Origin: an uncultured Verrucomicrobiaceae bacterium
GTDB taxonomy: Bacteria > Verrucomicrobiota > Verrucomicrobiia > Verrucomicrobiales > Verrucomicrobiaceae
Length of the DNA: 64,000 nt
Reading direction: 5' to 3'
Assembly: GCA_964538625.1 (NCBI GenBank)
Contig: CAZIGH010000026.1
Coordinates: 4,902 to 68,901, forward strand
This document shows, in pieces, positions 1 to 64,000 of this stretch; the first letter of the stretch is position 1, and the number at the start of each line of letters is the position of its first letter. The notes beneath the pieces were generated by a model. The model had not been told where the DNA came from and did not search any database. It saw only the letters and a list, made by a program, of their open reading frames with translations. The position numbers were made by a program, and so were the translations under genes.

Positions 1-781
1 CCCGCATGATCGCTGGGTAGTAGAGCTCCTGAGATTCGTCAATCTCCGCCCGGCCCGGTACGCCGCCCGTGTGGTAGTGGGCAAAGTATGCGTGATCACG
101 CCTGATGGTGGCGATGATGTCTCCCTCCATGATCTGCATGTGATAGATATCGAACAGCAGGCCAAAGTGTTCGCTGCTCAGACGCTTGCACAACTCCACT
201 CCCCATGCGGACTTATCACACTGATAGTCTGGATGATTGACGCGGCTGTTGAGCAGTTCCATCACCAGCTTGACGCCATGTTTTTCCGCCAGGGGCAGCA
301 CCTTTTTTAGACCGTTGACACAGTTTTCCAGGCCCTGCTCATCATCCATCCCGTTGCGGTTGCCCGAGAAGCAAATCACGTTTTTTGCGCCGAACTCAGC
401 GCACGCCTTCAGGTGCAGCTCATACGCCTGCACCAGGAGATCATGGTTGGCAGGATGGTTGAAGCCGTGCGGTATGCTGCCGATAGCCTTATCCTCCTTG
501 TCCTTGATGGTGGGAAAGCTCACAATCGCACTCGTCAGACCGTGCTTCTGGAGGGTGGGGAAATCTTCCGGGTCAGTGAGTTCGATCGACGTCAGCCCCA
601 TCTCCTTTCCTGCACGGCACAGGTCCTCCAGCTCTATCCCCTTGTAGCACCACTTGCAAACCGAGTGGTTGATCCTGCCCTTCAACCCGGAGGCCGCATC
701 CGCAGCCGAGAGACGATGGGACAAACCAGCTGCAGCCAGGGCGGCGGAGCTGGCAGTGAGAAAGTGACGACGGTTGTTCAT
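1..781 (-). CDS. Sugar phosphate isomerase/epimerase (xylose-isomerase-like TIM barrel, hydroxypyruvate-isomerase-like) with Tat signal; 3' end runs off the window
   Basis: Absent from the ORF track because there is no stop in the window. My translation of the minus strand from ATG at 781-779 gives MNNRRHFLTASSAALAAAGL (twin-Arg signal), then VMELLNSRVNHPDYQCD, FDIYHMQIMEGD and HYHTGG. This is the typical pattern of HyI/AP-endonuclease-2 type TIM barrels. Confidence 0.75.
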   Translation of the reverse strand, partial: MNNRRHFLTASSAALAAAGLSHRLSAADAASGLKGRINHSVCKWCYKGIELEDLCRAGKEMGLTSIELTDPEDFPTLQKHGLTSAIVSFPTIKDKEDKAIGSIPHGFNHPANHDLLVQAYELHLKACAEFGAKNVICFSGNRNGMDDEQGLENCVNGLKKVLPLAEKHGVKLVMELLNSRVNHPDYQCDKSAWGVELCKRLSSEHFGLLFDIYHMQIMEGDIIATIRRDHAYFAHYHTGGVPGRAEIDESQELYYPAIMR

Positions 782-894
782 GCGAGTGGGTCAGATGCTG
801 ACAAAGAAGCATTGAGAAGGGAAGCCAAAAGCTCATCCTCATCCCATCAACGTGAAAGGCCGAGACCATTTGCGCTTTCTGGCACCCGCCCCTC

Positions 895-1710
895 ATGCTA
901 ACCACGCGCATGCCCCTTCCCATCCCTCCAGAAGACCTCCCCCCCTTCGAGCGGCTGCGTGCCGTCGTTCATTGTCTCCGAGCGCCGGGCGGTTGCCCCT
1001 GGGACAGGGAGCAAACTCACACCTCCCTCATTCCTCATCTCATCGAGGAAGCCTACGAAGTGGCAGACGCCATCCGCAGCGGTGACCCGGCACAAATGGC
1101 AGATGAGCTGGGCGATCTCCTGCTCCAGCCCGTGTTGCAGGCAGAAATCGCCAGTGAAACCGGCACCTTCGACATCGACAGCGTGGCACGCGCCATCACC
1201 GAAAAGCTCATCCGGCGTCATCCGCACGTCTTTGGAGAGTCGAACGCCGCCACCACGGACGCCGTACTGACCCAGTGGGAGGCCATCAAACGCACCGAGA
1301 AAGGTGATGCGCCGCAGTCCGCGCTTCACGGCATCTCGCCAGGATTGCCCTCCCTCATGAGAGCGCAAAAACTTCAAAAAAAGGCGGCCAAAGTGGGCTT
1401 CGACTGGGCGGATGCGGCACCCGTGCTAGGGAAGATCCGCGAGGAGACGACCGAACTTGAAGAAGCCATGATGTCTGGCCCGGCGGCGGCACTGGAACAC
1501 GAAGTGGGAGATCTGCTCTTCAGCGTCGTCAACCTGGCCCGCAAGCTCGGAATCGACTCCGAGGCTGCCCTGGCCGCAGCGAACACGCGCTTCACCCGCC
1601 GCTTCGAAGCTGTGGAATCTCAGCTGAGTGAACAAGGCAAGAGCCTCCCCGGTGCCACAATGGAAGAGATGGACGCCGCTTGGGAAAAGGCCAAGTCCGC
1701 AGGGCTTTGA
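895..1710 (+). CDS. mazG: Nucleoside triphosphate pyrophosphohydrolase MazG
   Basis: Two MazG half-domains: PGGCPWDREQTHTSLIPHLIEEAYEVADAI and ELEEAM...EVGDLLFSVVNLARKLGID. Confidence 0.9.
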   Translation: MLTTRMPLPIPPEDLPPFERLRAVVHCLRAPGGCPWDREQTHTSLIPHLIEEAYEVADAIRSGDPAQMADELGDLLLQPVLQAEIASETGTFDIDSVARAITEKLIRRHPHVFGESNAATTDAVLTQWEAIKRTEKGDAPQSALHGISPGLPSLMRAQKLQKKAAKVGFDWADAAPVLGKIREETTELEEAMMSGPAAALEHEVGDLLFSVVNLARKLGIDSEAALAAANTRFTRRFEAVESQLSEQGKSLPGATMEEMDAAWEKAKSAGL

Positions 1711-1776
1711 GCGCAGTGCACGGGCCCAGCCAAAGCGCGAAAATTTTTGTAACTTTTGAAGCGCCCAACGCTCAGT

Positions 1777-1804
1777 TTGACAACTTGGCGGCTTCAGCTA
1801 GTAT
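1777..1804 (+). promoter_or_regulatory. Candidate sigma70-type promoter of the rpmH operon (TTGACA-16 nt-TAGTAT)
   Basis: TTGACA at 1777-1782 and TAGTAT at 1799-1804, about 100 nt upstream of the rpmH ATG. It sits in the only AT-richer stretch of this intergenic region. A GCGCCCC/GGGGCGC hairpin follows at about 1806-1830. Confidence 0.4.
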
Positions 1805-1904
1805 GCGCGCCCCCGTTTCGCCGGGGCGCTGACCCTTGGGTTTCTCACCTGCAGGGTCTCGCTCCCGCCGAGGCGCATCACAAGCCACTTTCACCCACAA
1901 GCCT

Positions 1905-2087
1905 ATGAGCAAGAGGACCTACCAACCATCCAAGAGAACGCGCAAGCAGCAGTTCGGCTTCCGTGCGCGCATGAAAACGGCCGAGGGCCGCGACATCTTG
2001 CGCCGTCGCCGCCGTGCTGGGCGCAAGCGTCTCCTGCCCAAGGGCGTGGAAGTTCACTTCAAGCGCCACACCGTTCAGCACGGCTGA
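1905..2087 (+). CDS. rpmH: 50S ribosomal protein L34
   Basis: [43 protein letters not shown] is the L34 signature. The start is placed at the in-frame ATG 1905 inside ORF 1836..2087. The protein carries a ~15-aa C-terminal extension relative to typical L34. Confidence 0.9.
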
Positions 2088-2114
2088 ACCGGTGGCGGAG
2101 ACCCGGGATGACGG

Positions 2115-2480
2115 GTGCCTCCCATGCGTTTGCCATCCACGCTGCGCATCAAAGCCTCGCGAGATTTCGCGCGGCTGAAGCGTGAGGGCACAGGCCATCA
2201 GGGACGCTTCTTGGTCCTGTCGGTTCTCCACGACGACGCGGCACTGCCCTTCCGTTTCGGTCTGGTCACCACGCGTCGGCTCGGTCCGGCAGTGGTTCGG
2301 AATCGGGTTCGGCGTCTCTTGCGAGAAGCGATTCGGGAACAGCAAACCAAGATTAAGCCCGGCGTCATGATGATCGTCATTGCCCGATGGAGAGCGCCGG
2401 AGGCCAGCCTGAATGACCTCAAAAAAGATTGGCTTAAAACAGCGGCCAGAGCCGGCATTCTGAATCCCGAGTCAACGTGA
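2115..2480 (+). CDS. rnpA: Ribonuclease P protein component
   Basis: Lies directly downstream of rpmH. Basic protein with ASRDFARLKREG and RRLGPAVVRNRVRRLLREA (RNR-type motif). The start is GTG 2115 or ATG 2124. Confidence 0.85.
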   Translation: MPPMRLPSTLRIKASRDFARLKREGTGHQGRFLVLSVLHDDAALPFRFGLVTTRRLGPAVVRNRVRRLLREAIREQQTKIKPGVMMIVIARWRAPEASLNDLKKDWLKTAARAGILNPEST

Positions 2481-2744
2481 ATGAAATGGACCATTTGCCT
2501 GCTGATTCGCTTTTACCAGCGGGTGTTGTCCCCGGCCATCCACTTCATCGGCGGCCCAGGTTTTGGTTGTCGTTACGATCCGACCTGCTCGGAGTATGTT
2601 TTGCAGGCCGTCCAGAAGCACGGCTCACTCAGGGGGAGCTGGCTTGGCATCAAGCGGCTCGCCCGTTGTCACCCCTGGGGAGGGCATGGTTATGATCCTG
2701 TGCCTGAACCACCTAGCCCCCACGATCATCCCCCTACACCGTAG
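2481..2744 (+). CDS. yidD: Membrane protein insertion efficiency factor YidD
   Basis: FYQRVLSP...[10 protein letters not shown]...[14 protein letters not shown]. The ATG comes immediately after the rnpA stop. Confidence 0.9.
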
Positions 2745-2773
2745 CACACTGAGTGCTGCTCCAAACTGAACTC

Positions 2774-4588
2774 ATGGACCGGAAAGCCTGGATCGTCGTC
2801 ACCCTTTGCATCATCGGCATCGCCCTCAACGCATGGTATGGAGCCCAGCAGCAGCTGCCGCCCCGTCCGGCTCCAGCGCCGACAGCACCCACCGCCGCCG
2901 ACAGCACCGCCCCTTCGGCACCAGTAGTTGAGGCTGCACCAGCACCGGTTCCAGCTGCCCCGCCCGCTCCTGCTACCCCTGAGCAGACCCACAGCATCAC
3001 CCGTGGTGAAGTGACCTACCACTTCACCAGCAAGGGCGGCGGCATTCAGAAGGTCACCATCCAGCACAAAGGGGAGGTGCATCTCAATCAGCACGGGCGC
3101 GAAGCCATAGGAGCCCTGAGGAAAGAGGCCAAGTCCGTAGATGACACCGTCTATGCCATGAGCGGGGCCAGTCCCACCAGCGTGACTTTCACCGGCACCA
3201 CGCGAGACGGCATCCAAATCAAGAAGGTCTATGCGCTGACGGAGGGCCCCAAGTCAGACGATCACCTTCTCTCCCTCACCGTCACCTTTACCAACACGGG
3301 CACCACACCTTATCGGTCCGAGCAGTTTTATCTGTATGCCGGTGCGGCGAACTCCGTGCGACCAGATGACATTCAGCCCCCATCCTTCTTCTGGAACGAC
3401 TCTGGCAACGCGGATCACCATGACAAGAACTGGTTCGGTGCCGGCTGGTTCAGCAAGAACCCACTGGAGTTCAATCAAAAGTTCGAGAACCTCCGGTGGG
3501 GCGGTGTGATGAGCCGATTCTACGCACACATCATCTCCACCAAGGAGGGTGTGGAGAATCAGCCCGGCCAGCTCTGGGCGGGGCGGTTCCTCGTGGATCA
3601 CAGTCAGAGCGAGTTCAAGGACATGGCTGCGGCAAAGACAGACTACGCCGTGGAAGGTGCCGTAGGACTACCCACCGTGGAGCTCTCTCCCGGCGCGTCG
3701 AAGACACTGGAGTATGAAGTGTACCTCGGCCCCAAGGAATACCACCGGCTGCGTGACATCGAGCGGCAGCGCCGCTTCGTCATGTTCTACGGCATGTTCA
3801 GCGCCATCAGCCGCACGTTCATCAACCTGCTGAACTGGCTGCACGCCACTTTCGGCAGCTGGGGGCTGGCCATCGTGCTGCTCACCGTTATCGTCCGTCT
3901 TTTCCTCTGGCCCTTCCACGCCAAGAGCCAGCGCGCCATGAAACGCATGGGCAAGCTGGCCCCGCTCATGAAGGAGGTGCAGGAGAAATACAAGGACGAT
4001 CAGCAGCGCCAGAGTCAGGAAATGATGAAGCTCTACAAGGACTATGGCGTGAACCCCCTTGGCGGCTGCGTGCCCATCCTTTTCCAGATTCCCATCTTCT
4101 TCGGCTTCTTCTCCATGCTCGGTTCCGCCGCTGAGCTGCGTGGTGAGCCCTTCCTTTGGGTAAAGGATCTTTCTCTCCCGGACACGGTGACCCACCTCTT
4201 TGGCTTCCCGCTCAATCCGCTCCCCATCATCATGGGTATCACCATGTGGCTCCAGATGAAGCTCACCCCCCAGCCAGCCACGGTGGATAAGATGCAGCAG
4301 CGCATCTTCATGCTCATGCCCTTCATGTTCCTCTTCTTCTGCTATTCCTACGCGTCGGCGCTTGCACTCTACTGGACCACACAGAACATCTTCAGCATCC
4401 TCCAGTCCTGGATCATGAAAAAGATGGGCACGGACGATGACGGCCCGCTTCAAAAAGTGCAGCGCGTGCCGCTTGGTCCGCCCCCCGTGAATCCGTTTGC
4501 TCAGCCCGGGCAGAAGGCTAAAGAAAAGAACAAGCCATCCCCGCCGCGTCTGGGAGGTGGTGGCAGCCGTTCCAAAGGGAACAAATAG
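2774..4588 (+). CDS. yidC: Membrane protein insertase YidC
   Basis: Conserved core LLTVIVRLFLWPF..KSQRAMKRM..MKEVQEKYKDD..MMKLYKDYGVNPLGGCVPILFQIPIFFGFF. The ORF track starts at GTG 2753; ATG 2774 (MDRKAWIVVTLCIIG, TM1) is more likely. There is a Pro/Ala-rich periplasmic linker. Confidence 0.93.
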   Translation: MDRKAWIVVTLCIIGIALNAWYGAQQQLPPRPAPAPTAPTAADSTAPSAPVVEAAPAPVPAAPPAPATPEQTHSITRGEVTYHFTSKGGGIQKVTIQHKGEVHLNQHGREAIGALRKEAKSVDDTVYAMSGASPTSVTFTGTTRDGIQIKKVYALTEGPKSDDHLLSLTVTFTNTGTTPYRSEQFYLYAGAANSVRPDDIQPPSFFWNDSGNADHHDKNWFGAGWFSKNPLEFNQKFENLRWGGVMSRFYAHIISTKEGVENQPGQLWAGRFLVDHSQSEFKDMAAAKTDYAVEGAVGLPTVELSPGASKTLEYEVYLGPKEYHRLRDIERQRRFVMFYGMFSAISRTFINLLNWLHATFGSWGLAIVLLTVIVRLFLWPFHAKSQRAMKRMGKLAPLMKEVQEKYKDDQQRQSQEMMKLYKDYGVNPLGGCVPILFQIPIFFGFFSMLGSAAELRGEPFLWVKDLSLPDTVTHLFGFPLNPLPIIMGITMWLQMKLTPQPATVDKMQQRIFMLMPFMFLFFCYSYASALALYWTTQNIFSILQSWIMKKMGTDDDGPLQKVQRVPLGPPPVNPFAQPGQKAKEKNKPSPPRLGGGGSRSKGNK

Positions 4589-4599
4589 CCCATCCAGTC

Positions 4600-5073
4600 A
4601 TGAACAAGCCCGCGCTCGACCAAGCCCGCCAGATCCTGGAGAACCTGCTTGGGTTCTTGGGCTTTTTCGTCACCATCGAGGAAGAAGATGGCGCGGACGG
4701 GCCCACCCTCCAAATCCTCACCGAGGAGCATGACCGCCTCATCGGCGACCGCGGAGATGTGCTGGATGACATCCAGTACCTCGTCAATCGACTCCTCATC
4801 CGTCGCATGCCAGATGCACCGCGCATCCGCGTGGACTGCGAGTTCTACCGCTCCATGCGGGAGGACAAAATGCTCGCCCGCGCCCGAGAAATGGCGGAAC
4901 GCGTTCGCGCCACCGGAGTGCCTGCCGCCCTCAGCCCCATGAACAGCTTCTACCGCAGGCTCATCCACCACGCATTTGAGGGAGACCCGGACATCCTCAC
5001 CGAGAGCGCCAAGGGAGAGGCCCGCTTCAAGCGCGTCATTCTCAAACGAAAGCCCCGCGCAGCGCAAGCATGA
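4600..5073 (+). CDS. jag: RNA-binding protein Jag/KhpB (KH + R3H domains)
   Basis: R3H motif SPMNSFYRRLIHHAF. Canonical position after yidC. Confidence 0.8.
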   Translation: MNKPALDQARQILENLLGFLGFFVTIEEEDGADGPTLQILTEEHDRLIGDRGDVLDDIQYLVNRLLIRRMPDAPRIRVDCEFYRSMREDKMLARAREMAERVRATGVPAALSPMNSFYRRLIHHAFEGDPDILTESAKGEARFKRVILKRKPRAAQA

Positions 5074-5909
5074 CCGCGAGCAGAGTGATCTGTGGGCTGG
5101 TGTTGTCGTATCTCATGGCCACCTCTGCGAGTGCTACTGAAATCATCTCCCACCGTGGCTGCTCTGCCCATGCACCGGAGAATACCGTGAGCGCCTTGAA
5201 GCTCGCCTGGGAGTCCGGTGCCGACGCTTGCGAGCTGGATGTCCACTTGACCCGTGACGGCCACATCGTCGTCATTCATGACAAGGACACCGCACGCACC
5301 GCCGGTGGTACCAAGCTCATCGTCAAGGACAGCTCGCTGGCCGACCTCCGTGCCCTGGACGTGGGAGAATGGAAGTCGCCCAAATGGCAGGGCGAGCGCA
5401 TCCCCACGCTTGCAGAATGCCTTGCCACCCTGCCCGCAACCAAGGGCCGCATCTTCATCGAGATCAAGAGTGGTCCCTCAATCGTCCCCGCGCTCGCTCA
5501 ACAGCTCGCACCTTTTCAGCCCCGCGCCCACCAGCTTGTCATCATCAGTTTCGACGAGCAGGCCGCCGCGCAGAGCAAAGCCGCCATGCCTTGGTGCCAG
5601 GTGTATCTCCTCCAGTCAGGCAAAGAGCGTCAAACCGGCCTCAAACACGACATTTCAAAAGCCATCTTCACCGCCAAGAAGCATCAGCTCGACGGACTCA
5701 ACCTCGGCACCGACTGGGACTGGAATGCCCACCTGGTCAAAGCAGTGCGCACCGCAGGCCTAGGACTCTACGTTTGGACCGTCAACAACCCAGACCTTGC
5801 CCGCAAACTGGCTGCTCTCGGTGTGGACGGCATCACCACCGACGACCCCGCACTCATCCGGCAGGCTTTGAGTGAAGCGCCGCCCACCGGCGAGAAGAAG
5901 GCCCCCTGA
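5070..5909 (+). CDS. Glycerophosphodiester phosphodiesterase (GDPD family), secreted
   Basis: ISHRGCSAHAPENTVSAL...ELDVHLTRDGHIVVIHD. Has an N-terminal signal peptide. The start overlaps the jag stop (ATGA). Confidence 0.85.
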   Translation: MTASRVICGLVLSYLMATSASATEIISHRGCSAHAPENTVSALKLAWESGADACELDVHLTRDGHIVVIHDKDTARTAGGTKLIVKDSSLADLRALDVGEWKSPKWQGERIPTLAECLATLPATKGRIFIEIKSGPSIVPALAQQLAPFQPRAHQLVIISFDEQAAAQSKAAMPWCQVYLLQSGKERQTGLKHDISKAIFTAKKHQLDGLNLGTDWDWNAHLVKAVRTAGLGLYVWTVNNPDLARKLAALGVDGITTDDPALIRQALSEAPPTGEKKAP

Positions 5910-6049
5910 CACCCAAGTCACGCAGAGCCCGACGAAGCGGCGGCGGCCGTGGTGAGCGCAGGCCGAAGGAGAAACGGGCCGCGCAACGACCTCCACGAGC
6001 GCCGGAGTCGTTACGAAAAGCGGCAGCGACCGCAGAACCGATAACAATC

Positions 6050-6068
6050 GTTTATGAAAATCATAAAC
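6050..6068. promoter_or_regulatory. Perfect palindrome GTTTATGA-AAA-TCATAAAC (candidate operator) upstream of the acyltransferase gene
   Basis: The 8-bp arms are exact reverse complements. It lies in an AT-rich island of an otherwise GC-rich region and is flanked by three AACAAT hexamers (6043, 6066, 6082). Confidence 0.3.
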
Positions 6069-6085
6069 AATGTTGCGTCTCAACA

Positions 6086-7234
6086 ATGCAGTGGCACAGT
6101 TCCTGTATCCAGAAACCCATGTCCAAACCCACGACCGCCCCATCACACGACTCCCGCAACCGCTCACTTCAGGGGCTGCGTGGGTTCGCGGCGGCCCTCG
6201 TGCTCCTTTTCCATGTGCACGCCATGGGTGCAAAAGGTGGCTTCTGGCCCGTGCTGGATGTCACGCACTGGATGCATGACGTGGGACCCATCGCGGTGAG
6301 ACTCTTCTTCTTCATCAGCGGCTATCTCATCGTAGGATCGCTCTGGAGAAACGGCGACGTGCGGCAGTTCGCCCTGAATCGGGTCCTGCGTATTTACCCG
6401 GTCTTTCTTCTGCTGCATCTGACCATGTTCACTCTGGGACCACTCACCGGCTATGAGTGGGTAGGCGGCCTCGCAGGAGATGACATGAGCCGCCTGCTTG
6501 GAGATCCTGTGTCTTGGACCGCACACTTCCTGTCCAACTTGTTCTTTCTGCCCGGCATCCTCGCGCTGCCCATCGCTCAGCAGAACGCCTGGTCACTCTC
6601 GTATGAAGCGCTATTCTACGTGCTGGCAGCCATCATGTTCATCGCGTGGAGGAAGCGGCAGCAGGGCGGAAGTTCGTCGCTTTGGTTCCTGGGCTGGGCT
6701 GTCATCCTGGCCTTCAACCTGTGGGACAGCGACGGCTGGTTCTTCCTCGCCGGTGTTGGCGTTTGGTGGCTGCAAAAGGAGGAGAGGCTGAGCACCCGTG
6801 CGGCAGGTCCGCTCGACATCCTGGCCCTGCTGGCCGGCTTTTGGTTTTTCCACAACGGCTGGCATATCCCGGCGGCCATCGTGCTCAGCTTGTTCTTCAT
6901 TCTCGTCGTTCGAGAGCGTGGTTGGATGCGGCACCTGTTGCGGAGTGATACCATGAACTTCGTCGGACTCATCAGTTACAGCCTCTATCTGGTGCATCCC
7001 TTCGCCCTTGAAGCGCTCCGCAGAGTCCTGCACCATGGCCACGCGAACGGGCAGCTTGTGCAGCATGCCGCTTGGTTCTTCTGGGTCATAGGACCCATTT
7101 TTGCCGTAGGGTGCGCCTGGCTGTCCTACGAGGTCATTGAGAAACGCTTCACCCGCTGGGTCGCCGCCAAGCTGGAGTTGCGCAGACGGGATTTAGCTGC
7201 CAAGTCAGCACCTGATCTGATGGCTACCCGATGA
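6086..7234 (+). CDS. Acyltransferase family 3 (OafA-like) integral membrane protein
   Basis: RNRSLQGLRGFAAALVLLFHV N-terminal motif plus many hydrophobic segments. An alternative start is ATG 6119 (MSKPTTAP...). Confidence 0.8.
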   Translation: MQWHSSCIQKPMSKPTTAPSHDSRNRSLQGLRGFAAALVLLFHVHAMGAKGGFWPVLDVTHWMHDVGPIAVRLFFFISGYLIVGSLWRNGDVRQFALNRVLRIYPVFLLLHLTMFTLGPLTGYEWVGGLAGDDMSRLLGDPVSWTAHFLSNLFFLPGILALPIAQQNAWSLSYEALFYVLAAIMFIAWRKRQQGGSSSLWFLGWAVILAFNLWDSDGWFFLAGVGVWWLQKEERLSTRAAGPLDILALLAGFWFFHNGWHIPAAIVLSLFFILVVRERGWMRHLLRSDTMNFVGLISYSLYLVHPFALEALRRVLHHGHANGQLVQHAAWFFWVIGPIFAVGCAWLSYEVIEKRFTRWVAAKLELRRRDLAAKSAPDLMATR

Positions 7235-7962
7235 CGACAGTGGCGACTGCACTTGGAACCACACTTTTGGCCCAGCAAACGAGCGGCATCCACCTGCTCA
7301 TGGAATCACTCCGCACTGGCGGCGTGGTCATGTTCCTCATCGTCCTCTGCTCCATGGCGGCCGTTACCGTAGCCATCATGACCTGGATGCGCCTGCGTGA
7401 AAAAACGCTCATGCCTCCGGCCATCATCAGCCAGCTCCGGGCCCTGCCCACCTTCGCGGTGAAAGGAGACATCACCCCCCTACACGAGGCACTTGTGCGA
7501 GACCGCTCCGTCCTTGCACGTCTTGGGCTGCTCGCCGTCAGCGGCCAGTTCACCACCAAGGCAGAGTGTGCAGAAGTCGTTGAGCAAAAGGCCAAGGAAG
7601 AGCTGCACAAACTGGAGCGTGATCTGCCGTGGCTAGAGGTCATGGTGAGCGTGGCCCCCCTGCTAGGACTCCTGGGCACCACCATTGGACTCGTAGGCAT
7701 GTTCACCGCCCTGGGAGACACCGGCACCGGACCTGACATGGGAGCCGTTGCCCGAGAGATCGGCGTCGCCTTGCGCTGCACCATAGCGGGACTCTTCGTC
7801 GCAGTGCCTTCCGTCATCGTGCACACCTACTTTGTTCGCAAACTGGACATGATCGGCGTCAAGCTGGAGAGCATTCTCCAGGAGGGCATACAGAACTTCT
7901 ACCAGCACTTCGAAGTGCAGAAAACCGTCCTCCCCGGCAACGCTGAAACCTCAGCGCCATGA
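7231..7962 (+). CDS. MotA/TolQ/ExbB proton-channel family protein
   Basis: LPWLEVMVSVAPLLGLLGTTIGLVGMF...AREIGVALRCTIAGLFVAVPSVI. The start overlaps the acyltransferase stop (ATGA). Confidence 0.85.
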   Translation: MTTVATALGTTLLAQQTSGIHLLMESLRTGGVVMFLIVLCSMAAVTVAIMTWMRLREKTLMPPAIISQLRALPTFAVKGDITPLHEALVRDRSVLARLGLLAVSGQFTTKAECAEVVEQKAKEELHKLERDLPWLEVMVSVAPLLGLLGTTIGLVGMFTALGDTGTGPDMGAVAREIGVALRCTIAGLFVAVPSVIVHTYFVRKLDMIGVKLESILQEGIQNFYQHFEVQKTVLPGNAETSAP

Positions 7963-8381
7963 ACCTGCGTCCCAGGAAACGCGCCATCCCTCAGATCCCC
8001 ATCGTGTCCCTCGTGGACATCATGGTCATCCTTCTCATCTTCTTCGTCGCCACCACCACCTTCCGCCAGACGAAGACCCACATGCAAGTCGCCCTGCCAC
8101 AGAGCAAAGGCATGGGCACCAGCTCCGCAGCTGAAGACCGGCGCATCGCCATCCTCATCACTAGGGAACAAAAAGTCTATCTCGCCGGTGAAGAAACCTC
8201 TCCAGAGCAGCTGTCAAACGAACTCACCACCATGCGAGCCAGCCGACCAATGGCCAAGTTTGAACTCGAAGCCGATACCGAGACCAACCTCGGCGTGCTC
8301 GTGCAGGTCTGGGACGCCCTCAGAGAAGCCGGCATCCCCATCGCTGAAGTGCCCGCGAGGATACAGCGCACAGCGGAGTGA
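7959..8381 (+). CDS. ExbD/TolR biopolymer transport protein
   Basis: IPIVSLVDIMVILLIFFV TM segment followed by a periplasmic domain. There is a 4-nt overlap with the upstream ExbB-like gene. Confidence 0.85.
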   Translation: MNLRPRKRAIPQIPIVSLVDIMVILLIFFVATTTFRQTKTHMQVALPQSKGMGTSSAAEDRRIAILITREQKVYLAGEETSPEQLSNELTTMRASRPMAKFELEADTETNLGVLVQVWDALREAGIPIAEVPARIQRTAE

Positions 8382-8561
8382 AACTCCCGGAGTGGCCGAA
8401 AAGTTGGATTGCGAGAAAGCACCCATGAGTCTGCACTCAAATGCTCCCCCCATGTTCACGAATGCTTGGTGCATACCGCTCTCTCTGCCAAGGCACAGAG
8501 TATGGCCGTCCATATCCTCCGTGATCTTCATGTGGTAAGCCAAGGCCTGATTCTTTGGCTG

Positions 8562-8894
8562 CTACTCATTCTCTGGCGTTTCGTTGATAGCCCGTGTCAA
8601 GAGGGCAACGGTTTCAAGACCCATCCACGCCAATGCTGGACATGCCGACTCACCATTTTGAGCAAGCATGAGGGGATGTCCATCTCGCTGAACTGAGCAC
8701 ATCATGCCGACATCCCGGTCCAGCGTGAAGCCAAGGCGGTCCCGATAGAACGCCTTAGCGACTGTCATATCTTCTACCGCAAACAAGGGAATGATGTTCC
8801 CGACTTCATGCGTCGCAAGTGGTGAACAATGTATCGAAGCACCAAAACGATCCGTGATACCGTTTGGAAGTGGGTTCGCAGATCCGATTGGCAA
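8562..8894 (-). CDS. VOC (glyoxalase/bleomycin-resistance) family protein, apparently truncated by an in-frame TAG (see finding)
   Basis: IIPLFAVEDMTVAKAFYRDRLGFTL...DGHPLMLAQ is the first beta-alpha-beta3 module. The second module is cut at TAG 8562-8564. The start is TTG at 8894 and is uncertain. Confidence 0.6.
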   Translation of the reverse strand: MPIGSANPLPNGITDRFGASIHCSPLATHEVGNIIPLFAVEDMTVAKAFYRDRLGFTLDRDVGMMCSVQRDGHPLMLAQNGESACPALAWMGLETVALLTRAINETPENE

Positions 8895-9015
8895 GGTTGG
8901 ATTCGTTTGGGAGTCCGTGGCCCGTGCACGATGCAGGATTGAGGACGCAGGAAAAGGACCTGTGGCTTAAGGCTTTCGCTAGCGGCTTGGCAGTTGTTTC
9001 GAGTTTGCCTGCGGT

Positions 9016-9900
9016 TTATGGCGCGAGGTGCTTTTTGAAGAAGGCGTCGGCGATTTCGACGGTTTCGGCACACCAGGGGTCACTCATCCAGAAGGGGTGA
9101 GGGGCGTGCTTGAGGGTGTGGATGGCGGTCTCGATGCCGTTGGCTTTGAGCTTCTCCATCATTTCGGCGCGTCCGACTTTCAGCGTGTCTTTCTCGCCTT
9201 CGATGTAGATAACGGGCGGTACGCCGGGGCGGACGTGGTGGATGGGTGAGGCTTCGCGATAGAGGGCTTCATTCTCAGCAGCGGTGGTGCCGAAGAAGGC
9301 GAGGGTGGCCTCGCTGTTTTTGTCTTTGTTTGCTGCATACATGTCCTGGGTGGCGGCCATGACGATGGCGGCCTTGACGCTGCTGGATTGATCCTGGTGG
9401 GGGCCGTCGCCTTCGAATGGCTTTAGTCCGCTGGTCATGGCGAGGAGCCCGGAGAGGTGTCCGCCGGCGGACCCGCCCATGCAGCCGATGCGGTCGGGGT
9501 CAATGTGCCATTCTTTTGCATTGGCCCGTAGGGTGCGGACGGCGCTCTTGCAGTCGTGCAATGCGGCGGGGTACTTGGAGGTGGTGGAGAGCCGGTAGGC
9601 GATGATGGCGGTGACGTAGCCGCGCTGGGCGAGGCGCTCCATCATGGGCTTGTCAGACTCTACCTGACGTTTGGCCCAGCCGCCGCCGTGGATGTCGAGG
9701 ATGCAGGGGTAGCTGCCGGGCTTCTCTGGCACGTAAACGGTCATTTTCACCACGTCTTCCGGGTAGGTGGCTACGACGACTTCTTTCATTTCGAAGCCTT
9801 CGGGTGTGGCTGGCTTGAGGAGCTTCCACTTGGGCGGAGCTTCTTGTGCCAGTGCTGTGAGGGTGAGCAGCAGCGTGCAGAGGGTGAGGAGGTGTTTCAT
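9016..9900 (-). CDS. Secreted alpha/beta-hydrolase (esterase/lipase, HGGG-type)
   Basis: Signal peptide, then LDIHGGGW oxyanion motif and GGSAGGH (GxSxG) nucleophile elbow. Confidence 0.8.
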   Translation of the reverse strand: MKHLLTLCTLLLTLTALAQEAPPKWKLLKPATPEGFEMKEVVVATYPEDVVKMTVYVPEKPGSYPCILDIHGGGWAKRQVESDKPMMERLAQRGYVTAIIAYRLSTTSKYPAALHDCKSAVRTLRANAKEWHIDPDRIGCMGGSAGGHLSGLLAMTSGLKPFEGDGPHQDQSSSVKAAIVMAATQDMYAANKDKNSEATLAFFGTTAAENEALYREASPIHHVRPGVPPVIYIEGEKDTLKVGRAEMMEKLKANGIETAIHTLKHAPHPFWMSDPWCAETVEIADAFFKKHLAP

Positions 9901-10337
9901 TAGAGACGGAGCGGTTCTTTGAGCTCGGGGAAGCGGGCCTCGCAGGTGAGCTGGATGCCGCCGCGGGGTGAAAAGGCACCGCGCACGATGATCTGGCGTG
10001 GCTTGCAGACGGAGAGGATGTCATCCAGCACGCGGTTGACGATGACTTCGTTGAAAGAGGGTGTGTTCCGGTAGCTGGCGAGGTAGAACTTGAGGCTTTT
10101 GGTTTCGATGCAGAGCTTGTCCGGGATGTAGTAGATTTCGAGGTGGGCAGTGTCGGGCTGGCCTGTCACGGGGCAAATGCTGCTGAACTCTGGCGCATCA
10201 AGGTGGATGGTGTAGTCTCGCTGCGGGGTGCGGTTGGGGAAGGTCTCGAGGATGCTGGCGCTGGGTGCGGTGGGAAGGCGGTGCTCGGAGCTGCCAAGGA
10301 GTTTGAGCGTAGGCTTGGGGGACTTCTTTTTCGACAT
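9900..10337 (-). CDS. queF: NADPH-dependent 7-cyano-7-deazaguanine reductase QueF (type I)
   Basis: EFSSICPVTGQPDTAHLEIYYIPDKLCIETKSLKFYLASYRN is the QueF catalytic Cys/E(S/L)K(S/A) region. The start is placed at ATG 10337 (MSKKKSPK...), codon 54 of ORF 9900..10496. Confidence 0.9.
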   Translation of the reverse strand: MSKKKSPKPTLKLLGSSEHRLPTAPSASILETFPNRTPQRDYTIHLDAPEFSSICPVTGQPDTAHLEIYYIPDKLCIETKSLKFYLASYRNTPSFNEVIVNRVLDDILSVCKPRQIIVRGAFSPRGGIQLTCEARFPELKEPLRL

Positions 10338-10350
10338 GGATGCAGAGGTA

Positions 10351-10878
10351 TCAGGTGGTGGGAGGCGCTGCGTCCGGCGGTGATTCGAGCGGTGTGGGTG
10401 CGGGACGCTGCCGGGCCTCGTAGATGCGAACGACGTCGCCGGGATTGAGCGCGGTGATGTCACTGCCGTAACCGGTGGTGTGAAGTGCGCCGGCATCGAA
10501 ACCTAGCTCAATGAGAGCGCTGCGCACGGCCTCTGCACGGCGCTGGGAGAGGACGCGGCCGTACTCTGGCACGGTGCTGCTGGAGGCGAAACCGGCGATG
10601 AGTAGGGGGCGCTTGCTGCCTTTCCAGCGGGCGAGTGACTCTTGGAGTTTTGCTTTTTGGTTGTCTGCGAGGGAGAAGCTGCCGCGGGAGAAGGTGAGGT
10701 CCGTCATGATGGGTGCGGCACCTGCGGACAGGGGTGAGGCGAGTTGCTCTTGGTCTGCAAGGGCGTGGATGATGCCTGGGCCTGTGCGAAGGAGGCCCGC
10801 CAGTGAGGAGCATGAGGATAGCGCAGCGCAGGAGAGGGCGGGGAGGAGCAGAAGGTGGAGGGGTTTGAGGCGTTTCAT
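10351..10878 (-). CDS. pal: Peptidoglycan-associated lipoprotein (OmpA-like C-terminal domain)
   Basis: Lipobox-like LSSCSS. OmpA_C-like LIAGFASS...YGRVLSQRRAEAVRSALIELG...TTGYGS. Lies immediately after tolB with a 4-nt overlap. Confidence 0.8.
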   Translation of the reverse strand: MKRLKPLHLLLLPALSCAALSSCSSLAGLLRTGPGIIHALADQEQLASPLSAGAAPIMTDLTFSRGSFSLADNQKAKLQESLARWKGSKRPLLIAGFASSSTVPEYGRVLSQRRAEAVRSALIELGFDAGALHTTGYGSDITALNPGDVVRIYEARQRPAPTPLESPPDAAPPTT

Positions 10879-12110
10879 CTCATCCAGCGGGGTTCGGAGA
10901 TTTGGCCCAGTCCACGGAGGATGCTGCGGCGCTTGCCTGTGGTGACGTCATGCACCCAGAGTTGGCCGTTTTGAACATAAGCTACGCTGCGGCCATCCGG
11001 GCTCCAAGTAGGGTGCTGTGCTCCGCCGCGCTGTAGGACGGTGAGGCGTCCGCCTTCATAGGGCTTGAGGGCGATGGCCCAGTCTCCACTGATGCGGGCA
11101 GTGAAAGCGATGGTCTGGCCGTCTGGCGACCATTCGGGATCGAAGGCCTCGGGTGTGCCGGAACTCCAGCGGCGTGCGGGTGCTTCTGAGCCCAGTTCTA
11201 CGGTGTAAAGCTGGGTGCCGTCTCCGTCCCCTTCGTCTGAGGCATACATGAGCAGCCTGCCTTTGGGGTGCCAAGTCGGCGATGAGGGGACGCCTTGGGA
11301 CTCGGTGACGCAGATGGCGCGGTTGGAGCCGAGATCGAGCACGAAGATTTCTGGGTTCCCGAGAAAGCTGAGGGTGACTGCGGCGCGGCGCTCTTCGGGT
11401 GCGAAGGCGACGCCGCTGTTCATGCCGGGTGTGCTGGCAAGCTGTTGGGACATGCCGCCGCCGAGGTCCACTACCATGACGGCGGGGAAGCCGTTGTCGT
11501 AGCTGGTGTAGGCGAGCAGTGAGCCATCTGGGGCGAGCGCTGGTGAAACGGCCCCGAAGGCGTGGCTGGTGACGCGGTAAAGCCCGCCACCGTCGGGCTC
11601 GCAGACGTAGATTTGTTTGGTACCGCTGGCATTGCTTACGAAAGCGATGCGGCTGCTGGCGGTGCCGGGCTTGCCCGTGATGGCGAGGACGATGTCATCT
11701 GCGGCAGACTCGACGTTCTCTGCCAAGCCGGGGGCACCATAGCTGCGCTCAAAGAGGACCTTTCCGTAACGGTCTTTTAGGGTGGCGGAGATGCGTCCGC
11801 CGATGGAGGTGCCGGTGATGAGGTAACGGGCGGAGTTGCGCTCGACGAGGGTGACTTCCGGGTGTTTCTCGAAGTAGTCTCGCAACGCGGCGCTGGCCGA
11901 GCTGCCGGTGCCGCCACCGAGTGGCTCGATGCTGAGGGTGCGTACGCTTGCTAACTGAGCGGAGACTGGTCCGCCGGCTGCCCTGTCGCGGGCAAAGAGT
12001 TTTTTGAACCAGCTCTCTGCCCGAGCTGCGTTGGCCAAGGCGAGCAGCAAGCCGAGCACCAGGCAGGTCATGCCTGGCCGGAGCTGTGGGCGGAGCAGGC
12101 TACTCGACAT
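10875..12110 (-). CDS. tolB: Tol-Pal system beta-propeller protein TolB
   Basis: Repeated PxWSPDG-type blades (SPALAPDGSLLAY, PTWHPKGRLLMY, PEWSPDGQTIAF, PTWSPDGRSVAY). The start is placed at ATG 12110 (MSSSLLRPQL, signal peptide) and overlaps the upstream gene end by 11 nt. Confidence 0.85.
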   Translation of the reverse strand: MSSSLLRPQLRPGMTCLVLGLLLALANAARAESWFKKLFARDRAAGGPVSAQLASVRTLSIEPLGGGTGSSASAALRDYFEKHPEVTLVERNSARYLITGTSIGGRISATLKDRYGKVLFERSYGAPGLAENVESAADDIVLAITGKPGTASSRIAFVSNASGTKQIYVCEPDGGGLYRVTSHAFGAVSPALAPDGSLLAYTSYDNGFPAVMVVDLGGGMSQQLASTPGMNSGVAFAPEERRAAVTLSFLGNPEIFVLDLGSNRAICVTESQGVPSSPTWHPKGRLLMYASDEGDGDGTQLYTVELGSEAPARRWSSGTPEAFDPEWSPDGQTIAFTARISGDWAIALKPYEGGRLTVLQRGGAQHPTWSPDGRSVAYVQNGQLWVHDVTTGKRRSILRGLGQISEPRWMR

Positions 12111-12834
12111 TGAAGCGGACTTGAACGGAATAACGTTCACCAACGAATGAGGGGGGAAGACTTTCGCCGACTTTCTCCAGCCGGTCTGCGGCTTCAAGCA
12201 CGGATGCGTCAACAGCCTTGTCACCGGAGGGCTGGACGAGCTTGAAGCTGGCGAGCTTGCCTGAGCGGTCCAGTGCCACTTCCAGCAGGACGGACCGCTG
12301 GCCGGGTGCTTTGGGAGTGGTCCATGCTTTAAGGAAGGAGTCGATCAATGCGCGGTCCACGCTGTCTAGTGCTGCCGAAGACGCTGAGGCGGCGGGCGGC
12401 AGTCTCGAGACGGTAATGAAGCGCGAGACTTCGCCCGGGGCTGGTGGTGGGGAGTAGGATGGGGAGACGGGGCTGGGTGCTACGGAGGCGGGCTTGTCCG
12501 GGGGACGGATCAAGATGGCTTTTGGAACGGGTTTTTCTTCCGGCTCGACGGTAGGAGGTGCTGGGGTCTTGGTGCGGATGATGATGGGGGGAGGTGTGTT
12601 GCTGGGTGGTGCATTTGGGGCTGGGGACTCCGCTTCTTTGTGCACCATGGTGGTGCTGACATCTGCGGTTTCCATCCAGGAAAGGTGCGCTGCCTCGGCG
12701 ATGCGCGGTGCGGAGAAGCGCTGGATCTGAAGCCACCACCAGACGGCGGCGGCAAGCACCAGGTGGCCCAGCACTGCCAGGACGACGAAGCGCCGTATGG
12801 GCTCAAGCTTGAACTCTGTGCGGGTGGAACTCAT
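12100..12834 (-). CDS. TolA/TonB-like energy-transducer protein (N-terminal TM, Pro-rich linker, TonB_C-like domain)
   Basis: TM segment VVLAVLGHLVLAAAVWWWL. Pro-rich PAPNAPPSNTPPPIIIRTKTPAPPTVEPEEKPVP. Lies between tolR and tolB. Confidence 0.65.
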   Translation of the reverse strand: MSSTRTEFKLEPIRRFVVLAVLGHLVLAAAVWWWLQIQRFSAPRIAEAAHLSWMETADVSTTMVHKEAESPAPNAPPSNTPPPIIIRTKTPAPPTVEPEEKPVPKAILIRPPDKPASVAPSPVSPSYSPPPAPGEVSRFITVSRLPPAASASSAALDSVDRALIDSFLKAWTTPKAPGQRSVLLEVALDRSGKLASFKLVQPSGDKAVDASVLEAADRLEKVGESLPPSFVGERYSVQVRFNVE

Positions 12835-13247
12835 GGCGCTGGTGGCGGGGACCAGGAGAAGGTCTGGACGGCGGTTTTTTGAACACCTGCCTCGCGGAGC
12901 ACGGCCACAAGTTCCACAATGCGTTGCACGGGCTGATTGCCGGCGAGCTTGATCATGACACCTGCGCCCGGACGCGTGGTCAGGAGGTCCTTCGTGGCCT
13001 GTCCAAGCTCGCTGGTGGAGAGGCTGCGTCCGTTGAGAATGAGGCGGTCGGAGGAGCCGGCTTCCAACACGACGTAGTCCGTGGGAGCGGAGGAGGGTGC
13101 GCTGACTACGCTCTGCACGCTTTCTGTTTTCAGCAGCGGAACCACGAGCACGAACACAAAAAGCAGTACGAAGACCAAGTCCATGTAGGGGACAAAGTTG
13201 ATCTCTGCGATGTAGCGAGGCGGCGGGCGGCTGCTCCAGCGGTGCAT
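12831..13247 (-). CDS. tolR: TolR/ExbD family protein
   Basis: INFVPYMDLVFVLLFVFVLVVPLL TM segment followed by a periplasmic domain. Assigned from its Tol-Pal operon context. Confidence 0.8.
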   Translation of the reverse strand: MHRWSSRPPPRYIAEINFVPYMDLVFVLLFVFVLVVPLLKTESVQSVVSAPSSAPTDYVVLEAGSSDRLILNGRSLSTSELGQATKDLLTTRPGAGVMIKLAGNQPVQRIVELVAVLREAGVQKTAVQTFSWSPPPAP

Positions 13248-13266
13248 GAGGGTGAGGTGTGGCGGT

Positions 13267-13617
13267 TCAAAGCTGCACGCCTGCGAGGTCGAGCAGCTTC
13301 ATGGTGAGGAAATAGAGTGCTACGGTACCAACGATGCAGCCCAGCAGACTGGGCCAGAAGCCGAAGCCTTTGTTAATGAGCCATGGCAGGGCGAGGAACA
13401 TGGGCAGCGTGGGAAGTACGAACCAGAAGGTGCCGAAGGCGTGTTTTCCAATCATGGGCGCATCCCGTGTCTCGGCATAGAGCCAGATGAAGGCGAGGAG
13501 TGAGGTGAGTGGCAGCGAGTGGATGATGCTGGCTGCGAAGTTGTTTCGTTTGGCGGTCTCGGTGACGAGGACGATGACTCCAGCGGAGAGGAACAGTTTG
13601 AGCAGGTAGTACCACAT
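13267..13617 (-). CDS. Small 4-TM membrane protein (DUF3147-like) inserted between tolQ and tolR
   Basis: MWYYLLKLFLSAGVIVLVTETAKRN... is hydrophobic throughout. The start is placed at ATG 13617, 5 nt after the tolQ stop. The family name is from recollection only. Confidence 0.55.
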   Translation of the reverse strand: MWYYLLKLFLSAGVIVLVTETAKRNNFAASIIHSLPLTSLLAFIWLYAETRDAPMIGKHAFGTFWFVLPTLPMFLALPWLINKGFGFWPSLLGCIVGTVALYFLTMKLLDLAGVQL

Positions 13618-13621
13618 GCGA

Positions 13622-14482
13622 TCAGAGTGCGGTTGGTGGGTTGGGCACGCTGGCCCTAGGCAGCGGGGATGAGCTGGCGGTGGCGAAGGAGGCCACACTG
13701 GGCGGGCCGAAGGCGCTCATGCTGGGTATCTCATCTGCTGGTGCGCGGTGGTCCACGTAGTGTCTGTCCAGCACGGTGCCGAGCTCTCCGACGAAGTTCT
13801 CCAGCCGCAGGGTCATGGCTCTCATGCGGCTGACGAGGAAGTTGTAGCCCATCATGCTCGGCAGTGCGACGAGCAGACCGAGCACGGTAGTGAGGAGTGC
13901 AGCAGCCACCCCGGGGGCGACAGCCTGCACGGGCACGGCTCCTTTGGCACCAGCTACCTCGCCAAACGCTTCCATGATGCCCCAAACGGTGCCTAAAAGG
14001 CCCAGCACAGGTGCCGCGCTGACGGCGATGGCCACGACACCCAGCCGGGACTCCACTTTGACGCAGGCCTCGTTCATCGCTCGCTCCATAGTACGGCGGA
14101 TGGCATTGGACTGGGAGGCGGTGATTTTTCCTGCCCCTTGCAGGCGCTGGGAGAAGGTTTTGTCTGGCTGGTCGAGGCCTACGAGGTGGAAGGCGAGCTC
14201 TCGGGCTGCGGCGTAGTAGATGTGGAAGAGAGGTGAAGCGGGGAAGCGCTCATCTGACTGGAACAGGGACAGGGGGTGGCTGCTGTGGCGAAACACTTGC
14301 AGGAACTCGGCATTGGCACCGCGTGCGGAACCGAGAAGGTGCAACTTGGCGGCGATGACGAACCAGCTGACTACCGAAAGCAGTACGATCAGTGCGCAAG
14401 TCACCAGGCCGGTGGTGGAGGCCTGGCTGAGCGCGAAGTCGAGGCCCATGGCGAGAAGCGGTGAGGTGCTGGAGAGAAGCAT
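13622..14482 (-). CDS. tolQ: TolQ (MotA/TolQ/ExbB proton channel)
   Basis: VVAIAVSAAPVLGLLGTVWGIMEAF...AVAPGVAAALLTTVLGLLVALPSMMGYN. First gene of the Tol-Pal cluster. Confidence 0.8.
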   Translation of the reverse strand: MLLSSTSPLLAMGLDFALSQASTTGLVTCALIVLLSVVSWFVIAAKLHLLGSARGANAEFLQVFRHSSHPLSLFQSDERFPASPLFHIYYAAARELAFHLVGLDQPDKTFSQRLQGAGKITASQSNAIRRTMERAMNEACVKVESRLGVVAIAVSAAPVLGLLGTVWGIMEAFGEVAGAKGAVPVQAVAPGVAAALLTTVLGLLVALPSMMGYNFLVSRMRAMTLRLENFVGELGTVLDRHYVDHRAPADEIPSMSAFGPPSVASFATASSSPLPRASVPNPPTAL

Positions 14483-14647
14483 GAGGGAGGGAAACTACGC
14501 TGCTCATCCTAGACATGAATCCTTCAGTTGTCTTGACCAAATGTGACCGGGTGAGGTGGATACCTTCCGAGGATGGCACGCTGGCGCAGGTGGCTTTCCC
14601 GGATGCGGAGATCGATGTGACGGAGCTGTTGCGTTGAGCAGGAGGGG

Positions 14648-15763
14648 CTACACGTTGAAGCGCCACTCCACCACGTCGCCGTCACGCATGACGTATTCTT
14701 TGCCCTCGATGCGGAGCTTGCCGGCTTCGCGGCACTTGGCCTCGGAGCCGAGAGCCACTAGGTCATCGTAGTGGACGATCTGGGCGGCGATGAAACCGCG
14801 CTCGAAGTCGCCGTGGATGACGCCTGCGGCCTGCGGGGCCTTGGTTCCTTTGGTGATGGTCCAGGCGCGGGTTTCCTTTTCCCCGGTGGTCAGATAGGTC
14901 TGCAGACCGAGGAGATCGTAAGCGCTCTTGATGAGGCGCGAAACGCCGGAGTCTGTGACGCCGAGGTCAGCGAGATAGGCTTTCGCATCTTCCTCCGGCA
15001 GATCGACCAGTTCGTTCTCGATTGCGGCGCTGATGACGACGGCGCTGGCGCTGTGCATGGCGGCTACGTGCTTGCGCACGGCGGAGACGAGCGGGTGGTC
15101 GTCCGGCTTGTTCGCTGCGGTGGCGAGCTCGTCCTCAGCCACGTTGCAGGCGTAGATGACGGGCTTTGAGGAGAGGAGAAAGAAGGACTTGAGGAGCTTC
15201 TTTTCATCGTCGGTCAGCTCCAGGGTGATGGCGGGACGGCCTTCATCTAGGTGAGGGATGAGCTTCTCTACCAAGGCGAGTTCAGCGGCAGCGTCTTTGT
15301 TGCCGCGCTTGGCATCTTTTTCGATTCGTGCCTTGCGTTTGGTCATGCTTTCGAGGTCGGCGATGACTAGCTCGGTATTGATGACATCGATGTCACGAAT
15401 GGGGTCCACGCTGCCGTCCACGTGATGAATGTCACCGCTCTCAAAACAGCGGACCACATGGACGATGGCATCCACCTCACGGATGTTGCTGAGGAACTGG
15501 TTGCCGAGGCCTTCGCCCTTGCTGGCGCCCTTTACCAGGCCCGCGATGTCCACAAACTCGATGGCTGCGGGAACGATTTTTTGCGTGCCGCTGAGCTTGC
15601 CCAGCACGGTGAGGCGCTCATCCGGCACGATGACTACGCCGATGTTCGGCTCGATGGTGCAGAAGGGATAGTTCGCCGCCTCCGCTTTCCGTGTGCGGGT
15701 GACCGCATTGAAAAGGGTGGACTTGCCGACATTGGGGAGACCGACGATACCTGCGCGCAACAT
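14648..15763 (-). CDS. ychF: Ribosome-binding ATPase YchF
   Basis: [20 protein letters not shown] (G1), [10 protein letters not shown], and a C-terminal TGS-like RAWTI..G..AP.AAG.IH.DF..GFI. The start is at ATG 15763, codon 47 of the tracked ORF. Confidence 0.92.
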
Positions 15764-15882
15764 AATAGAAATGGGGGCCGCGAGGGTAGCAGGCGAACGG
15801 GCGTCCGCATCTGGAAAGATGCGATGAAGATGCTTGTCCTGCGGTCCGGCGGCGTGGAGTATCTGATTGTTTCTCACCCCAC

Positions 15883-17922
15883 ATGGTCTCCTGGAAGTCA
15901 ATCACCACCCGCACGTTGATCAAACTGGGCAGCGGTATGGGGCTGCTGCTTTTGCTGATGACGTGTGTGACCCACTACCTGGTGTTCCAGGAAGTGGAGA
16001 GGCGAGAGCTGCAGCACATGGGCTTCTCCCTGGGGGAGAGGGTAGAGCGCATTGAGCGCCAGTTGGCTGAGATCCCGAAGAATCTGTATTTGATGCGGGC
16101 CGCGTTTTTGGAAGCGTGGAAGGGGACCACCTCACCAGAGCAGCTCAGTGCATGGAACGAGGATATGGTGCTGGATCCGGACGGGGCTTGGCGGGCGCGA
16201 CTGTCGCCAAGTGAAGTGCCACATGAGAGGCTAGTGCTGTGGATTAAAAAGGGAGTGGTGGTGGATGATGCTCTCAAACGCAAGCTGGTGGCGCTGAGGT
16301 CGATGTGCCGCCGTTTTCAGCCCGGCTGGGCACATGGCTTTCGTAGCTGCTACGGCAACAACTTTGATGGCTCCACGATCACGGGGTTCGATGCGGAGAT
16401 GGCAGGGTTTGATCTACCAGCAGATTTCGACACCCTGAGGGATCCTACAGTGGTGGGCTGTTCGCAGGCGAACAACCCTGAGCGCGCCATTGTTTGGACG
16501 AGCGCACACTCGGTAGGACCGGAGTATTGCATGGTGTCGGTGGTGATGCCGGTGGACGTAGGTGGTGAGCACTTGGTGAACGTGGGGCATGATCTGCTGG
16601 TAAACAACTTGGTGACAGAGACCGAGCGTGGTGAGGTGGGTGCACTGAAGCATGCGATTGTGCGGCGAGACGGTCTCATGATCGCGGGGCCGGGATTGAC
16701 ACGTGCCATTCACGCCGCGAACGGTCAGCTGTCGATGGCCGACGCGGAGATTGAGGGCTGGAAGAAACTCTTTCCTGCACTCAGGGAGCATGGTGAGGAA
16801 GACTTTACGGGTTTCGATGCGGCCAGTGGATTGTATTATGCAGGCCGCCAGCTGACCGGGCCCGGCTGGCTTTACCTCGCCACACTACCACAGGCAGCAC
16901 TTCACTCCCAGGCATTCACGACCACGCGCTGGGTGGTGTGGACGGCGCTGCCAGCTTACGTCTTGGGCCTGGTCATGCTGGGGCGCATCATGACCAACAA
17001 CGTGGCCCTGCCGATTTCGCAGCTTTTGAATGCCACCCGCGCACTGGCAGAGGGCAGGGCGCGGTTGGGGATACCAGTGGAACGAGACGATGAGATAGGC
17101 GTGCTGGCTAGCGCGTTCGAGCGCATGGCGAACCGGGTGAGGGAAGAAAAGGAGGGTCTGGAGCGCAGGGTGGCGGAGCGCACGGTGAAGCTTGAGGCGG
17201 CATTGGAGCGCCAGACAGAACTGGTGCGTTTGAAGTCAGATTTTGTCTCGATGGTGTCACACGAGTTTCGTACGCCGCTGAGTGTCATCTTATCTGCTTG
17301 CCAGGTGCTGGAGCGCTACCGCGCAAGGTTGGACGAGGAGCAGAGTGCAGAGCACGTGAGCATGATAGCCGACAACACTCGGCGTCTTTCCCGGATGGTG
17401 GATGAAGTGCTGTTGTTGGCCCGTACAGAACAGGAGGTGCAGGCAGCCCAGCTGCGGGAGCTGGACGTGGTGGCGCTTTTGACCAAGCTAGTGCAGGAGG
17501 CGAACGCTGCGTCTCAGGGTTGCGTGGAGGTGAAGTTGATTTGCAAGGATGGCCTGCCACCAGCGTGGGCAGACGAGTTGCTCCTTTGCCACATCATGAA
17601 CAATCTGCTGTCCAACGCGGTAAAGTACAGCGAGAATGGCTCCATGGTGGTGGTGGATGTGGAGAAAGAGGGTGTGAATCTGATCCTGCAGATCGAGGAC
17701 GCGGGCATCGGCATCCCAGAGAAAGATCAGAGGCACCTGTTCACTTCCTTTTTGCGGGGCAGCAATGTGGGAGACAGACCGGGCACAGGCCTGGGGCTAG
17801 TGATGGTGCAGCGTTGTGTGGCGTTGCACGGCGGTGAGCTGGACTTGAAGAGCGCCGTAGGCCTAGGTACAGTGGTGCGCGTGAAGTTGCCGTTGTTCTG
17901 CCAGCCCCATGAACAGGCATGA
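15883..17922 (+). CDS. Sensor histidine kinase (periplasmic sensor domain, HAMP, HisKA, HATPase_c)
   Basis: H-box FVSMVSHEFRTPL, N-box LLSNAVKYS, G-boxes EDAGIGIP and GTGLGL. There are two TM segments flanking a ~330-aa extracytoplasmic domain. Confidence 0.85.
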   Translation: MVSWKSITTRTLIKLGSGMGLLLLLMTCVTHYLVFQEVERRELQHMGFSLGERVERIERQLAEIPKNLYLMRAAFLEAWKGTTSPEQLSAWNEDMVLDPDGAWRARLSPSEVPHERLVLWIKKGVVVDDALKRKLVALRSMCRRFQPGWAHGFRSCYGNNFDGSTITGFDAEMAGFDLPADFDTLRDPTVVGCSQANNPERAIVWTSAHSVGPEYCMVSVVMPVDVGGEHLVNVGHDLLVNNLVTETERGEVGALKHAIVRRDGLMIAGPGLTRAIHAANGQLSMADAEIEGWKKLFPALREHGEEDFTGFDAASGLYYAGRQLTGPGWLYLATLPQAALHSQAFTTTRWVVWTALPAYVLGLVMLGRIMTNNVALPISQLLNATRALAEGRARLGIPVERDDEIGVLASAFERMANRVREEKEGLERRVAERTVKLEAALERQTELVRLKSDFVSMVSHEFRTPLSVILSACQVLERYRARLDEEQSAEHVSMIADNTRRLSRMVDEVLLLARTEQEVQAAQLRELDVVALLTKLVQEANAASQGCVEVKLICKDGLPPAWADELLLCHIMNNLLSNAVKYSENGSMVVVDVEKEGVNLILQIEDAGIGIPEKDQRHLFTSFLRGSNVGDRPGTGLGLVMVQRCVALHGGELDLKSAVGLGTVVRVKLPLFCQPHEQA

Positions 17923-18536
17923 AGACGATTCTTGTCATTGAGGATCATGACCAGATGCGCAAGAATCTGGTGACCATTCTTTCCATGGAGGGGTACGCGG
18001 TGTTGGAAGCGGCAGATGGCATGACTGGCTTGGGACTGGCCCAGGATGAGAAGCCGGATCTGGTGGTGTGTGATGTCTCCATGCCTGATGTGGACGGACA
18101 CGAGGTGCTGCGCTCGATGCGTGCCGACCGCTCCATCAGTGGCACACCCTTTATATTTCTGACCGCCAGAGGAAAAAGGGATGATCAACGGGCGGGCATG
18201 AATCTTGGGGCGGACGATTATCTGGTCAAACCGGTGGAGGCAGACGACTTGCTAGCTTCCATTGAGGCACGTCTGAGCCGTGAGATGGTTCGCACGAAGG
18301 CGTTGAAGCCAGACTTCACTTCGCCAGTACCGCTCGAACAGCTCGGTCTGTCCAGCCGAGAGGCGCAGGTTCTGTTGTGGGTGGCTCAGGGGAAGTCAAA
18401 CTCGGAGATTGCTATGATCCTGGGGGTGGCGACGGGCACCATCAAGGTACACCTGAGGCATCTGTTCCAGAAACTGGGAGCGGACAACCGTCACGCGCTG
18501 GCCATGATGGCCTTGGAACGTCTCTCTCTCAGGTGA
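17919..18536 (+). CDS. Response regulator, NarL/FixJ (LuxR HTH) family
   Basis: REC domain (ILVIEDH...DLVVCDVSMPDVDG...K). C-terminal SSREAQVLLWVAQGKSNSEIAMILGVATGTIKVHLRHLFQKLG. The start overlaps the kinase stop (ATGA). Confidence 0.9.
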   Translation: MKTILVIEDHDQMRKNLVTILSMEGYAVLEAADGMTGLGLAQDEKPDLVVCDVSMPDVDGHEVLRSMRADRSISGTPFIFLTARGKRDDQRAGMNLGADDYLVKPVEADDLLASIEARLSREMVRTKALKPDFTSPVPLEQLGLSSREAQVLLWVAQGKSNSEIAMILGVATGTIKVHLRHLFQKLGADNRHALAMMALERLSLR

Positions 18537-18740
18537 ATACCCCGGAAGAGGTATGGCACCACTGTGGCTTAGGTAGGACTATGTCCGCCGCATGGCCGTC
18601 TCCACTTCTGCATACCGAGTATCTCCCACGTTCAGTGTGCTAGCCGGTGCATTTGGACTTGTGTGCCGAGTGTGTGAGGACTCTTCCGTATGAGTCATGA
18701 GAGGGCCGAAGCCATCATTTGGAATACCTGCTGAATCACC

Positions 18741-21560
18741 ATGAAAGTCCAGTACAGCTCTCGTTATCTTTTCGCGTTCCTGCTCATGCTTGGCCTACCG
18801 CTTCATGCGGAAAGCGTGGTCGCCAATCAACGCATTCTGCCGCCAGGCAACCACACTGGGGAGTTTCTTGGTGATGGTGGCCAAGTCATTCCAGCCGCCA
18901 GCGGACGCCTCATTGTTGGCTCGCCCAAGGCTAGCCGCACCCCTGGTGGTTTGGACACTGGAGGCGTTTACGTCTTTGATGCCGCCACGCACCGGCTAGT
19001 GCGCACCATTTTCCCGGAAGATGGTGTGGCGGGCGGTAGCTTTGGATGGTCCGTGGCGGTTAGCGGTAATGTGATGGTGGTGGGTTCGCCCTCATGGGGT
19101 ACGCAGTTGGCACCCGAGCGGGGAGCTGTGTATCTTTACAACGTCAGCACTGGTGCCCTGCTTCGGAAGATTGAACCTGCCGATGTGAATCTGGGAGATC
19201 GGTGGGGCTGGGCGGTAGCCATAGAGGGAGACACGGTCATCTATTCGGCGCGGGATCACGATGGCACTTTGATGGGCTCGAACATGGGCAAAGTGGAGTC
19301 CTTCAGCATCAAGAACAACGCCCCCCACTTCGCCATTCAGGGTGTGCCTCTGTACGGTGGACGACCGCCTCTGCACACGCTTGGCGCATCCTTAGCGCTC
19401 CAACGTGGCCTGGCGGTTGCCGGCGCACCCGGCTCCACTTCTGGAGATGGCGCAGTGCTCATTTTTGATGCGGTTACTGGCGAGGTCGTTCACACGCTTA
19501 TGGATCCAAAGGGTGCGGGAAAAGCTGGAGGCTTCGGCTACAGTCTTGGCATGGATGATGACCTGCTGGTGGTGGGTGCACCGTTTCATACCATCATGTT
19601 CATGGGACTGCAGCCGAATGCTGGCAGCGCCTACCTGTTTGACACCCGCAACATCGTCTCTCCCCTAGCATTCTTGGGTTCGGTGGATGGCGGGGCAAAT
19701 CAAATCCTCGGCACTGCCGTGGCCACGCGAAATGGGGTCACCGCCATCGGCATTCCGGGGACGGACTACACGCCACCAGGACCGGGCCTCGGGGGACCCG
19801 TCATCGACTACGGGAGTGTGATGGTGATGGATCACCGAATGAGGGAGATAGACCGGCTAAGCCTGCCGACCTTGGGGGCTGGAGCGCGGTATGGCACGAC
19901 CCTCAGTCTCGGGGAAGCTGGCCACGTCCTCGTCGGTGTCCCCGGTGACGATGCCGCCGGTGCGGACAGTGGCAGCATTTGGAAGGCAGGACCCTACAGG
20001 CATGATGCGTCGGGAATCTATCAGATCATGGCCATGACTCGGCGAAGCGCTCTGCAAAACTCCGCTGCGGTGTATGCGGATTTTGGCGAGGTGACTGCCT
20101 CAGGGCTGGTGAGTTACACTGCCACACTGGCGGGTGCAGGCAGTTCTGGCGGGAGGAACCGGGGCCTGTGGAGCACGCTGCAAAGCGGACTTGCGCCCGC
20201 GCTGGTGGCGCAGACCAATGTGCCAGCGGCGCTGGGTATGCCAGCGCATACCACGTTCCTGACCGCACGCCAGATTTTCCGCCCGATATGCAATAGCGGG
20301 CTAGAGATGTATTTTCGGGCAACCGAAGCGGGCGGCATCACTGCGCTCTACTATTACGATGGTTATCAGACTCTGGGATTGAGTAAGGTTTTTGATAACT
20401 CTGCCACCACCTATGCTGCGTTTGGCAATGCAGCCATCCTCTCCTTTGGAGAGACTTACGTGCCATTCTCTGGCACGTTGGCCACTGCCAATCTTCTCAA
20501 ACTGCGCACGGGTACCGGCACTGCGCCTGTGACGGCGGCCAGTGATTCGGCTGTCAGCGTCCAGCCCGCCATTTACTTCCGCGAGGGGATAGATAACGCT
20601 CCGGCGCCGGCCACCGGAAAATACGGGGAGCTGGCGCCCAGCCTTGCCTATGCTAACGCCGCAGCGTTCTATTACCGGGGCTTCCTCCAAGGGCCACCGG
20701 CCAGCGCGGGTGTCTTCTTGAATCACAACGTCACGCTGGCTCTGAGAGACGCTGCCGCACCTGATGCCACTGGCTCTGCTCCGCCGGGTTCACCGCAGTT
20801 CTCCTCCTTTTTGGGAGTATCCGGCGTGCATGACACAGGCCGCACGTATGTCTTGCGTAGCACACTCAAACTAGACGTTACGAAGGGCGTCACTGGTGCC
20901 AATAACGAAGGGCTCTACTACGAGGTCAATACCACCGGACTCAAGCTCTTCGCTCGCAGGGGAGACATCATTCCCGGAACTTCACTGATATGGAATCGTT
21001 TTTTGGACTACGGCATTACTAGTCAGGGCCACATCCTCGTGCTGGCGGCGCTCCGGGGACCCGGAGTCAATGCTTCCAACGATACGGCGCTCATTCATCA
21101 CATCCCACGTTCTCCATTGCCGGACGCTACCATCGTACTGGTGAGAGAGGGAGACATCCTGCCGGGAGGAGAGGGCGCACGGGTGTCTGGCATCAGCAGA
21201 GTTGACATGGCCTTTACCTCCACTGCGTCTTGCTACGGCGCACTTGTGGCGCTCAGAAACGAAGTCGGTGGAGCTACGCCGACCAACAACCTGGCCTGGC
21301 TCTGTGGCAACGTTCATCACAACAACGCGAATGCTCCATCGTATTATTTGCCGCGAGTGGCTTTTCGCAAGGGTTCAACCGTTTCCCAACTGGCAGGCCG
21401 AAACCTCATCACCAGCATTAGCGCCCACGGGATGTTCCGGGATGCAACAGGTGCGGGTAACAGCGGCCTGCAACATGCGGTTTCCGACAGCACGGGCCAG
21501 CCCTCCAGCGTGATGGTGGTGACTCTCCCGGACCGCAGCAGGGCATTGATAAGACGGTAA
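18741..21560 (+). CDS. Large secreted protein, N-terminal FG-GAP/integrin-alpha-like beta-propeller repeats
   Basis: Signal peptide. Repeated blades of the type VGSP....GGVYVFD, VVGSPSWG...GAVYLYN, VAGAPGS..DGAVLIFD, VVGAPFH...GSAYLFD, VGVPGDDAAGADSGSIW. The C-terminal ~500 aa is unassigned. Confidence 0.6.
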   Translation: MKVQYSSRYLFAFLLMLGLPLHAESVVANQRILPPGNHTGEFLGDGGQVIPAASGRLIVGSPKASRTPGGLDTGGVYVFDAATHRLVRTIFPEDGVAGGSFGWSVAVSGNVMVVGSPSWGTQLAPERGAVYLYNVSTGALLRKIEPADVNLGDRWGWAVAIEGDTVIYSARDHDGTLMGSNMGKVESFSIKNNAPHFAIQGVPLYGGRPPLHTLGASLALQRGLAVAGAPGSTSGDGAVLIFDAVTGEVVHTLMDPKGAGKAGGFGYSLGMDDDLLVVGAPFHTIMFMGLQPNAGSAYLFDTRNIVSPLAFLGSVDGGANQILGTAVATRNGVTAIGIPGTDYTPPGPGLGGPVIDYGSVMVMDHRMREIDRLSLPTLGAGARYGTTLSLGEAGHVLVGVPGDDAAGADSGSIWKAGPYRHDASGIYQIMAMTRRSALQNSAAVYADFGEVTASGLVSYTATLAGAGSSGGRNRGLWSTLQSGLAPALVAQTNVPAALGMPAHTTFLTARQIFRPICNSGLEMYFRATEAGGITALYYYDGYQTLGLSKVFDNSATTYAAFGNAAILSFGETYVPFSGTLATANLLKLRTGTGTAPVTAASDSAVSVQPAIYFREGIDNAPAPATGKYGELAPSLAYANAAAFYYRGFLQGPPASAGVFLNHNVTLALRDAAAPDATGSAPPGSPQFSSFLGVSGVHDTGRTYVLRSTLKLDVTKGVTGANNEGLYYEVNTTGLKLFARRGDIIPGTSLIWNRFLDYGITSQGHILVLAALRGPGVNASNDTALIHHIPRSPLPDATIVLVREGDILPGGEGARVSGISRVDMAFTSTASCYGALVALRNEVGGATPTNNLAWLCGNVHHNNANAPSYYLPRVAFRKGSTVSQLAGRNLITSISAHGMFRDATGAGNSGLQHAVSDSTGQPSSVMVVTLPDRSRALIRR

Positions 21561-21651
21561 CGCAAACACGGGGGCTTGGGTACCATTCCAAGCGGGCTAG
21601 TAGCCCTTCCCTTCCATGGCACCCGAGCGCGGTGTCTCCAGCGCAACGCAC

Positions 21652-23187
21652 TCAGTAGCTCTTCGCAAAGACGACCCGGCGGCTGCTTGGCTTGCCGGTG
21701 AGGAAGCAGGTTCCTTCTTCGGCATACTCGTCTCCAAGCGGGATGCAGCGGATAGTGGTCTTGTATTCCTTGCTGAGCTTGTCCTCGTCGTCAGCGCTTC
21801 CCGCCCAGTGCATGAGGGCGAAACCGCCGTGGATCTCTGGCTTGTCTTCGTTTTTCGGAGTGAAGAAGGCTTTGAACTCTTCGAGTGTTTCGAGCTTCTT
21901 CGTGTGCTCTTTCTGGTAGGCGGTGGCTCGATTGAGCAGGGACTGCTGAATATCAGCGAGCAAGGCGGAGATGTCCCGGAGCAGATCTTCTTTCTGCATG
22001 AGTTCCTTGGACTTCGCGCCTTGATCCCGACGGGCCACCATGACGCTGCGGTTTTCGATGTCACGCGGCCCGAGTTCAATGCGCACGGGCACGCCTTTTT
22101 TGATCCACTCCCAGGAACGCTGTCCGCCGGGTAGGTCGCGCTTGTCCACATGGACGCGGATGGGTTCGCCGGCGAAGGTTTCTCCGCGCAGGGTCTGAGC
22201 GAGCGCCTCGCAGGAGTCGATGACTGCTTGGCGGGTGTCAGGCTTTGGTGTGACGGGTTGAATCACCACTTGGTGTGGGGCTACACGTGGCGGGAGGATG
22301 ATGCCGTCGTCATCGCCATGGGCCATGATGAGGGTGCCGATAGTGCGTGTGCTGACTCCCCAGGATGTGGTCCAGGCGTGCTGCTTTTTGTTGTCGCGTC
22401 CGAGGAACTCGATGTTCGCCGCTTTGGCGAAGTTCTGTCCAAGGAAGTGGGAGGTACCGGCCTGGATGGCCTTGCGGTCCTGCACCATGGCTTCGACAGT
22501 GAAGGTGTTCAGCGCGCCGGGAAAACGCTCGCGTTCGGTCTTTTCGCCAGGAATGCAGGGGATGGCCAGGAAGTCTCGAAGGAACTCCTCATACACCTTG
22601 TGCATGAGTTTGGTTTCCTCCATGGCCTCTTCCTTGGTCTCATGCGCGGTGTGGCCTTCCTGCCAGAGGAATTCTGCTGTGCGGAGGAAGAGACGCGGAC
22701 GCATTTCCCAGCGCATGACGTTGGCCCATTGGTTGATGAGCAGTGGCAGGTCACGGTAGCTCTGTGTCCAGCGGGCGAAGGCGGCACCGATGATGGTTTC
22801 GGAAGTGGGGCGGATGACGAAGGGCTCCGTCAGCTCGCCGGTGGGGATCATTTTGGTCGTTCCATCTGGCTGCTTCTGTGCTTCGAGGCGGTGATGGGTG
22901 ACTACGGCGCACTCGGTGGCGAAACCCTCAGCGTGCTGTGCTTCCTTTTCCAGGTAGCTCAGCGGGATGAGCAGGGGAAAGTAGGCGTTGCTGTGGCCGG
23001 TGGCCTTGAACCGCCCGTCGAGATAGCGCTGGATGTTCTCCCACAGGCCGTAGCCCCAGGGCTTGATGACCATGCAGCCTCGCACTTCGGAGTTCTCGGC
23101 GAGATCGGCGGCGCGCACGACCTGCTGATACCACTCGGGAAAGTCTTCGTCGCGGCGGGGGGAGATGGCGGTTTTATCCTGGCTCAT
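21652..23187 (-). CDS. proS: Proline--tRNA ligase (archaeal/eukaryote-like type)
   Basis: FPEWYQQVVRAADLAENSEVRGCMVIKPWGYGLWENIQ...; class II motifs; C-terminal ...FAKSY. The start is at ATG 23187 (MSQDKTAI). Confidence 0.93.
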   Translation of the reverse strand: MSQDKTAISPRRDEDFPEWYQQVVRAADLAENSEVRGCMVIKPWGYGLWENIQRYLDGRFKATGHSNAYFPLLIPLSYLEKEAQHAEGFATECAVVTHHRLEAQKQPDGTTKMIPTGELTEPFVIRPTSETIIGAAFARWTQSYRDLPLLINQWANVMRWEMRPRLFLRTAEFLWQEGHTAHETKEEAMEETKLMHKVYEEFLRDFLAIPCIPGEKTERERFPGALNTFTVEAMVQDRKAIQAGTSHFLGQNFAKAANIEFLGRDNKKQHAWTTSWGVSTRTIGTLIMAHGDDDGIILPPRVAPHQVVIQPVTPKPDTRQAVIDSCEALAQTLRGETFAGEPIRVHVDKRDLPGGQRSWEWIKKGVPVRIELGPRDIENRSVMVARRDQGAKSKELMQKEDLLRDISALLADIQQSLLNRATAYQKEHTKKLETLEEFKAFFTPKNEDKPEIHGGFALMHWAGSADDEDKLSKEYKTTIRCIPLGDEYAEEGTCFLTGKPSSRRVVFAKSY

Positions 23188-23270
23188 GGTTGGAAACTGG
23201 GGCCGAGAGAGTAGCGGCACTGGCAGGGGCGCGCAACTGCCGCCGTCATTTCATCAATCCGCCGCCGAGG

Positions 23271-23690
23271 TTATTGGCTGGGTTGACTCTGGGCTTTCGT
23301 GGACCGCAGAAGCGTGAGGCCAATGGCGAAACAGCCCGCTGTCATGGTGGCGATCCACCACCAGGGCAGCGGGCACTGCATGCCTGAGGAGAACAGCACC
23401 AGTGAGGACAGAAGAAGAATCCATCCGGTGAGGCGCACGAGTGGCTGATAGCTGCCAACCCTGTTAGAGATGGCCCACAGCAGAACGGCCAGTGCCACGG
23501 AGACGGCGGCGGCGTCTGCTGTCATGAAGATGGAAAGGGGGTCCAGCCGGGGCTGTCCGTAGCCCATCAGCCAGGAGAACTTCTCCAGCGCTTGACCGGG
23601 AAGGATGATTCCGGGAATGCCAGTGAAAAGGACCAGGGCTATGCTGCGGAGTGCGCGCTGCTGGACGACGTGGTGAGGAGTGGAGGTCAT
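23271..23690 (-). CDS. Hypothetical 4-TM membrane protein
   Basis: Hydrophobic ORF directly downstream (14 nt) of the Ser/Thr kinase gene. No recognisable motif. Confidence 0.45.
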   Translation of the reverse strand: MTSTPHHVVQQRALRSIALVLFTGIPGIILPGQALEKFSWLMGYGQPRLDPLSIFMTADAAAVSVALAVLLWAISNRVGSYQPLVRLTGWILLLSSLVLFSSGMQCPLPWWWIATMTAGCFAIGLTLLRSTKAQSQPSQ

Positions 23691-23704
23691 ACGATACGGC
23701 GGGG

Positions 23705-24952
23705 TTAGTTTGTTTTGTTGGTTCTGCGCACGGGGTTGGAGAGCCTTTGAAACAGCAGCACGATGACCAACAGAATGGCGAGGAAGGTCCAGGTGCCGTA
23801 TTCGCGGTAGAGGTTGGCACGTTTCAGGTATTCAAACACGGCCCACACGGCACCGCAGAGGCCGAGGAAAAAGGGTATGGCCCAAGGGTTGGCGAAGTTG
23901 ATCGTCCAGCCGAGTCCTGCTACTCGTTTTGGCACGGCGATGCGTGGATCCTCTTTGCAGTAGTAGATGAAGTAGAGATACCAGTTGGCCGGATCCTTAC
24001 TGTAAACGGACAGATCCACGGTCTCTGCGGTTTCCATGACGGGAAGCAACTGGCTGCGAAGTTCCGCTGCCGTGTCAAAGCGCAGCTCCGGGGTCTTCTC
24101 CAGTGCGCGCAGTACGATTTCGTCGATGCGGATGTCCACCTGTACGCGCCTGGAGGGTGCCTCGAGTTTGTCATTTGGCCGTTCGCCGGTGAGCATTTCG
24201 TAAAGCACCACACCGAGGCTGTAGATGTCTGCGCGGTGGTCAGCACTGCCATGGAACTGCTCGGGCGCGGCGTAGTCTGGCGTGCCTAGAGCGGCAAGGG
24301 TTTCCTGAGAAGCGTCCTCGCCGATGATCTTGGCTATTCCGAAGTCCGCGATCTTCACCACGCCTGCTTTGTCGATGAGCAGGTTCTCTGGCTTGATGTC
24401 TCGGTGAACGATGCCGTGGTCATGCGCACATTGCAGCGCGTCACACACGGGTGGGACGATGCTCAGCGCCTCTTTCGGCGTGAGGCGTTTTGTTTGCAGG
24501 AGCTGGCGCAGGTTCACGCCATCCACATACTCCATGAGCAGGTAGTAGAAGCCGCCGGCGCTGCCGAAGTCATGCACGGCCACGATATGCGGATGATTGA
24601 GCGCCGCGAGCGCCTGCGCCTCTTTTTCAAATCGCAGCGCAAAGGCGGGGTCATCTGCTCGCTCGGGCGCGAGGAGCTTCAGTGCGACGAGACGGTTTAG
24701 TGACTTCTGACGCGCTTTGTAAACTACGCCCATGCCGCCACGCCCGAGACACTCCAAAACATCCAGCTGCGGGAAATACGGGGCCAGCTCCTGGGGGGTG
24801 AGTGGAGGTGCGGCATGGAGAGAGGCTCCGGCCTGCGTGGGCTCGATGATCTGGGCCATCAGGCAACGCGGGCACTGGGAGGGCGCTACACCGGCAGGTA
24901 GCACCGCTGCGCAATAGGGGCATGATGACGTGGCTGAAGAAGATGTGCTCAT
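23705..24952 (-). CDS. Ser/Thr protein kinase with N-terminal CxxC..CxxC ribbon and C-terminal membrane region
   Basis: GRGGMGVVYKA, HRDIKPENLL, DFGIAK, GTPDYAAPE. N-terminal CPYC...CPRC. C-terminal TM helices. The start is at ATG 24952 (MSTSSSAT). Confidence 0.85.
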   Translation of the reverse strand: MSTSSSATSSCPYCAAVLPAGVAPSQCPRCLMAQIIEPTQAGASLHAAPPLTPQELAPYFPQLDVLECLGRGGMGVVYKARQKSLNRLVALKLLAPERADDPAFALRFEKEAQALAALNHPHIVAVHDFGSAGGFYYLLMEYVDGVNLRQLLQTKRLTPKEALSIVPPVCDALQCAHDHGIVHRDIKPENLLIDKAGVVKIADFGIAKIIGEDASQETLAALGTPDYAAPEQFHGSADHRADIYSLGVVLYEMLTGERPNDKLEAPSRRVQVDIRIDEIVLRALEKTPELRFDTAAELRSQLLPVMETAETVDLSVYSKDPANWYLYFIYYCKEDPRIAVPKRVAGLGWTINFANPWAIPFFLGLCGAVWAVFEYLKRANLYREYGTWTFLAILLVIVLLFQRLSNPVRRTNKTN

Positions 24953-24998
24953 GCTTGTGTTCTGACGTGATTTCTCGACAAACCGAACCCACTTTTTT

Positions 24999-25715
24999 TC
25001 AACGACCCAGGGCGGCGAAGAGTGCCTCCATCTCCTCCTGCACGCCAGCGGGGTCATCCAGCGTTCCTTGCACCTCTGCCTTCACATTCTCCCGCAGACG
25101 TTTCTTCAGCCGAGTGACGGCCATGCGCAAAGCGTCTGGACTCATTCCCCAGGCTTGGGCTATGGCGGACTGCTCACCGTGGTTTGCCTGCCCATTCAGT
25201 ATGGGGCACACCGCGTCAAAGAAGGCTCCCCGCCCTTCTGCTGCACACTCTGTCCGCAGCGCCTCCATGCTGCGGGTGATGACGGTCATGGCCCACTGCC
25301 GGTCAAACTCTGCGTCGGGTGCGGGTTGCTGGGCATCCGCCACGTGTAGTGCTTCATCGTCATCCAGCGGCAGAGACGCCAAGCTTGAGCCGCGCTTCAG
25401 CCTTCCAGCGGACTCCCGCTGTCTGAAGAGAAAGTGCTTCACCGCACCGAGAAGGTAGGAGCGGAACTTCCCGCGCTCACGCTCCGCTCCGGTGATCCTG
25501 CTGCCGGACAGTACCTCGGCGAAGAATGCGTGGCTCACGTCCCGCGCTGCATCGGCATCCCGGAGGGCGGTGCGCAGATAAGCCACCACGGGTTCATAGT
25601 AGGCATCGCACAAGTCTGCCAGCGCGCGGCGTCCTTCTTCGGAGTCTGCCTTGGCCGCGCACACACACGTCCATCTTGTGGTATGGAAGGAGCGGGAGCT
25701 TGGTGGAGTCGTCAT
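24999..25715 (-). CDS. ECF-type RNA polymerase sigma factor
   Basis: The region 2/4 pattern HTTRWTCV...ALADLCDAYYEPVVAYLR...EQSAIAQAWGMSPDALRMAVTRLKKRL is typical of the PVC ECF sigma group found next to Ser/Thr kinases. The start is at ATG 25715. Confidence 0.8.
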   Translation of the reverse strand: MTTPPSSRSFHTTRWTCVCAAKADSEEGRRALADLCDAYYEPVVAYLRTALRDADAARDVSHAFFAEVLSGSRITGAERERGKFRSYLLGAVKHFLFRQRESAGRLKRGSSLASLPLDDDEALHVADAQQPAPDAEFDRQWAMTVITRSMEALRTECAAEGRGAFFDAVCPILNGQANHGEQSAIAQAWGMSPDALRMAVTRLKKRLRENVKAEVQGTLDDPAGVQEEMEALFAALGR

Positions 25716-25773
25716 GCTGTGGGCGGGGATAATGCCACAAGTGCATGACGTTTTGAAAACCAAAGCGAACCGG

Positions 25774-28563
25774 CTATTTCCACACTTTACCCTTGGGATC
25801 ACCGCTGACCTCGAACCAGGCGAGGAGGTCCAGGATTTGCTCTCGTTTCAAGGCGTTGAGCAATCCTGCGGGCATGGGTGAGATGTCGCTGATGGTGCGC
25901 TCCTGTATCATGGATTTGCCGATCTCAATGACGTCTGGTGCAAGTGGGTTGGGCTTTAATACAACGCGCTCGTCATCTTCGGAGTCGAGCAGGCCGGTGA
26001 AGGTCTGGCCGTCTTTGCGTTTGATGGTGGTGTAGCGGAACTTTTCATCGATAACCAGGGAAGGTTCCAAGATGTGCAGCAGGAGATCGCGTGTGCTGAA
26101 GCGGCTGCGCACCTGCACCAGCTCGGGGCCAAAGAGTCCTGCTGGCAGCGCTGGGTCGTTGCTGACTTTGTGGCAGAAGAAACACTGGGCGGTGACCATG
26201 GCGGACTTGGCCGTTTCGAAACTGCGGCCTGACAGGACTTGCGGAAGATGTGGCTCCAGGTCGGCCAGTTTCCATTGCTTGAAGCTGTGTCCTGGCAGCG
26301 CGGTGGGCAGGAGTGGGGTGGGCTTGAGCGGATGCACCACATCTGCGAGCGCACGGGCTTCATCTGGCTTCAGGGCGGCTGCGAGTTCGCTGCGGGTGTC
26401 GCTGATAATCTTGAAGTAGGTGGATGCGCCGTTGAGCTTTTCTGCGCGGTTCAGTGCATCAAACACGATGCGCCTCTGCTCGACAGTCCAGCCCTCTTTG
26501 AGATAACGCAGGATGAAGGGATAATACACGAGATCTTCGGATGTGGTGAGCGCGGCGAGGTGCCGGGTGGCCTGCTTGATGATGACGGGAGACTTCAGGT
26601 GGACGAGGAACTTGCACAGCTCCCGGCTGAATCGCGCATCACGGGCGGGAAAGAGGATGCCTAAGGTATTGACCAGGGCATCCGCCTGCATGGGCGTCAC
26701 GGCGTGACCGCGGGCGATGGCGATTTCCATGATGCGGAGCGCGGCGAGTTTCATGTCCACGGCATCCTCTTCCAGGAGCATCATCGCTGCCTGAAAGGCG
26801 ACACTGCGATCTGCGGCGGAGCCTGCGCGCACGGCGGCAAGCATGGCGTTGATGGCATCCCATCCTCCCTTACCGGAAAAGGCTCTACTTTCCTCCATGA
26901 CCATGCGTTTGCGCTGCAGGGCAAACCTGTCCGGCGTTGCTTGCCTGGCGCGGGGTGGCTTGGGCGCGTCTGGCTGCGGTGCTCCGATGTAGCTGATGCG
27001 GTAGAGTCCGCTCTGGGTGCCGCGCCCGCCCGTGGTGAACCAGAGTGCTCCGTCTGGGCCTATGGCTCCGTCAGTGAGATTGAGCGGGCGGCCAGTGGCA
27101 AAGGTTTCTTGCCTGCCAGTGTAGCTCTCGCCCGTCTTCTGGAGATGCACGGCGATCAACCTCCCGTACGACCAGTCGCAGATGAAGAGTGCGTCTTGAT
27201 AGGCTTTCGGGAAGGCTGCGCCGTAGCCGAAGAAGGTGGCGGTGGGTGAGGATAGGCCTATGTCCACCACGCTGGGCAGTGTGTCCACATACCAGTCTGG
27301 CCATCGACTGGTGCCGCGCCGCCATCCATAGTCAGCACCGGGCACGATGTGGAGCACGCGAGTGGGCATGTAGAAGTGGGTGCCTACGTCACGTTCCATG
27401 TCGGCGTCGAAAGTGAACAGGGCACCGTCTTGATGGAAGGCGATGTCCAGCGGGTTGCGCAGGCCGCCGGCAATGACTTGAACCTCGCTGCCATCAGGCG
27501 TGACGCGGAGTACGTGGCCGGCGGGCAGGATGACGTCTCCGTCGAACATGCTGGCATCCCATGGGTTGGGGATGAGTTGATCATCCGCATAGTGCTTGAG
27601 CGGAGAGTCTGGGGAGACGTTGGCAGGCAGATGCACATTGTTCCCATGCGCTACGTAGATGGCTCCGTCTGGCCCGAGCTTGATGTGGTTCCGCCCGTGC
27701 CCCACGCCGCCTTCAGTTCTGAGCAGCTCTTTCTTGGTCTCATAAGTGCCGTCCTTGTCAGTGTCATCAAGGCGGAAGAGGGCTTTTGTGTTGTTGGCGT
27801 TGGCAAAGAGCGAGCCGTGGGCATAAAGTAGTCCGCGACACTCCAAGAGGGAGTCTTCGATGACTTCCATTTTTTGTTCACCGCTGGCGCTGATGCTCAG
27901 TCTGAGGAGACCTTTCTTTTCCATGGCAAGCGTGATGCGCCCGCTCTCATCAAAGGCCATGGCGACCCAAGAGCCTTCCTGCGGCAGTGCCGAGCGCACG
28001 AGTTCTACCTTGAATCCCGAGGGTACGGTGATACTCGCCGCATCGGTGGCCTGGGTTTGTGCGCCGGGTTTTGCGAGCTGCCAGGAGTTGTAGGCGTCGA
28101 AGGTCTGCTTGAAATCAAAGGGCTGATCTGGCGCATCGAGATCGATGGCGCTGGCGGACTTTGCGCCGGACCATGAGGCATCGCTGACGATCCAGGATTT
28201 GCGGTTGAGGTCGCCATTGAGTTCGAGCAGGGCGGCGGCCCTGGTGCCGCCGGAGATGCGGAGCACATTCACACCGCTGCGGATGTGTTTGGTGACATCC
28301 AGTGACTGGGCGCGTTCTGAGCCATCAGCGTTGCTGACATGGTGGCCATTGAGATGAATGGTAGCACCTGAGTCGGCAGCTACAAAGAGTATGGCCATAA
28401 GCAGGGGGCCGGTGTGCTCGAAGCGCTGCTCCAGGTGCCCTGTGTGGTCATAGATGAGCCATGACGGAGAGGGTGGCCGGTTGGCGAGCTGCGCTCCGGC
28501 GAAAATAGGGAGCAGAAGGAGAACAGCGGCTGCCAGCCGGAGGTGGGTTGTGTGTGACGTCAT
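25774..28563 (-). CDS. PVC-type heme-binding CxxCH protein (membrane-bound dehydrogenase-like beta-propeller + HEAT-like repeats + cytochrome c domain)
   Basis: Heme c motif CFFCH (26171-26185). Signal peptide MTSHTTHLRLAAAVLLLLPIFAGA (start ATG 28563). Central GRNHI..GPDG / GLRNP..DIAF sorbosone-dehydrogenase-like blades. Confidence 0.75.
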   Translation of the reverse strand: MTSHTTHLRLAAAVLLLLPIFAGAQLANRPPSPSWLIYDHTGHLEQRFEHTGPLLMAILFVAADSGATIHLNGHHVSNADGSERAQSLDVTKHIRSGVNVLRISGGTRAAALLELNGDLNRKSWIVSDASWSGAKSASAIDLDAPDQPFDFKQTFDAYNSWQLAKPGAQTQATDAASITVPSGFKVELVRSALPQEGSWVAMAFDESGRITLAMEKKGLLRLSISASGEQKMEVIEDSLLECRGLLYAHGSLFANANNTKALFRLDDTDKDGTYETKKELLRTEGGVGHGRNHIKLGPDGAIYVAHGNNVHLPANVSPDSPLKHYADDQLIPNPWDASMFDGDVILPAGHVLRVTPDGSEVQVIAGGLRNPLDIAFHQDGALFTFDADMERDVGTHFYMPTRVLHIVPGADYGWRRGTSRWPDWYVDTLPSVVDIGLSSPTATFFGYGAAFPKAYQDALFICDWSYGRLIAVHLQKTGESYTGRQETFATGRPLNLTDGAIGPDGALWFTTGGRGTQSGLYRISYIGAPQPDAPKPPRARQATPDRFALQRKRMVMEESRAFSGKGGWDAINAMLAAVRAGSAADRSVAFQAAMMLLEEDAVDMKLAALRIMEIAIARGHAVTPMQADALVNTLGILFPARDARFSRELCKFLVHLKSPVIIKQATRHLAALTTSEDLVYYPFILRYLKEGWTVEQRRIVFDALNRAEKLNGASTYFKIISDTRSELAAALKPDEARALADVVHPLKPTPLLPTALPGHSFKQWKLADLEPHLPQVLSGRSFETAKSAMVTAQCFFCHKVSNDPALPAGLFGPELVQVRSRFSTRDLLLHILEPSLVIDEKFRYTTIKRKDGQTFTGLLDSEDDERVVLKPNPLAPDVIEIGKSMIQERTISDISPMPAGLLNALKREQILDLLAWFEVSGDPKGKVWK

Positions 28564-28694
28564 GGCGGAGAGAAAGGCTTGCTGAAGATACTGCCGGGCA
28601 GGAGGACTGTCTTTCACTGCGTTGGCGTGCCGCTGGTGGACGGGCGTGCTGAGGCTTGCACGGCTGGCTGTTGTCGCCAGCATGTTTGGGCATT

Positions 28695-30374
28695 ATGTGT
28701 ACGTCATCTTCCTCCCCACCTTCCGCGCTGGACGCTGCGGTGCTGAACCTGGTCCAGGAGGAGGTGCTGCAAACGCCTCCGGGATTCCACACGGAATCCG
28801 ATCTCTTCGCGGCGGGGCTGGACTCCATGGCCATCATGCAGATGCTTTTGCTCCTGGAGGAGCGGTTTGGGGTGAGTCTGCCAGTGGAAACCGTGTCACG
28901 GGAAAACTTTCACTCTGCGGCCAGTATCGCCAAGCTGCTGGAGGCTCGCGGGGTCAGGGTTGAGAGGGCACCCGAAGCAGCGGTACAGGCTGCGTTGTCT
29001 GTGCAGGGTGCCGAAGCGGCGAGGGAAATGCCAGCGGCGTTCGATCGGTTGCCGCTGCGGGATTGTGATTTCTTTGTGGTGGCGTTTGACCAGATGCTAA
29101 GAAGCTCTGGCCAGGTGGGTCACATAGCGCACTCGCTTCTGGAGCTGGAACGGGTGCCAGATGTGGCTGCCCTCAAGAGGCTGGTGGAAGAGCTGCCGAC
29201 GCGCTTTCCCATCTTCAACGCTAGGCTGAAACGGCGCTGGGGTGTGGGCTTTCCAGAGTGGGTGCCAGCGGTTAGGACGAGACCGCTGGACTTTTCCTTG
29301 TGGTCGCATGAGGCGAGCAAGGGGGAGACGCTCAAACATGGTGCCACCGTGTTTGCGGATGAGCAGCGGCTGCTGGAGGACATCATCAATGCACCGCTGG
29401 AGCGCGATGATGAAGCCTGGGCCAATGCGCGTTTTGATTTGATAGAAAAGCCGGACGGCAGTTGTGTCTTTGTCTATTCCTGGAGTCACCTGATTACGGA
29501 CGGAGTGGGAGCGGAGCATTTTCTGGTGGAGATGGCGCGGCTAGTGGGTGCAGACTATGCTCCGGTGCCACCGTTTGAGAAAGACGCTGGTGAGGAGCGC
29601 GGATGGGGTGTGCGCTGGAAGAGTGCCGCTCCGATGGTGATGAAGTTTTACAAGCTGCTGGAACGTCCATTTGACTCACTGGCCCCCAAAGATGCGCACC
29701 CGTCACGCACCCAGTTCCGCGTGGTGAGGCTGAATGAAAAACAGACGGCGGAAGCGGCGCGGCGTGCGGCTGCGGCATCAGGACCGCTGCTGAATATGCC
29801 CTTTCACTTGGCGTGTGCCATGCGTGCGCACCGGCGCATCTTCCAACTGCGCGGTGAGACCAGCGAGTCATTGCTGTGTGCGGTGCCGGTGCAGGTGCGG
29901 AGGAAGGGGGCGCGTGGCCCGTTGTTTCAAAACAACCTAACCATGTTCTTCGCCTCGCTGGGCATGGATGAAATGGGGACCGTGGAGCAGGCGGCCTCCA
30001 GTCTGACGGAGCAGCATGCCGCCTTTCTGAAGGACCGGCTCGGTGATGCATTCCGTGACTTGATGTGGCTGATGAGACCCATGCCACCGGGCCTGCATAT
30101 GAAGTTCATTCAGTGGCAGATGAAGGGTCAGTTCTGTTCGTTCTATCACTCACACACGGGTGTCTTCGCGCCTGAGCTGGAACACTTTGCGGGGGCCAGG
30201 GTGACGAGTGCCTACCACATTCCTGGCTTCTCTAGCCCGCCCGGGACTGGGGTCTTTGCCAATGAGAAGAATGGCCGCCTCATTCTCACCTTTGCCTGGC
30301 GTGAAGGCGTGCTAAGCAGGGACGAGCAGGAAGCCATGGTGGAGCAAGTGCTCACGGACCTGGGAGCGGTCTGA
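28695..30374 (+). CDS. Carrier protein (ACP/PCP) fused to a condensation/WS-DGAT-like HxxxDG acyltransferase domain
   Basis: N-terminal carrier motif DLFAAGLDSMAIMQMLLLLEERFGV, with the Ser codon at 28824-28826. Catalytic-type motif WSHLITDGVG (HxxxDG, 29487-29504). The start is ATG 28695 or TTG 28656. Confidence 0.7.
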   Translation: MCTSSSSPPSALDAAVLNLVQEEVLQTPPGFHTESDLFAAGLDSMAIMQMLLLLEERFGVSLPVETVSRENFHSAASIAKLLEARGVRVERAPEAAVQAALSVQGAEAAREMPAAFDRLPLRDCDFFVVAFDQMLRSSGQVGHIAHSLLELERVPDVAALKRLVEELPTRFPIFNARLKRRWGVGFPEWVPAVRTRPLDFSLWSHEASKGETLKHGATVFADEQRLLEDIINAPLERDDEAWANARFDLIEKPDGSCVFVYSWSHLITDGVGAEHFLVEMARLVGADYAPVPPFEKDAGEERGWGVRWKSAAPMVMKFYKLLERPFDSLAPKDAHPSRTQFRVVRLNEKQTAEAARRAAAASGPLLNMPFHLACAMRAHRRIFQLRGETSESLLCAVPVQVRRKGARGPLFQNNLTMFFASLGMDEMGTVEQAASSLTEQHAAFLKDRLGDAFRDLMWLMRPMPPGLHMKFIQWQMKGQFCSFYHSHTGVFAPELEHFAGARVTSAYHIPGFSSPPGTGVFANEKNGRLILTFAWREGVLSRDEQEAMVEQVLTDLGAV

Positions 30375-30430
30375 GGGTGGACACTAACGGTGCGGCGTGT
30401 TATACCGCGCGGCCTTGCCTTTTCGATCTC

Positions 30431-31858
30431 ATGCTGAACATCGTTGATGAAATTTTCCGCCACTCTGATGCAGCCGCGCCAGCGCTTATAGCCGGTGAGC
30501 GGCGGGTGAGTTACGGCGAGCTCAAGGCGCTCATGGAGGAGGCAGCGACCAGCCTTGGTGACCGCAGCGGCCAGCGTGTGGGGCTGCTGTGTCCGAACGG
30601 GGTGCATCACATCGTTTGGTCGCTGGCCGTGCTTCGCAGTGGGGGTGTGCTGGTGCCGGTGGCGGGAGAGTTGAGCCTGCCTGAGCGTGAGAACGTGGTG
30701 AAGACTACCGCGCTCCATGCCGTGCTGACCGCCGGTGGCAAAGAGTGGCACGATGCCGCACTGCGGGGCAAGAGGCTGCCTTTATCCGATTTGCCGGCGG
30801 TGTTGCATGAGATGTCTCCACCTGAGGTCGTTGAGTTTGAGGAAGCGAGATTGAGGTCGGTCAACCCGGCTTTGATTCGCTTCAGCAGCGGCACTACAGG
30901 AAAGCGAAAGGGCGTGGTGCTCTCCCATGAGACGTTGCTGGCCCGGGTGAAGGCTTGCAATGAAGGTTTACGGATTGGGCCTGGAGACCGCGTCATCTGG
31001 ACGCTGCCCATGGCGCATCACTTTGCGGTCTCCATCGTGCTGTATCTGCTGCATGGGGCCACCACGGTGCTGGAGGACTCCCATCTGGCGGCGGACGTGT
31101 ACCGGGCGCTGACCTCGCACGGCGGCACCGTGTTGTATGGATCTCCGTTCCACTACGCTTTGCTTGCGGGTTATGAGCCCGGTGCGCCTTGTGCCTCGCT
31201 GAGGCTGGCGGTCTCGACGGCTGCCGCATTGCCGAAGGCTGTGGCGGAGAAGTTTCAAGCCCGTTACCAGCTTCCACTGACACAGGGTATGGGCATCATC
31301 GAAGTGGGGCTGCCGCTCCTGAACCTGGAGCACGCGGCGGACAAGCCGGAGTCCGTCGGTGGCTGCCAGCCTGCGTTTGAGGCACGCATCGTCAACGAAA
31401 GCGAAGGCTCAGGAGAGTTGCAGATTCGTGGACCGGGCATTTTTGATGCGTATCTCTGCCCCTGGACGCCGCGAGATGAAGTGCTGAACGAGGGCTGGTT
31501 TGCAACGGGTGACTTGGCGCGGCGCGATGAGGATGGTTCTCTTTATCTCGTGGGCAGGCTGCACAGTGTCATCAACGTGGGTGGCATGAAGTGCTTCCCC
31601 GAGGAGATAGAAGAAGTGATCTGCCGTCATGCGGGAGTGGCTGAGGCGCGGGTGCTGGCCATGCCACACGCCTCCTTTGGTTCCGTGCCGGTGGCTGAGA
31701 TCGTGCCCAAGGATGCCGCAGCGCCACCGCGCGGCATGGAGCTGACTGCACTCTGCCGACAGGAGCTCTCCAGCTATAAGGTGCCCATGCGCTTCACCAT
31801 GGTGACCTCCATTCCAAAAACCCCGAGTGGAAAAATCCTCCGACAGGCTCAGGTTTGA
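30431..31858 (+). CDS. Stand-alone adenylate-forming enzyme (AMP-dependent synthetase/ligase; acyl/aryl-carrier-protein ligase candidate)
   Basis: IRFSSGTTGKRKGVVLSH (30884-30913), WFATGDLARRDEDGSLYLVGR, PKTPSGKILR. The start is placed at ATG 30431; the tracked ORF begins at GTG 30377. Confidence 0.85.
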   Translation: MLNIVDEIFRHSDAAAPALIAGERRVSYGELKALMEEAATSLGDRSGQRVGLLCPNGVHHIVWSLAVLRSGGVLVPVAGELSLPERENVVKTTALHAVLTAGGKEWHDAALRGKRLPLSDLPAVLHEMSPPEVVEFEEARLRSVNPALIRFSSGTTGKRKGVVLSHETLLARVKACNEGLRIGPGDRVIWTLPMAHHFAVSIVLYLLHGATTVLEDSHLAADVYRALTSHGGTVLYGSPFHYALLAGYEPGAPCASLRLAVSTAAALPKAVAEKFQARYQLPLTQGMGIIEVGLPLLNLEHAADKPESVGGCQPAFEARIVNESEGSGELQIRGPGIFDAYLCPWTPRDEVLNEGWFATGDLARRDEDGSLYLVGRLHSVINVGGMKCFPEEIEEVICRHAGVAEARVLAMPHASFGSVPVAEIVPKDAAAPPRGMELTALCRQELSSYKVPMRFTMVTSIPKTPSGKILRQAQV

Positions 31859-31861
31859 ACG

Positions 31862-33148
31862 ATGAACCCTGCAAGCCGTTCCCCCAAACGAATCGCCATC
31901 ATCGGAGCCGGTCCCGCCGGAGCCACGGTGGCCTGCCTACTCGCCCGGGCTGGAAGGGATGTGGTGATGCTGGACAATGGGAAACGCCCCGAACTCGTAG
32001 TGGGCGAGTCACTGGTGCCGCTGCTGGTGAACGTGTTTCGGCGCATGGGCATAGAGGAGCAAGTGGCAGCTCTGGGTGTTTACAAGCCCGGGGTGACCTG
32101 GGTGATCGATGAGCATGATGCACTGGAACTGGCTTTCGAAGCGATGCGCGGCGTGCTGCCCACCTACGCCTACAACGTACCGCGCCGCGAGTTCGATGAC
32201 TTGGTGCATGACACTGCACTGCAAGCCGGTGCGAGACACATCCCCTGTGAGGTCCACCTGGAGAAGCGAGAAGTCGAACGCGGTGGAGAAGTGATACCGG
32301 TTCTGGCCGAGGAGACGCTGAGGCTGATTCCGGAGTGGAATGGCGAGCAGCCGGACCTGCTCATAGACGCCAGCGGACGGAGGAGAATGTTTGCGAAGCT
32401 GCTGCACCTGGGCGCTGACGTAGGGCGGCGGAAGGATGTGTCGCACTTCGCTCACTTCGAGGGTTGTGAGATGCCCCGGCCCGCCGGTCAAACGGTGATC
32501 ACGCGTCTGAAGCATGGGTGGTCCTGGCGCATTCCGCTGCCCGGACGTCTCTCCGTGGGAGTGGTGATGAACAAGGATGACGCCAAGCGCTATGGCAACA
32601 CGCCTGAAGAGCAGCTGGATGGGGTCATGGATGGGAACCCGGTTCTGGCCGCTGCATGCCGTCAGCGCCGCCGCGTTTCGTCCGTGGCCACGTATGCCAA
32701 CTACCAGCTGATCTCACACCGTGGCTGCGGGGCCAACTGGGTAGCCGTGGGTGATGCTTTTGGGTTTGTGGACCCCATGTTGTCTCCTGGGCTGTGCATG
32801 GCTATGACTTCTGCGGAAAAGCTGGCGGACACCATTCTGGAGGGCGGACGTCTGCGGGAGGGCTTTGAGCGCTACCTGAGTTGGTTCCGCCTCCAGCTTG
32901 CAGCGTGGCAGGAGCTGATCGACTTCTTTTATGACGGCCGCATGTTTGCCATGTTCAAAACCGGCAACGAGATGAACATGAAGTATCCAGGGAAAATCAG
33001 CACGCTCATGCAGCGCCACATCGAGAAGAACCTGGCCGGCATGGCGGGGGGTGAATACACGGCCAGGACGTATTCCAGAAACCTGCTGCGTTTCATGGGC
33101 AGTTACGGCATCCGCGGCTATGAGCCTGCGGATTATGCCATCGTCTGA
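31862..33148 (+). CDS. Flavin-dependent halogenase (PltA/CndH-like short form)
   Basis: IAIIGAGPAGATVA (GxGxxG). GESLVP...GVYKPGVTW with the Lys codon at 32084-32086. GWSWRIPL = WxWxIP (32519-32536). FVDPMLSPG = FxxPxxSxG (32765-32791). At ~428 aa there is no Trp-binding C-terminal module. Confidence 0.75.
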   Translation: MNPASRSPKRIAIIGAGPAGATVACLLARAGRDVVMLDNGKRPELVVGESLVPLLVNVFRRMGIEEQVAALGVYKPGVTWVIDEHDALELAFEAMRGVLPTYAYNVPRREFDDLVHDTALQAGARHIPCEVHLEKREVERGGEVIPVLAEETLRLIPEWNGEQPDLLIDASGRRRMFAKLLHLGADVGRRKDVSHFAHFEGCEMPRPAGQTVITRLKHGWSWRIPLPGRLSVGVVMNKDDAKRYGNTPEEQLDGVMDGNPVLAAACRQRRRVSSVATYANYQLISHRGCGANWVAVGDAFGFVDPMLSPGLCMAMTSAEKLADTILEGGRLREGFERYLSWFRLQLAAWQELIDFFYDGRMFAMFKTGNEMNMKYPGKISTLMQRHIEKNLAGMAGGEYTARTYSRNLLRFMGSYGIRGYEPADYAIV

Positions 33149-34014
33149 CAGACCTCTGCATTCCGAAGCACCTCAGCGGCGCGGATGCCAGAGGCGCGTC
33201 CTGCCTCGATGAGGCTGGGGCGCTGCTTGTTCGGAAAGGGTCTTGGGTGCGGGGTCTGGGTGACGATGTCGATGATGCGTTTGCCGCTGCGTTTCGCCTC
33301 TACCAGGCGGAGCTGAAAGATGGTCTCCGAGATGATCTGGTGGCTGATGGCAAAGCCGGTGGACAGGGTGGGCCACTTGGTGACCAGCTCCGTGCCGCGT
33401 TCATGTTCGATACGGTGCAGGATGATGGTGTGAATGCGGTCATCCTCAAGCCAGTGGCTGAAGGGCACAGCCATGGCCACGCCACCGTCACACCAGCGCT
33501 CACCATGGATGACTTGGTTGCAAAACAACCCCGGTATGGCGCTGCTGGCTACCGCGAATGCGACGGCATCTCCCGCATCAACGATCTCACAGTCCCGCCG
33601 TGTGAGATTGGCTACGGCAAACTGGACCTGCGGAGCACGAAAGCTCTCCAGGCGCGGACTGCCGAGATGCGAACGCAAGTACTTCACCGCATTGCTGCCC
33701 GAGAGAATGCCAGAGGAATACATGCAGGTGGCCACGCCTGGAAAACGAAGCGGAGCAAGCCAGTCCCAGAAGCAGGTGCGCATGCCCGGCTGCATGACGA
33801 AGTCCACCAGCGCATCACCCCGGATACCAGAGCCGCAAAGCAGAGCGGTAAGCGCGCCGGACGAGGTGCCGGCGATCTGGGTCGGCAGCACACCAGCCTT
33901 GTGAAGTTCTGCCATAAATCCGGAATGAGCGTAGAAACCGAAAAAGGCGGAGCTGAGCGCCACGGCCACACCTTCGCCAGATGAGGAGCCGTTCACGGGA
34001 GGAGATGAGATCAT
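33133..34014 (-). CDS. Patatin-like phospholipase with degenerate glycine-rich motif
   Basis: GTSSG (GxSxG) and CDGGV (DGG) catalytic dyad motifs. The usual GGGxRG oxyanion loop reads SSAFFGFYAHSG. The start is at ATG 34014; the longer ORF start at 34116 would overlap the aldolase gene. The 3' end overlaps the halogenase 3' end by 16 nt. Confidence 0.7.
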   Translation of the reverse strand: MISSPPVNGSSSGEGVAVALSSAFFGFYAHSGFMAELHKAGVLPTQIAGTSSGALTALLCGSGIRGDALVDFVMQPGMRTCFWDWLAPLRFPGVATCMYSSGILSGSNAVKYLRSHLGSPRLESFRAPQVQFAVANLTRRDCEIVDAGDAVAFAVASSAIPGLFCNQVIHGERWCDGGVAMAVPFSHWLEDDRIHTIILHRIEHERGTELVTKWPTLSTGFAISHQIISETIFQLRLVEAKRSGKRIIDIVTQTPHPRPFPNKQRPSLIEAGRASGIRAAEVLRNAEVCQTMA

Positions 34015-34078
34015 GAAAGGGATTTGAGAACAGGTGTCTGCGGCGCACGTCGAGTGCAAGCCAGTTCTCCGGGAGGCA

Positions 34079-34801
34079 TCACTCTCGCGCCGCCGCGAGA
34101 AGACGTTGGTATCCATTTCGCAGCAGCCCCACGTCAGAGTCCAGTGCGAGCCAGTTGAATCCCAACGCCCTCAAGTGCGCATGGTCCGCCATATCCCGCA
34201 CGAGGATGCCCGCAGCCTTGTGATGATCTTTCGCCGCTTTCACCACGCGTTTCAGGCACTCCTCATAGGTGCGGGCGGAGTGGTGCACTTTGAGGTCAAA
34301 GGTGAGATCCGCCGGCCCCACGAAGAGGGCGTGAATGCCACTGACTGCGGCGATTTCATCTGCGTGCTCTACAGCCTCAAGGGTTTCGATCTGCGCGATG
34401 ACGACGGGCGGAGCCGTTTTTTCATCCGGCGGCTTGAGACCGTAAGCGTAAGCCGGAACCGTTCGCGAGTAACCTCGGCGGCCCAGTGGCGGGTAGTTGG
34501 CGGCGCGGACGCACTGAAAGGCGTCTTGCACTGAGTTTACATGCGGCACCATGATGCCGTGTGCTCCCCAGTCGAGCACACGACCTATGACATCCTGGTT
34601 CGGCGCGCCCACCCTGACGATGGCGCGTGTGCGTGTGCTGCGCAGGGCGCGCATTTGTCCCGGCAGCGCCGCTTCTGGTTCGCACCCGTGCTCCAGGTCT
34701 AGCAGCACCCAGTCAAATCCACACATGGCCGCCAGCTCGGCCACTGCGGGTGATCCAAACGACAGCCATGTACCCAGCAGCTCCTCGGAAGCATTCATCA
34801 T
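34079..34801 (-). CDS. HpcH/HpaI family aldolase (2-keto-3-deoxy-acid aldolase-like)
   Basis: GFDWVLLDLEHG, RVGAPNQDVIGRVLDWGAHGIMVPHV, YPPLGRRGY, VIAQIETLEAV, LFVGPADL. Confidence 0.85.
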   Translation of the reverse strand: MMNASEELLGTWLSFGSPAVAELAAMCGFDWVLLDLEHGCEPEAALPGQMRALRSTRTRAIVRVGAPNQDVIGRVLDWGAHGIMVPHVNSVQDAFQCVRAANYPPLGRRGYSRTVPAYAYGLKPPDEKTAPPVVIAQIETLEAVEHADEIAAVSGIHALFVGPADLTFDLKVHHSARTYEECLKRVVKAAKDHHKAAGILVRDMADHAHLRALGFNWLALDSDVGLLRNGYQRLLAAARE

Positions 34802-35066
34802 GAGCTGATGTCAGCATTTTGATGGAGGCCTTGCAAGGCTTTGTCGATGCGGGCGTGGGTGAACTTTCGCAAATCCTGACCGCTGGAGCCGCTGCCGATG
34901 AGGAAGAAGCCATCATCCCGCTCGAAGTAGCCCGCACCTACGCGGATGACGGCTTTGACGAGCATGTTGCGCAGGAGATGCAGCCAGAAACGGCGACGGT
35001 GCTCGGGCGGCAGCGGGCGGATGCTTTGGTAACCTTCAAGCGCCAGCTTCAAGAACCGTGCATCGT
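34601..35066. repeat. Tandem duplication, copy 1 (466 bp)
   Basis: Base-for-base identical to 35067..35532 by my comparison. The junction is ambiguous by 1 nt (T at 34600/35066/35532). Confidence 0.95.
34798..35066 (-). pseudogene. Orphan 3' fragment (~88 codons + stop) of the APH-fold kinase gene, created by the duplication
   Basis: Encodes ...DDARFLKLALEGYQSIRPLPPEHRRRFWLHLLRNMLVKAVIRVGAGYFERDDGFFLIGSGSSGQDLRKFTHARIDKALQGLHQNADISS, identical to the C-terminus of 35264..36337. Confidence 0.85.
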
Positions 35067-35267
35067 CGGCGCGCCCACCCTGACGATGGCGCGTGTGCGT
35101 GTGCTGCGCAGGGCGCGCATTTGTCCCGGCAGCGCCGCTTCTGGTTCGCACCCGTGCTCCAGGTCTAGCAGCACCCAGTCAAATCCACACATGGCCGCCA
35201 GCTCGGCCACTGCGGGTGATCCAAACGACAGCCATGTACCCAGCAGCTCCTCGGAAGCATTCATCAT
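35049..35267 (-). pseudogene. 5' fragment of the HpcH aldolase gene (67 native codons + 5 junction codons, TMHGS, then stop)
   Basis: MMNASEELLG...RAIVRVGAP is identical to aldolase residues 1-67. It keeps the native ATGA overlap with the kinase stop (35264-35267). Confidence 0.85.
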
Positions 35268-35532
35268 GAGCTGATGTCAGCATTTTGATGGAGGCCTTGC
35301 AAGGCTTTGTCGATGCGGGCGTGGGTGAACTTTCGCAAATCCTGACCGCTGGAGCCGCTGCCGATGAGGAAGAAGCCATCATCCCGCTCGAAGTAGCCCG
35401 CACCTACGCGGATGACGGCTTTGACGAGCATGTTGCGCAGGAGATGCAGCCAGAAACGGCGACGGTGCTCGGGCGGCAGCGGGCGGATGCTTTGGTAACC
35501 TTCAAGCGCCAGCTTCAAGAACCGTGCATCGT
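35067..35532. repeat. Tandem duplication, copy 2 (466 bp)
   Basis: Identical to 34601..35066. The ORF track shows identical 74-aa ORFs at 34713..34937 and 35179..35403, offset by 466. Confidence 0.95.
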
Positions 35533-36337
35533 GGAAGCAGGCCAGGAGCGAGAGGTCATCCATGGAGTCACCGCTGATGGCGTCATCGAAGTCAATGAAC
35601 GCGGCGATGTGGGTAGTAGAACCGAGGATGTTCCAGAGGGCGAGGTCTTTGTGAACCAGACAGCCCTCTGCAAGTGGCAGAAGACCTTGGTGCTCGGAGA
35701 TGGCATCACGGATCTCGGCGCACTTGGTGGTGCTGAGAAACGACTTCTCGCTGAGGAAGTGTAGATGCTGCTCCAGCCGGGTGAAGAAATAGCCTTCGTA
35801 GCACTCATGTGAGCCGACCAAGGAAGCCTCGTGGCCGAAACTGAGGGGGCCAAAACCGGTAAAGCGCAGAGCCTGCCACCGGGCCACTGCGGCACCGATA
35901 TGGGGTGCTACCAACTCTATCTCAAGCGCTCCTGACTTGAACCAATGATTCAGATCCGGGAAGGGGATGCGTTCCATGAGCTGCCAGGCAAATGGCAGCT
36001 CGGCGCGTGAGGCATCCACTGCGTGAACGCAAGGCACCTTGACTCCAGTACCTCCAACGGCCTGCATGACAGCAGATTCCACTTGGAGATGCCCGTCCGC
36101 TTCTGGCCCATCCTCCACGCGCAGAAACAACTCTTTTCCGTTCACCAGTGCGTTCCAAGTGAGGTGGTTCCCCTGCGAACCGGACGGGGAGAGTCGGATG
36201 TCCGGGCCAATGCTGCGCTTGGTCAGAGCCGCGATCAGTTGCCGTTCCATCTGTGCCACTGGCGAACGTGCAGCCTGGGTGCCATGAAAGGCGGCAGGGC
36301 GGTCGCACTTCCAATAGTAGATGTCTCTGCGGCTCAT
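35264..36337 (-). CDS. Aminoglycoside-phosphotransferase/choline-kinase-fold small-molecule kinase
   Basis: Brenner motif LVHKDLALWNIL and IDFDDAISGD. The start is at ATG 36337 (MSRRDIYYWK) and overlaps the transporter stop (ATGA). The upstream 317 codons of tracked ORF 35264..37288 are an out-of-frame shadow of the transporter gene. Confidence 0.8.
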   Translation of the reverse strand: MSRRDIYYWKCDRPAAFHGTQAARSPVAQMERQLIAALTKRSIGPDIRLSPSGSQGNHLTWNALVNGKELFLRVEDGPEADGHLQVESAVMQAVGGTGVKVPCVHAVDASRAELPFAWQLMERIPFPDLNHWFKSGALEIELVAPHIGAAVARWQALRFTGFGPLSFGHEASLVGSHECYEGYFFTRLEQHLHFLSEKSFLSTTKCAEIRDAISEHQGLLPLAEGCLVHKDLALWNILGSTTHIAAFIDFDDAISGDSMDDLSLLACFHDARFLKLALEGYQSIRPLPPEHRRRFWLHLLRNMLVKAVIRVGAGYFERDDGFFLIGSGSSGQDLRKFTHARIDKALQGLHQNADISS

Positions 36338-37314
36338 GGTGGGGGGGTGCGGCGTTTCCACCAGGCGGCGATGAGTCCTCCGACGATGTTCTGCATGACG
36401 CCGCTGAACACGGCGGCAGCTGCGGCGAGCGGCATGGCGGGGAAGTGCTCTTTCGCGAGCGAGGCGGCCATGCCTCCATTCTGCATGCCCACCTCTATGC
36501 TCACGGTGCGCGCTGCCGTCTCGGGGTAACGGACTGCTTTGCAGACAGAGTAGCCCACGGCGAACCCGAGAATGTGAAGCAGCAGCGCGGCAGTGGCCAG
36601 CCTTCCGAAGTTCTGCGCTATGGCATCTGCGCTCGCGGCTACGATGCCGCCGCTGACCAGGGTGAAGGCGATGACGGCAATGGTAGGCCCGCAGGCACCT
36701 ATCTTGTCCGCAGCCTTGGGCAGCTTCCAGCGAATCAAAACGCCAATCGCCACGGGTGCCACGACGAGCTGGAGAGCGGAGAGGCACATTCCCCACTGGT
36801 CCACAGGCACCAGCTTGCCCGCGAGTGCAGCGGTCCACAAAGGGGTGAAGACAAACGACAGCACGGTGGAGCACAGGGTGAGCACCACGGACAGGGCTAC
36901 GTTTGCGCGGGCGAGGTATGAGATCATGTTGGACGCCATGCCGCCCGGACAGCTCGCCACGAGGATGATGCCGACGGCGAGCCCCGCCTCCAGCTGCATG
37001 AGCATGGCTACAAGCCAGCCGCAAAGGGGCATGATGGTGTATTGTGCGGCGAATCCCACGGCCACCGCTCCCGGCATGGATGCCACTGCCTTGAAGTCCG
37101 CGATGCTGAGTGTGAGGCCCATGCCCAGCATGGAAGCGGCCAAGGACCAGAAGATCCATGGCTTGTCGAACCAGAGCATGGTCTCCGGTTTGATGAACGC
37201 GATGACTGCCAGCGTCACCAGCCACAGGGGGTAGAGGTTGTTGAACCAGTGGAAGAAGCGAGTCATCTGTGAGCTGGGGCAGTGACAACGTGCCTGCTGG
37301 GCGTTTTCCATCAC
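36334..37314 (-). CDS. Bile acid:Na+ symporter (BASS/SBF) family transporter
   Basis: FHWFNNLYPLWLV..., GLILVASCPGGMASN, VSIEVGMQNGGMA are typical BASS signatures. Start candidates are GTG 37314, ATG 37311 and ATG 37266. Confidence 0.85.
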   Translation of the reverse strand: MMENAQQARCHCPSSQMTRFFHWFNNLYPLWLVTLAVIAFIKPETMLWFDKPWIFWSLAASMLGMGLTLSIADFKAVASMPGAVAVGFAAQYTIMPLCGWLVAMLMQLEAGLAVGIILVASCPGGMASNMISYLARANVALSVVLTLCSTVLSFVFTPLWTAALAGKLVPVDQWGMCLSALQLVVAPVAIGVLIRWKLPKAADKIGACGPTIAVIAFTLVSGGIVAASADAIAQNFGRLATAALLLHILGFAVGYSVCKAVRYPETAARTVSIEVGMQNGGMAASLAKEHFPAMPLAAAAAVFSGVMQNIVGGLIAAWWKRRTPPP

Positions 37315-37345
37315 TCCACAGGTGCCGTGTGTGGGTGTGAGATGC

Positions 37346-37651
37346 TCATTTGTCAGTTGTGCGCTTTCTTGCGGATGGCTTTCGCTGGATGGTCCGTTTC
37401 ACGGCGGACTTCTTTTTGGCGGGCTCCCAGGTGCTGGGTTGTGGGATGCCTTTGCTGAACCATTTGCCGCCGCCTTTCTGCCACTGCTTTCTCCACTGGG
37501 CGGGGGAGATGTTTTGATCATCATCGGTGTATCCAGGCTCGAACCCGCAGGCGGGGCAGATCTCGTGCGATGCGCCGCCAGACTCACTGCGTTGAGGAGC
37601 ACGCAGCCCGTCATAGCCACAGGCGGCGCAGAGGTGTTTGACTTTGGGCAT
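37346..37651 (-). CDS. Small 4-Cys zinc-ribbon protein with basic C-terminal tail (hypothetical)
   Basis: CAACGYDG...CPACGFEPGY, then WRKQWQKGGGKWF and a Lys/Arg-rich tail. Lies 23 nt downstream of the Fn3 gene and 31 nt upstream of the transporter gene. Confidence 0.5.
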   Translation of the reverse strand: MPKVKHLCAACGYDGLRAPQRSESGGASHEICPACGFEPGYTDDDQNISPAQWRKQWQKGGGKWFSKGIPQPSTWEPAKKKSAVKRTIQRKPSARKRTTDK

Positions 37652-37674
37652 GGTGGTTTGGCGGCAGTGGGTTG

Positions 37675-38496
37675 TTAGAAAGGCAGCTCGCTCGGCTTGA
37701 TGGGGCGGCCTGGCTGTCGTGACCAGTAGCCCGGGCTGTTGGGGCGGAAGAAGGTCTTCGTGGTTCCGTCCCGGTTGTAGGCTGCGAAGGCGCGGGAGTT
37801 CGGCTCCCAGATGCGAAGAGTGCCATCAGCATCATCCCATTTCATGGGCAGCGAGTTCTGGCGGGCATATTGAAGAAAGAGCCATGCCTTTGCGGCATAG
37901 TCGTCCGGTGAGGTGCAGCGAAAGTCCTTCCCGTGGCGCTCGTAGTGGTCCTGAAGTGAGGGCATGTAGCCCCACGTTTCGTGAGTGGGCGGTGCTCGGG
38001 GCGGCGCGGCCTTTTGGGGCGTTTCGGTGGCGCTCGCTGGAGGTCGCTGGTCCGTGCTTCCCTCCGCGAGCTTGGGCAGTGGACGAGGAGTAGGCTTTTT
38101 TGTCTCTTCTGCGGTGTCAGACACGGCAGGTTTGGGATCTTCGAAGCCAGGACTCCAGGAAGGGGTGCCTTCTGTGGTCAGGGTGAGCCTTCCTTCGGCG
38201 AGCCACTGGCGTGCCGTGCCGGCCCGCACGAAGTAGGTTTTGCCTGGGAGGAGGTCGGTCAGGGTGACTTCATGGTAGAGGCCAAGTGCGCCTTCCGCCT
38301 TCTTTGGGAGCATTTCAGAGTGGGTGCCATAGGCCACCTTGGTGCCGCAGATGACATCTGTCTTCCAGCTCAGCACCACGCCGTTGTCGGTGGCGGTCAC
38401 CGTGACGGGGCTGGTGAGTTCCACGGCGGTGCATGGCGTTGCAAGAGCCAATGAAGCCAGGCAGCCTGCGAGGAGCGCTGTGAACCTTTGAATCAT
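37675..38496 (-). CDS. Secreted protein: Fn3-like N-terminal domain, low-complexity linker, unassigned ~110-aa C-terminal module
   Basis: Signal peptide. VLSWKTDVICGTKVAYG...YHEVTLTDLLPGKTYFVRAG (Fn3/purple-acid-phosphatase-N-like). C-terminal LQDHYERHGKDFRCTSPDDYAAKAWLFL...DGTTKTFFRPNSPGYWSRQ. Confidence 0.55.
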   Translation of the reverse strand: MIQRFTALLAGCLASLALATPCTAVELTSPVTVTATDNGVVLSWKTDVICGTKVAYGTHSEMLPKKAEGALGLYHEVTLTDLLPGKTYFVRAGTARQWLAEGRLTLTTEGTPSWSPGFEDPKPAVSDTAEETKKPTPRPLPKLAEGSTDQRPPASATETPQKAAPPRAPPTHETWGYMPSLQDHYERHGKDFRCTSPDDYAAKAWLFLQYARQNSLPMKWDDADGTLRIWEPNSRAFAAYNRDGTTKTFFRPNSPGYWSRQPGRPIKPSELPF

Positions 38497-38576
38497 GAGG
38501 TCAGAGGACGAGGATTTGGTAAAAAAAGACCGCAGCCAAGGCGACTGCGGTCTGCAAAAGAGGCTCTGACCAGCAA

Positions 38577-39830
38577 TCAGGGGCTGCGCGGACGAGGACG
38601 GGGACGGGGGCGCGCTGTCTGGTTGTTGCCGCCGTTGTTGCTGCCCGGGTTGCTAACGCCGCTCGAACCGCCGCCGCCGCCGCCAAACCCGGCGGAGGTG
38701 AAGGCGAAGGGATTGGTGACAGCAGGCTGTGCGGAATCACCGGTCATGCTGCCGCCGCTGTTGGAGGTGCCTTCTCCTGAGCCGCTACCAGCACCAGCAC
38801 CAGCACCGGCACCAGCGCCGCCAGCCAAGTTCTTGGGCTTGGCTTTGCCTTTGGACTTCACGGTGATTTTAGGACCCGCGACGGCGAACGCAGGGGGATT
38901 GAAATCCGGCTCCCACCGCATGGCGATGTACCTTGCGGTGACGGGCTTGGCCAGCTTGGCATTGAGGTAGCCGCGACCTTGCTTGTCTTCCACCATGAGA
39001 TCAGGCTCTCTAGTCTCGAAGACGGAAGGATCAAATGACATGCGCCCCCGCCAGTCTTCTTTCTCCGGCAGTTGCTGATCCTTGAACGTGTAGGCGTAGA
39101 ACCGGACGGGACGCGCGGAGTGCACTGAACCAAGCTCGGTGATGAGGCGCTCCTTGCCCAAGTCATAGATGATGGTCCGGAAGCGTTCTTCGGACTCGGG
39201 GAAATCAAAGCGATTGTACTTGGTGGCCAGTTCATCCGGCCCCTTGGTGTCTGGATGAATGTAGATGATGCGTGTGCCACCAAGACCGCCGCCGGCGTCT
39301 ATGGAGCTGGAGTCACTCGGAGCGCCGTCCTGAAGATCAAACTCTTCCGCAGTCTCCGTGCCGAAAAGCTCCAGTGAGCGCACGGTGCCCCCCTTTGCCA
39401 GATCAAACTGAATGCGCACGTACTTCACCTGAGCGCTGGCGAACTTCACATTCACCAAGCGGTCTGCCGGTGTGAACACGGACTGACCGAGATTCGTCCA
39501 CGTCTGCTGGTCCACGCTCCCTGCCACTGCGATACGGCCTTCCGCACCGTCGTTCGTGATTCCTGCGAGATGGATGTTTGTCTGCCGCCCGAGATTGAAA
39601 ACGGCCTCGCTGGAGCCTGTGCCCACCAGAGACGACGCACTGACATCATCTGAAACGAGATTCTCTGGCTGCCCGATGCCGCGTGAGTTGCTCACGCTCA
39701 CGCCCTCGATGGAGGCTGAAGCGAGGTCCACGGGCCGTTTCACGGATCCGCCCAATCTCTGCCACGCCGCTTGGGTGGTCGCAGCTGCCGTTGCAACCGC
39801 GAGAATAAGAATGTAGAACTTTGCTTTCAT
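38577..39830 (-). CDS. Secreted protein with galactose-binding/discoidin-like domains and a Gly/Ser/Ala-rich tail ending RPRPRPRPRSP
   Basis: Signal peptide MKAKFYILILAVATAAA (start ATG 39830). NLVSDDVSASS...VKYVRIQFDLAKGGTVRSLELFG. A second similar unit ends ARYIAMRWEP. Confidence 0.5.
   Translation of the reverse strand: MKAKFYILILAVATAAATTQAAWQRLGGSVKRPVDLASASIEGVSVSNSRGIGQPENLVSDDVSASSLVGTGSSEAVFNLGRQTNIHLAGITNDGAEGRIAVAGSVDQQTWTNLGQSVFTPADRLVNVKFASAQVKYVRIQFDLAKGGTVRSLELFGTETAEEFDLQDGAPSDSSSIDAGGGLGGTRIIYIHPDTKGPDELATKYNRFDFPESEERFRTIIYDLGKERLITELGSVHSARPVRFYAYTFKDQQLPEKEDWRGRMSFDPSVFETREPDLMVEDKQGRGYLNAKLAKPVTARYIAMRWEPDFNPPAFAVAGPKITVKSKGKAKPKNLAGGAGAGAGAGAGSGSGEGTSNSGGSMTGDSAQPAVTNPFAFTSAGFGGGGGGSSGVSNPGSNNGGNNQTARPRPRPRPRSP
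38787..38816. repeat. Hexanucleotide repeat (ACCRGC)x5, coding (GA)n on the minus strand
   Basis: accagc accagc accagc accggc accagc, inside CDS 38577..39830. Confidence 0.9.
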
Positions 39831-39968
39831 CTTTGTCGCTACCTTACGCACGCTCGCTGACGCCCCATCGGAAGGTCGGTGAGGGGTCATGAAAACGGGC
39901 TAGGTGAGATTAAAGCCATGACTGAGAAAGAAAGTAAACATAATTTCCTGTCACGCAGCTCAAAGGTG

Positions 39969-39997
39969 TTGAAATTTCACAAAAATAGATAATAATT
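39969..39997 (+). promoter_or_regulatory. Candidate promoter TTGAAA-16/17 nt-AATAAT/ATAATT for the 40004 gene
   Basis: The most AT-rich stretch of the window, in a divergent intergenic region. The -10 element ends only ~7 nt before GTG 40004. Confidence 0.3.
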
Positions 39998-40003
39998 AGA
40001 TCC

Positions 40004-40660
40004 GTGCATTGTCCTCGTTGTTCAGCTGATGTGGCTCCAAATGCCTCCGAGTGTGGCGTTTGCAGGTTCACGCTTGCTGAGCTGGACGCTAGGCTTGGCA
40101 GCACTCACGCTGCGATTGATCCCATCATGGACGTAGCCCATTGCTTGCGGCTGGCAGACCGGACCATGCTGGAGTCTCTGCTTGATGACTTTGAGAGGCG
40201 ATTTCCCCAGGTGCACCTAGCGCTGTTTCTGGGTGTGCTGCCAGCAGGCATGAGCGTGGTGGAGGCGGGGTTCTGGATCTTGAACCGGGGAGTGCGCAAG
40301 CGGCGCGGGGTGATGTGTGACAATCGCTTTGGTCTGCTGGTGCTGGTGGATCCAGCGGCACGGCAGGTGGGGGTAAGCATGGGCCGGGCACTGGAGCCTC
40401 TGCTTCCGGCTGCTGGGCTTACCGCGCTGCTGGAAAGGCATTCACACCATCTCTGGCATAGCGACTACGGTACCGCGCTGAAACAAATTGTGGGCGGGCT
40501 GGATGCGATGCTGCGGCGTGTGGGCCATGCGCGGAGGCGCGTGCCTGTGAACAACATGGTGGAAGAGCCACCGGGTCGGTTGGGCCTGCGGAAGAATACA
40601 CGCCCTCTGTCTGCATCTACGGGAGAAGCGAAGGTCATCGCAAACAAGGAGCAAGCCTGA
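40004..40660 (+). CDS. Zinc-ribbon + TPM-like domain protein
   Basis: CPRC...CGVC, then IMDVAHCLRLADRTMLESLLDDFERRFPQVHLALFLGVL...FGLLVLVDPAARQVGVSMGRALE. This resembles the TPM (TLP18.3/Psb32/MOLO-1) pattern. The start is GTG. Confidence 0.5.
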   Translation: MHCPRCSADVAPNASECGVCRFTLAELDARLGSTHAAIDPIMDVAHCLRLADRTMLESLLDDFERRFPQVHLALFLGVLPAGMSVVEAGFWILNRGVRKRRGVMCDNRFGLLVLVDPAARQVGVSMGRALEPLLPAAGLTALLERHSHHLWHSDYGTALKQIVGGLDAMLRRVGHARRRVPVNNMVEEPPGRLGLRKNTRPLSASTGEAKVIANKEQA

Positions 40661-41805
40661 TGAAGCCGATGCCAGTCAGACTCGTCATGTGCCTTGTTTT
40701 CATGGCATTGAGCGCCTGGGTTCAGGCAGATGAGACACGCTTTGCGCCATTGCCCGCTTGGTCTGCGGAGGAACAGGCCATCCTGGCGGCGCATCCGGAC
40801 ACGCCGCTTTTGCTGGGGGGCCTTCTGTGGCCCAGGGGGGCGAATGGTGGACTCAATGTGGACCCGGATCTGCCCATCCTGCCTGAGGCAGATTTGGCAC
40901 CAAGTGAAGAGACGCGGTCGCCTGTGCTGGCGGACTCGCCAGACCTTGCGCAGCCGGTGGCCGACATCACCGGGTTTTTGCCGCCAGCCGCCATAGAGGA
41001 ACCGGAGCCGCAACGGAAGCTGGAACCTACTCCGGAGCACGCGCTTCGTGCAACCGGAGAAGAGTTTGCTGAGTTGTGTTACGCAGCGGATCCCGAGCAC
41101 TTTGTCATTGATCCCTCATACCACTTCACGGAGCTGGAGCGGGAGGATGCGGAGCGCTTCCTGGAGTATCATGCCGGGGATGCCAAAATACGGGTGACGT
41201 TGCTGGTGATAGGGAGGGACGAGGTCTTGAACAAGCAGTTCGATTTCACGCGCCTGGCGCAGGGCGGTGTGCTCAGGGATAATACGGCTCTGCTGGTGCT
41301 GCCAGTGGGGGAGCCGTGGCGCTGCCGTCTGTTTTTCAGCAGCAACGTTCATCAAGGTGCCAGACCGGCAGAACTGGCGGAGATACTGAGTCGCGTCATT
41401 GAACAGGGAAGGCAGAACCCAAGCCGCGAAGAGCAGCTGCATCGCATGCTGGTGGAGCTGTCGATTCAACTTTTCCAGCTTGAGCAAAGACTTGCTCCAC
41501 TTGAACCGAAGCCGGTCGATCATCCGGTGGCTTCACTGGAGCCCGAGCGGTTGACCGCCCCCGAACTAGCAGAGGTATTCTCAGACGAATCGCTTCCTGC
41601 AGCGATGCTCCGCCGCACGCTGGATCACGCCTATGCGCCCTGGATTCTCTACTCCGCACTGCTGCTCATGGCCGCGCTCGTGTGGCTGCGCTGGCGGGCT
41701 TACCGCATGAGACACTTCGAGTGGCTGCTGCCAGATGTGGAACCCGCCGCTTCAAGTCTTGGCGGCGAGTTTTCGGGAGGTGGAGTGATGATCGCCTACC
41801 GCTGA
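40660..41805 (+). CDS. Secreted/membrane-anchored TPM-like domain protein
   Basis: Signal peptide. VIDPSYHFTELEREDAERFLEYHAGDAKIRVTLLVIG...NTALLVLPVGEPWRCRLFFS. C-terminal TM WILYSALLLMAALVWL. TGATG overlap with the upstream gene. Confidence 0.45.
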   Translation: MKPMPVRLVMCLVFMALSAWVQADETRFAPLPAWSAEEQAILAAHPDTPLLLGGLLWPRGANGGLNVDPDLPILPEADLAPSEETRSPVLADSPDLAQPVADITGFLPPAAIEEPEPQRKLEPTPEHALRATGEEFAELCYAADPEHFVIDPSYHFTELEREDAERFLEYHAGDAKIRVTLLVIGRDEVLNKQFDFTRLAQGGVLRDNTALLVLPVGEPWRCRLFFSSNVHQGARPAELAEILSRVIEQGRQNPSREEQLHRMLVELSIQLFQLEQRLAPLEPKPVDHPVASLEPERLTAPELAEVFSDESLPAAMLRRTLDHAYAPWILYSALLLMAALVWLRWRAYRMRHFEWLLPDVEPAASSLGGEFSGGGVMIAYR

Positions 41806-41807
41806 GT

Positions 41808-44150
41808 TCAGCGTTGTTTCGGCAGCCAGGTCTCTATAGGTGCCGCAGCAGCCTCAGCCGCTTTATCGCCCGGGGCGAAGGCCACACTGACGGTGTGTTT
41901 GCCCTTGAGGTCTTTTAGCGGCACCTTGAGCATGGTGATGCCTTTGAAGGAGCCCTCCGTCTGTGTGTTCGTTGGCTCAGGGACGGCCTCAGTGGCGAAT
42001 GAGGCGCCTTCAGGGGAGAGTAGAGTGACGGTCATGAGGTTGTTGCCCATTTTGAGGGTGGCCTTTTTCCCGTCCACGGTGACTTCTGCGCGGGTGTGCA
42101 TGACCCACTCTGGCGAGGAGGTGCCTTTGATTTCCATCTCGTCCTGCACGAGCACGAAGGGTGAGGCACCGCGCTTCATCATGAAGCCGCGCCGGTAGTC
42201 TTTCACCCGGTTGGAGTAGGCGTCCGAGAGGTCCACCACGGCCACCCCGACTTCAGGTGAACTATGAAAGGCCACGATCTCTGCCTTCGCCGTGAGTGAT
42301 TGGTTGTGAGGTAGCGCCGGGGGGCCGGGAGCCTTTTTCTTGTCGTCGTCAGCGGGTGCTCCGGCGAAACGCATGACATTTTGACCGAGTGTGTTGTCAC
42401 GATAGCGGTTGAAGCGGTTGGCGTCGTTGAGGTTTAAGGGGCGGCCTTGTGCAGAGAAGGTGCCCAGCTCGACCGCCCAGCGCTGGCCGCCTGCGTCGAG
42501 CACGAAGGTGCCCAGATCCAACTGCGAACCGGGGAGCGCATTGTCCCCGCCCTTGAAGCCGAGGAACATGGCCTTTGAATCATGCCAGGCGGACCGCATG
42601 GCACCTACCCGAGCGGAGGCGATGGTGTAGTCAAAGTTTGCCGGCGTAGCCATGCCGGTGGAGTAGGGACTCATGAAAACGAGCTGCCCGGCCTGGTTCA
42701 GGCCGCCGCTTTGGTCGCTGGCCGCCGCGCCCACGTTGAAGGCGGCTACGCCCAGATTGCCATGGTTCATTTTCAGCCAGGTGCTGATCCATGGTTTGGT
42801 AAAGCCACTGCCCTCAAACGAGCAATAGTTGAACACACCAGCAGGGCCGTTGAGAAGAAGCCGAGCCCACTGGCTCTGTGGAATGCCCTCCACGGTGGTG
42901 ATGCCATAATCACTGCCCGTCGCAGAGCGCAGGGTCATAGAGAGAATGGACAGTGCATCCAGCACGTCCTCACCGCGTGACAGTCCTTCAGACCAGATGC
43001 CATCCGGGGCGAACTGGGTGAGTCCGTCACCTAGTACTTTGGCCGCGCTGTTTGCGGCTTGTGCAGCCACGGCGGATTCCTCATCCAAGATGGCTATGGC
43101 AGCCACGAGAAGGGCGGAGGCCATGACCATTTCCTCAGAGGTCTTTGGCACTTTGCCTTCTGGCTTCTTGGGCGGCGGGGCTTTGCTGGGCTCGAGTTTC
43201 TGACCGGGTTCGGGGCGCTTGGTGGTGATGGGAAGCGACTCGTGTTCCAGATGCGCCTTGAGGGCATCCATGCCGAGCTGGATCAGCGAGGTTCGGATGG
43301 CGCGGGCCTGCTCGTCGTTGAGCGTGGAGCGGAACCAGTCATAACCCAGAGCCACGGCGAAGACGAACTCCGCACATTCGTGCCCCTCCTCTGGCTTCCA
43401 GTTGGTGAACTTGGAGAGGGCCTCCAGCTCACTGGGCATGCGCGCCTTCCACTTCGGATCTCCGCTGATATGGTCCATGAGCCCGAAGCTGAGGAACCGG
43501 TGCAGCCCCTCAGCGCCCACGCCGCCACCACGCCCGCCCTCGCCCCGCTTCTGCTGGAGCTCGTATTTGGAGAGCCATACCTCACCGGTCTTCTCCACGT
43601 TCTTGGCCAGTGCGGCGCTCACGGGATCCGTGCTCAGCCGCGCTTTCACAGCGGCCAAGCCACTTGCGTTCAGGAATACCCGTGGGCGCTCGCGCTTCAC
43701 CGCTCCCAAAATCTGCGAGCCGTTCGGGAACTTGAACTTCTTGGCTGGCACCACGGTGATCTGAGGCGGCGGTGGTGCAGGTGTTCCTGCTGGTGGAGCC
43801 GCTGCAGGAGGCGCTGCGGGAGGCGCTGCAGGAGGCGCTGCGGGAGGCGAACCAGGAGCTGGGGCCGTGGCTGGCGCACCCGCTGGAGCTGGCGCTGGAG
43901 CAGGCTTGGAGAGCTGTTCTTTAATGTAAAGCAGGTCCGCTTCCACCAGCCTATCCACACTCAGTGTGTAGGATTGCCCGGCTGGAGTCTGGATGGTGAC
44001 CGTGCGTTTGGCGGGATCGGCCGAGACCATGCTTGCCTCGATTTTCCGTCCGGAGGTTTTGTCCGTCCATGCACGCACCTCCATCCCAGTGGAGGTGGCG
44101 ATGGCGCACCAACTGAACACAGCGGCGGTAAGGCTAAGAGAGAGTTTCAT
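41808..44150 (-). CDS. Secreted SHD1-domain protein with heparinase II/III-like (alginate-lyase/DUF4962-type) body
   Basis: VRAWTDKTSGRKIEASMV...YTLSVDRLVEADLLYIKEQL (SHD1-like). (PAAP)n linker. AVALGYDWF and SQLDLGTFVLDAGGQRWAVELG resemble heparinase II/III family blocks. The start is at ATG 44150. Confidence 0.55.
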   Translation of the reverse strand: MKLSLSLTAAVFSWCAIATSTGMEVRAWTDKTSGRKIEASMVSADPAKRTVTIQTPAGQSYTLSVDRLVEADLLYIKEQLSKPAPAPAPAGAPATAPAPGSPPAAPPAAPPAAPPAAAPPAGTPAPPPPQITVVPAKKFKFPNGSQILGAVKRERPRVFLNASGLAAVKARLSTDPVSAALAKNVEKTGEVWLSKYELQQKRGEGGRGGGVGAEGLHRFLSFGLMDHISGDPKWKARMPSELEALSKFTNWKPEEGHECAEFVFAVALGYDWFRSTLNDEQARAIRTSLIQLGMDALKAHLEHESLPITTKRPEPGQKLEPSKAPPPKKPEGKVPKTSEEMVMASALLVAAIAILDEESAVAAQAANSAAKVLGDGLTQFAPDGIWSEGLSRGEDVLDALSILSMTLRSATGSDYGITTVEGIPQSQWARLLLNGPAGVFNYCSFEGSGFTKPWISTWLKMNHGNLGVAAFNVGAAASDQSGGLNQAGQLVFMSPYSTGMATPANFDYTIASARVGAMRSAWHDSKAMFLGFKGGDNALPGSQLDLGTFVLDAGGQRWAVELGTFSAQGRPLNLNDANRFNRYRDNTLGQNVMRFAGAPADDDKKKAPGPPALPHNQSLTAKAEIVAFHSSPEVGVAVVDLSDAYSNRVKDYRRGFMMKRGASPFVLVQDEMEIKGTSSPEWVMHTRAEVTVDGKKATLKMGNNLMTVTLLSPEGASFATEAVPEPTNTQTEGSFKGITMLKVPLKDLKGKHTVSVAFAPGDKAAEAAAAPIETWLPKQR
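43801..43848. repeat. 12-nt tandem repeat x4 (gctgcRggaggc), coding (PAAP)n
   Basis: gctgcaggaggc gctgcgggaggc gctgcaggaggc gctgcgggaggc. A degenerate fifth unit lies at 43789-43800. Confidence 0.9.
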
Positions 44151-44298
44151 GACAGGGAGGTGAAAACGTTTTTGGGGCGAACTTTCTTGGACCGGAGACG
44201 CACCGAAAGCGACGCTGCTCCTATCCCAGCAAAATGGCAAGTTCAGGTCAAGACTGGGATTGGATGGGTGAAAGGTGTCGAGGGAAGCTGCGGGCGGT

Positions 44299-44751
44299 TC
44301 ATTCCTCTATCCACACTTCGGTGCCTTCTGGCACGAGATCATAAAGTTCTATCATGGCGTCATTCGTGAGTCGTACACACCCATGGCTTCCGCGCTGACC
44401 GATGCGGCGCTCGTCATTGGTGCCGTGGATGTAGATGAAGCGGTCATAAGTGTTTGCATTCCGAGCCTCCAGTCCGTCGAGACGCAGAATGCGAGTGAGC
44501 ACTAGGTCCTCGCTCGTGTCATCGCCCGGCTTCCAGCAGCCAACCGGCTGTCTTGCCTTGAAGATGGTGCCCCAGTCGGCCCCGTCCCCGTGCTTTTCCT
44601 TCACGACGAAGCGCCCGAGCGGCGTGCGCAGACTGCCTTCGGTGAATCCCAGTCCAAAGCGGGACGTTGAGCACGGCCACTCGCGGATCATGCGCGTGCC
44701 TTCCCAGAGCTGAAGCGTTTGCTTGGCCACGGAGACATGAATGCGTTTCAT
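44299..44751 (-). CDS. L,D-transpeptidase (YkuD domain)
   Basis: IYIHGTNDERRIGQRGSHGCVRLTNDAMIELY carries the catalytic SHGC motif. Confidence 0.85.
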   Translation of the reverse strand: MKRIHVSVAKQTLQLWEGTRMIREWPCSTSRFGLGFTEGSLRTPLGRFVVKEKHGDGADWGTIFKARQPVGCWKPGDDTSEDLVLTRILRLDGLEARNANTYDRFIYIHGTNDERRIGQRGSHGCVRLTNDAMIELYDLVPEGTEVWIEE

Positions 44752-44884
44752 CCCTTGTGCTTTACGTTTCTGGAGCGGAAGTCAAACCCCAGTCTGAAAT
44801 GCGGTGCTGAAAATCTTCCTCGCGTTCGCTCCAAGGCGGCGTTGACAGAAGGAGTTCTGTTTCGATAGTGCAGGAACCTTCGAT

Positions 44885-45376
44885 ATGACTGCGGCTGCAC
44901 GATTTCTCCTCTCCCTCGGCTGCATTGCCTTCGCTCTGACGGCATTGCCCTCCTGTTCCTCCACAGTTCGCGGACCCGGAGGGAAAGTGACGAAGGTGAA
45001 GACCTATCACCTCCAGCCTACGGAAAGACTGGACACCACGGACCGCGCTCTGACCTTTGAGCGCCAGTATTACCTGCACGGAGCTGTCACTCTGGCTGAG
45101 CAGATGGAGCGCGCTGGGCACTATTACACCATCTTCTGGAAGGTGACAGATCGCACCCAGCCTGTGACCCTGCGTTTTGAGTATCGTCAGCAAAAGACCG
45201 GTCTCGTCACCAAGGTGAAGGAGCAGCAAGTCACCGACATTCGTCGCAGCAACGTGAGCAAGTTCAACGTCACCGGTGCCGAATATCAGGCGGACGGTGC
45301 GGTTACCTCCTGGCGGGTGTCCGTCATGCGCGGAAAAGACGTCCTTGTCGCCTCTGAATCGTATCTCTGGAAATAA
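44885..45376 (+). CDS. Hypothetical lipoprotein
   Basis: Lipobox LTALPSCSS. No other motif recognised. Confidence 0.5.
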   Translation: MTAAARFLLSLGCIAFALTALPSCSSTVRGPGGKVTKVKTYHLQPTERLDTTDRALTFERQYYLHGAVTLAEQMERAGHYYTIFWKVTDRTQPVTLRFEYRQQKTGLVTKVKEQQVTDIRRSNVSKFNVTGAEYQADGAVTSWRVSVMRGKDVLVASESYLWK

Positions 45377-45400
45377 CCAACTTTCTGGAGGGCGAAAAAC

Positions 45401-45943
45401 GTGACAAGTCCGGCTACCGTTCTGGTGGGAAAGATAGGTTCCCTTTTTTGGCTCCGCATCGAGGGCAAGGGCTGCTTCCAAAACAGCGTCAACGTCAAGA
45501 AGGCGGTCCGCACCATGATCAAGGCCGGTGTGCGGAACTACGTCATCGACCTGGAGCGCTGTCCGAACATGGACTCCACCTTCCTTGGCACGCTTACCGG
45601 TGCCGCTCTGGATCTCAAACAGTCCGGTGGGGGTCGGCTCACCGTGCTCAATGCCAATGCTCGCAACCTCCAGCTCCTCTCCAGCCTGGGCTTGGACCAC
45701 ATTCTTGAGGTGGACAACAATGGCACTGCCTGGACGGAGGAACGTCGCCGCGCCGCTGAGGAACTGGCTCAGTGCGAAGCCGCAATGAATCTCTGCAAGA
45801 CCGAGCAGGCTGAGCACGTCCTGGCCGCTCACCGTGCGCTTACCGAGGCCAACTCCGAGAACGAGTTCCGGTTCCGCGACGTCATCGACTTCCTGGAACG
45901 CGAAGTGCAGCAGCAGACAGCCCGCGTGAGCGCGGAGAACTAA
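45401..45943 (+). CDS. STAS-domain protein (anti-sigma-factor-antagonist-like)
   Basis: FWLRIEGKGCFQNSVNVKKAVRTMIKAGVRNYVIDLERCPNMDSTFLGTLTG...LTVLNANARNLQLLSSLGL. The start is GTG. Confidence 0.7.
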   Translation: MTSPATVLVGKIGSLFWLRIEGKGCFQNSVNVKKAVRTMIKAGVRNYVIDLERCPNMDSTFLGTLTGAALDLKQSGGGRLTVLNANARNLQLLSSLGLDHILEVDNNGTAWTEERRRAAEELAQCEAAMNLCKTEQAEHVLAAHRALTEANSENEFRFRDVIDFLEREVQQQTARVSAEN

Positions 45944-46002
45944 GCAAGGTGCTGCCCGGCTGGTGCTGACGTGGCACCCGGCTGCCGCTCTGAAGTTCGG
46001 CG

Positions 46003-47985
46003 CTACTGCCCGGCACGAGCAAGACTGGCCAGCACCTCTTCTGCCACCCGTGCTGCGGTGATGCCCGTCATGCACTCGTAATGGCCAAATGGGCATTCTC
46101 GTTTGAAGCAGGGACTGCATGGCACGTGGTGACGCACAATGCGGTGATGCGCTCCCAGCGGCCCGGTCAGGATGGGTTCCGTGGAGCCGAAGATGGACAC
46201 CGTGGGCACACCCAGTGCTGCGGCCAGGTGCATGGTGCCTGTGTCATTGGTCACCAGGAGCGCGCAGCGTCGCAGTGCGGTGATGAGTTCCATCATGGAA
46301 GTCTTTCCCACGCGGTTTTGATGTGGCGCTGCCACCATGGCCGAGAGAGCCTGCCCCATGGCTGCCTCTCCCGGTGCGCCGAAGAACTGCCACTCGATGT
46401 CGCCACGCTGCTCCGACACAAGTGAGATGGTTTCTGCGTAGCGCTCCAGCGGCCACCGCTTCGCCGGACCATATTCCGCACCGGCGCAGATGCCGACATG
46501 GAGAGGAGAGGTGGTGATGTCTCTCACCGCATCACCGCCAAAGACCGCCTCCGCCTCCGTGTCCGCTCCACAATGCGCGGCCATGCGCAGGCCCTTCAGC
46601 GCTTGGTGCTCCGGGGGGCTACCAGGCTTCGGCTCCGGCGTGATCTGCCCCAGAAAATACGACCTCAGCGAGCCCTTGAAACCCACGAGTCGTTCGATGT
46701 CCGCCAGGGCAAACTCCAGCGTGGAACGTGTGGAGTTGGTGAAGAACAGCCCTGCATCATAGCGCCGCCCAGTGCCAGTGATCCTCCGCGCCGCAGTCAG
46801 TAGGCCGTCCTTTGGTTCCTTGCAGATCACCTCATCGATGAAGCCAAGTGAGCGCCAGAGTTCCGCCAGTTTGGCCGGGGTGAAGACGGTGAGCCTCAAG
46901 TCCGGCCTGCTGCCGCGCAGCGCACGCACGGCAGGGAAAGCCATGCACGCGTCCCCCAGCCAGTTGGGCGAGCGCAGAATGACTTCAAACGGCTGCAACC
47001 GGGTGCGATCGTAACCTGTCGGCCACACGATGCCGCGTTTGTAGCGGGAGAGGAGAAAGTCCGGCCTCGGCGTCTTCCAGCGGTTGTGCACCCAGAACCA
47101 GTTCTCCGGCGCCTCGCGGATGATCTGTTCCACCCGCAGATTCAGTGCCGCCGTGATGCCTTCTGCACTTGCCTTCTCCTCACCTGAAACGACCGGCGGA
47201 TGAATGACCATCTTCCACCGAGCCAGCCCCGCATCCTGCACGGAGATGGGCAGCAGCGGCGTCCGGCAGCGGATGGCCATGAGCGCGGGGAGGGGTGTGG
47301 TGGAAGCCAGCCTGTCGAAGAACGGACACCATACGCCGCCGTCGCCCGCGTGTTGATCCACCAGCACACCTAGAGCGCCGCAGTTCTCCCGCAGGTGCTT
47401 GAGCGGCCCCATGAAGCCGTCCTTCCGGTCAAACAACGTGTAGCCCAACTGCTCGCGACGGCGGCGCACATGCTCGTTGAGAAAGGGATTTGACAGCGCC
47501 TGGTAGATGCTGGCCGGCTTCATGCCTGCGGGCACAAACAGGCTCGGCACCTGCGTCAGCAGTTCCCAGCAGCTGAGGTGACACACCGCGTAAAGCACAG
47601 GGCGGCCAGACTCCGCCACTTTCTCCGAGTGCTCCAGCCCGCTCACGGACACTCGTTTCACGATGTCCGCCTCTCGCATCATGGGAAGTTTCAGGCCGCA
47701 AAGGAAGTTCCCCCCCATCGACATGAAGTGTGCCCGCACGAGCCACCTCTGCGAGCTGGGGCTCAGCTCCCGCCCAAAGGCGATGCGCACATTCCGCGCT
47801 GCCAGTTTTCGATACGGCACCGCTACAAGCCAGATGACCAGACCTAGACCCCTACCGAGCAAGGCCACCAAAGGCAGCGGAACCATGCTCAGCACAGACT
47901 CCACCGCGCGGAAGAGCGCATACACCAGCCACTGGCCGACGCGCCCCGCTTGTGCGGACCACCCCGGTCGAGTCTTTGCTGCCAT
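46003..47985 (-). CDS. Fusion protein: LpxL/HtrB-type lipid A acyltransferase (N) + glycosyltransferase family 9 heptosyltransferase (C)
   Basis: N-terminal half has CHLSCWELL (HxxxxE motif). C-terminal half has RSPNWLGDACMAFPAVRAL...VTNDTGTMHLAAALGVPTVSIFG. It is a single uninterrupted 660-codon ORF. Confidence 0.75.
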   Translation of the reverse strand: MAAKTRPGWSAQAGRVGQWLVYALFRAVESVLSMVPLPLVALLGRGLGLVIWLVAVPYRKLAARNVRIAFGRELSPSSQRWLVRAHFMSMGGNFLCGLKLPMMREADIVKRVSVSGLEHSEKVAESGRPVLYAVCHLSCWELLTQVPSLFVPAGMKPASIYQALSNPFLNEHVRRRREQLGYTLFDRKDGFMGPLKHLRENCGALGVLVDQHAGDGGVWCPFFDRLASTTPLPALMAIRCRTPLLPISVQDAGLARWKMVIHPPVVSGEEKASAEGITAALNLRVEQIIREAPENWFWVHNRWKTPRPDFLLSRYKRGIVWPTGYDRTRLQPFEVILRSPNWLGDACMAFPAVRALRGSRPDLRLTVFTPAKLAELWRSLGFIDEVICKEPKDGLLTAARRITGTGRRYDAGLFFTNSTRSTLEFALADIERLVGFKGSLRSYFLGQITPEPKPGSPPEHQALKGLRMAAHCGADTEAEAVFGGDAVRDITTSPLHVGICAGAEYGPAKRWPLERYAETISLVSEQRGDIEWQFFGAPGEAAMGQALSAMVAAPHQNRVGKTSMMELITALRRCALLVTNDTGTMHLAAALGVPTVSIFGSTEPILTGPLGAHHRIVRHHVPCSPCFKRECPFGHYECMTGITAARVAEEVLASLARAGQ

Positions 47986-48006
47986 GAAGGAGAGGATCGG
48001 CTACGC

Positions 48007-48603
48007 CTAGGGCACCTTCAACTTTTGCCCGGGTCTGATGAGGTCACTGGAGAGACCGTTCGCCGCTTTGAGTTTGGCTACCGTAGTGTTGCGCTTTGCA
48101 GCGATTTTCCACAGAGAATCGCCTTGAGCCACGGTGTAAGTCGAACTCGTGGGCTTCTTCGGTGCAGGCTTCTTGGGCGCAGGTTTCTTCGCGGACGCTG
48201 TGGACTTGGGCTTGGAGGAACTCACCGGTCTGGAGGAACTGCTGGAAGACGAGTAGGACGACGATGATGCGTAAGAGGGTGCCGGTGCCGTGTAACCTCC
48301 GGACTGGCTGGGCGCCATCTCATAGCCCACGGGTGGCGGTGGCACGTTTTGTCCATACTGGGAGTTCATCGTGGCACTACCGCTCCCCGGCTGGATGTAG
48401 GTGCCCGGTGCAGCGTAGGCCCCGCCACCATCCGGATACGGATTGAAACCGCCGTCCTCGTAGTTGGAGGCGATCAGCGGATCACTGACATCCGACTTGG
48501 TGCTCTTGCAAGAGGTCAGCAAAGCAGCGCCCGTAAGGCTCAAAAAGGCCACTCCAAGACGGACGACGGCAGCAGCGGTGGTTGGGGGGGTCTCGCGTGT
48601 CAT
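48007..48603 (-). CDS. LysM-domain lipoprotein
   Basis: Lipobox LLTSC. Ser-rich and (KKPAP) low-complexity region. C-terminal Lys[44 protein letters not shown]. The start is at ATG 48603. Confidence 0.8.
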
Positions 48604-48666
48604 CAGGCCTATTATTCTGGCGTCGCGAACGGGTTGCAAAGGCTTTGTTAAGTTTATGGAAAAACC

Positions 48667-50202
48667 TCACTCGTAATCCCACTTCTGGATCCATGGGTCG
48701 CCGAACTCTTTCTGGAAAGCCTTCAGTTTCGCCTTATACTCCTCCAGCGTGGACTGGAACTGGGGGTTGTCCGCCAGGTTTTTCGTCTCATCCGGGTCAT
48801 ACTTCATGTCATAGAGTTCAAAGCGTGGCCGGTGAATGTATTCTCCCACGGTCTTCGCCCCGTAAGGTGCGTCCATGCCCAGCTTGTACTGAGCCTGCCA
48901 GCTCGCCGCCGCCCACAAGTCTGAGGCGAAAGGATAGGGCAGGGGATTGGCGATGTTCCAGATGAGCTTGAACTTCTCATCCCGGATGGAGCGCATGGGG
49001 TAATACATTTGGATCTCATGGAAGGTGTGAGAGCCATGCACCACCGTACGCGTGGGATCGTTCTCCTGCTCCAATATGCCCAACCAGGACCGCCCATGAT
49101 AGCGCTCCAGTCCGCGCCGTGGTCCCAGGTTCTCCTGGTTACTCACTCCTTTCTGCTTCCAATAGGCTGCGGCGTTCAGCATGTCTTTTGGCGCGTTCTT
49201 TTCGTGATCCAAACCGCCCGCGAAGTCCAGCAGCGAGGGGGTGATGTCGATGTGCGAGATGAGCGCCTCACTCTTCACCCCGCGCTTGGCCACATACGGA
49301 TTGCGCACGATGAAGGGCACTTTCAGCCCGGGCTCGTACACCGTTGTCTTGCCGCCTGGAAAAGCCATGCCGTGATCACTCGTGATGACGATGAGCGTTT
49401 TGTCATACACACCCGCTTCCTTGAGCACCTCTACCAGCCTGCCAATGCCCTGGTCCACCCGCGATACGCTTTGATAATACTGCACTAGCTCTGCGCGGCA
49501 GGTGGGCGTGTCTGGCAGGAACGGCGGCACATACACCTCTTCCGGCGTGTAAAACGTCTCCTTCACCCCGGGGTAGGATTGTTTGCCCGGTTTGTTGCCG
49601 AACAAGTTCGCCTTGTCCGGCAGCGGACTGGTTTCATCATCCCCGCCACCGCGATGCGGATCCGCCGTGCCGATGTAGAGGAAGAACGGCTTGTCTGACA
49701 CCTCCTTGATGAACTCTGCACACTGGTTCACTTGTTGCACCGTATTTCGCCCGTCTCCGCTGAGGTATTTTCCAAAGTCAAACACCTCCGCAGGAGCCAC
49801 GTGATGCTTCCCCGCGTGAGCTGTGCGGTAGCCGGCACGCCGCATCACTTGCGGCAGCGCTAGCGAGATGGTGTTCGGCCAGCAGGCGAACTTGTGGAAC
49901 GAGTGCAGGTGCCCGTACTGACCGTTCGCGTGATTGTGCAGACCGGTCATGACCACACTGCGGGAGGCGCTGCAGCTCGCCGTGGTGGCATAGGCATTCG
50001 TGAAGAGCGTGCCATCCGCCGCCAGCGCATCCATGTTGGGGGTCTTCACCTGCGGGTAGCCATAGCAGCCCAGGTAAGCCCCCAGGTCATCCGCTATGTA
50101 GAAGACCACATTTCGCTCCGCCGCCAAAAGCGGAGAGGCTACCAAACCGAGCATCACAAACCAGCAGCGCATCCAAGTCATGCCCGCGTAAACGCCACTC
50201 AC
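48667..50202 (-). CDS. Sulfatase (formylglycine-dependent; N-sulfoglucosamine sulfohydrolase-like)
   Basis: Signal peptide. DDLG metal site. SCSASRSVVMTGLHNHANG (CxAxR FGly motif). ITSDHG. The true start may be one of the Met codons within the first 11 codons. Confidence 0.88.
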   Translation of the reverse strand: MSGVYAGMTWMRCWFVMLGLVASPLLAAERNVVFYIADDLGAYLGCYGYPQVKTPNMDALAADGTLFTNAYATTASCSASRSVVMTGLHNHANGQYGHLHSFHKFACWPNTISLALPQVMRRAGYRTAHAGKHHVAPAEVFDFGKYLSGDGRNTVQQVNQCAEFIKEVSDKPFFLYIGTADPHRGGGDDETSPLPDKANLFGNKPGKQSYPGVKETFYTPEEVYVPPFLPDTPTCRAELVQYYQSVSRVDQGIGRLVEVLKEAGVYDKTLIVITSDHGMAFPGGKTTVYEPGLKVPFIVRNPYVAKRGVKSEALISHIDITPSLLDFAGGLDHEKNAPKDMLNAAAYWKQKGVSNQENLGPRRGLERYHGRSWLGILEQENDPTRTVVHGSHTFHEIQMYYPMRSIRDEKFKLIWNIANPLPYPFASDLWAAASWQAQYKLGMDAPYGAKTVGEYIHRPRFELYDMKYDPDETKNLADNPQFQSTLEEYKAKLKAFQKEFGDPWIQKWDYE

Positions 50203-50460
50203 CCCGCCGGACTGGCAGAAAAATCACTCCTTCTCCAGCAACCCGATAGCGTGTCGAGATGCCCAAACCATCGTCACACCAGCGGTGTCGAACTGCCCAG
50301 CAGTCAGGTTTGGAAGGCGGCACCCTGAGTGACCGCACGGGCACAGCGTTGCAAAAAGCAGATGCAATCCAAGGCTTGGAGTCTATCTATCGTGCCAGCC
50401 CTGCCAACGCTTGACGTCGCCGGATGCGACCCGGGTGCTCAGGAAACGGAGGTTCCCACC

Positions 50461-51087
50461 ATGCACGATTTGATTGCCCTCACACAGTGGCCCACCATGC
50501 CAGCTCCGTTGAGCAGCCGCCAGCCGGGCGAGGCATGGGTCTGGGGTGATTATGTTCTCACTTTACAGGTGTATCCAAAGAGCATGGCAGATGCGCTGCA
50601 CCAGCTCACCAACACACCTCAGACAGTAAGGTCGCCCATCGATTATCCTTTTGCGGTGATGGCATACTACAGGAAGGATCGGAACCCACACGGTCCGTCG
50701 AGCAGGCCCATCATGGCTGCATGCTTGGAGAAGATGGACAACGCGGCTGTGGTCGCCATGTTGAAGGCACAGGGCATCAACCCCGCTGAGATGGGCATGG
50801 GCACTGATGCGCCATACATGCTGGGCGTCTTCACGGCCACCGTCAGATTCAATCGCGGAACGTATGACGGACCTGACGATGTGGATTCCGTGCGTGAGCG
50901 CCTGTTTGAAATCATCGCTGAGCACCTCCAGCCAGTGGGCGAGCCGGTGAAGATCGGACCCATCGCGGCCATCCACGGCCACCCCAACACGGGCTGGCCA
51001 CCCCCACCCACCGCGAAGAAGGGAGGTTGCTTCGGCGCCATCGTCCTTGCCCTGGCCATCGCCTTGGCGCAGGTCTTGGCTTCTTAG
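50461..51087 (+). CDS. Hypothetical protein with C-terminal TM anchor
   Basis: ORF with ordinary coding composition. The start is placed at ATG 50461 (MHDLIAL). C-terminal GCFGAIVLALAIALAQVLAS. Confidence 0.4.
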   Translation: MHDLIALTQWPTMPAPLSSRQPGEAWVWGDYVLTLQVYPKSMADALHQLTNTPQTVRSPIDYPFAVMAYYRKDRNPHGPSSRPIMAACLEKMDNAAVVAMLKAQGINPAEMGMGTDAPYMLGVFTATVRFNRGTYDGPDDVDSVRERLFEIIAEHLQPVGEPVKIGPIAAIHGHPNTGWPPPPTAKKGGCFGAIVLALAIALAQVLAS

Positions 51088-51253
51088 GCCTGAATGCTAA
51101 AACGAGGCTAGGCCATGAAGGCCCGGTGGCAGCGCGGAGTTGAGATCGTGGCAGGGTGTAGCATCCGACGTCCGGCTCAATGCTGCGCACTGTCGCGTGC
51201 GGCCACTTGTCGAGGTGTTCGCTCGCCGATGAGAAATCAATCAGGGACTAGAG

Positions 51254-51480
51254 CTAGTTGCAAAACTCCAACGAAGGAATGCGGCTTCGAGGAGCGCTAC
51301 AGTGGCTTCCACTTTAGTCGAAACTCGAGCGGCCCAACGCTTCGACTGAAGTCGAAACCACTTTCTCTCGTCCACCACTACAGTTCTGCAGTAGCAGAAA
51401 CCTCAAAGATTTGGGGGTAACGGAACTCCGAACGTTTCTCCACCGTTCTTTTTCAGCTTCCACAGGGGTTTTGCAACTGG
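51254..51480 (+). ncRNA. Candidate structured RNA or miniature inverted-repeat element in a lower-GC intergenic region
   Basis: A 16-bp closing helix (51254-51269 with 51465-51480) has two positions that pair only as G-U on the + strand. Internal hairpins lie at 51297-51317, 51341-51356 and 51401-51416. No Rfam-type signature recognised. Confidence 0.3.
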
Positions 51481-51484
51481 CTCA

Positions 51485-52042
51485 CTAATCTGGATTTTTG
51501 ATGCCGAATTCGACATCCTGTCGCTTGCGCTTTTCGATCCAACGGTAGATGGCGGCGAACCTTGACATCATGACTCCGCCGCAGCCAGCCAGACCCAGTG
51601 TGATGAGCAGTCGGATTTGAGTGTAAGCATCCAGTGTCCTGCCACCGCCCGTGCCCTTCGGCGGGATCAGTTTCATTAAGTCCTCACTCAGCCGGACGAG
51701 CGCCCAACCCGTGAGCAGGACGCCAACAAGAAAAATCATCGTCTCGTTTGTGGAAACACGCCCGGCCTCATCCTTTTCGCTTTGGGGCTGGTCTCGAAGG
51801 GCGAACTCGCAAACGAGGGGAGCGAAGAACCAGGTGAGGCACACGAGGCCAAAGTAAAGGGCCAGGATGGGCGTCAAAAGCTGCCAGACTGACGGAAAGG
51901 CCTCGCCGAGTTCCGCCGCTTGATTCAGTTGCATCTGATAGGTGATGATGCTGCTGGATGTGGTCTCGATTCCGCGGAGCGCGAAGTAGATGGCGATGAG
52001 TCGGGCCGCACCGACGAGGAAGCGGAGAGGTACGTCAGGCAT
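51485..52042 (-). CDS. Hypothetical multi-pass membrane protein
   Basis: Hydrophobic ORF 3 nt downstream of the DUF4230-like gene. Confidence 0.5.
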   Translation of the reverse strand: MPDVPLRFLVGAARLIAIYFALRGIETTSSSIITYQMQLNQAAELGEAFPSVWQLLTPILALYFGLVCLTWFFAPLVCEFALRDQPQSEKDEAGRVSTNETMIFLVGVLLTGWALVRLSEDLMKLIPPKGTGGGRTLDAYTQIRLLITLGLAGCGGVMMSRFAAIYRWIEKRKRQDVEFGIKNPD

Positions 52043-52045
52043 GAT

Positions 52046-52792
52046 CTATGGCAGCGAGATTGCGGGGACGGGCGGGGAGGCAGGATCTTCGTCCGGGAAA
52101 CGCACGATGATGGCGGAGATGCGCTCTTTGCTCCACTGGTTTTCCTTTAACAACCAGGTGCGGACAAACTCAGCCACGGCTTTGCGTGAGCCTTCTCGCA
52201 CCTGATTGATACGGTGTGGCGTGTCAGCACGCTTTTCGAGGGTGGGGGTGAGACTTTTCTCAAGATCCGCCAGGTGTTCTTTGGCGTTGAAGCGCAGCCA
52301 GCCCGACTCGGACTTCCTCTCCATTCCGTCGGTGCGGATGGCGGGCGGCAGGCTGGGGCGAATGGCGGGCGCGAGCACGGTGCACACGCCATTCTCTACA
52401 CTGAGCTTCCACTCGTCGGTGAGCCGCAGGTGGTAGCGATAGACGGTGGGCACCTTGATTTCCGACACGGTGGTGCCGAGGTAGAGCAAGTTCCCCAGGG
52501 CGGACTTCATGTCGTAGGAGGTGATGGTCTCTGTCATCTCCAGCGTAGCGAGTTCCAGGATGTTTCCCTGGGTGGGGGTGACTTTGATGAACTCCTCTCG
52601 GAAGGTTTGGGTGATATGCTGGTTGAGAAACTTCGAGGGCAATGAGCTGAACGCATCCAGCGCCTTCCACCCCAGGATGGCGGCTATGATCAATGCGGCG
52701 AGGAGGGTGAGCGCCAAGGTGGCCCAGCAGCCAGGCCCTCGACGGCGAGGCTCTGGAGCGGCAGTGGCAGGCGCTGGAGTTTCCTGACTCAT
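52046..52792 (-). CDS. DUF4230-like membrane-anchored protein
   Basis: N-terminal TM WATLALTLLAALIIAAILGW, then ...KVPTVYRYHLRLTDEWKL.... The start at ATG 52792 overlaps the upstream stop (ATGA). The family name is from recollection. Confidence 0.55.
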   Translation of the reverse strand: MSQETPAPATAAPEPRRRGPGCWATLALTLLAALIIAAILGWKALDAFSSLPSKFLNQHITQTFREEFIKVTPTQGNILELATLEMTETITSYDMKSALGNLLYLGTTVSEIKVPTVYRYHLRLTDEWKLSVENGVCTVLAPAIRPSLPPAIRTDGMERKSESGWLRFNAKEHLADLEKSLTPTLEKRADTPHRINQVREGSRKAVAEFVRTWLLKENQWSKERISAIIVRFPDEDPASPPVPAISLP

Positions 52793-54972
52793 CCGGCGGC
52801 GGCTTTGGCTATGGCTTCGCAGGCTTTGATGTCGAGTTTGCCTGAGGCGAGTACGGGGATGTCTGGCACGCGCACCATACGCTTGGGTATCCACAGTGCG
52901 GGCACGCCGTGCTCAAGTAGGCGATGACGCAGGGCTACGATCTCCGTGTTTTCAGGTCCGCCAGGAAGGGTGGTCAGCAGCACGAGGGCTTCGCCACGCT
53001 CGGGGTCAGGGATGCCCACGATGGTGAGTCGGCGGGTGGACTCGCCTTCCAGTCCCAGCGCGCGGTTCATCGCTTCTTCCACGGTTTCATGCGGTACCAT
53101 TTCGCCTGCGATTTTGGAGAAGCGTGAAATGCGCCCTTCGATGTAAAGGAAGCCGTCCAGATCGACGCGGCCCACATCACCTGTTCGGAACCAGCCCTCT
53201 GCGTCGAGCACTTCCGCAGAGCGTTTGGGATCGTTCAGGTAACCGGTGAAAACATTTCCGCCTTTGAACCAAATGATGCCGGATTCATGTAGCGACACGG
53301 GTTCGCCCGTGTCCGGATGGGTGAGCCTGATAGCCATGCCCGGCATGGTCTGACCCACGGAGCCGGGACGGTGGGAGAGTGCAACGGCCTGGGCGCTTTC
53401 ATCCGCCGCCTGTGGATCTGGCAGGTTGACGTTGGAGACGGGGCTCGTCTCGGTAAGGCCGTAGCCTTCCAGCACTTTCTTGCCGAACTTGGTTTCGAAG
53501 GCTTCCGCTACGGACCTGGGAAGTTTCTCTGCGCCGGTGACGACGAGCTTCAGCGGAGCGAGCTGCTCCCGGTTCACGCCGCGCATGTAACCGCGCAAGA
53601 AGGTAGGCGTGGCGATGAGCACGGTCACGCGATGCTTCTGGATGATGCCGGCGAGTTCCTTTGTCTCAAGCGGTGAGGGATACGAGGCAAGGTTGAGGCC
53701 GTAAATGAGTGGGTACCATAACGTGACCGTGCAGCCAAAACTGTGGAACTGTGGCAGGCAGGCCAAGATGCTGTCCTCATGCCCCATGTCCAGCCTGGAG
53801 CCGAACTGCGAGACGTTGGACATGAGGTTGCGATGCGTGAGGACGACCCCTTTTGGTTCGCCGGAGGAGCCACTGGTGAAGAGCAGCGTGGCCTCGGTGT
53901 GACCGCCCTTCTTTGATATGCCCAAGATGGAGGCCAGAAGCGGAGCGGGCAGGATTTTCGAAAGGATGAACCACAGAGTGGCCTTGCCCTTCAGCGAGGG
54001 CATGAGCCGCTCCAGCATGATGAGCTGTTTCTGCGCTGGCCAGGGGAAGCCCTGCATCTTGCGCACAAACTGGTCCACGGTGAGAAAGCGGTCGATGTCC
54101 GCCTGGCGGATGGCGCTCTCAATGGAGGCGCGTCCAGCGGTGAAGTTGAGATTCACTGGCACCTTACCGGCCAGAACGACGGCGACGTTCGCGATAAGGC
54201 AGATGGGTGAGGGGGGCAGTACGATGCCGACGCGCTTCTTTTGCGTCTCCTGGCGGATGTAACGGCTGAGCGCCAGGGCGGCGGCGAAGACTTTGTTGAA
54301 GGGCAGTGCGCTGCCATCCTTGCCGTCGATGATGCTGTTGATGGAGCCAAACTTTTTCAGCCCCTGAATCAACGCATAGCCCAGGCTACGCTCCAGCGCC
54401 GGACTCTGCGCGAAGGTCTGCTCGGCAAGCCGGAACAAGGCCTCCTGGAAGGCTGGCAAGGTGCAGTCCGCTCCACTGAGCGGCGGCTCGAGGCCTATGA
54501 TGACCTCTTCCTCAGATGGAGTGCGCTCGATCGGCATCGCCGTCTCGCGCGGGTGGAACACGTAAGCGGGCACCACTGGAACGCCGGCCTTGAGGAGAAA
54601 GTCCAGCTTGAGACCGGGGATGACGGTGAGCGGTGCCGAGATGGCGGCAGCTTCCGAGGGCAGATAGATGACCACGCTACCGCCGGCGACAACGCCCTGA
54701 ATGGCTGACGCAAATGCATCCGCCGCAGTACTTGCGCCAATGACCAGCGTGCGAGTGCCGTCGCGCTCGATGTGGGCGCGGGTGGCATCTGACAGCACGG
54801 CATCTTCATCCACGAGATAGTGAAGCTCCCGGCCTTCGAGGAGCCTCTCGAACACGGGCAGATCAGAAGGCTTGAGCAGGCTCGGGATGAGGAGGAAGCC
54901 CGACTCGTCAGGCAGGTTCTCTTTGCCTAGGATGAGGGCGCCGGGAAGGTTCGTGGTGGTGGGTTTGGACAT
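52789..54972 (-). CDS. AMP-dependent synthetase/ligase with ~230-aa N-terminal extension (Aas/acyl-ACP-synthetase-like)
   Basis: LLFTSGSSGEPKGVVLTHRNL, YGLTETSP, WFRTGDVGRVDLDGFLYIEGR, SGKLD. The N-terminal region lacks an HxxxxD acyltransferase motif. Confidence 0.8.
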   Translation of the reverse strand: MSKPTTTNLPGALILGKENLPDESGFLLIPSLLKPSDLPVFERLLEGRELHYLVDEDAVLSDATRAHIERDGTRTLVIGASTAADAFASAIQGVVAGGSVVIYLPSEAAAISAPLTVIPGLKLDFLLKAGVPVVPAYVFHPRETAMPIERTPSEEEVIIGLEPPLSGADCTLPAFQEALFRLAEQTFAQSPALERSLGYALIQGLKKFGSINSIIDGKDGSALPFNKVFAAALALSRYIRQETQKKRVGIVLPPSPICLIANVAVVLAGKVPVNLNFTAGRASIESAIRQADIDRFLTVDQFVRKMQGFPWPAQKQLIMLERLMPSLKGKATLWFILSKILPAPLLASILGISKKGGHTEATLLFTSGSSGEPKGVVLTHRNLMSNVSQFGSRLDMGHEDSILACLPQFHSFGCTVTLWYPLIYGLNLASYPSPLETKELAGIIQKHRVTVLIATPTFLRGYMRGVNREQLAPLKLVVTGAEKLPRSVAEAFETKFGKKVLEGYGLTETSPVSNVNLPDPQAADESAQAVALSHRPGSVGQTMPGMAIRLTHPDTGEPVSLHESGIIWFKGGNVFTGYLNDPKRSAEVLDAEGWFRTGDVGRVDLDGFLYIEGRISRFSKIAGEMVPHETVEEAMNRALGLEGESTRRLTIVGIPDPERGEALVLLTTLPGGPENTEIVALRHRLLEHGVPALWIPKRMVRVPDIPVLASGKLDIKACEAIAKAAAG

Positions 54973-55035
54973 GAGGTGTGGAGGGCACTTCGTTACATCA
55001 GAAAAGCAGCGGTGAGTCGAGCCGGAATCAGGCCA

Positions 55036-55593
55036 TCAGTGGGGTTTTTGGCGCTGTCTTACGGCTTCAAACAGGCAGACGCCCGTGGCCACGGAGACAT
55101 TGAGACACTCTACGCTGCCTGCCATGGGGATGCGGGCCAGGAAGTCGCAGCGCTCCTGGGTGAGCCGTCTCATCCCGGTGCCTTCCGCGCCCATGACGAT
55201 GCCGATGGGTCCAGAAAGGTCGATCTCGTAAAGCGATTGCTTGGTTTCATCTGCAGTGCCTACCAGCCAGAGCCCCAGCTCTTTGAGCCGATCCATGGCG
55301 CGGGCCAGGTTTGTGACGCGGACGATGGGCACCGTGTCCGCACCGCCACATGAAACACGGCGTACGGTCTCGGTGATGGGCGCGGACTTGTCCTTTGGTA
55401 GGATGACGGCTGCCACGCCGGCAGCGTCTGCGGTGCGGAGGCAGGCACCTAGGTTGTGGGGGTCCGTCACGCAGTCCAGGATGAGGACGATGGGGGCCTT
55501 CCTGCCTTCCAGCAGACCTGGCAGGTCCTCTTCTTCAAGCAGTGTGGTGTCAGCGTGGGTACGTGAGTGTTTGTTGGCGCGGGCGGAATGCAC
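55036..55593 (-). CDS. TrmH/SpoU-family RNA 2'-O-methyltransferase, RlmB-like catalytic domain without the N-terminal substrate-binding domain
   Basis: [23 protein letters not shown]...[10 protein letters not shown]...[13 protein letters not shown]...[22 protein letters not shown] closely parallels E. coli RlmB from about residue 75 onward. The start is GTG, with an in-frame TAG 4 codons upstream. Confidence 0.85.
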
Positions 55594-55652
55594 AGGGGCA
55601 GTCTATACTGGCATGGCTCAGGTGAAAACTGGCACTTGCAGGTTTGGTGCCC

Positions 55653-56579
55653 TCATACCTGCACGGCTGCACCCTCTGCGGCGCGGCTCTCTCGCCCGGC
55701 GATGATTATGCGCATGAGTTCTGCCGTCTCTTCCATGCTCACGGGGCGCGCTCCGGTCTGCAGCATGGTGATGAAGGCCACCAGCTGCGCACGGAAGGCG
55801 GCATAGGTGTCTGTGAGGCGCAGGGGAAGCTGTCCGCAGGTGCCGTAAAGATGCACTGCTCCAAAGCTGCCATACGCGTCGTGGATGGCGCCTATGGTCA
55901 CCACGGTGCCGCTGGCGTGGGTGAGGTGCATGACGTCTCCGCGCTCGTCTGACAGCGCCTGGACGGTTTGAAATCCGGGACCCAGGAGGGGTGATACTGC
56001 CTCCAGCGCATGGATGCCGTAGCGTTCCCAGGTCTTGCAGGTAAAGCTAGTGATCCAGCGCAGTTCGCCCAGGTCTGCCAGGTGCGCTGCCGCCTGTTGC
56101 ATCTCCGGCATGTAGCGCATGCCACTGGTGGAAAGGATGACCGCGCCCTGCTCATGCCAGCGCATGAACTGCTCCAGATCCGCACGATTGGTGGCCAGTG
56201 GCTTGTCCACGAAGATGGGCAGCCCAGCCTCCACGAAGGGCCGTGCCCGGCGCACATGGTCGTCACCATCATCCGTGGCGATGACCACGGCATCCACTTC
56301 ACCAATGACCTCCTCAGGCCTCTCCACGATGTGCTCGATGAGGCTCGCCCGGGCTACCAGGGGCGCGTCTGCGGGATCGTCCGTCCAGAGATGAGTGACT
56401 CGGGCACCGGGAATGCGCACACTGTCCAGCGGCTGCCTGCCCATGTAGGCGGGGATGGCTGGATACGGGCACTTGGCCATCTCCGCAGGGTCGTAACCAT
56501 TGATGATGCCGGACCAGGAATAGGGATGACCGTTCCCTTCGATCATGCCCAGCATGGCGATACGCAGTTCTTTGCTCAT
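55653..56579 (-). CDS. Gfo/Idh/MocA-like oxidoreductase
   Basis: RIAMLGMIEGNGHPYSW...VVIATDDGDDH...FVDKPLA. 4-nt overlap with the upstream paralogous gene. Confidence 0.7.
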   Translation of the reverse strand: MSKELRIAMLGMIEGNGHPYSWSGIINGYDPAEMAKCPYPAIPAYMGRQPLDSVRIPGARVTHLWTDDPADAPLVARASLIEHIVERPEEVIGEVDAVVIATDDGDDHVRRARPFVEAGLPIFVDKPLATNRADLEQFMRWHEQGAVILSTSGMRYMPEMQQAAAHLADLGELRWITSFTCKTWERYGIHALEAVSPLLGPGFQTVQALSDERGDVMHLTHASGTVVTIGAIHDAYGSFGAVHLYGTCGQLPLRLTDTYAAFRAQLVAFITMLQTGARPVSMEETAELMRIIIAGRESRAAEGAAVQV

Positions 56580-57562
56580 GGGATGGTGATGCGCTGACCT
56601 GTGCGGGCAGACTCCAGTGCGGCGAGGTTCACTTTGAGCGTTTGCACCGCTTCTTCGAGCGTGCAGAGCGGAGATGGCTTGCCCTCCATGCCGTCCAGGA
56701 AGGCGCTGGCTTGGGCGATGAACAAGTCATCACGCTCCAGAGGGGAGCTGACGTGTTCGGTCCAGGAGGTCTGTCCACGGAGCATGTGGCTCCAGCTGAG
56801 GCGGTGGAGGTCCACTTTGACACTGCCCAGCTCACCGTGCAGCTGGAGGGTCATTTCGTTCGGAGCCTGAAACTGGTTCAGTGCGTACGTCGCCAGCACA
56901 TCGCCGTGTCGTGCCATCACGTTCACCGTATCTTCCACCGTCACACCTTCGAGGAGTTGATGCGCCGCATCTGCGTAGAGAGAGGTGATGGGGCCGATGA
57001 GCCACTCGGTGGCGTTGATGACGTGGGTGAGTGCATCCTGGATGGCGCCGCCCCCCGTCTCATGTCTCGTGTAGTAGATCTCGCGATAGGCAGGACGGTA
57101 AGTGGGAAAATGCTGGCCTGTCACCAGACTGGCGTGCAGTACGCGCCCTATGGTGCCTTTAGCGAGGTAATCCCTGGCGGCCAGCATCCATGGCATGACA
57201 TGGTAAACGTAGGCCACGGCATGGTAGCGCCCGGAGTTGCGGGCTGCTGCCACCAGTCCGTCCACTCCGTCCAGTGTCACTGCCAGAGGTTTCTCGATGA
57301 GCACCGAGCTGCTATGCTGCAAGGCGAGCAGGCTCATGCGCACATGCAAGTGCGCTGGCACGCAGACAACCACTGCGTCAAAGCGCTGCGCCATCGCCAG
57401 CTCTGCGTCATCGTAGGTTTCCACGCCATGGTCCTCAGACATGCGGCGGGTGAGCGCCGCATTCGCATCACAAGCGGCCACGACGGCACGCCCTGTCTTC
57501 TGGAAGCAACGCAGATGCCTCTCGCCTATGCTGCCGCACCCGAGAATGAGGATGCGCTTCAT
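56576..57562 (-). CDS. Gfo/Idh/MocA family oxidoreductase
   Basis: MKRILILGCGSIGERHL Rossmann start, VVVCVPAHLH, VLIEKPLA. Confidence 0.85.
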   Translation of the reverse strand: MKRILILGCGSIGERHLRCFQKTGRAVVAACDANAALTRRMSEDHGVETYDDAELAMAQRFDAVVVCVPAHLHVRMSLLALQHSSSVLIEKPLAVTLDGVDGLVAAARNSGRYHAVAYVYHVMPWMLAARDYLAKGTIGRVLHASLVTGQHFPTYRPAYREIYYTRHETGGGAIQDALTHVINATEWLIGPITSLYADAAHQLLEGVTVEDTVNVMARHGDVLATYALNQFQAPNEMTLQLHGELGSVKVDLHRLSWSHMLRGQTSWTEHVSSPLERDDLFIAQASAFLDGMEGKPSPLCTLEEAVQTLKVNLAALESARTGQRITIP

Positions 57563-58239
57563 TGCGGCAGGCGGGATGAGATTTCTTGAGCCACTTTCTG
57601 GGCCAGGAAGTCGGAGCCTTCCGTGGTGTAGTGCAGGTCCTTGGGCTTGTGCAGCCGCTCGAACTCAGGCTGGACGTGGGCGTAAAGATCGTTCACGTCC
57701 ACGGAGAGTTCTTTCATCACCTTCAGGGCTATAGCGTTGTACTCCTTCACGTCGCCGAAGCTGCGGTCCGGCTCCAGCGGGGGAGGCGGTATGGGTGTAG
57801 TGGTGGCGAAGATGAGCTTAGCGCCCGTTTGCTTCAGACGGGTGACGATGGCTCGGAGGTTCCTCTCATAATCGGCTGGCTCCACCTGCCGCTTCCCGTC
57901 GGGCATCACTCTGAGATCGTGAATGCCGTGGTTAAAGTGAATGACATCCCAGCGCCCTGAGCCAAGCCACTTGTCATAGTGGATGAGGTTTTTCGAGGGG
58001 CCGCCGTTTGCCGGGATGCGGTGCACGTTCGCTCTGCCCTCAAGGAGTTTACGCACTGGCAGGGTGTAACCCATGGAGATGGAGTCTCCGATGAGGAGGA
58101 CCCGCGGCAGGCCGGCCACGTCTTCCACGGGAGCCAGGACTTCAGAAGATTTCTTTTTTGTCTCCTGCGCGTGCAGCATAGGCGAGGCAAGGAGGAGCAA
58201 GAGAATGGTCCGGGCGTATTGGTGAAGAGGCATCGTCAT
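57559..58239 (-). CDS. Secreted SGNH/GDSL hydrolase
   Basis: Signal peptide (start ATG 58239). VLLIGDSISMGY (block I), IHFNHGIHD, and the DLHYT-type block V region. Confidence 0.8.
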   Translation of the reverse strand: MTMPLHQYARTILLLLLASPMLHAQETKKKSSEVLAPVEDVAGLPRVLLIGDSISMGYTLPVRKLLEGRANVHRIPANGGPSKNLIHYDKWLGSGRWDVIHFNHGIHDLRVMPDGKRQVEPADYERNLRAIVTRLKQTGAKLIFATTTPIPPPPLEPDRSFGDVKEYNAIALKVMKELSVDVNDLYAHVQPEFERLHKPKDLHYTTEGSDFLAQKVAQEISSRLPQ

Positions 58240-58332
58240 GGAACGCAGCCCAGGATGCGTGATTTGCATCACTGTGGAAAGAGCATTGTCGGCAGCCTGT
58301 CCATTGGTGCATAATCGACGCCGTAACATTTC

Positions 58333-58713
58333 ATGAACTGGTATTTCGAAAAGGAAGGCGTCAGCCAGGGACCTCACACGGAGGCGGAGATGGTCAAGCG
58401 CATGACGAGCAAGGAGCTGAGTTCTGACTCGCTGGTGTGGAATGCGCAGATGGAATCCTGGACCACCGTGGCCGAGGCGAAGCCGGAGTGGCTGCTGATC
58501 GAGTCCGCAGTGACTGAGGCTACGGCACCGGTCGAAGCAGCTCCACCGCCGCGCCCTGCTTCACGCCCCATCAGTGCTCCACTCAAACCCATTCGCGAGA
58601 CCCCAGCCAAGGGTGCCGCGCCCGCTCCCTCACGCCTTAAACCCCAGGCACCCGTGGGTGGTGAAGAATCCAAGCCCGGTTTCTTCAAGCGGCTTTTTGG
58701 TGGGAAGAAGTGA
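58333..58713 (+). CDS. GYF_2 (DUF4339)-domain protein
   Basis: MNWYFEKEGVSQGPHTEAEMVKRMTSKELSSDSLVWNAQMESWTTVAEA, followed by a Pro/Ala-rich tail. Confidence 0.6.
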   Translation: MNWYFEKEGVSQGPHTEAEMVKRMTSKELSSDSLVWNAQMESWTTVAEAKPEWLLIESAVTEATAPVEAAPPPRPASRPISAPLKPIRETPAKGAAPAPSRLKPQAPVGGEESKPGFFKRLFGGKK

Positions 58714-58730
58714 CCTCGCCGCTGGCAGGT

Positions 58731-61007
58731 TCATGCACCCAACGAGCTGTCACCTTGACCACTCTCCTTCACGAAAAGCAGCCGTAGAGAGTTCAAACAC
58801 ACCACCACCGTGCTGCCCTCATGCGCCAGCACGCCCAGTGTGAGGGGGATCTGCCCCACGAGCGCGGCCACTCCCATGATCACCACCGCACCCAGTGAGA
58901 TGGCGATGTTTTGTTTGATGATTCGTTTCGCCGAGGTGCTGATGGTCAGGGCGGAGAGCAGTTTCTCAATGCGGTCCTGCATGAGCACGATGTCCGCCTG
59001 CTCCAGCGCTGCATCACTGCCCCGCGCACCCATGGCGATGCTCACGTGAGCCACCGCCAAGCTCGGCGCATCGTTCACGCCGTCGCCGATCATGGCCACT
59101 CTGTGCCCCGCGGCGGTCAGTTCTTTGACAATGTTCACCTTGTCCTCGGGGTGAAGCCCAGCCCGCACTTCGGAGAGGCCCAGTTCCTTCGCCACTTCTG
59201 TAGCTGCGGCGCGGCGGTCACCGGTGAGCATGAGCGTGCGCACGCGGTGCTTTGCCAGCGCCTGGAGCACCGGTTTGGAACCCTGGCGGATCTCATCCTT
59301 GAGCAGAATGCGCCCCAGCACGCCTTCCTGGAGCACCCACACCTCGGAGAAGCCCAGCGGTGCATCCGGGATCTGATCCAGGAAGGAAACCAGCGCACTC
59401 TTCGCTATGAGTTCCCGTCTTCCGAGGTAGCTCACGCCCTGTTCCGTGCGTCCACGCAGGCCCTGCCCCGCTATGGACTGGAACTCCGTCACCGCTACTG
59501 GCTCCACGCCTTGCTCCTGACCGTGCTGCACAATGGCACGGGCGATGGGGTGATTGGAGCCCGCTTCCAGCGCCACTGCAGCGCGCAGCACCGTGGTTTC
59601 CTGCCCGGCGGGAAAGCTCTCTACCCTGGCCACCTTCAGCTCGCCCTTCGTCAGCGTGCCGGTCTTGTCCATCGCCACGGTGTCCACCTCAGCCAGCCGC
59701 TCGATGGCCGCACCTCCGCGGAACAAGATGCCGCGCCGTGCGCCCCAAGCTATGGCTGCGAGAATGGCGGAAGGAATCGAAAGAACCAGCGCACAGGGGC
59801 TCATCACCACCAGTAGCGTCATGGAGCGGTAGAAGGCAGAGCGCACCTCCGGTGTGGAGGTGAACGGCGGCAGCCCCAGCGCCAGCCACCAGATGAAGAA
59901 CATGGTCACCACCACGGCCAGAACGAACGCCGTGTAGCGCGTGCCGAAGTGGTCGGTAAAGCGCTGGCTCGGAGCGCGGGACTGCTGCGCGTGCTGGATC
60001 AGAGTGATGATCTTGTGCAGCGCACTCTGCCGCGCAGGGCGCAGCACCTTGACGCGGACCACGCCCCAGAGGTTCAGCGTGCCGCTGGAGACCTCTGCCC
60101 CCATGCCCTTCTCCACTGGCAGCGCTTCACCAGTGAGGTTGGACTCATCTGCCGCCGTCTGGCCCTCCACCACCACGGCGTCCACGGCAAAGAGCTCATC
60201 CGGCCTCACTAGCAGCACATCGCCTGCATCCAGCTCGGAAACCGGTCTATCCACCGTACTGCCGTCTGCCTGCACCACGTGAGCGAGCTTGGGTGCGGCT
60301 TTGGTCAGCGCACTGATCTCACGGTGTGTACGGTGCAGCACATAGTGCTCCAGCGCCCCGGAGAGCGAGAAGAGGAAGAGCAGCAGCGCCCCCTCCTCCC
60401 AAGCCCCTATGCTCACCGCGCCCGCCGCTACGGCGAGCATGAGGAAATGAATGTCCAGCACGCCTTCCCGCACCTTTTCCCAGGCATCCTTGGCTGCGTC
60501 CCAGGCACCAGCCACCAGCGAGACGAGGTAAAAACTCACGCTGAGCCAGCCCGGAGCCTGCCACCAGTGACCAGCTGCGTAGCCCGCGATGAGTGCCACG
60601 CCGCACACCGCAGCCTGCACCGCCAGAGACTTCCACTCTTCTCCGCTGTGAGCCTCCAGGTCATGTTCCTCCGGCCATTCAAACTCTCGCCACTTCCAGA
60701 ACTTCGGCGCCGTGTAGCAGGTGGCCTTTTGAAGCAGTACTTCATCACCCTTTCGTGAGAGGCTCATGGCCGCAGAGTGCATGGCCGGCATGTTGGCCAG
60801 CCAGCTTTCATCGAACTCTCTCAAGATCTCCGTGAGCCGCTCCTGCAATGCCTGCTCATCCACCTGCCCCAGAGTCGCCAAGGACACGGACTGCTCCGCC
60901 GGGTTCAAACGTATGGCCTCCACCCCTTTTGACTGCGCTAGGAAGCCCGTCAGTTCTTCCAGCCAGGCTGGAGCATCAGCAGCATCATGAGAAGGCGCGG
61001 ATGTCAT
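58731..61007 (-). CDS. Heavy-metal translocating P1B-type ATPase (SPC / HEGST motifs, no CxxC N-terminal metal-binding domain seen)
   Basis: DKTGTLT, TGDR, MIGDGVNDAP. TM motif MSPCALV. LAHEGSTVVVCLNSLRL. Confidence 0.9.
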   Translation of the reverse strand: MTSAPSHDAADAPAWLEELTGFLAQSKGVEAIRLNPAEQSVSLATLGQVDEQALQERLTEILREFDESWLANMPAMHSAAMSLSRKGDEVLLQKATCYTAPKFWKWREFEWPEEHDLEAHSGEEWKSLAVQAAVCGVALIAGYAAGHWWQAPGWLSVSFYLVSLVAGAWDAAKDAWEKVREGVLDIHFLMLAVAAGAVSIGAWEEGALLLFLFSLSGALEHYVLHRTHREISALTKAAPKLAHVVQADGSTVDRPVSELDAGDVLLVRPDELFAVDAVVVEGQTAADESNLTGEALPVEKGMGAEVSSGTLNLWGVVRVKVLRPARQSALHKIITLIQHAQQSRAPSQRFTDHFGTRYTAFVLAVVVTMFFIWWLALGLPPFTSTPEVRSAFYRSMTLLVVMSPCALVLSIPSAILAAIAWGARRGILFRGGAAIERLAEVDTVAMDKTGTLTKGELKVARVESFPAGQETTVLRAAVALEAGSNHPIARAIVQHGQEQGVEPVAVTEFQSIAGQGLRGRTEQGVSYLGRRELIAKSALVSFLDQIPDAPLGFSEVWVLQEGVLGRILLKDEIRQGSKPVLQALAKHRVRTLMLTGDRRAAATEVAKELGLSEVRAGLHPEDKVNIVKELTAAGHRVAMIGDGVNDAPSLAVAHVSIAMGARGSDAALEQADIVLMQDRIEKLLSALTISTSAKRIIKQNIAISLGAVVIMGVAALVGQIPLTLGVLAHEGSTVVVCLNSLRLLFVKESGQGDSSLGA

Positions 61008-61151
61008 CGTTTCACGTCAAGGTGGCAGCCCCTAGCCATAGTGCAAGCGGTGGGCTGCGCAGAGTCACCTCGGTTTACCGCATTGTCATGGACTCCGGAC
61101 GGGTTCACAATCCTTTGCACAGCGGCTCATCACGCGCCACCGTGCGCCCTG

Positions 61152-62870
61152 ATGAAGGGGCTTATCTCCGTCACCGTTGCCATTTTTCAGGATCGCACCA
61201 GCCGGACCAAGATCAAGTCACTGCTCCGGCTGCTTGCTTTGCTGGCGGGTCTGGTCGTCACCTTCAGCGTGCTCTTCCACGTCATCATGGCTTGGGAGGG
61301 GCGCGACCACTCGTGGATCACCGGTTTTTACTGGACGCTCACCGTCATGACCACGCTCGGCTTTGGTGACATCACCTTCACCACGGATTTGGGCAGGCTC
61401 TTCTCCGTCGGCGTGCTGCTCACCGGTGTCATTTTTATGCTGGTGCTGCTGCCCTTCACCTTCATCGAGTTCTTCTATGCGCCCTGGATGAGAGCAGAGG
61501 CGGCAGCTCGTGCGCCGCGCGAGCTCCCACCCACGACGAAAAATCACGTCATCCTCACGGCATACGATCCGGTGACGGCCACCTTGATCCCCATGCTGGA
61601 GCGCTATGACCACCCCTACGTGCTGCTCTGCCCTACCGTCCAGGAGGCACTGGACCTCGCTGAGCGGGATTTGCGCGTCGCCGTAGGGGACCTCGACGAC
61701 CCGGAGACCCATCGCAGGATGCGCATTGAGCACGCCTCCATGCTGGTCACCACCCGCACCGACGCGGTGAATACCAACGTCACCTTCACCGCACGTGCCT
61801 TGTCCGAGCACCTGCCCATCGTGGCCTCGGCAAGCAGTGATGCAGCGCGGGATGTGCTGGAGCTTGCCGGAGCCACCCATGTGCTCAGACTGGAGGATCT
61901 CATGGGACAGGCGCTTGCACGCAGGGTCAGCATCCAGGACTCGGACGCCCATGTCATCGGTCGGCTGGAGGGCCTCCTCATCGCCGAAGCTTCTGCCGCA
62001 GGTACCAGCCTGGTGGGACGGGTGCTTGCTGAAAGTCAGATCCGTTCCCGCACCGGCGTCAGCATCATCGGCACCTGGGAGCGCGGTTCACTGGCGCTCG
62101 CCCCGCCAGACCTCCGCATCACTGACCGAACCATCTTTGTCCTCGCCGGCACCGAGGAGCAGATTCACAGCTTCAACCAAACCTTCTCCACCCAGGCACA
62201 GGAAAAGCCACGCGTGGTCATCGTGGGCGGTGGGCGGGTCGGGCGTGCCACCTGCCGTGCCCTTGGCGAGATGGGGGTCTGCACCACGGTGCTCATCGAG
62301 CGAAACGCCGATCGTGTGAAGGACTTCCCAGAGGCCATCATCGGCGACGCCATGGACATGACCGTGCTCAAAGAGGCAAACGCCCGTGAGGCCACCACAC
62401 TCATCATCACCACCCATGATGACGATATGAATGTGGCGCTGACCATTTTCTTCCGTCGGCTTCGGACTTCATGGCAAATCCTCTCTCGTGCCACCCATGA
62501 CCGCAATGTCGCCACCTTGCTCCGCGCTGGGGCAGACCTCGTGCTCTCTTACGCCGCCATGGGTGCCAACACCCTGCTCAACGTGCTGCGCGGCTCAGAT
62601 CACCTCCTGCTCGCAGAGGGCGTGAACGTCTTCCCCGCAGACATCCCCGCTTCCATGGCAGGCAAAACCTTGGCCGAACTCCATGTGCGCTCGCAGACAG
62701 GGTGCAGCATCATCGCTGTGGAAACAGGGGGCGAGCGCATCGTCAATCCCTCCGCAGAACATCGGCTTCCCGCATCTGGACGCATTTTCCTTGTGGGCAC
62801 TATCGATGCCGAAGAGCGCTTCTTGAAGCAGTTCAAGCCAGCGCTCAGGGCGAAAAAAGCTCGCAGCTGA
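61152..62870 (+). CDS. Potassium channel with two RCK (TrkA-N/TrkA-C) domains
   Basis: Selectivity filter TLGFGD. Second RCK has VVIVGGGRVGRA. The start is placed at ATG 61152 (MKGLISV). Confidence 0.85.
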   Translation: MKGLISVTVAIFQDRTSRTKIKSLLRLLALLAGLVVTFSVLFHVIMAWEGRDHSWITGFYWTLTVMTTLGFGDITFTTDLGRLFSVGVLLTGVIFMLVLLPFTFIEFFYAPWMRAEAAARAPRELPPTTKNHVILTAYDPVTATLIPMLERYDHPYVLLCPTVQEALDLAERDLRVAVGDLDDPETHRRMRIEHASMLVTTRTDAVNTNVTFTARALSEHLPIVASASSDAARDVLELAGATHVLRLEDLMGQALARRVSIQDSDAHVIGRLEGLLIAEASAAGTSLVGRVLAESQIRSRTGVSIIGTWERGSLALAPPDLRITDRTIFVLAGTEEQIHSFNQTFSTQAQEKPRVVIVGGGRVGRATCRALGEMGVCTTVLIERNADRVKDFPEAIIGDAMDMTVLKEANAREATTLIITTHDDDMNVALTIFFRRLRTSWQILSRATHDRNVATLLRAGADLVLSYAAMGANTLLNVLRGSDHLLLAEGVNVFPADIPASMAGKTLAELHVRSQTGCSIIAVETGGERIVNPSAEHRLPASGRIFLVGTIDAEERFLKQFKPALRAKKARS

Positions 62871-62963
62871 TCCTCACCGATCCTTCGCGCAGAGCCTAAA
62901 GGAAGACATTTTTTCGTCCCGGAGCACAAAATCTCTCGACCACACCCCAAAAACACGCTTTTC

Positions 62964-62977
62964 TGTTCAGGCGAACA
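62964..62977. promoter_or_regulatory. Candidate LexA operator TGTTC-AGGC-GAACA upstream of recA
   Basis: A perfect 5-bp inverted repeat with a 4-nt spacer lies 35 nt upstream of the recA ATG. It matches the TGTTC-N4-GAACA palindrome that I recall being reported for Verrucomicrobia LexA. Confidence 0.6.
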
Positions 62978-63011
62978 TCATTTAATCCACCTCGAACACC
63001 TCAAAAGACCC

Positions 63012-64000
63012 ATGGCCAAGGCACCCAAAAACACGGACAGCGATTCTGATTCCGGAACAAAGAAACTTGCCGAGGCACGTGCCAGAAACCTGGACCTCGC
63101 CATTCAGCAGATTCAGAAAGATTATGGCGAAGGTGCCATCCTCCGCATGGGAGACAATACCAAGCACGAGGTGAGCGTCATCCCCACCGGGAACCTGCTC
63201 ATTGATCAGGCGCTCGGCGTGGGCGGGTTCGCACGCGGTCGAATCATCGAGATCTTCGGACCGGAATCCTCCGGTAAGACGACCCTCACCCTCACCGCCA
63301 TCGCCCAGGCACAGAAGGCCGGCGGTCTGGCCGCGTTCATTGATGTGGAGCACGCACTGGACCCCGCCTATGCCCGTAGGCTCGGCGTCAATGTGGACGA
63401 GCTGCTCGTCTCCCAGCCGTCGTCTGGTGAGGAGGCACTGAGGATTTGTGAAACCCTCGTCCGCTCCAATGCCCTTGATGTCGTCGTGCTGGACTCCGTC
63501 GCGGCGCTTGTCACCCGGCAGGAACTGGAGGGTGAGATAGGAGACTCCACCGTGGGAGCACAAGCCCGCCTCATGAGTGCCGCCATGAGAAAGCTCACCT
63601 CCATCATCGCCAAGGCGCGCACTTGTGCCATCTTCACCAACCAGATCCGTGAAAAGATCGGCGTCATGTTCGGCAATCCCGAGACCACACCGGGCGGACG
63701 CGCCCTCAAGTTCTACTCCTCCGTGCGCGTGGACATTCGCCGCATCGGAGCCATCAAGTCTAGTGATGGCACCGTCACCGGCAACCGGACCAAGCTCAAA
63801 GTGGTGAAGAACAAGCTCGCACCACCCTACACCGAGGCGGAGTTCGACATCATGTACAATGAGGGCATATCGACCATCGGCAGCCTCCTGGATCTCGCAC
63901 TTGAGTTCGACATCCTCCAGAAGCGCGGTTCATGGATCAGCTACAATGGCACCCAAGTAGGTCAGGGCCGGGATGCGGTGAAAGACATCCTCAAGGGCGA
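63012..64000 (+). CDS. recA: Recombinase RecA (3' end beyond the window)
   Basis: Absent from the ORF track. My translation gives ...[88 protein letters not shown]... Confidence 0.97.

Follow-up and report, generated by a model that had tools for sequence, protein, structure and literature searches.

A close mechanistic precedent for the locus described here is found in the C-1027 enediyne pathway of Streptomyces globisporus, where the SgcC1/SgcC2/SgcC3/SgcC/SgcC5 branch combines a stand-alone adenylating enzyme, a carrier, a short flavin halogenase whose substrate is carrier-bound and an additional flavoenzyme; in the last step a free-standing condensation enzyme joins the product to a free hydroxyl as an ester. 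Acid-AMP ligases likewise load carriers in vibriobactin biosynthesis (VibE/VibB/VibH) and in the mycobacterial FadD/PKS-ACP/PapA5/MmpL system, where VibH and PapA5, stand-alone condensation-fold (C-fold) enzymes with an HHxxxDG motif, acylate a free amine and a diol lipid, respectively. Neither system includes a halogenation step, which is predicted for the locus studied here. The halogenases of the chlorosphaerolactylate (cly) pathway of Sphaerospermopsis are CylC-type dimetal enzymes and not flavin-dependent. In this pathway an adenylating enzyme attaches a fatty acid to an ACP, halogenation takes place on the tethered chain, and a C-containing enzyme, the depsipeptide-synthetase module ClyF, releases it as an ester (PMC7923214).

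We analysed a stretch of 64,000 nucleotides from an uncultured Verrucomicrobiaceae bacterium (the window), which contains a cassette of three co-directional genes. Their orientation and spacing, reported in an earlier note on this DNA, were borne out by a check of the open reading frames (ORFs). Gene 3 follows gene 2 after 3 nt, and gene 2 follows gene 1 after 2 or 56 nt, depending on whether gene 2 starts at 30377 or 30431. The ATG at 30431 ('MLNIVDEIF') is likely to be the true start as it matches the homologues, and for gene 1, whose ORF opens at 28656 or 28695, the ATG at 28695 agrees with the amino-termini of its homologues. Gaps of 3 nt or overlaps between module genes suggest co-translation. 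Downstream, a convergent patatin-like gene shares 16 nt with the 3' end of gene 3. All five motifs that had been placed on the sequence translate at the positions given in the table. Pfam searches recovered the expected families, with PP-binding at the amino-terminus of gene 1 (E 3.8e-9), AMP-binding (5e-54) and AMP-binding_C (2e-15) in gene 2, and Trp_halogenase (1.4e-27) in gene 3. Among the ORFs of at least 200 aa in the window we found no ketosynthase (KS), NRPS, PPTase or flavin reductase, in agreement with the earlier note, and no second carrier protein. KR, DH, CLF, TAL and an ApeH-type loader were also not found in the window.

Table. Features of the three-gene cassette and its downstream neighbour, in window coordinates.
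Feature	Position	Strand	Description or basis
Gene 1	28695..30374	+	Carrier domain fused to ~450-aa condensation-fold domain (X)
Ser codon of GLDSM, predicted phosphopantetheine attachment site	28824..28826	+	Translation; homologue alignment
HLITDG, HxxxDG catalytic motif of condensation-fold domain	29487..29504	+	Translation
Gene 2	30431..31858	+	Stand-alone acid-type adenylate-forming ligase; other start GTG 30377
Gene 3	31862..33148	+	Short flavin-dependent halogenase (predicted activity), 428 aa
Lys75 codon (GVYKPG), candidate chloramine/hypohalite-guiding lysine	32084..32086	+	100% conserved, 115 orthologues
WSWRIP (WxWxIP)	32519..32536	+	W220, I224, P225 100%, W222 99%, 115 orthologues
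FVDPMLSPG (FxxPxxSxG)	32765..32791	+	F302, D304-G310 100%, V303 97%, 115 orthologues
Patatin-like phospholipase gene	33133..34116	-	Pfam Patatin 3.7e-20; convergent with gene 3

The carrier domain of gene 1 occupies about residues 10-85 and is connected by a disordered linker (about residues 94-107) to the carboxy-terminal ~450 aa, here termed X, for which the Pfam search gives no family. Foldseek comparison of the AF2 model (pLDDT 89, pTM 0.81) returned NRPS PCP-C didomains, including LgrA, TycC5-6 and fuscachelin, together with AzeD, at E values of 2e-23 to 1e-18. AzeD (8s6l) is the top match, with a TM score of 0.72 on the target and 18% sequence identity; the canonical PCP-C didomains score close to it and their coverage includes the carrier. 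The high-confidence model of gene 1 is that of an NRPS-like PCP-C didomain and shows the amino-terminal carrier and carboxy-terminal condensation/CAT fold that had been proposed from its motifs. Within the carrier, G41-L42-D43-S44-M45 shows no variation across 37 homologues. The X motif reads SHxxxDG, with a serine replacing the first histidine of the canonical HHxxxDG; H265 and D269 are unchanged in all 37 homologues aligned, and the motif's His, Asp and Gly do not vary either when 51 sequences of distant stand-alone members are aligned. Weak Pfam matches to Condensation, BAHD Transferase, PapA_C, Tri3 and AATase occur among the 37 X-family members, that to PapA_C in one of them only. Judged from its sequence, X is a separate and much diverged clade relative to the VibH/PapA5-type C-fold enzymes. 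In NRPS enzymes with the order T-C, the donor site of the C domain is supplied by the upstream carrier.

Gene 2 carries the adenylation motifs noted previously, SSGTTGKRKG, TGD and PSGKILR. Its A4 region (LPMAHHFA) lacks the FDxS aspartate and is of the acyl/aryl-acid type. Among PDB structures it comes closest to feruloyl-, fatty-acyl-, malonyl-, oxalyl- and o-succinylbenzoyl-CoA ligases, so that the substrates of the nearest solved structures cover aryl, dicarboxylic and fatty acids, and the top NCBIfam match is a long-chain fatty-acid-CoA ligase profile. These comparisons place gene 2 among the acid-type ligases, and its orthologues adjoin X in distant clades. Comparison with ApeH gave no match.

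The conserved lysine, WxWxIP and FxxPxxSxG are the motifs that define flavin-dependent halogenases, and all three are kept in 115 of 115 orthologues of gene 3. Nine of its top ten PDB sequence matches (phmmer) are halogenases, the tenth being the uncharacterised flavoprotein 3nix; among the halogenase matches are FasV (2e-30), Mpy16, Bmp2, ChlB4, PltA, CndH and CmlS, and K75 aligns with the lysine of FasV (8zop) and Mpy16 (5buk). Foldseek comparison of the AF2 model (pLDDT 92) gave a similar result, the best 43 structural matches all being halogenases save 3nix. Gene 3 is thus grouped by sequence and model with the flavin-dependent halogenases, especially the carrier-dependent Bmp2, PltA, Mpy16 and CndH, and not with the monooxygenases, as anticipated; halogenase activity is predicted. 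The pyrrole halogenases PltA, Bmp2 and Mpy16, together with CndH, are its best matches in sequence and structure and share with it the short form (about 410-450 aa) and the three motifs, although identity is only 22-25%. These four halogenases work with a proline A domain and an acyl-CoA-dehydrogenase-type oxidase, whereas the cassette has an acid-type ligase and, in its relatives, a FAD oxidoreductase of family PF12831 (FADox).

We counted synteny by clades of X identity. Among GTDB species representatives, 8 of 11 loci in the clade with 40-50% identity have the ligase and halogenase genes next to X, and in the clade below 40% the ligase adjoins X in 16/18 loci and both enzymes do so in 10/18. 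In a metagenomic clade with X only about 27% identical, 39 of 41 loci place the ligase beside X, and a halogenase is adjacent in 28 of 28. Prosthecobacter and Brevifollis, the closest named genera, keep X with the ligase adjacent in 0/12 loci, so X can be encoded apart from its proposed loader; in Prosthecobacter the pathway genes are scattered. The expected three-gene synteny therefore stands for many distant relatives and fails in the nearest named genera. In the Chthoniobacterales the module lies within a conserved lipid-type cluster with two PlsC acyltransferases, a patatin, an LpxL-like acyltransferase, a deacetylase, a methyltransferase and MMPL/LolA export genes; MMPL also exports the product of the mycobacterial PapA5 system. 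The window itself, unlike these clusters, lacks MMPL and LolA. LPG_synthase_TM is a further companion of the module in relatives. A patatin homologue sits directly upstream of ACP/X in 10 of the 18 Chthoniobacterales loci with full flanks and also occurs in one further locus (L092), and the patatin-like gene probably works together with the cassette and might provide or process a lipid. The Chthoniobacterales clusters share methyltransferase, polysaccharide deacetylase, acyltransferases, exporter, LolA, AMP-ligase, ACP and halogenase with arcuflavin and other aryl-polyene (APE) clusters, although the similarity of Verrucomicrobial MMPL, LolA and PlsC to E. coli Ape proteins is weak to undetectable. 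The same accessory gene classes are listed for the xanthomonadin-type arcuflavin cluster (PMC3949708), and the genes ApeD/E/F/G/H/J/K/L/M have published roles in anchoring to lipid and in export to the outer membrane (PMC8253772).

From the observed domain identities, folds, motif conservation and gene linkage, we propose that the cassette is a carrier-dependent module that loads, halogenates and transfers an acyl group, with a halogenated acyl- or aryl-lipid of the cell envelope as the likely product; we put this reading at slightly better than even (about 0.55). Gene 2 would adenylate a carboxylic acid and join it through a thioester bond to the phosphopantetheinyl arm of the gene 1 carrier; the likeliest candidates are electron-rich aromatic, phenolic or enolisable acids. 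Gene 3 would then chlorinate or brominate the tethered substrate, as its family, motifs and synteny indicate, using FADH2 supplied by a reductase encoded elsewhere. Finally X, via the SHxxxDG histidine, would take the acyl group off the carrier fused to it and pass it to the hydroxyl or amine of a free acceptor. The companion genes found in relatives, among them those for PlsC, patatin, LpxL-like, MMPL and LolA-like proteins, suggest that this acceptor is a (lyso)lipid. Such a mechanism is plausible. The SgcC branch shares its logic and enzyme classes, a likeness at the level of described enzyme functions, which makes the architecture less unprecedented than the earlier note implied. The two differ in that the SgcC branch uses a beta-amino acid and an amino-acid A domain, its condensation enzyme is free-standing where carrier and C are fused in the cassette, and X is too diverged for detection by Pfam Condensation. 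The further flavoenzyme has a counterpart only in the cassette's relatives (the PF12831 oxidoreductase), and the context is an enediyne in one case and envelope lipid or APE in a Gram-negative Verrucomicrobium host in the other. The cly pathway follows the same order of loading, halogenation and ester formation, with non-flavin halogenases and in another phylum.

The three genes could instead be the starter-unit branch of a full aryl-polyene/xanthomonadin-type pigment pathway, with ketosynthase, reductase and dehydratase elsewhere in the genome and the halogenated aryl acid passed to a type II PKS without lipid off-loading. Distant homologues of the module do lie inside true APE clusters with KS/CLF, KR, DH and TAL, four Verrucomicrobial loci (L037, L083-L085) have a KS within 10 kb, and dispersal of pathway genes is seen in Prosthecobacter. 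However, 8 of the 13 module-bearing APE loci of at least 20 kb have their own ApeH-type ligase and ApeE-type ACP, which means that loading the polyene starter is not the module's task in those clusters. In most Chthoniobacterales clusters the 10 kb to each side contain no KS, CLF, DH, TAL or ApeH, and a C-fold fused downstream of a carrier points to transfer and not to KS priming. We consider this explanation unlikely, and with the missing ApeH match of gene 2 the separate loader leaves the earlier analogy with the xanthomonadin aryl-acid:ACP ligase a loose one. That the carrier-X protein and ligase serve general membrane-lipid biosynthesis, for example placing an ordinary fatty acid on an amino- or glycerolipid, with the halogenase unrelated or acting on another substrate, seems quite improbable. 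It would fit the fatty-acid profile of gene 2, the retention of X alone in Prosthecobacter and Brevifollis, and two distant loci, beside the dcw cluster (L088) or CDP-alcohol phosphatidyltransferases (L089), where no halogenase accompanies ACP, X and ligase. Against it, two clades that have diverged very far both show an adjacent halogenase, the tight spacing suggests co-translation, and a saturated, unmodified fatty acyl chain is no substrate for flavin-dependent halogenases, which require activated carbons.

X might also be a tailoring enzyme, catalysing dehydration, epimerisation or cyclisation on a tethered or free substrate, with release by, for example, a patatin-like hydrolase. AzeD is a stand-alone C-family dehydratase that performs no condensation, carries PHxxxDG and belongs to a functionally unexplored clade (bioRxiv 10.64898/2026.07.17.738954). 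It is the top Foldseek match and, like X, lacks the first histidine of HHxxxDG, and a patatin is a recurrent neighbour of the module. Yet the low identity to AzeD, the near-equal scores of canonical PCP-C didomains that also cover the carrier, the acyl-transferring nature of the families weakly matched by Pfam and the strict conservation of the catalytic His and Asp make a tailoring role rather improbable. That gene 3 acts as a reductase or as a QhpG-like hydroxylating flavin monooxygenase, giving a hydroxylated product, is very improbable. QhpG is the best NCBIfam profile (108 bits), and the geranylgeranyl-reductase superfamily (86 bits) scores much like CmlS (87 bits), but all are far under the profile cut-offs; the QhpG structure matches at only 1.3e-5, against the run of halogenases in the sequence and structural comparisons and the conserved defining motifs.

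Returning to the load, halogenate and transfer reading, the cassette is less self-contained than first described, being a reduced form of a module found in lipid-anchoring/export clusters (Chthoniobacterales) or true APE clusters. APE, xanthomonadin and flexirubin-type clusters are represented by E. coli CFT073 ape, Xanthomonas pig and Azoarcus arc, and the E. coli ape cluster is without X, FADox and halogenase. A literature search found no description of the module's role within APE clusters. In the distant metagenomic clade, a large branch of aryl-polyene/flexirubin-type clusters, ACP-X-FADox-ligase and halogenase form a constant insert in clusters that hold homologues of ApeD/E/F/G/H/J/K/L/M and a KS with 58% identity to ApeR. 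By contrast, KS/CLF, KR, DH, TAL and an ApeH-type loader are missing from the window and from most Verrucomicrobial loci. In evolutionary terms, we read the window as a minimal, fused, PKS-free derivative of this widespread sub-module (ACP, X, FAD oxidoreductase, ligase, halogenase), in which the halogenase-free arrangement of L088 and L089 would make halogenation an add-on to the core.

The coordinates of the open reading frames confirmed that the three genes are co-directional and tightly packed, as an earlier note made from the sequence alone had described, and the translations agreed with all of its motif coordinates. Its domain-level reading, a carrier protein fused to a condensation-type domain, a stand-alone adenylating enzyme and a flavin-dependent halogenase, was also correct. 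The gap of 2 or 56 nt between genes 1 and 2 is exact, with 56 nt the likelier from the start shared by gene 2 homologues. The G+C content is uniform across the region at 0.60-0.61, so there is no sign of recent import. Between 28300 and 34300 a scan found no promoter-like sites and no excess of terminator-like sites over the shuffled expectation, and the operon boundaries were therefore set by gene spacing only. Pfam searches of open reading frames of at least 200 aa found no ketosynthase, no NRPS module, let alone a multi-module NRPS, no phosphopantetheinyl transferase and no flavin reductase in the window, which bore out a further claim of the note. The neighbouring genes encode ProRS, a Ser/Thr kinase, a two-component system, an HpcH-type aldolase, an APH-type kinase, a sulfatase and similar proteins. 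The patatin-like phospholipase gene probably belongs to the cassette system, since a homologue is found directly upstream of the carrier (ACP) and X genes in L092 and in many Chthoniobacterales loci.

Features of the cassette in the window, with the adenylation motifs of gene 2
Feature	Position	Strand	Remark
Gene 1 (carrier domain fused to X)	28656/28695..30374	+	N-terminus from ATG 28695 aligns with 36 homologues
Gene 2 (adenylating ligase)	30377..31858	+	Homologues begin 'MLNI...', corresponding to ATG 30431
Gene 3 (predicted flavin-dependent halogenase)	31862..33148	+	Starts 3 nt past the gene 2 stop
Patatin-like phospholipase gene	33133..34116	-	Convergent with gene 3, with a 16-nt overlap at the gene 3 3' end
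Gene 2 motifs A3 (P-loop, SSGTTGxxKG), A8 (hinge region, TGD) and A10 (PSGK)	residues 170, 377, 483		Motifs of an ANL enzyme

The N-terminus of gene 1 matched Pfam PP-binding (E 3.8e-9), and its serine motif, GLDSM, is unchanged across the alignment of homologues. The C-terminal part of about 450 aa, which together with its homologues we call X, gave nothing meaningful in Pfam even at E 10, and a PDB sequence search with gene 1 returned carrier proteins only, leaving this part without a match. We therefore made an AlphaFold2 model of gene 1 using 37 homologues (pLDDT 89, pTM 0.81), in which a helical carrier domain is joined by a disordered linker (residues 94-107) to an alpha/beta domain of two lobes. 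Helices were modelled at residues 11-24, 44-58 and 75-84, the second of which opens with Ser44, in agreement with the four-helix bundle and the (G/D)xDS serine at the start of helix 2 that identify carrier proteins. Foldseek aligned both domains with the PCP-C didomains of LgrA, TycC5-6 and fuscachelin (E 1e-18 to 4e-21). The PP-binding match, the model helices, the invariant motif and these alignments all support the carrier domain first read from the sequence.

X itself matched C, Cy and E domains and Tri3 with a Foldseek probability of 1.00 and TM scores on the target of 0.6-0.72, and its model has the two-lobed, V-shaped, CAT-like fold. The Pfam Condensation family (PF00668) did not match the window gene 1 protein even at E 10. 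Among 37 family members it gave sub-threshold matches in 13 (best E 0.004), and other sub-threshold matches were to BAHD Transferase (8 of 37), PapA_C, Tri3 and AATase, all of them acyl-transferring CAT-fold families. In the motif SHLITDG a Ser stands in place of the first His of HHxxxDG, while the second His, Asp and Gly never vary; H265 and D269 of SWSHLxxDG do not vary in the gene 1 family alignment, and the His, Asp and Gly are still invariant in 51 far more distant stand-alone members. By its modelled fold X belongs to the condensation superfamily, though strongly diverged and outside the curated Pfam family, and would be expected to transfer an acyl group from the carrier thioester to a nucleophile.

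Gene 2 has the two-domain architecture of AMP-binding (5e-54) and AMP-binding_C (2e-15), which, together with its A3, A8 and A10 motifs, upheld its reading as a stand-alone adenylating enzyme. Among solved structures it is closest to feruloyl-, fatty-acyl-, malonyl-, oxalyl-, o-succinylbenzoyl- and 4-chlorobenzoyl-CoA ligases. By inspection the A4 region, LPMAHHFAVS, has the acid-ligase form, without the amino-group-binding Asp of FDxS. A second AMP-binding protein of 727 aa is encoded in the window at 52789-54972 (-); it shares 30% identity with gene 2 across the core and carries an N-terminal extension of about 200 aa without a Pfam match.

Gene 3 matched Pfam Trp_halogenase (1.4e-27) and also FAD_binding_3. 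Its GxGxxG motif, expected of an FAD-binding fold of the PHBH/FDH type, is GAGPAG at residues 15-20, where G15, G17 and P18 are conserved in 100% and G20 in 99% of 115 orthologues. The motifs WSWRIP and FVDPMLSPG are both present, with their defining positions 97-100% conserved in the same set (I224, P225, F302 and D304-G310 100%, W222 99%). The candidate for the catalytic lysine that halogenases carry about 25 residues past the GESL segment is K75, which is present in all 115 orthologues and aligns with the Lys of FasV and Mpy16 in the PDB sequence alignments. Nine of the ten best PDB sequence matches are halogenases, among them FasV (2e-30), Mpy16, Bmp2, ChlB4, PltA, CndH, CmlS and RadH, and the other is 3nix, an uncharacterised flavoprotein. 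The top 43 Foldseek neighbours of the gene 3 model (pLDDT 92) are halogenases, with 3nix the sole interruption. Sequence and structure rankings thus placed gene 3 closer to the halogenases than to non-halogenating flavoenzymes, and its prediction as a flavin-dependent halogenase is well supported. The entry 3nix, a structural-genomics flavoprotein from Cytophaga hutchinsonii that ranks high in both the sequence and the structure search, is possibly a halogenase of the gene 3 kind. The matches to PltA, Bmp2 and Mpy16 prompted us to consider a proline-to-pyrrole route (PltF/PltL/PltE/PltA), which we discarded since the A4 Asp of amino-acid enzymes is missing from gene 2 and since the accompanying oxidoreductase in relatives is of the PF12831 family (FADox) and not an acyl-CoA dehydrogenase.

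Fused ACP-X proteins of about 560 aa were detected in 83 cluster representatives; the named ones are all from Verrucomicrobia (Prosthecobacter, Brevifollis, Phragmitibacter, Chthoniobacterales), and nearly all cluster members are annotated as 'hypothetical protein' or left unnamed. A scan of GTDB species genomes gave 161 encoding stretches, of which 79 loci were kept, almost all labelled Verrucomicrobiota, and synteny was scored on these by tblastn. L041, labelled 'uncultured Enterobacteriaceae bacterium', and L067, labelled as an 'Akkermansia muciniphila' MAG, both carry clear Verrucomicrobial-type modules, and their labels are probably binning or labelling errors. Adjacency of the three genes in relatives, which the earlier note had proposed to check, was found in many distant relatives but not in the nearest named genera. 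In Prosthecobacter and Brevifollis, the nearest clade, where X is at least 50% identical, counted over loci with full flanks, the ligase is nearby in 0 of 12 loci and the halogenase in three of 12. X, ligase and halogenase occur together in 8/11 loci of the 40-50% clade, and below 40% (Chthoniobacterales) the ligase is present in 16 of 18 loci and both ligase and halogenase in ten. Within the 40-50% clade the exact three-gene form of the window recurs in L001, L035, L045 and L067.

A gene for FADox is inserted between X and the ligase in 16 of the 18 Chthoniobacterales loci. The conserved cluster there runs deacetylase, PlsC, PlsC, patatin, ACP, X, FADox, ligase, halogenase, methyltransferase, with MMPL, LolA, an LpxL-like acyltransferase and one or two more halogenase-like genes on the other strand; these additional halogenase-like genes retain WxWxIP and FxxPxxSxG. 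Genes for KS, CLF, DH, TAL and ApeH-type proteins are almost absent from the flanks, apart from a FabF-like KS in four loci. In Chthoniobacter (L059, 9839-10249 and 10249-11616) the ACP and X are encoded by two separate genes that abut or overlap, and this is also the arrangement in a clade embedded in aryl-polyene clusters (L093-L172). The separate genes of Chthoniobacter mean that gene 1 of the window is a gene fusion, and the pattern indicates that the fusion in Verrucomicrobiaceae is lineage-specific. In Prosthecobacter debontii (L086, 10001-12357) a halogenase orthologue stands alone on another contig, beside an LPG_synthase_TM (MprF-type flippase-like) gene, and an LPG_synthase_TM gene also lies within the L033 cluster.

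The module extends beyond this phylum. A profile search of 1.84 billion representatives gave 272 X proteins (50%-identity clusters) below 1e-30, mostly stand-alone and of 430-460 aa. One locus, L088, has ACP, X and ligase only and adjoins the dcw cluster. Another, L089 (2529-12271), combines a distant ACP-X fusion with FADox and ligase, without a halogenase, and with two B12-binding radical-SAM genes and two CDP-alcohol phosphatidyltransferase genes, a context that hints at an unusual phospholipid. In L091 three halogenase-like genes flank those for ACP, X, FADox and ligase, inside a true aryl-polyene (APE) cluster. The KS of this cluster shares 58% identity with E. coli ApeR, and homologues of ApeD, E, F, G, H, J, K, L and M are plainly recognisable in it, together with an aromatic ammonia-lyase. 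With eight closer X sequences as query, a metagenome scan for this APE-embedded clade gave 178 stretches and 80 kept loci (L093-L172). Ligase and FADox follow X in 39 of the 41 loci with enough downstream sequence, and the halogenase lies divergently upstream in 28/28, usually with a second, amine-oxidase-like flavoprotein. Thirteen loci are at least 20 kb long, and in these we found MMPL/LolA in ten, TAL in eight, an ApeH/ApeE-type loader in eight and KS/CLF in four. A conserved six-gene unit was seen in these loci (for example L102, L161 and L167) inside aryl-polyene clusters with a tyrosine/histidine ammonia-lyase: the amine-oxidase-like flavoprotein and halogenase genes, divergent from those for ACP, X, the PF12831 flavoprotein and ligase. 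The literature searched gave no role for this unit, and nothing specific on the architecture in Verrucomicrobia or on the role of the module.

The window itself is not an aryl-polyene cluster by the tests that define the family, as no KS, CLF, KR or DH, no ApeH-type loader and no export genes were found among its open reading frames of at least 200 aa. Most Verrucomicrobial loci also lack the type II KS/CLF, KR and DH genes, which the distant clade does have. Missing from the window as well are lipid-anchoring acyltransferases and MMPL/LolA-type export. Compared with the ape cluster of E. coli CFT073 (L090), similarity was weak for ACP, MMPL, LolA and ApeJ and nil for the ligase, and assignment of the window to the APE family was rejected. 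The gene 1 ACP shares just 29% identity with ApeE, gene 2 has no blastp match to ApeH at E 1e-3, and the Chthoniobacterales neighbours show only weak similarity to ApeM, ApeL and ApeJ. The cassette had been likened to the ligase and halogenase steps of xanthomonadin/flexirubin-type pathways without the polyene machinery; the missing machinery was corroborated, but gene 2 is not a ligase of the ApeH type.

The earlier scheme, in which an acid is loaded, halogenated on the carrier and off-loaded, remains, with two changes, the best-supported reading at a probability of about 0.55, although we infer its catalytic steps. We propose that the acceptor would be a (lyso)lipid and the product a halogenated acyl- or aryl-lipid bound to the envelope. 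The T-C order of NRPS systems puts the carrier on the donor side of the C domain, and the fused carrier of gene 1 would sit at the donor side of X. No second carrier was found among the window's open reading frames of at least 200 aa, so the acceptor should be a free nucleophile. Across its loci the module keeps lipid-type company: PlsC- and LpxL-type acyltransferases, patatin, deacetylase, methyltransferase, MMPL/LolA, LPG_synthase_TM and CDP-alcohol phosphatidyltransferases. In APE and arcuflavin/xanthomonadin clusters the same accessory classes have been assigned to lipid anchoring and to export through the outer membrane (PMC8253772; PMC3949708), and it is on these neighbours that we base the proposed (lyso)lipid. 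It is possible that the patatin generates the lyso-acceptor. Flavin-dependent halogenases require an activated carbon; this need, taken with the methyltransferase and the multiple halogenases of relatives, speaks for a phenolic or otherwise electron-rich acid rather than an ordinary fatty acid.

Could the genes instead be the starter branch of a polyene pathway encoded elsewhere? The module does occur inside aryl-polyene clusters, where its own ligase is the gene 2 orthologue (38-46% identity) and the ApeH-type ligase is not orthologous. The linkage of carrier, X, ligase and halogenase persists between clades only about 27% identical in X, a pattern that points to an add-on to the APE pathway distinct from the starter-loading step, and we consider a starter branch unlikely. 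This linkage is also the strongest evidence that the genes work together, and the halogenases adjacent to the module are 40-42% identical to gene 3; a general system for lipid acylation with an unrelated halogenase, to which the lipid-type neighbours and the nearest clade could be fitted, is accordingly quite improbable.

A non-transferring, tailoring role for X is slightly less likely than the starter branch. It would follow AzeD, a stand-alone C-family protein and the best Foldseek match of gene 1 (2e-23), which likewise lacks the first His of HHxxxDG, a variation known in non-canonical C proteins (bioRxiv 10.64898/2026.07.17.738954). That gene 3 is a hydroxylase seems very improbable. The NCBIfam profile of QhpG, a halogenase-like hydroxylase, scored slightly above that of CmlS, both far below their cut-offs, and in the PDB phmmer search halogenases spanned 2e-30 to 4e-16 while hydroxylases stood at 1e-5 or worse (QhpG 1.3e-5).

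For loading, halogenation and off-loading, precedents exist. The C-1027 branch SgcC1/C2/C3/C/C5 comprises a stand-alone A enzyme, a carrier, a carrier-dependent flavin halogenase and a flavin hydroxylase, and its free-standing C enzyme esterifies a free hydroxyl. It is the closest precedent in logic for the cassette, whereas the closest relatives in genomic ancestry are the APE/xanthomonadin/flexirubin-type clusters. VibE/VibB/VibH and FadD/PapA5/MmpL are analogues for off-loading by a stand-alone C fold, and the cly lactylate pathway for the sequence of loading, halogenation and esterification (PMC7923214). The cassette is best seen as a variant of a familiar scheme, in which a substrate is halogenated on its carrier and a free-standing C-type enzyme then off-loads it, and is the minimal fused form of a widespread sub-module rather than an isolated curiosity.

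More tentatively, and with doubt prevailing, the X family may be an unrecognised condensation clade that links a carrier-bound, flavin-tailored halogenated acid to a lipid- or resorcinol-type anchor. It would then supply a missing attachment step in a large branch of APE/flexirubin-type pathways, and Verrucomicrobiota would retain the module without the polyene synthase to make phylum-wide halogenated outer-membrane aryl- or acyl-lipids, as yet unobserved. The family is very widely distributed and has neither a Pfam model nor a described function, and the fused, PKS-free Verrucomicrobial form of three or four genes offers a practical entry for study of the module in vitro. Verrucomicrobia are abundant in soil and freshwater, and a halogenated envelope lipid would be an unreported lipid class for them. 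If the reading is true, biocatalysis would gain a carrier-dependent halogenase whose substrate is not an amino acid, along with a new C-type enzyme for off-loading.

Further features were seen around the cassette. Upstream, the 969-aa open reading frame at 25774-28683 (-) probably has its true start at an internal Met about 40 codons in ('MTSHTTHLRLAAAVLLLL...', signal-peptide-like), in which case gene 1 would be preceded by about 130 nt of divergent intergenic DNA instead of 11 nt. One open reading frame at 46003-47985 (-) joins an LpxL-type lipid A acyltransferase domain to a GT9 heptosyltransferase domain. Downstream, 34600-34899 and 35066-35365 form a perfect 300-nt direct repeat with 466-nt spacing. 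The duplicated stretch holds 5'-terminal sequence of the HpcH-type aldolase gene (34079-34801, -) together with 3'-terminal sequence of the APH-type kinase gene, and reflects either a tandem duplication of very recent date or an artefact of the assembly.

Follow-up and report, generated by a model that had tools for sequence, protein, structure and literature searches.

The boundary between the kinase and aldolase genes of a minus-strand operon in an uncultured Verrucomicrobiaceae bacterium carries a perfect tandem duplication of 466 bp. We think that it arose as a spontaneous short-junction (that is, homology-independent) tandem duplication, that it is recent, and that most or all cells of one hot-spring population have it; to this reading as a whole we would give a probability of roughly 0.85. 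The window (the whole stretch of DNA analysed, 64,000 nucleotides) corresponds to positions 4902-68901 of contig C26 of the genome (G000), which is 5.02 Mb long, in 85 contigs, and 96.7% complete.

The two copies lie head-to-tail and abut directly, with no spacer. An earlier sequence-only reading of the window had claimed that 34601-35066 and 35067-35532 agree at every base, with a single nucleotide (T) of homology at the junction, and both claims are confirmed. A script comparison finds every base identical, and the longest run of matches is 467 nt long (34600-35066 = 35066-35532, period 466, 100% identity), the one base that the two ends of the unit have in common being T on the plus strand and A on the coding strand (34600 = 35066 = 35532). 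Tandem Repeats Finder likewise reports 2.0 copies of period 466, with 100% matches, 0 indels and a score of 1866, and the repeat search of the window returns the same copy spacing of 466. Chance cannot account for a perfect match of such length. The copies and their junction are placed as follows.

34600..35066, plus-strand coordinates: copy 1 of the unit, promoter-distal for the minus-strand operon; base 35066 (T) also begins copy 2.
35067..35532, plus-strand coordinates: copy 2 of the unit, promoter-proximal, 100% identical to copy 1.
35037..35095: novel junction, unit end to unit start; the plus strand reads ...GTGCATCG-T-CGGCGCGCC...

All genes of the operon are on the minus strand, in the order transporter, kinase, aldolase stub, kinase tail, aldolase, patatin.

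36334..37314, minus strand: SBF/BASS-family transporter, first gene of the operon (PF01758, E 8e-41; TIGR00841-like).
35264..36337, minus strand: APH-fold kinase, intact, 357 codons (PF01636 (APH), E 9e-16).
35049..35267, minus strand: aldolase stub, 72 codons; HpcH residues 1-67, then T-M-H-G-S and a stop.
34798..35066, minus strand: orphan kinase 3' fragment; residues 271-358 and the stop (88-codon tail).
34079..34801, minus strand: HpcH/HpaI-family class II aldolase, intact, 240 codons (PF03328, E 4e-34).
33133..34116, minus strand: patatin-like phospholipase, last gene of the operon (PF01734, E 4e-20); overlaps the 3' end of the aldolase by 38 nt.

One breakpoint lies within codon 270 of the kinase, the other immediately after codon 67 of the aldolase. 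Because the duplicated segment is internal and spans the gene boundary, kinase and aldolase each keep one intact copy, and no intact gene has been gained or lost. The kinase ATG overlaps the transporter stop (ATGA), the kinase TGA overlaps the ATG of the stub (ATGA) and the TGA of the kinase tail overlaps the ATG of the intact aldolase (ATGA); the last two of these stop-start overlaps are copies of one ancestral overlap. The stub matches HpcH_HpaI over residues 10-66 (and HpcH residues 1-68 by tblastn), and its T-M-H-G-S ending is kinase-derived sequence read in another frame. The orphan tail is without the catalytic part of the APH domain; its frame can be extended upstream as far as a GTG at 35151, giving a 117-aa ORF for which the profile search returned no family match. 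As for the intact enzymes, the aldolase is GarL/HpaI-like, yet it scores far under the equivalog cut-offs, and the kinase has no NCBIfam match. The sequence-only reading had described this anatomy (intact kinase, aldolase stub, orphan kinase tail, intact aldolase) exactly, and the recA gene that it had noticed in the window is indeed there, toward the 3' end, with a GPESSGKT motif at 63258 on the plus strand.

In the whole genome the unit is found at these two sites alone. A genome-wide scan for near-tandem exact repeats (5.02 Mb) gives the 466-bp duplication as the largest, and as the sole perfect one with a period above 112 nt; we reject a systematic habit of the assembler of making such repeats, given this absence of any other perfect tandem of period >112 nt.

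The same genome holds other exact arrays of short period, at C65:22008-22398, C23:28673-28932 (period 112) and C38:4861-5132 (period 105), together with arrays of period 94-95 at C31:1-218, C66:1-249 and C2:186796-187024, two of these last three being at contig ends. The arrays of period ~95 may be CRISPR-like, or may belong to a repeat family at which the assembly breaks.

One alternative, already raised from the sequence, is an artefact of assembly or library, in which there is one true copy and the second comes from a mis-traversed graph loop or from chimeric reads. In its favour, the genome is a draft obtained from a metagenome, in 85 contigs and at a low word depth (~8-9x), and short k-mers alone are unable to resolve a perfect repeat of 466 bp. 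The data that bear on it are the Logan contigs (k=31) of X1 and X2, metagenome runs made on two hot-spring samples of one study (in X5, from the same study, the organism is absent), which hold 94-98% of the region's sampled words. These contigs were built independently of the genome's assembler; the genome itself was probably assembled from X1 and X2, which makes this support assembler-independent, not sample-independent, and it is contig-level, with no single molecule seen to span both copies.

The contigs of X1 and X2 show zero differences from the window. The left-flank contig of X1 extends to 34629 (depth 8.61) and the right flank begins at 35503 (depth 8.87); in this run the unit forms its own contig of 467 bp (34600-35066, depth 15.4), and a contig of 59 bp exactly covers the novel junction, 35037-35095, at a depth of 10.3 against 8.8 for the flanks (~1.2x). 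In X2 a single contig of 496 bp (34600-35095, depth 13.9) comprises unit and junction, between flanks of depth 8.29 and 8.41; the junction is merged into the unit contig in this run, and a separate junction depth is available from X1 alone. The contig breaks in both runs fall exactly where a tandem repeat of two copies forces a de Bruijn graph to break. Since the contigs hold the junction, its k-mers must have been in the reads of both runs. This weakens the artefact considerably: a graph loop requires junction k-mers in the reads, and both runs, each from a different sample, have them, with an X1 junction contig at a depth similar to that of the flanks. Read depth, which had been proposed as a check, points the same way, the unit being at 1.75x its flanks in X1 (15.4 vs 8.8) and 1.67x in X2 (13.9 vs 8.3); these values are not 2x, but they are far from 1x in either run. 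The 5.02-Mb assembly, finally, has no second duplication of the kind. An artefact is thus very unlikely, and the duplication is genuine, not the invention of an assembler.

How many copies there are per genome is judged from depth only, at ~8-9x, with ratios (1.67-1.75) somewhat under 2. Under a simple model, the fraction of genomes bearing the duplication would be 0.73-0.75 from the depth of the unit and ~1.2 from the X1 junction; by a rough estimate that assumes reads of ~150 nt, these values lie within about one sampling SD per run of a fixed two-copy state. A minority (~25%) of one-copy cells could be present in X1 and X2. One could also imagine a population that is not uniformly two-copy, but combines cells with higher-order amplification and cells with a single copy (three copies and one copy, for instance). 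The graph and the depths (unit ~1.7x, junction ~1.2x) constrain averages only, so that a mix of cells with one, two and three copies would fit equally, and short units can amplify readily (PMC12607827). Such a mixture is nevertheless less parsimonious, selection would have no reason to favour extra copies of two gene fragments, and the averages are near those of a uniform two-copy genome; we consider it highly improbable, and retain the simpler view of a two-copy genome in most or all cells.

Comparison with relatives indicates that this two-copy state is derived. In X3 (wastewater), a relative is represented by a contig of 673 bp in which 26 of the 595 aligned positions differ from the window (~96% identical). 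It extends from 34472 in the left flank across the entire unit, up to 35066, and then directly into the right flank (35533 onward); past the unit, 27 of 30 positions match the right flank, versus 7 of 30 for the duplication junction. This is the single-copy arrangement. At a greater distance, the SBF transporter, APH-fold kinase and HpcH aldolase follow one another in this order in all 11 family-level loci (L004-L014, 54-82% amino acid identity), and in each of these 11 genomes both kinase and aldolase are present once, at full length and without intervening fragments; where the relative is closer, the kinase stop overlaps or adjoins the aldolase start. (A patatin gene was not detected within the ~1.5-kb flanks of the 11 loci.) No junction is seen in X6, X7 and X8, which have relatives at 85-90% identity or nothing, with contigs that cross the outer boundaries without spanning the whole unit. 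Look-ups of exact products in public assemblies gave no record for the junction-specific 72-aa stub or for the intact aldolase, although those of this genome itself may be missing there, and a scan of metagenome contigs with the aldolase gave distant relatives only (<=55% identity).

With a single copy in the X3 relative and in the 11 family genomes, the duplication therefore postdates the split from the ~96%-identical relative, and there are zero substitutions between its copies across 466 nt. These observations support the view that it is derived, evolutionarily young and specific to this lineage. A recent event was among the possibilities first put forward, and the comparison with sister strains suggested at that time favours it: every relative that could be resolved has one copy, and none has a diverged second copy.

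In a genome of the same genus (G001, C11; L010:2704-3312), the APH kinase and the HpcH aldolase are separated by a gene for a 202-aa AhpC/TSA peroxiredoxin (PF00578, E 8e-38), which is read from the opposite strand. The kinase/aldolase boundary thus seems to be a tolerated insertion point in this genus, and the presence of a gene at this place would therefore mean that tight coupling is dispensable in the lineage.

Coming to the origin of the duplication, the longest direct word common to the two breakpoints within +-40 nt is 5 nt long (6 nt for inverted words), which agrees with the illegitimate, non-homologous origin proposed from the sequence, and the repeat search of the window found no other repeat flanking the unit. 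Unequal crossing-over by RecA between pre-existing repeats is excluded, there being no flanking direct repeats and because the breakpoints have no sequence in common beyond the single base. Ku-dependent NHEJ is unlikely as well: no match to the Ku domain (PF02735) was found in the 96.7%-complete genome, and the B. subtilis control was detected. Tandem duplications with 0-1 bp of junction microhomology are documented in bacteria, and such junctions are usually ascribed to a replication template switch or to illegitimate sister-strand exchange (bioRxiv 10.64898/2026.05.22.727201). Applied to our case, this would mean that, in a single-copy ancestor, a nascent strand or a broken end reached kinase codon 270 and was rejoined at aldolase codon 68 of the sister or template strand, ~466 nt from there, guided by 1 nt of homology only and without need for RecA. 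Template switch and illegitimate exchange cannot be told apart from the product alone; one or the other is the likely mechanism.

One of the breakpoints (A, in the region 34600-34640) is followed immediately by GGCGCGCC, a palindrome of 8 nt, and by a GC-rich stem (CGGCGCG...GGCGCGTG), for which a hairpin is predicted. Such a hairpin could favour replication stalling or a template switch, a speculation to which we give no weight.

What might the duplication do to the operon? The net change is an insert of 466 nt, made of two gene fragments, between a kinase and an aldolase that were ATGA-coupled. Ribosomes ending at the kinase TGA would reinitiate on the 72-codon stub and would stop 250 nt upstream of the true aldolase start, whose ATG would now follow a kinase tail without evident translation (in the 15 nt before this ATG there is no motif resembling a Shine-Dalgarno sequence). 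Coupling is probably diverted onto the stub, with a lower translation of the aldolase, and possibly also a lower output of the patatin. The idea that coupling has been broken or rerouted is a reasonable one to draw from the sequence, and the net effect would be polar, and neutral or mildly deleterious.

The sequence-only reading had argued that perfect tandem duplications are lost rapidly, and that the identity of the copies must hence reflect recency, selection or an artefact. Recency has stood up, whereas rapid loss was overstated for a unit of this size. In P. aeruginosa, the loss rate of engineered duplications of 2.6-3.3 kb is only ~1e-4 per generation (at 2.6 kb), their half-lives being thousands of generations, and it falls as the unit becomes shorter (PMC12607827). 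A unit of 466 nt should thus be lost slowly and its persistence needs no selection; the copies would be identical because the event is young and short units are lost slowly.

It could still be argued that the duplication, although real, is kept frequent by selection, either because a lower or uncoupled expression of aldolase and patatin is useful or because the repeat acts as a reversible expression switch that RecA can collapse. The duplication is frequent in two samples, the depth ratios suggest that ~73-75% of the genomes carry it (possibly a mixed population), recA is present, and a role as agents of genetic memory has been suggested for short tandem duplications (PMC12607827). However, the depth deficit on which a mixed population depends is, by the rough estimate given above, within sampling noise; both genes are intact and the dosage of intact genes is unchanged, so that no benefit is obvious; the duplication does not recur, being found in 0 of 11 relatives and not in the 96%-identical one; and drift or hitch-hiking would be enough to bring a slowly lost unit of 466 bp to high local frequency or fixation. 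We find selection in this general sense very unlikely. In its most elaborate form, the duplication would be a selected and reversible rheostat of the operon, the stub diverting ribosomes and lowering aldolase and patatin, collapse by RecA restoring coupling, and the fraction of ~0.75 corresponding to the coexistence of both states; this we hold to be very improbable. A young duplication that persists by its slow loss, with drift or hitch-hiking, is the explanation that we prefer.

Short-junction, RecA-independent tandem duplications have reportedly been studied by the Roth and Andersson laboratories in Salmonella and E. coli. Junctions with 0-3 bp also occur in duplications of Pseudomonas fluorescens SBW25 populations (bioRxiv 10.64898/2026.05.22.727201). 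The present case resembles the short-junction class in being head-to-tail, without a prior flanking repeat, with a junction of 1 nt and a single-copy ancestor, and the same mechanisms can be proposed for it. It differs from those usually studied, which are of kilobase to megabase size, in being only 466 bp long, and in containing no complete gene, so that operon architecture is altered and not dosage; and it is found in a wild metagenomic population, unlike cases selected in the laboratory. A second comparison is with the pneumococcal type 3 capsule gene cap3A, which undergoes phase variation by spontaneous intragenic tandem duplication. The cap3A duplications are also small, with little homology at the junction, and precise reversion by recombination between copies is possible in both systems, but in cap3A the duplication disrupts the ORF and switches the phenotype off, whereas here both ORFs are intact and neither a phenotype nor recurrence is known. 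With the engineered duplications of P. aeruginosa (PMC12607827) our case has in common a short perfect tandem unit and slow loss; those were constructed, with a junction marker and whole genes, whereas this one is natural and ~5-fold shorter.

All this makes it an ordinary, textbook-type short-junction tandem duplication, of an already known kind, which reveals neither a new element nor a new mechanism or function. All that sets it apart is its tiny size, its position across a coupled gene boundary and the fact that it was caught in a wild population. For the quality control of metagenome-assembled genomes, it illustrates that a perfect short duplication can be checked in an independent assembly through its junction k-mers and the depth of its unit, with no need of raw reads. 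For annotation, two ORFs, the "aldolase" one of 72 codons and the one of 117 codons, are remnants of the duplication, to be flagged as such and not counted as genes. For the organism itself, what we have here is a clean natural micro-duplication, independent of homology and caught before its copies diverged, which rearranges a coupled operon and destroys neither of the two genes.
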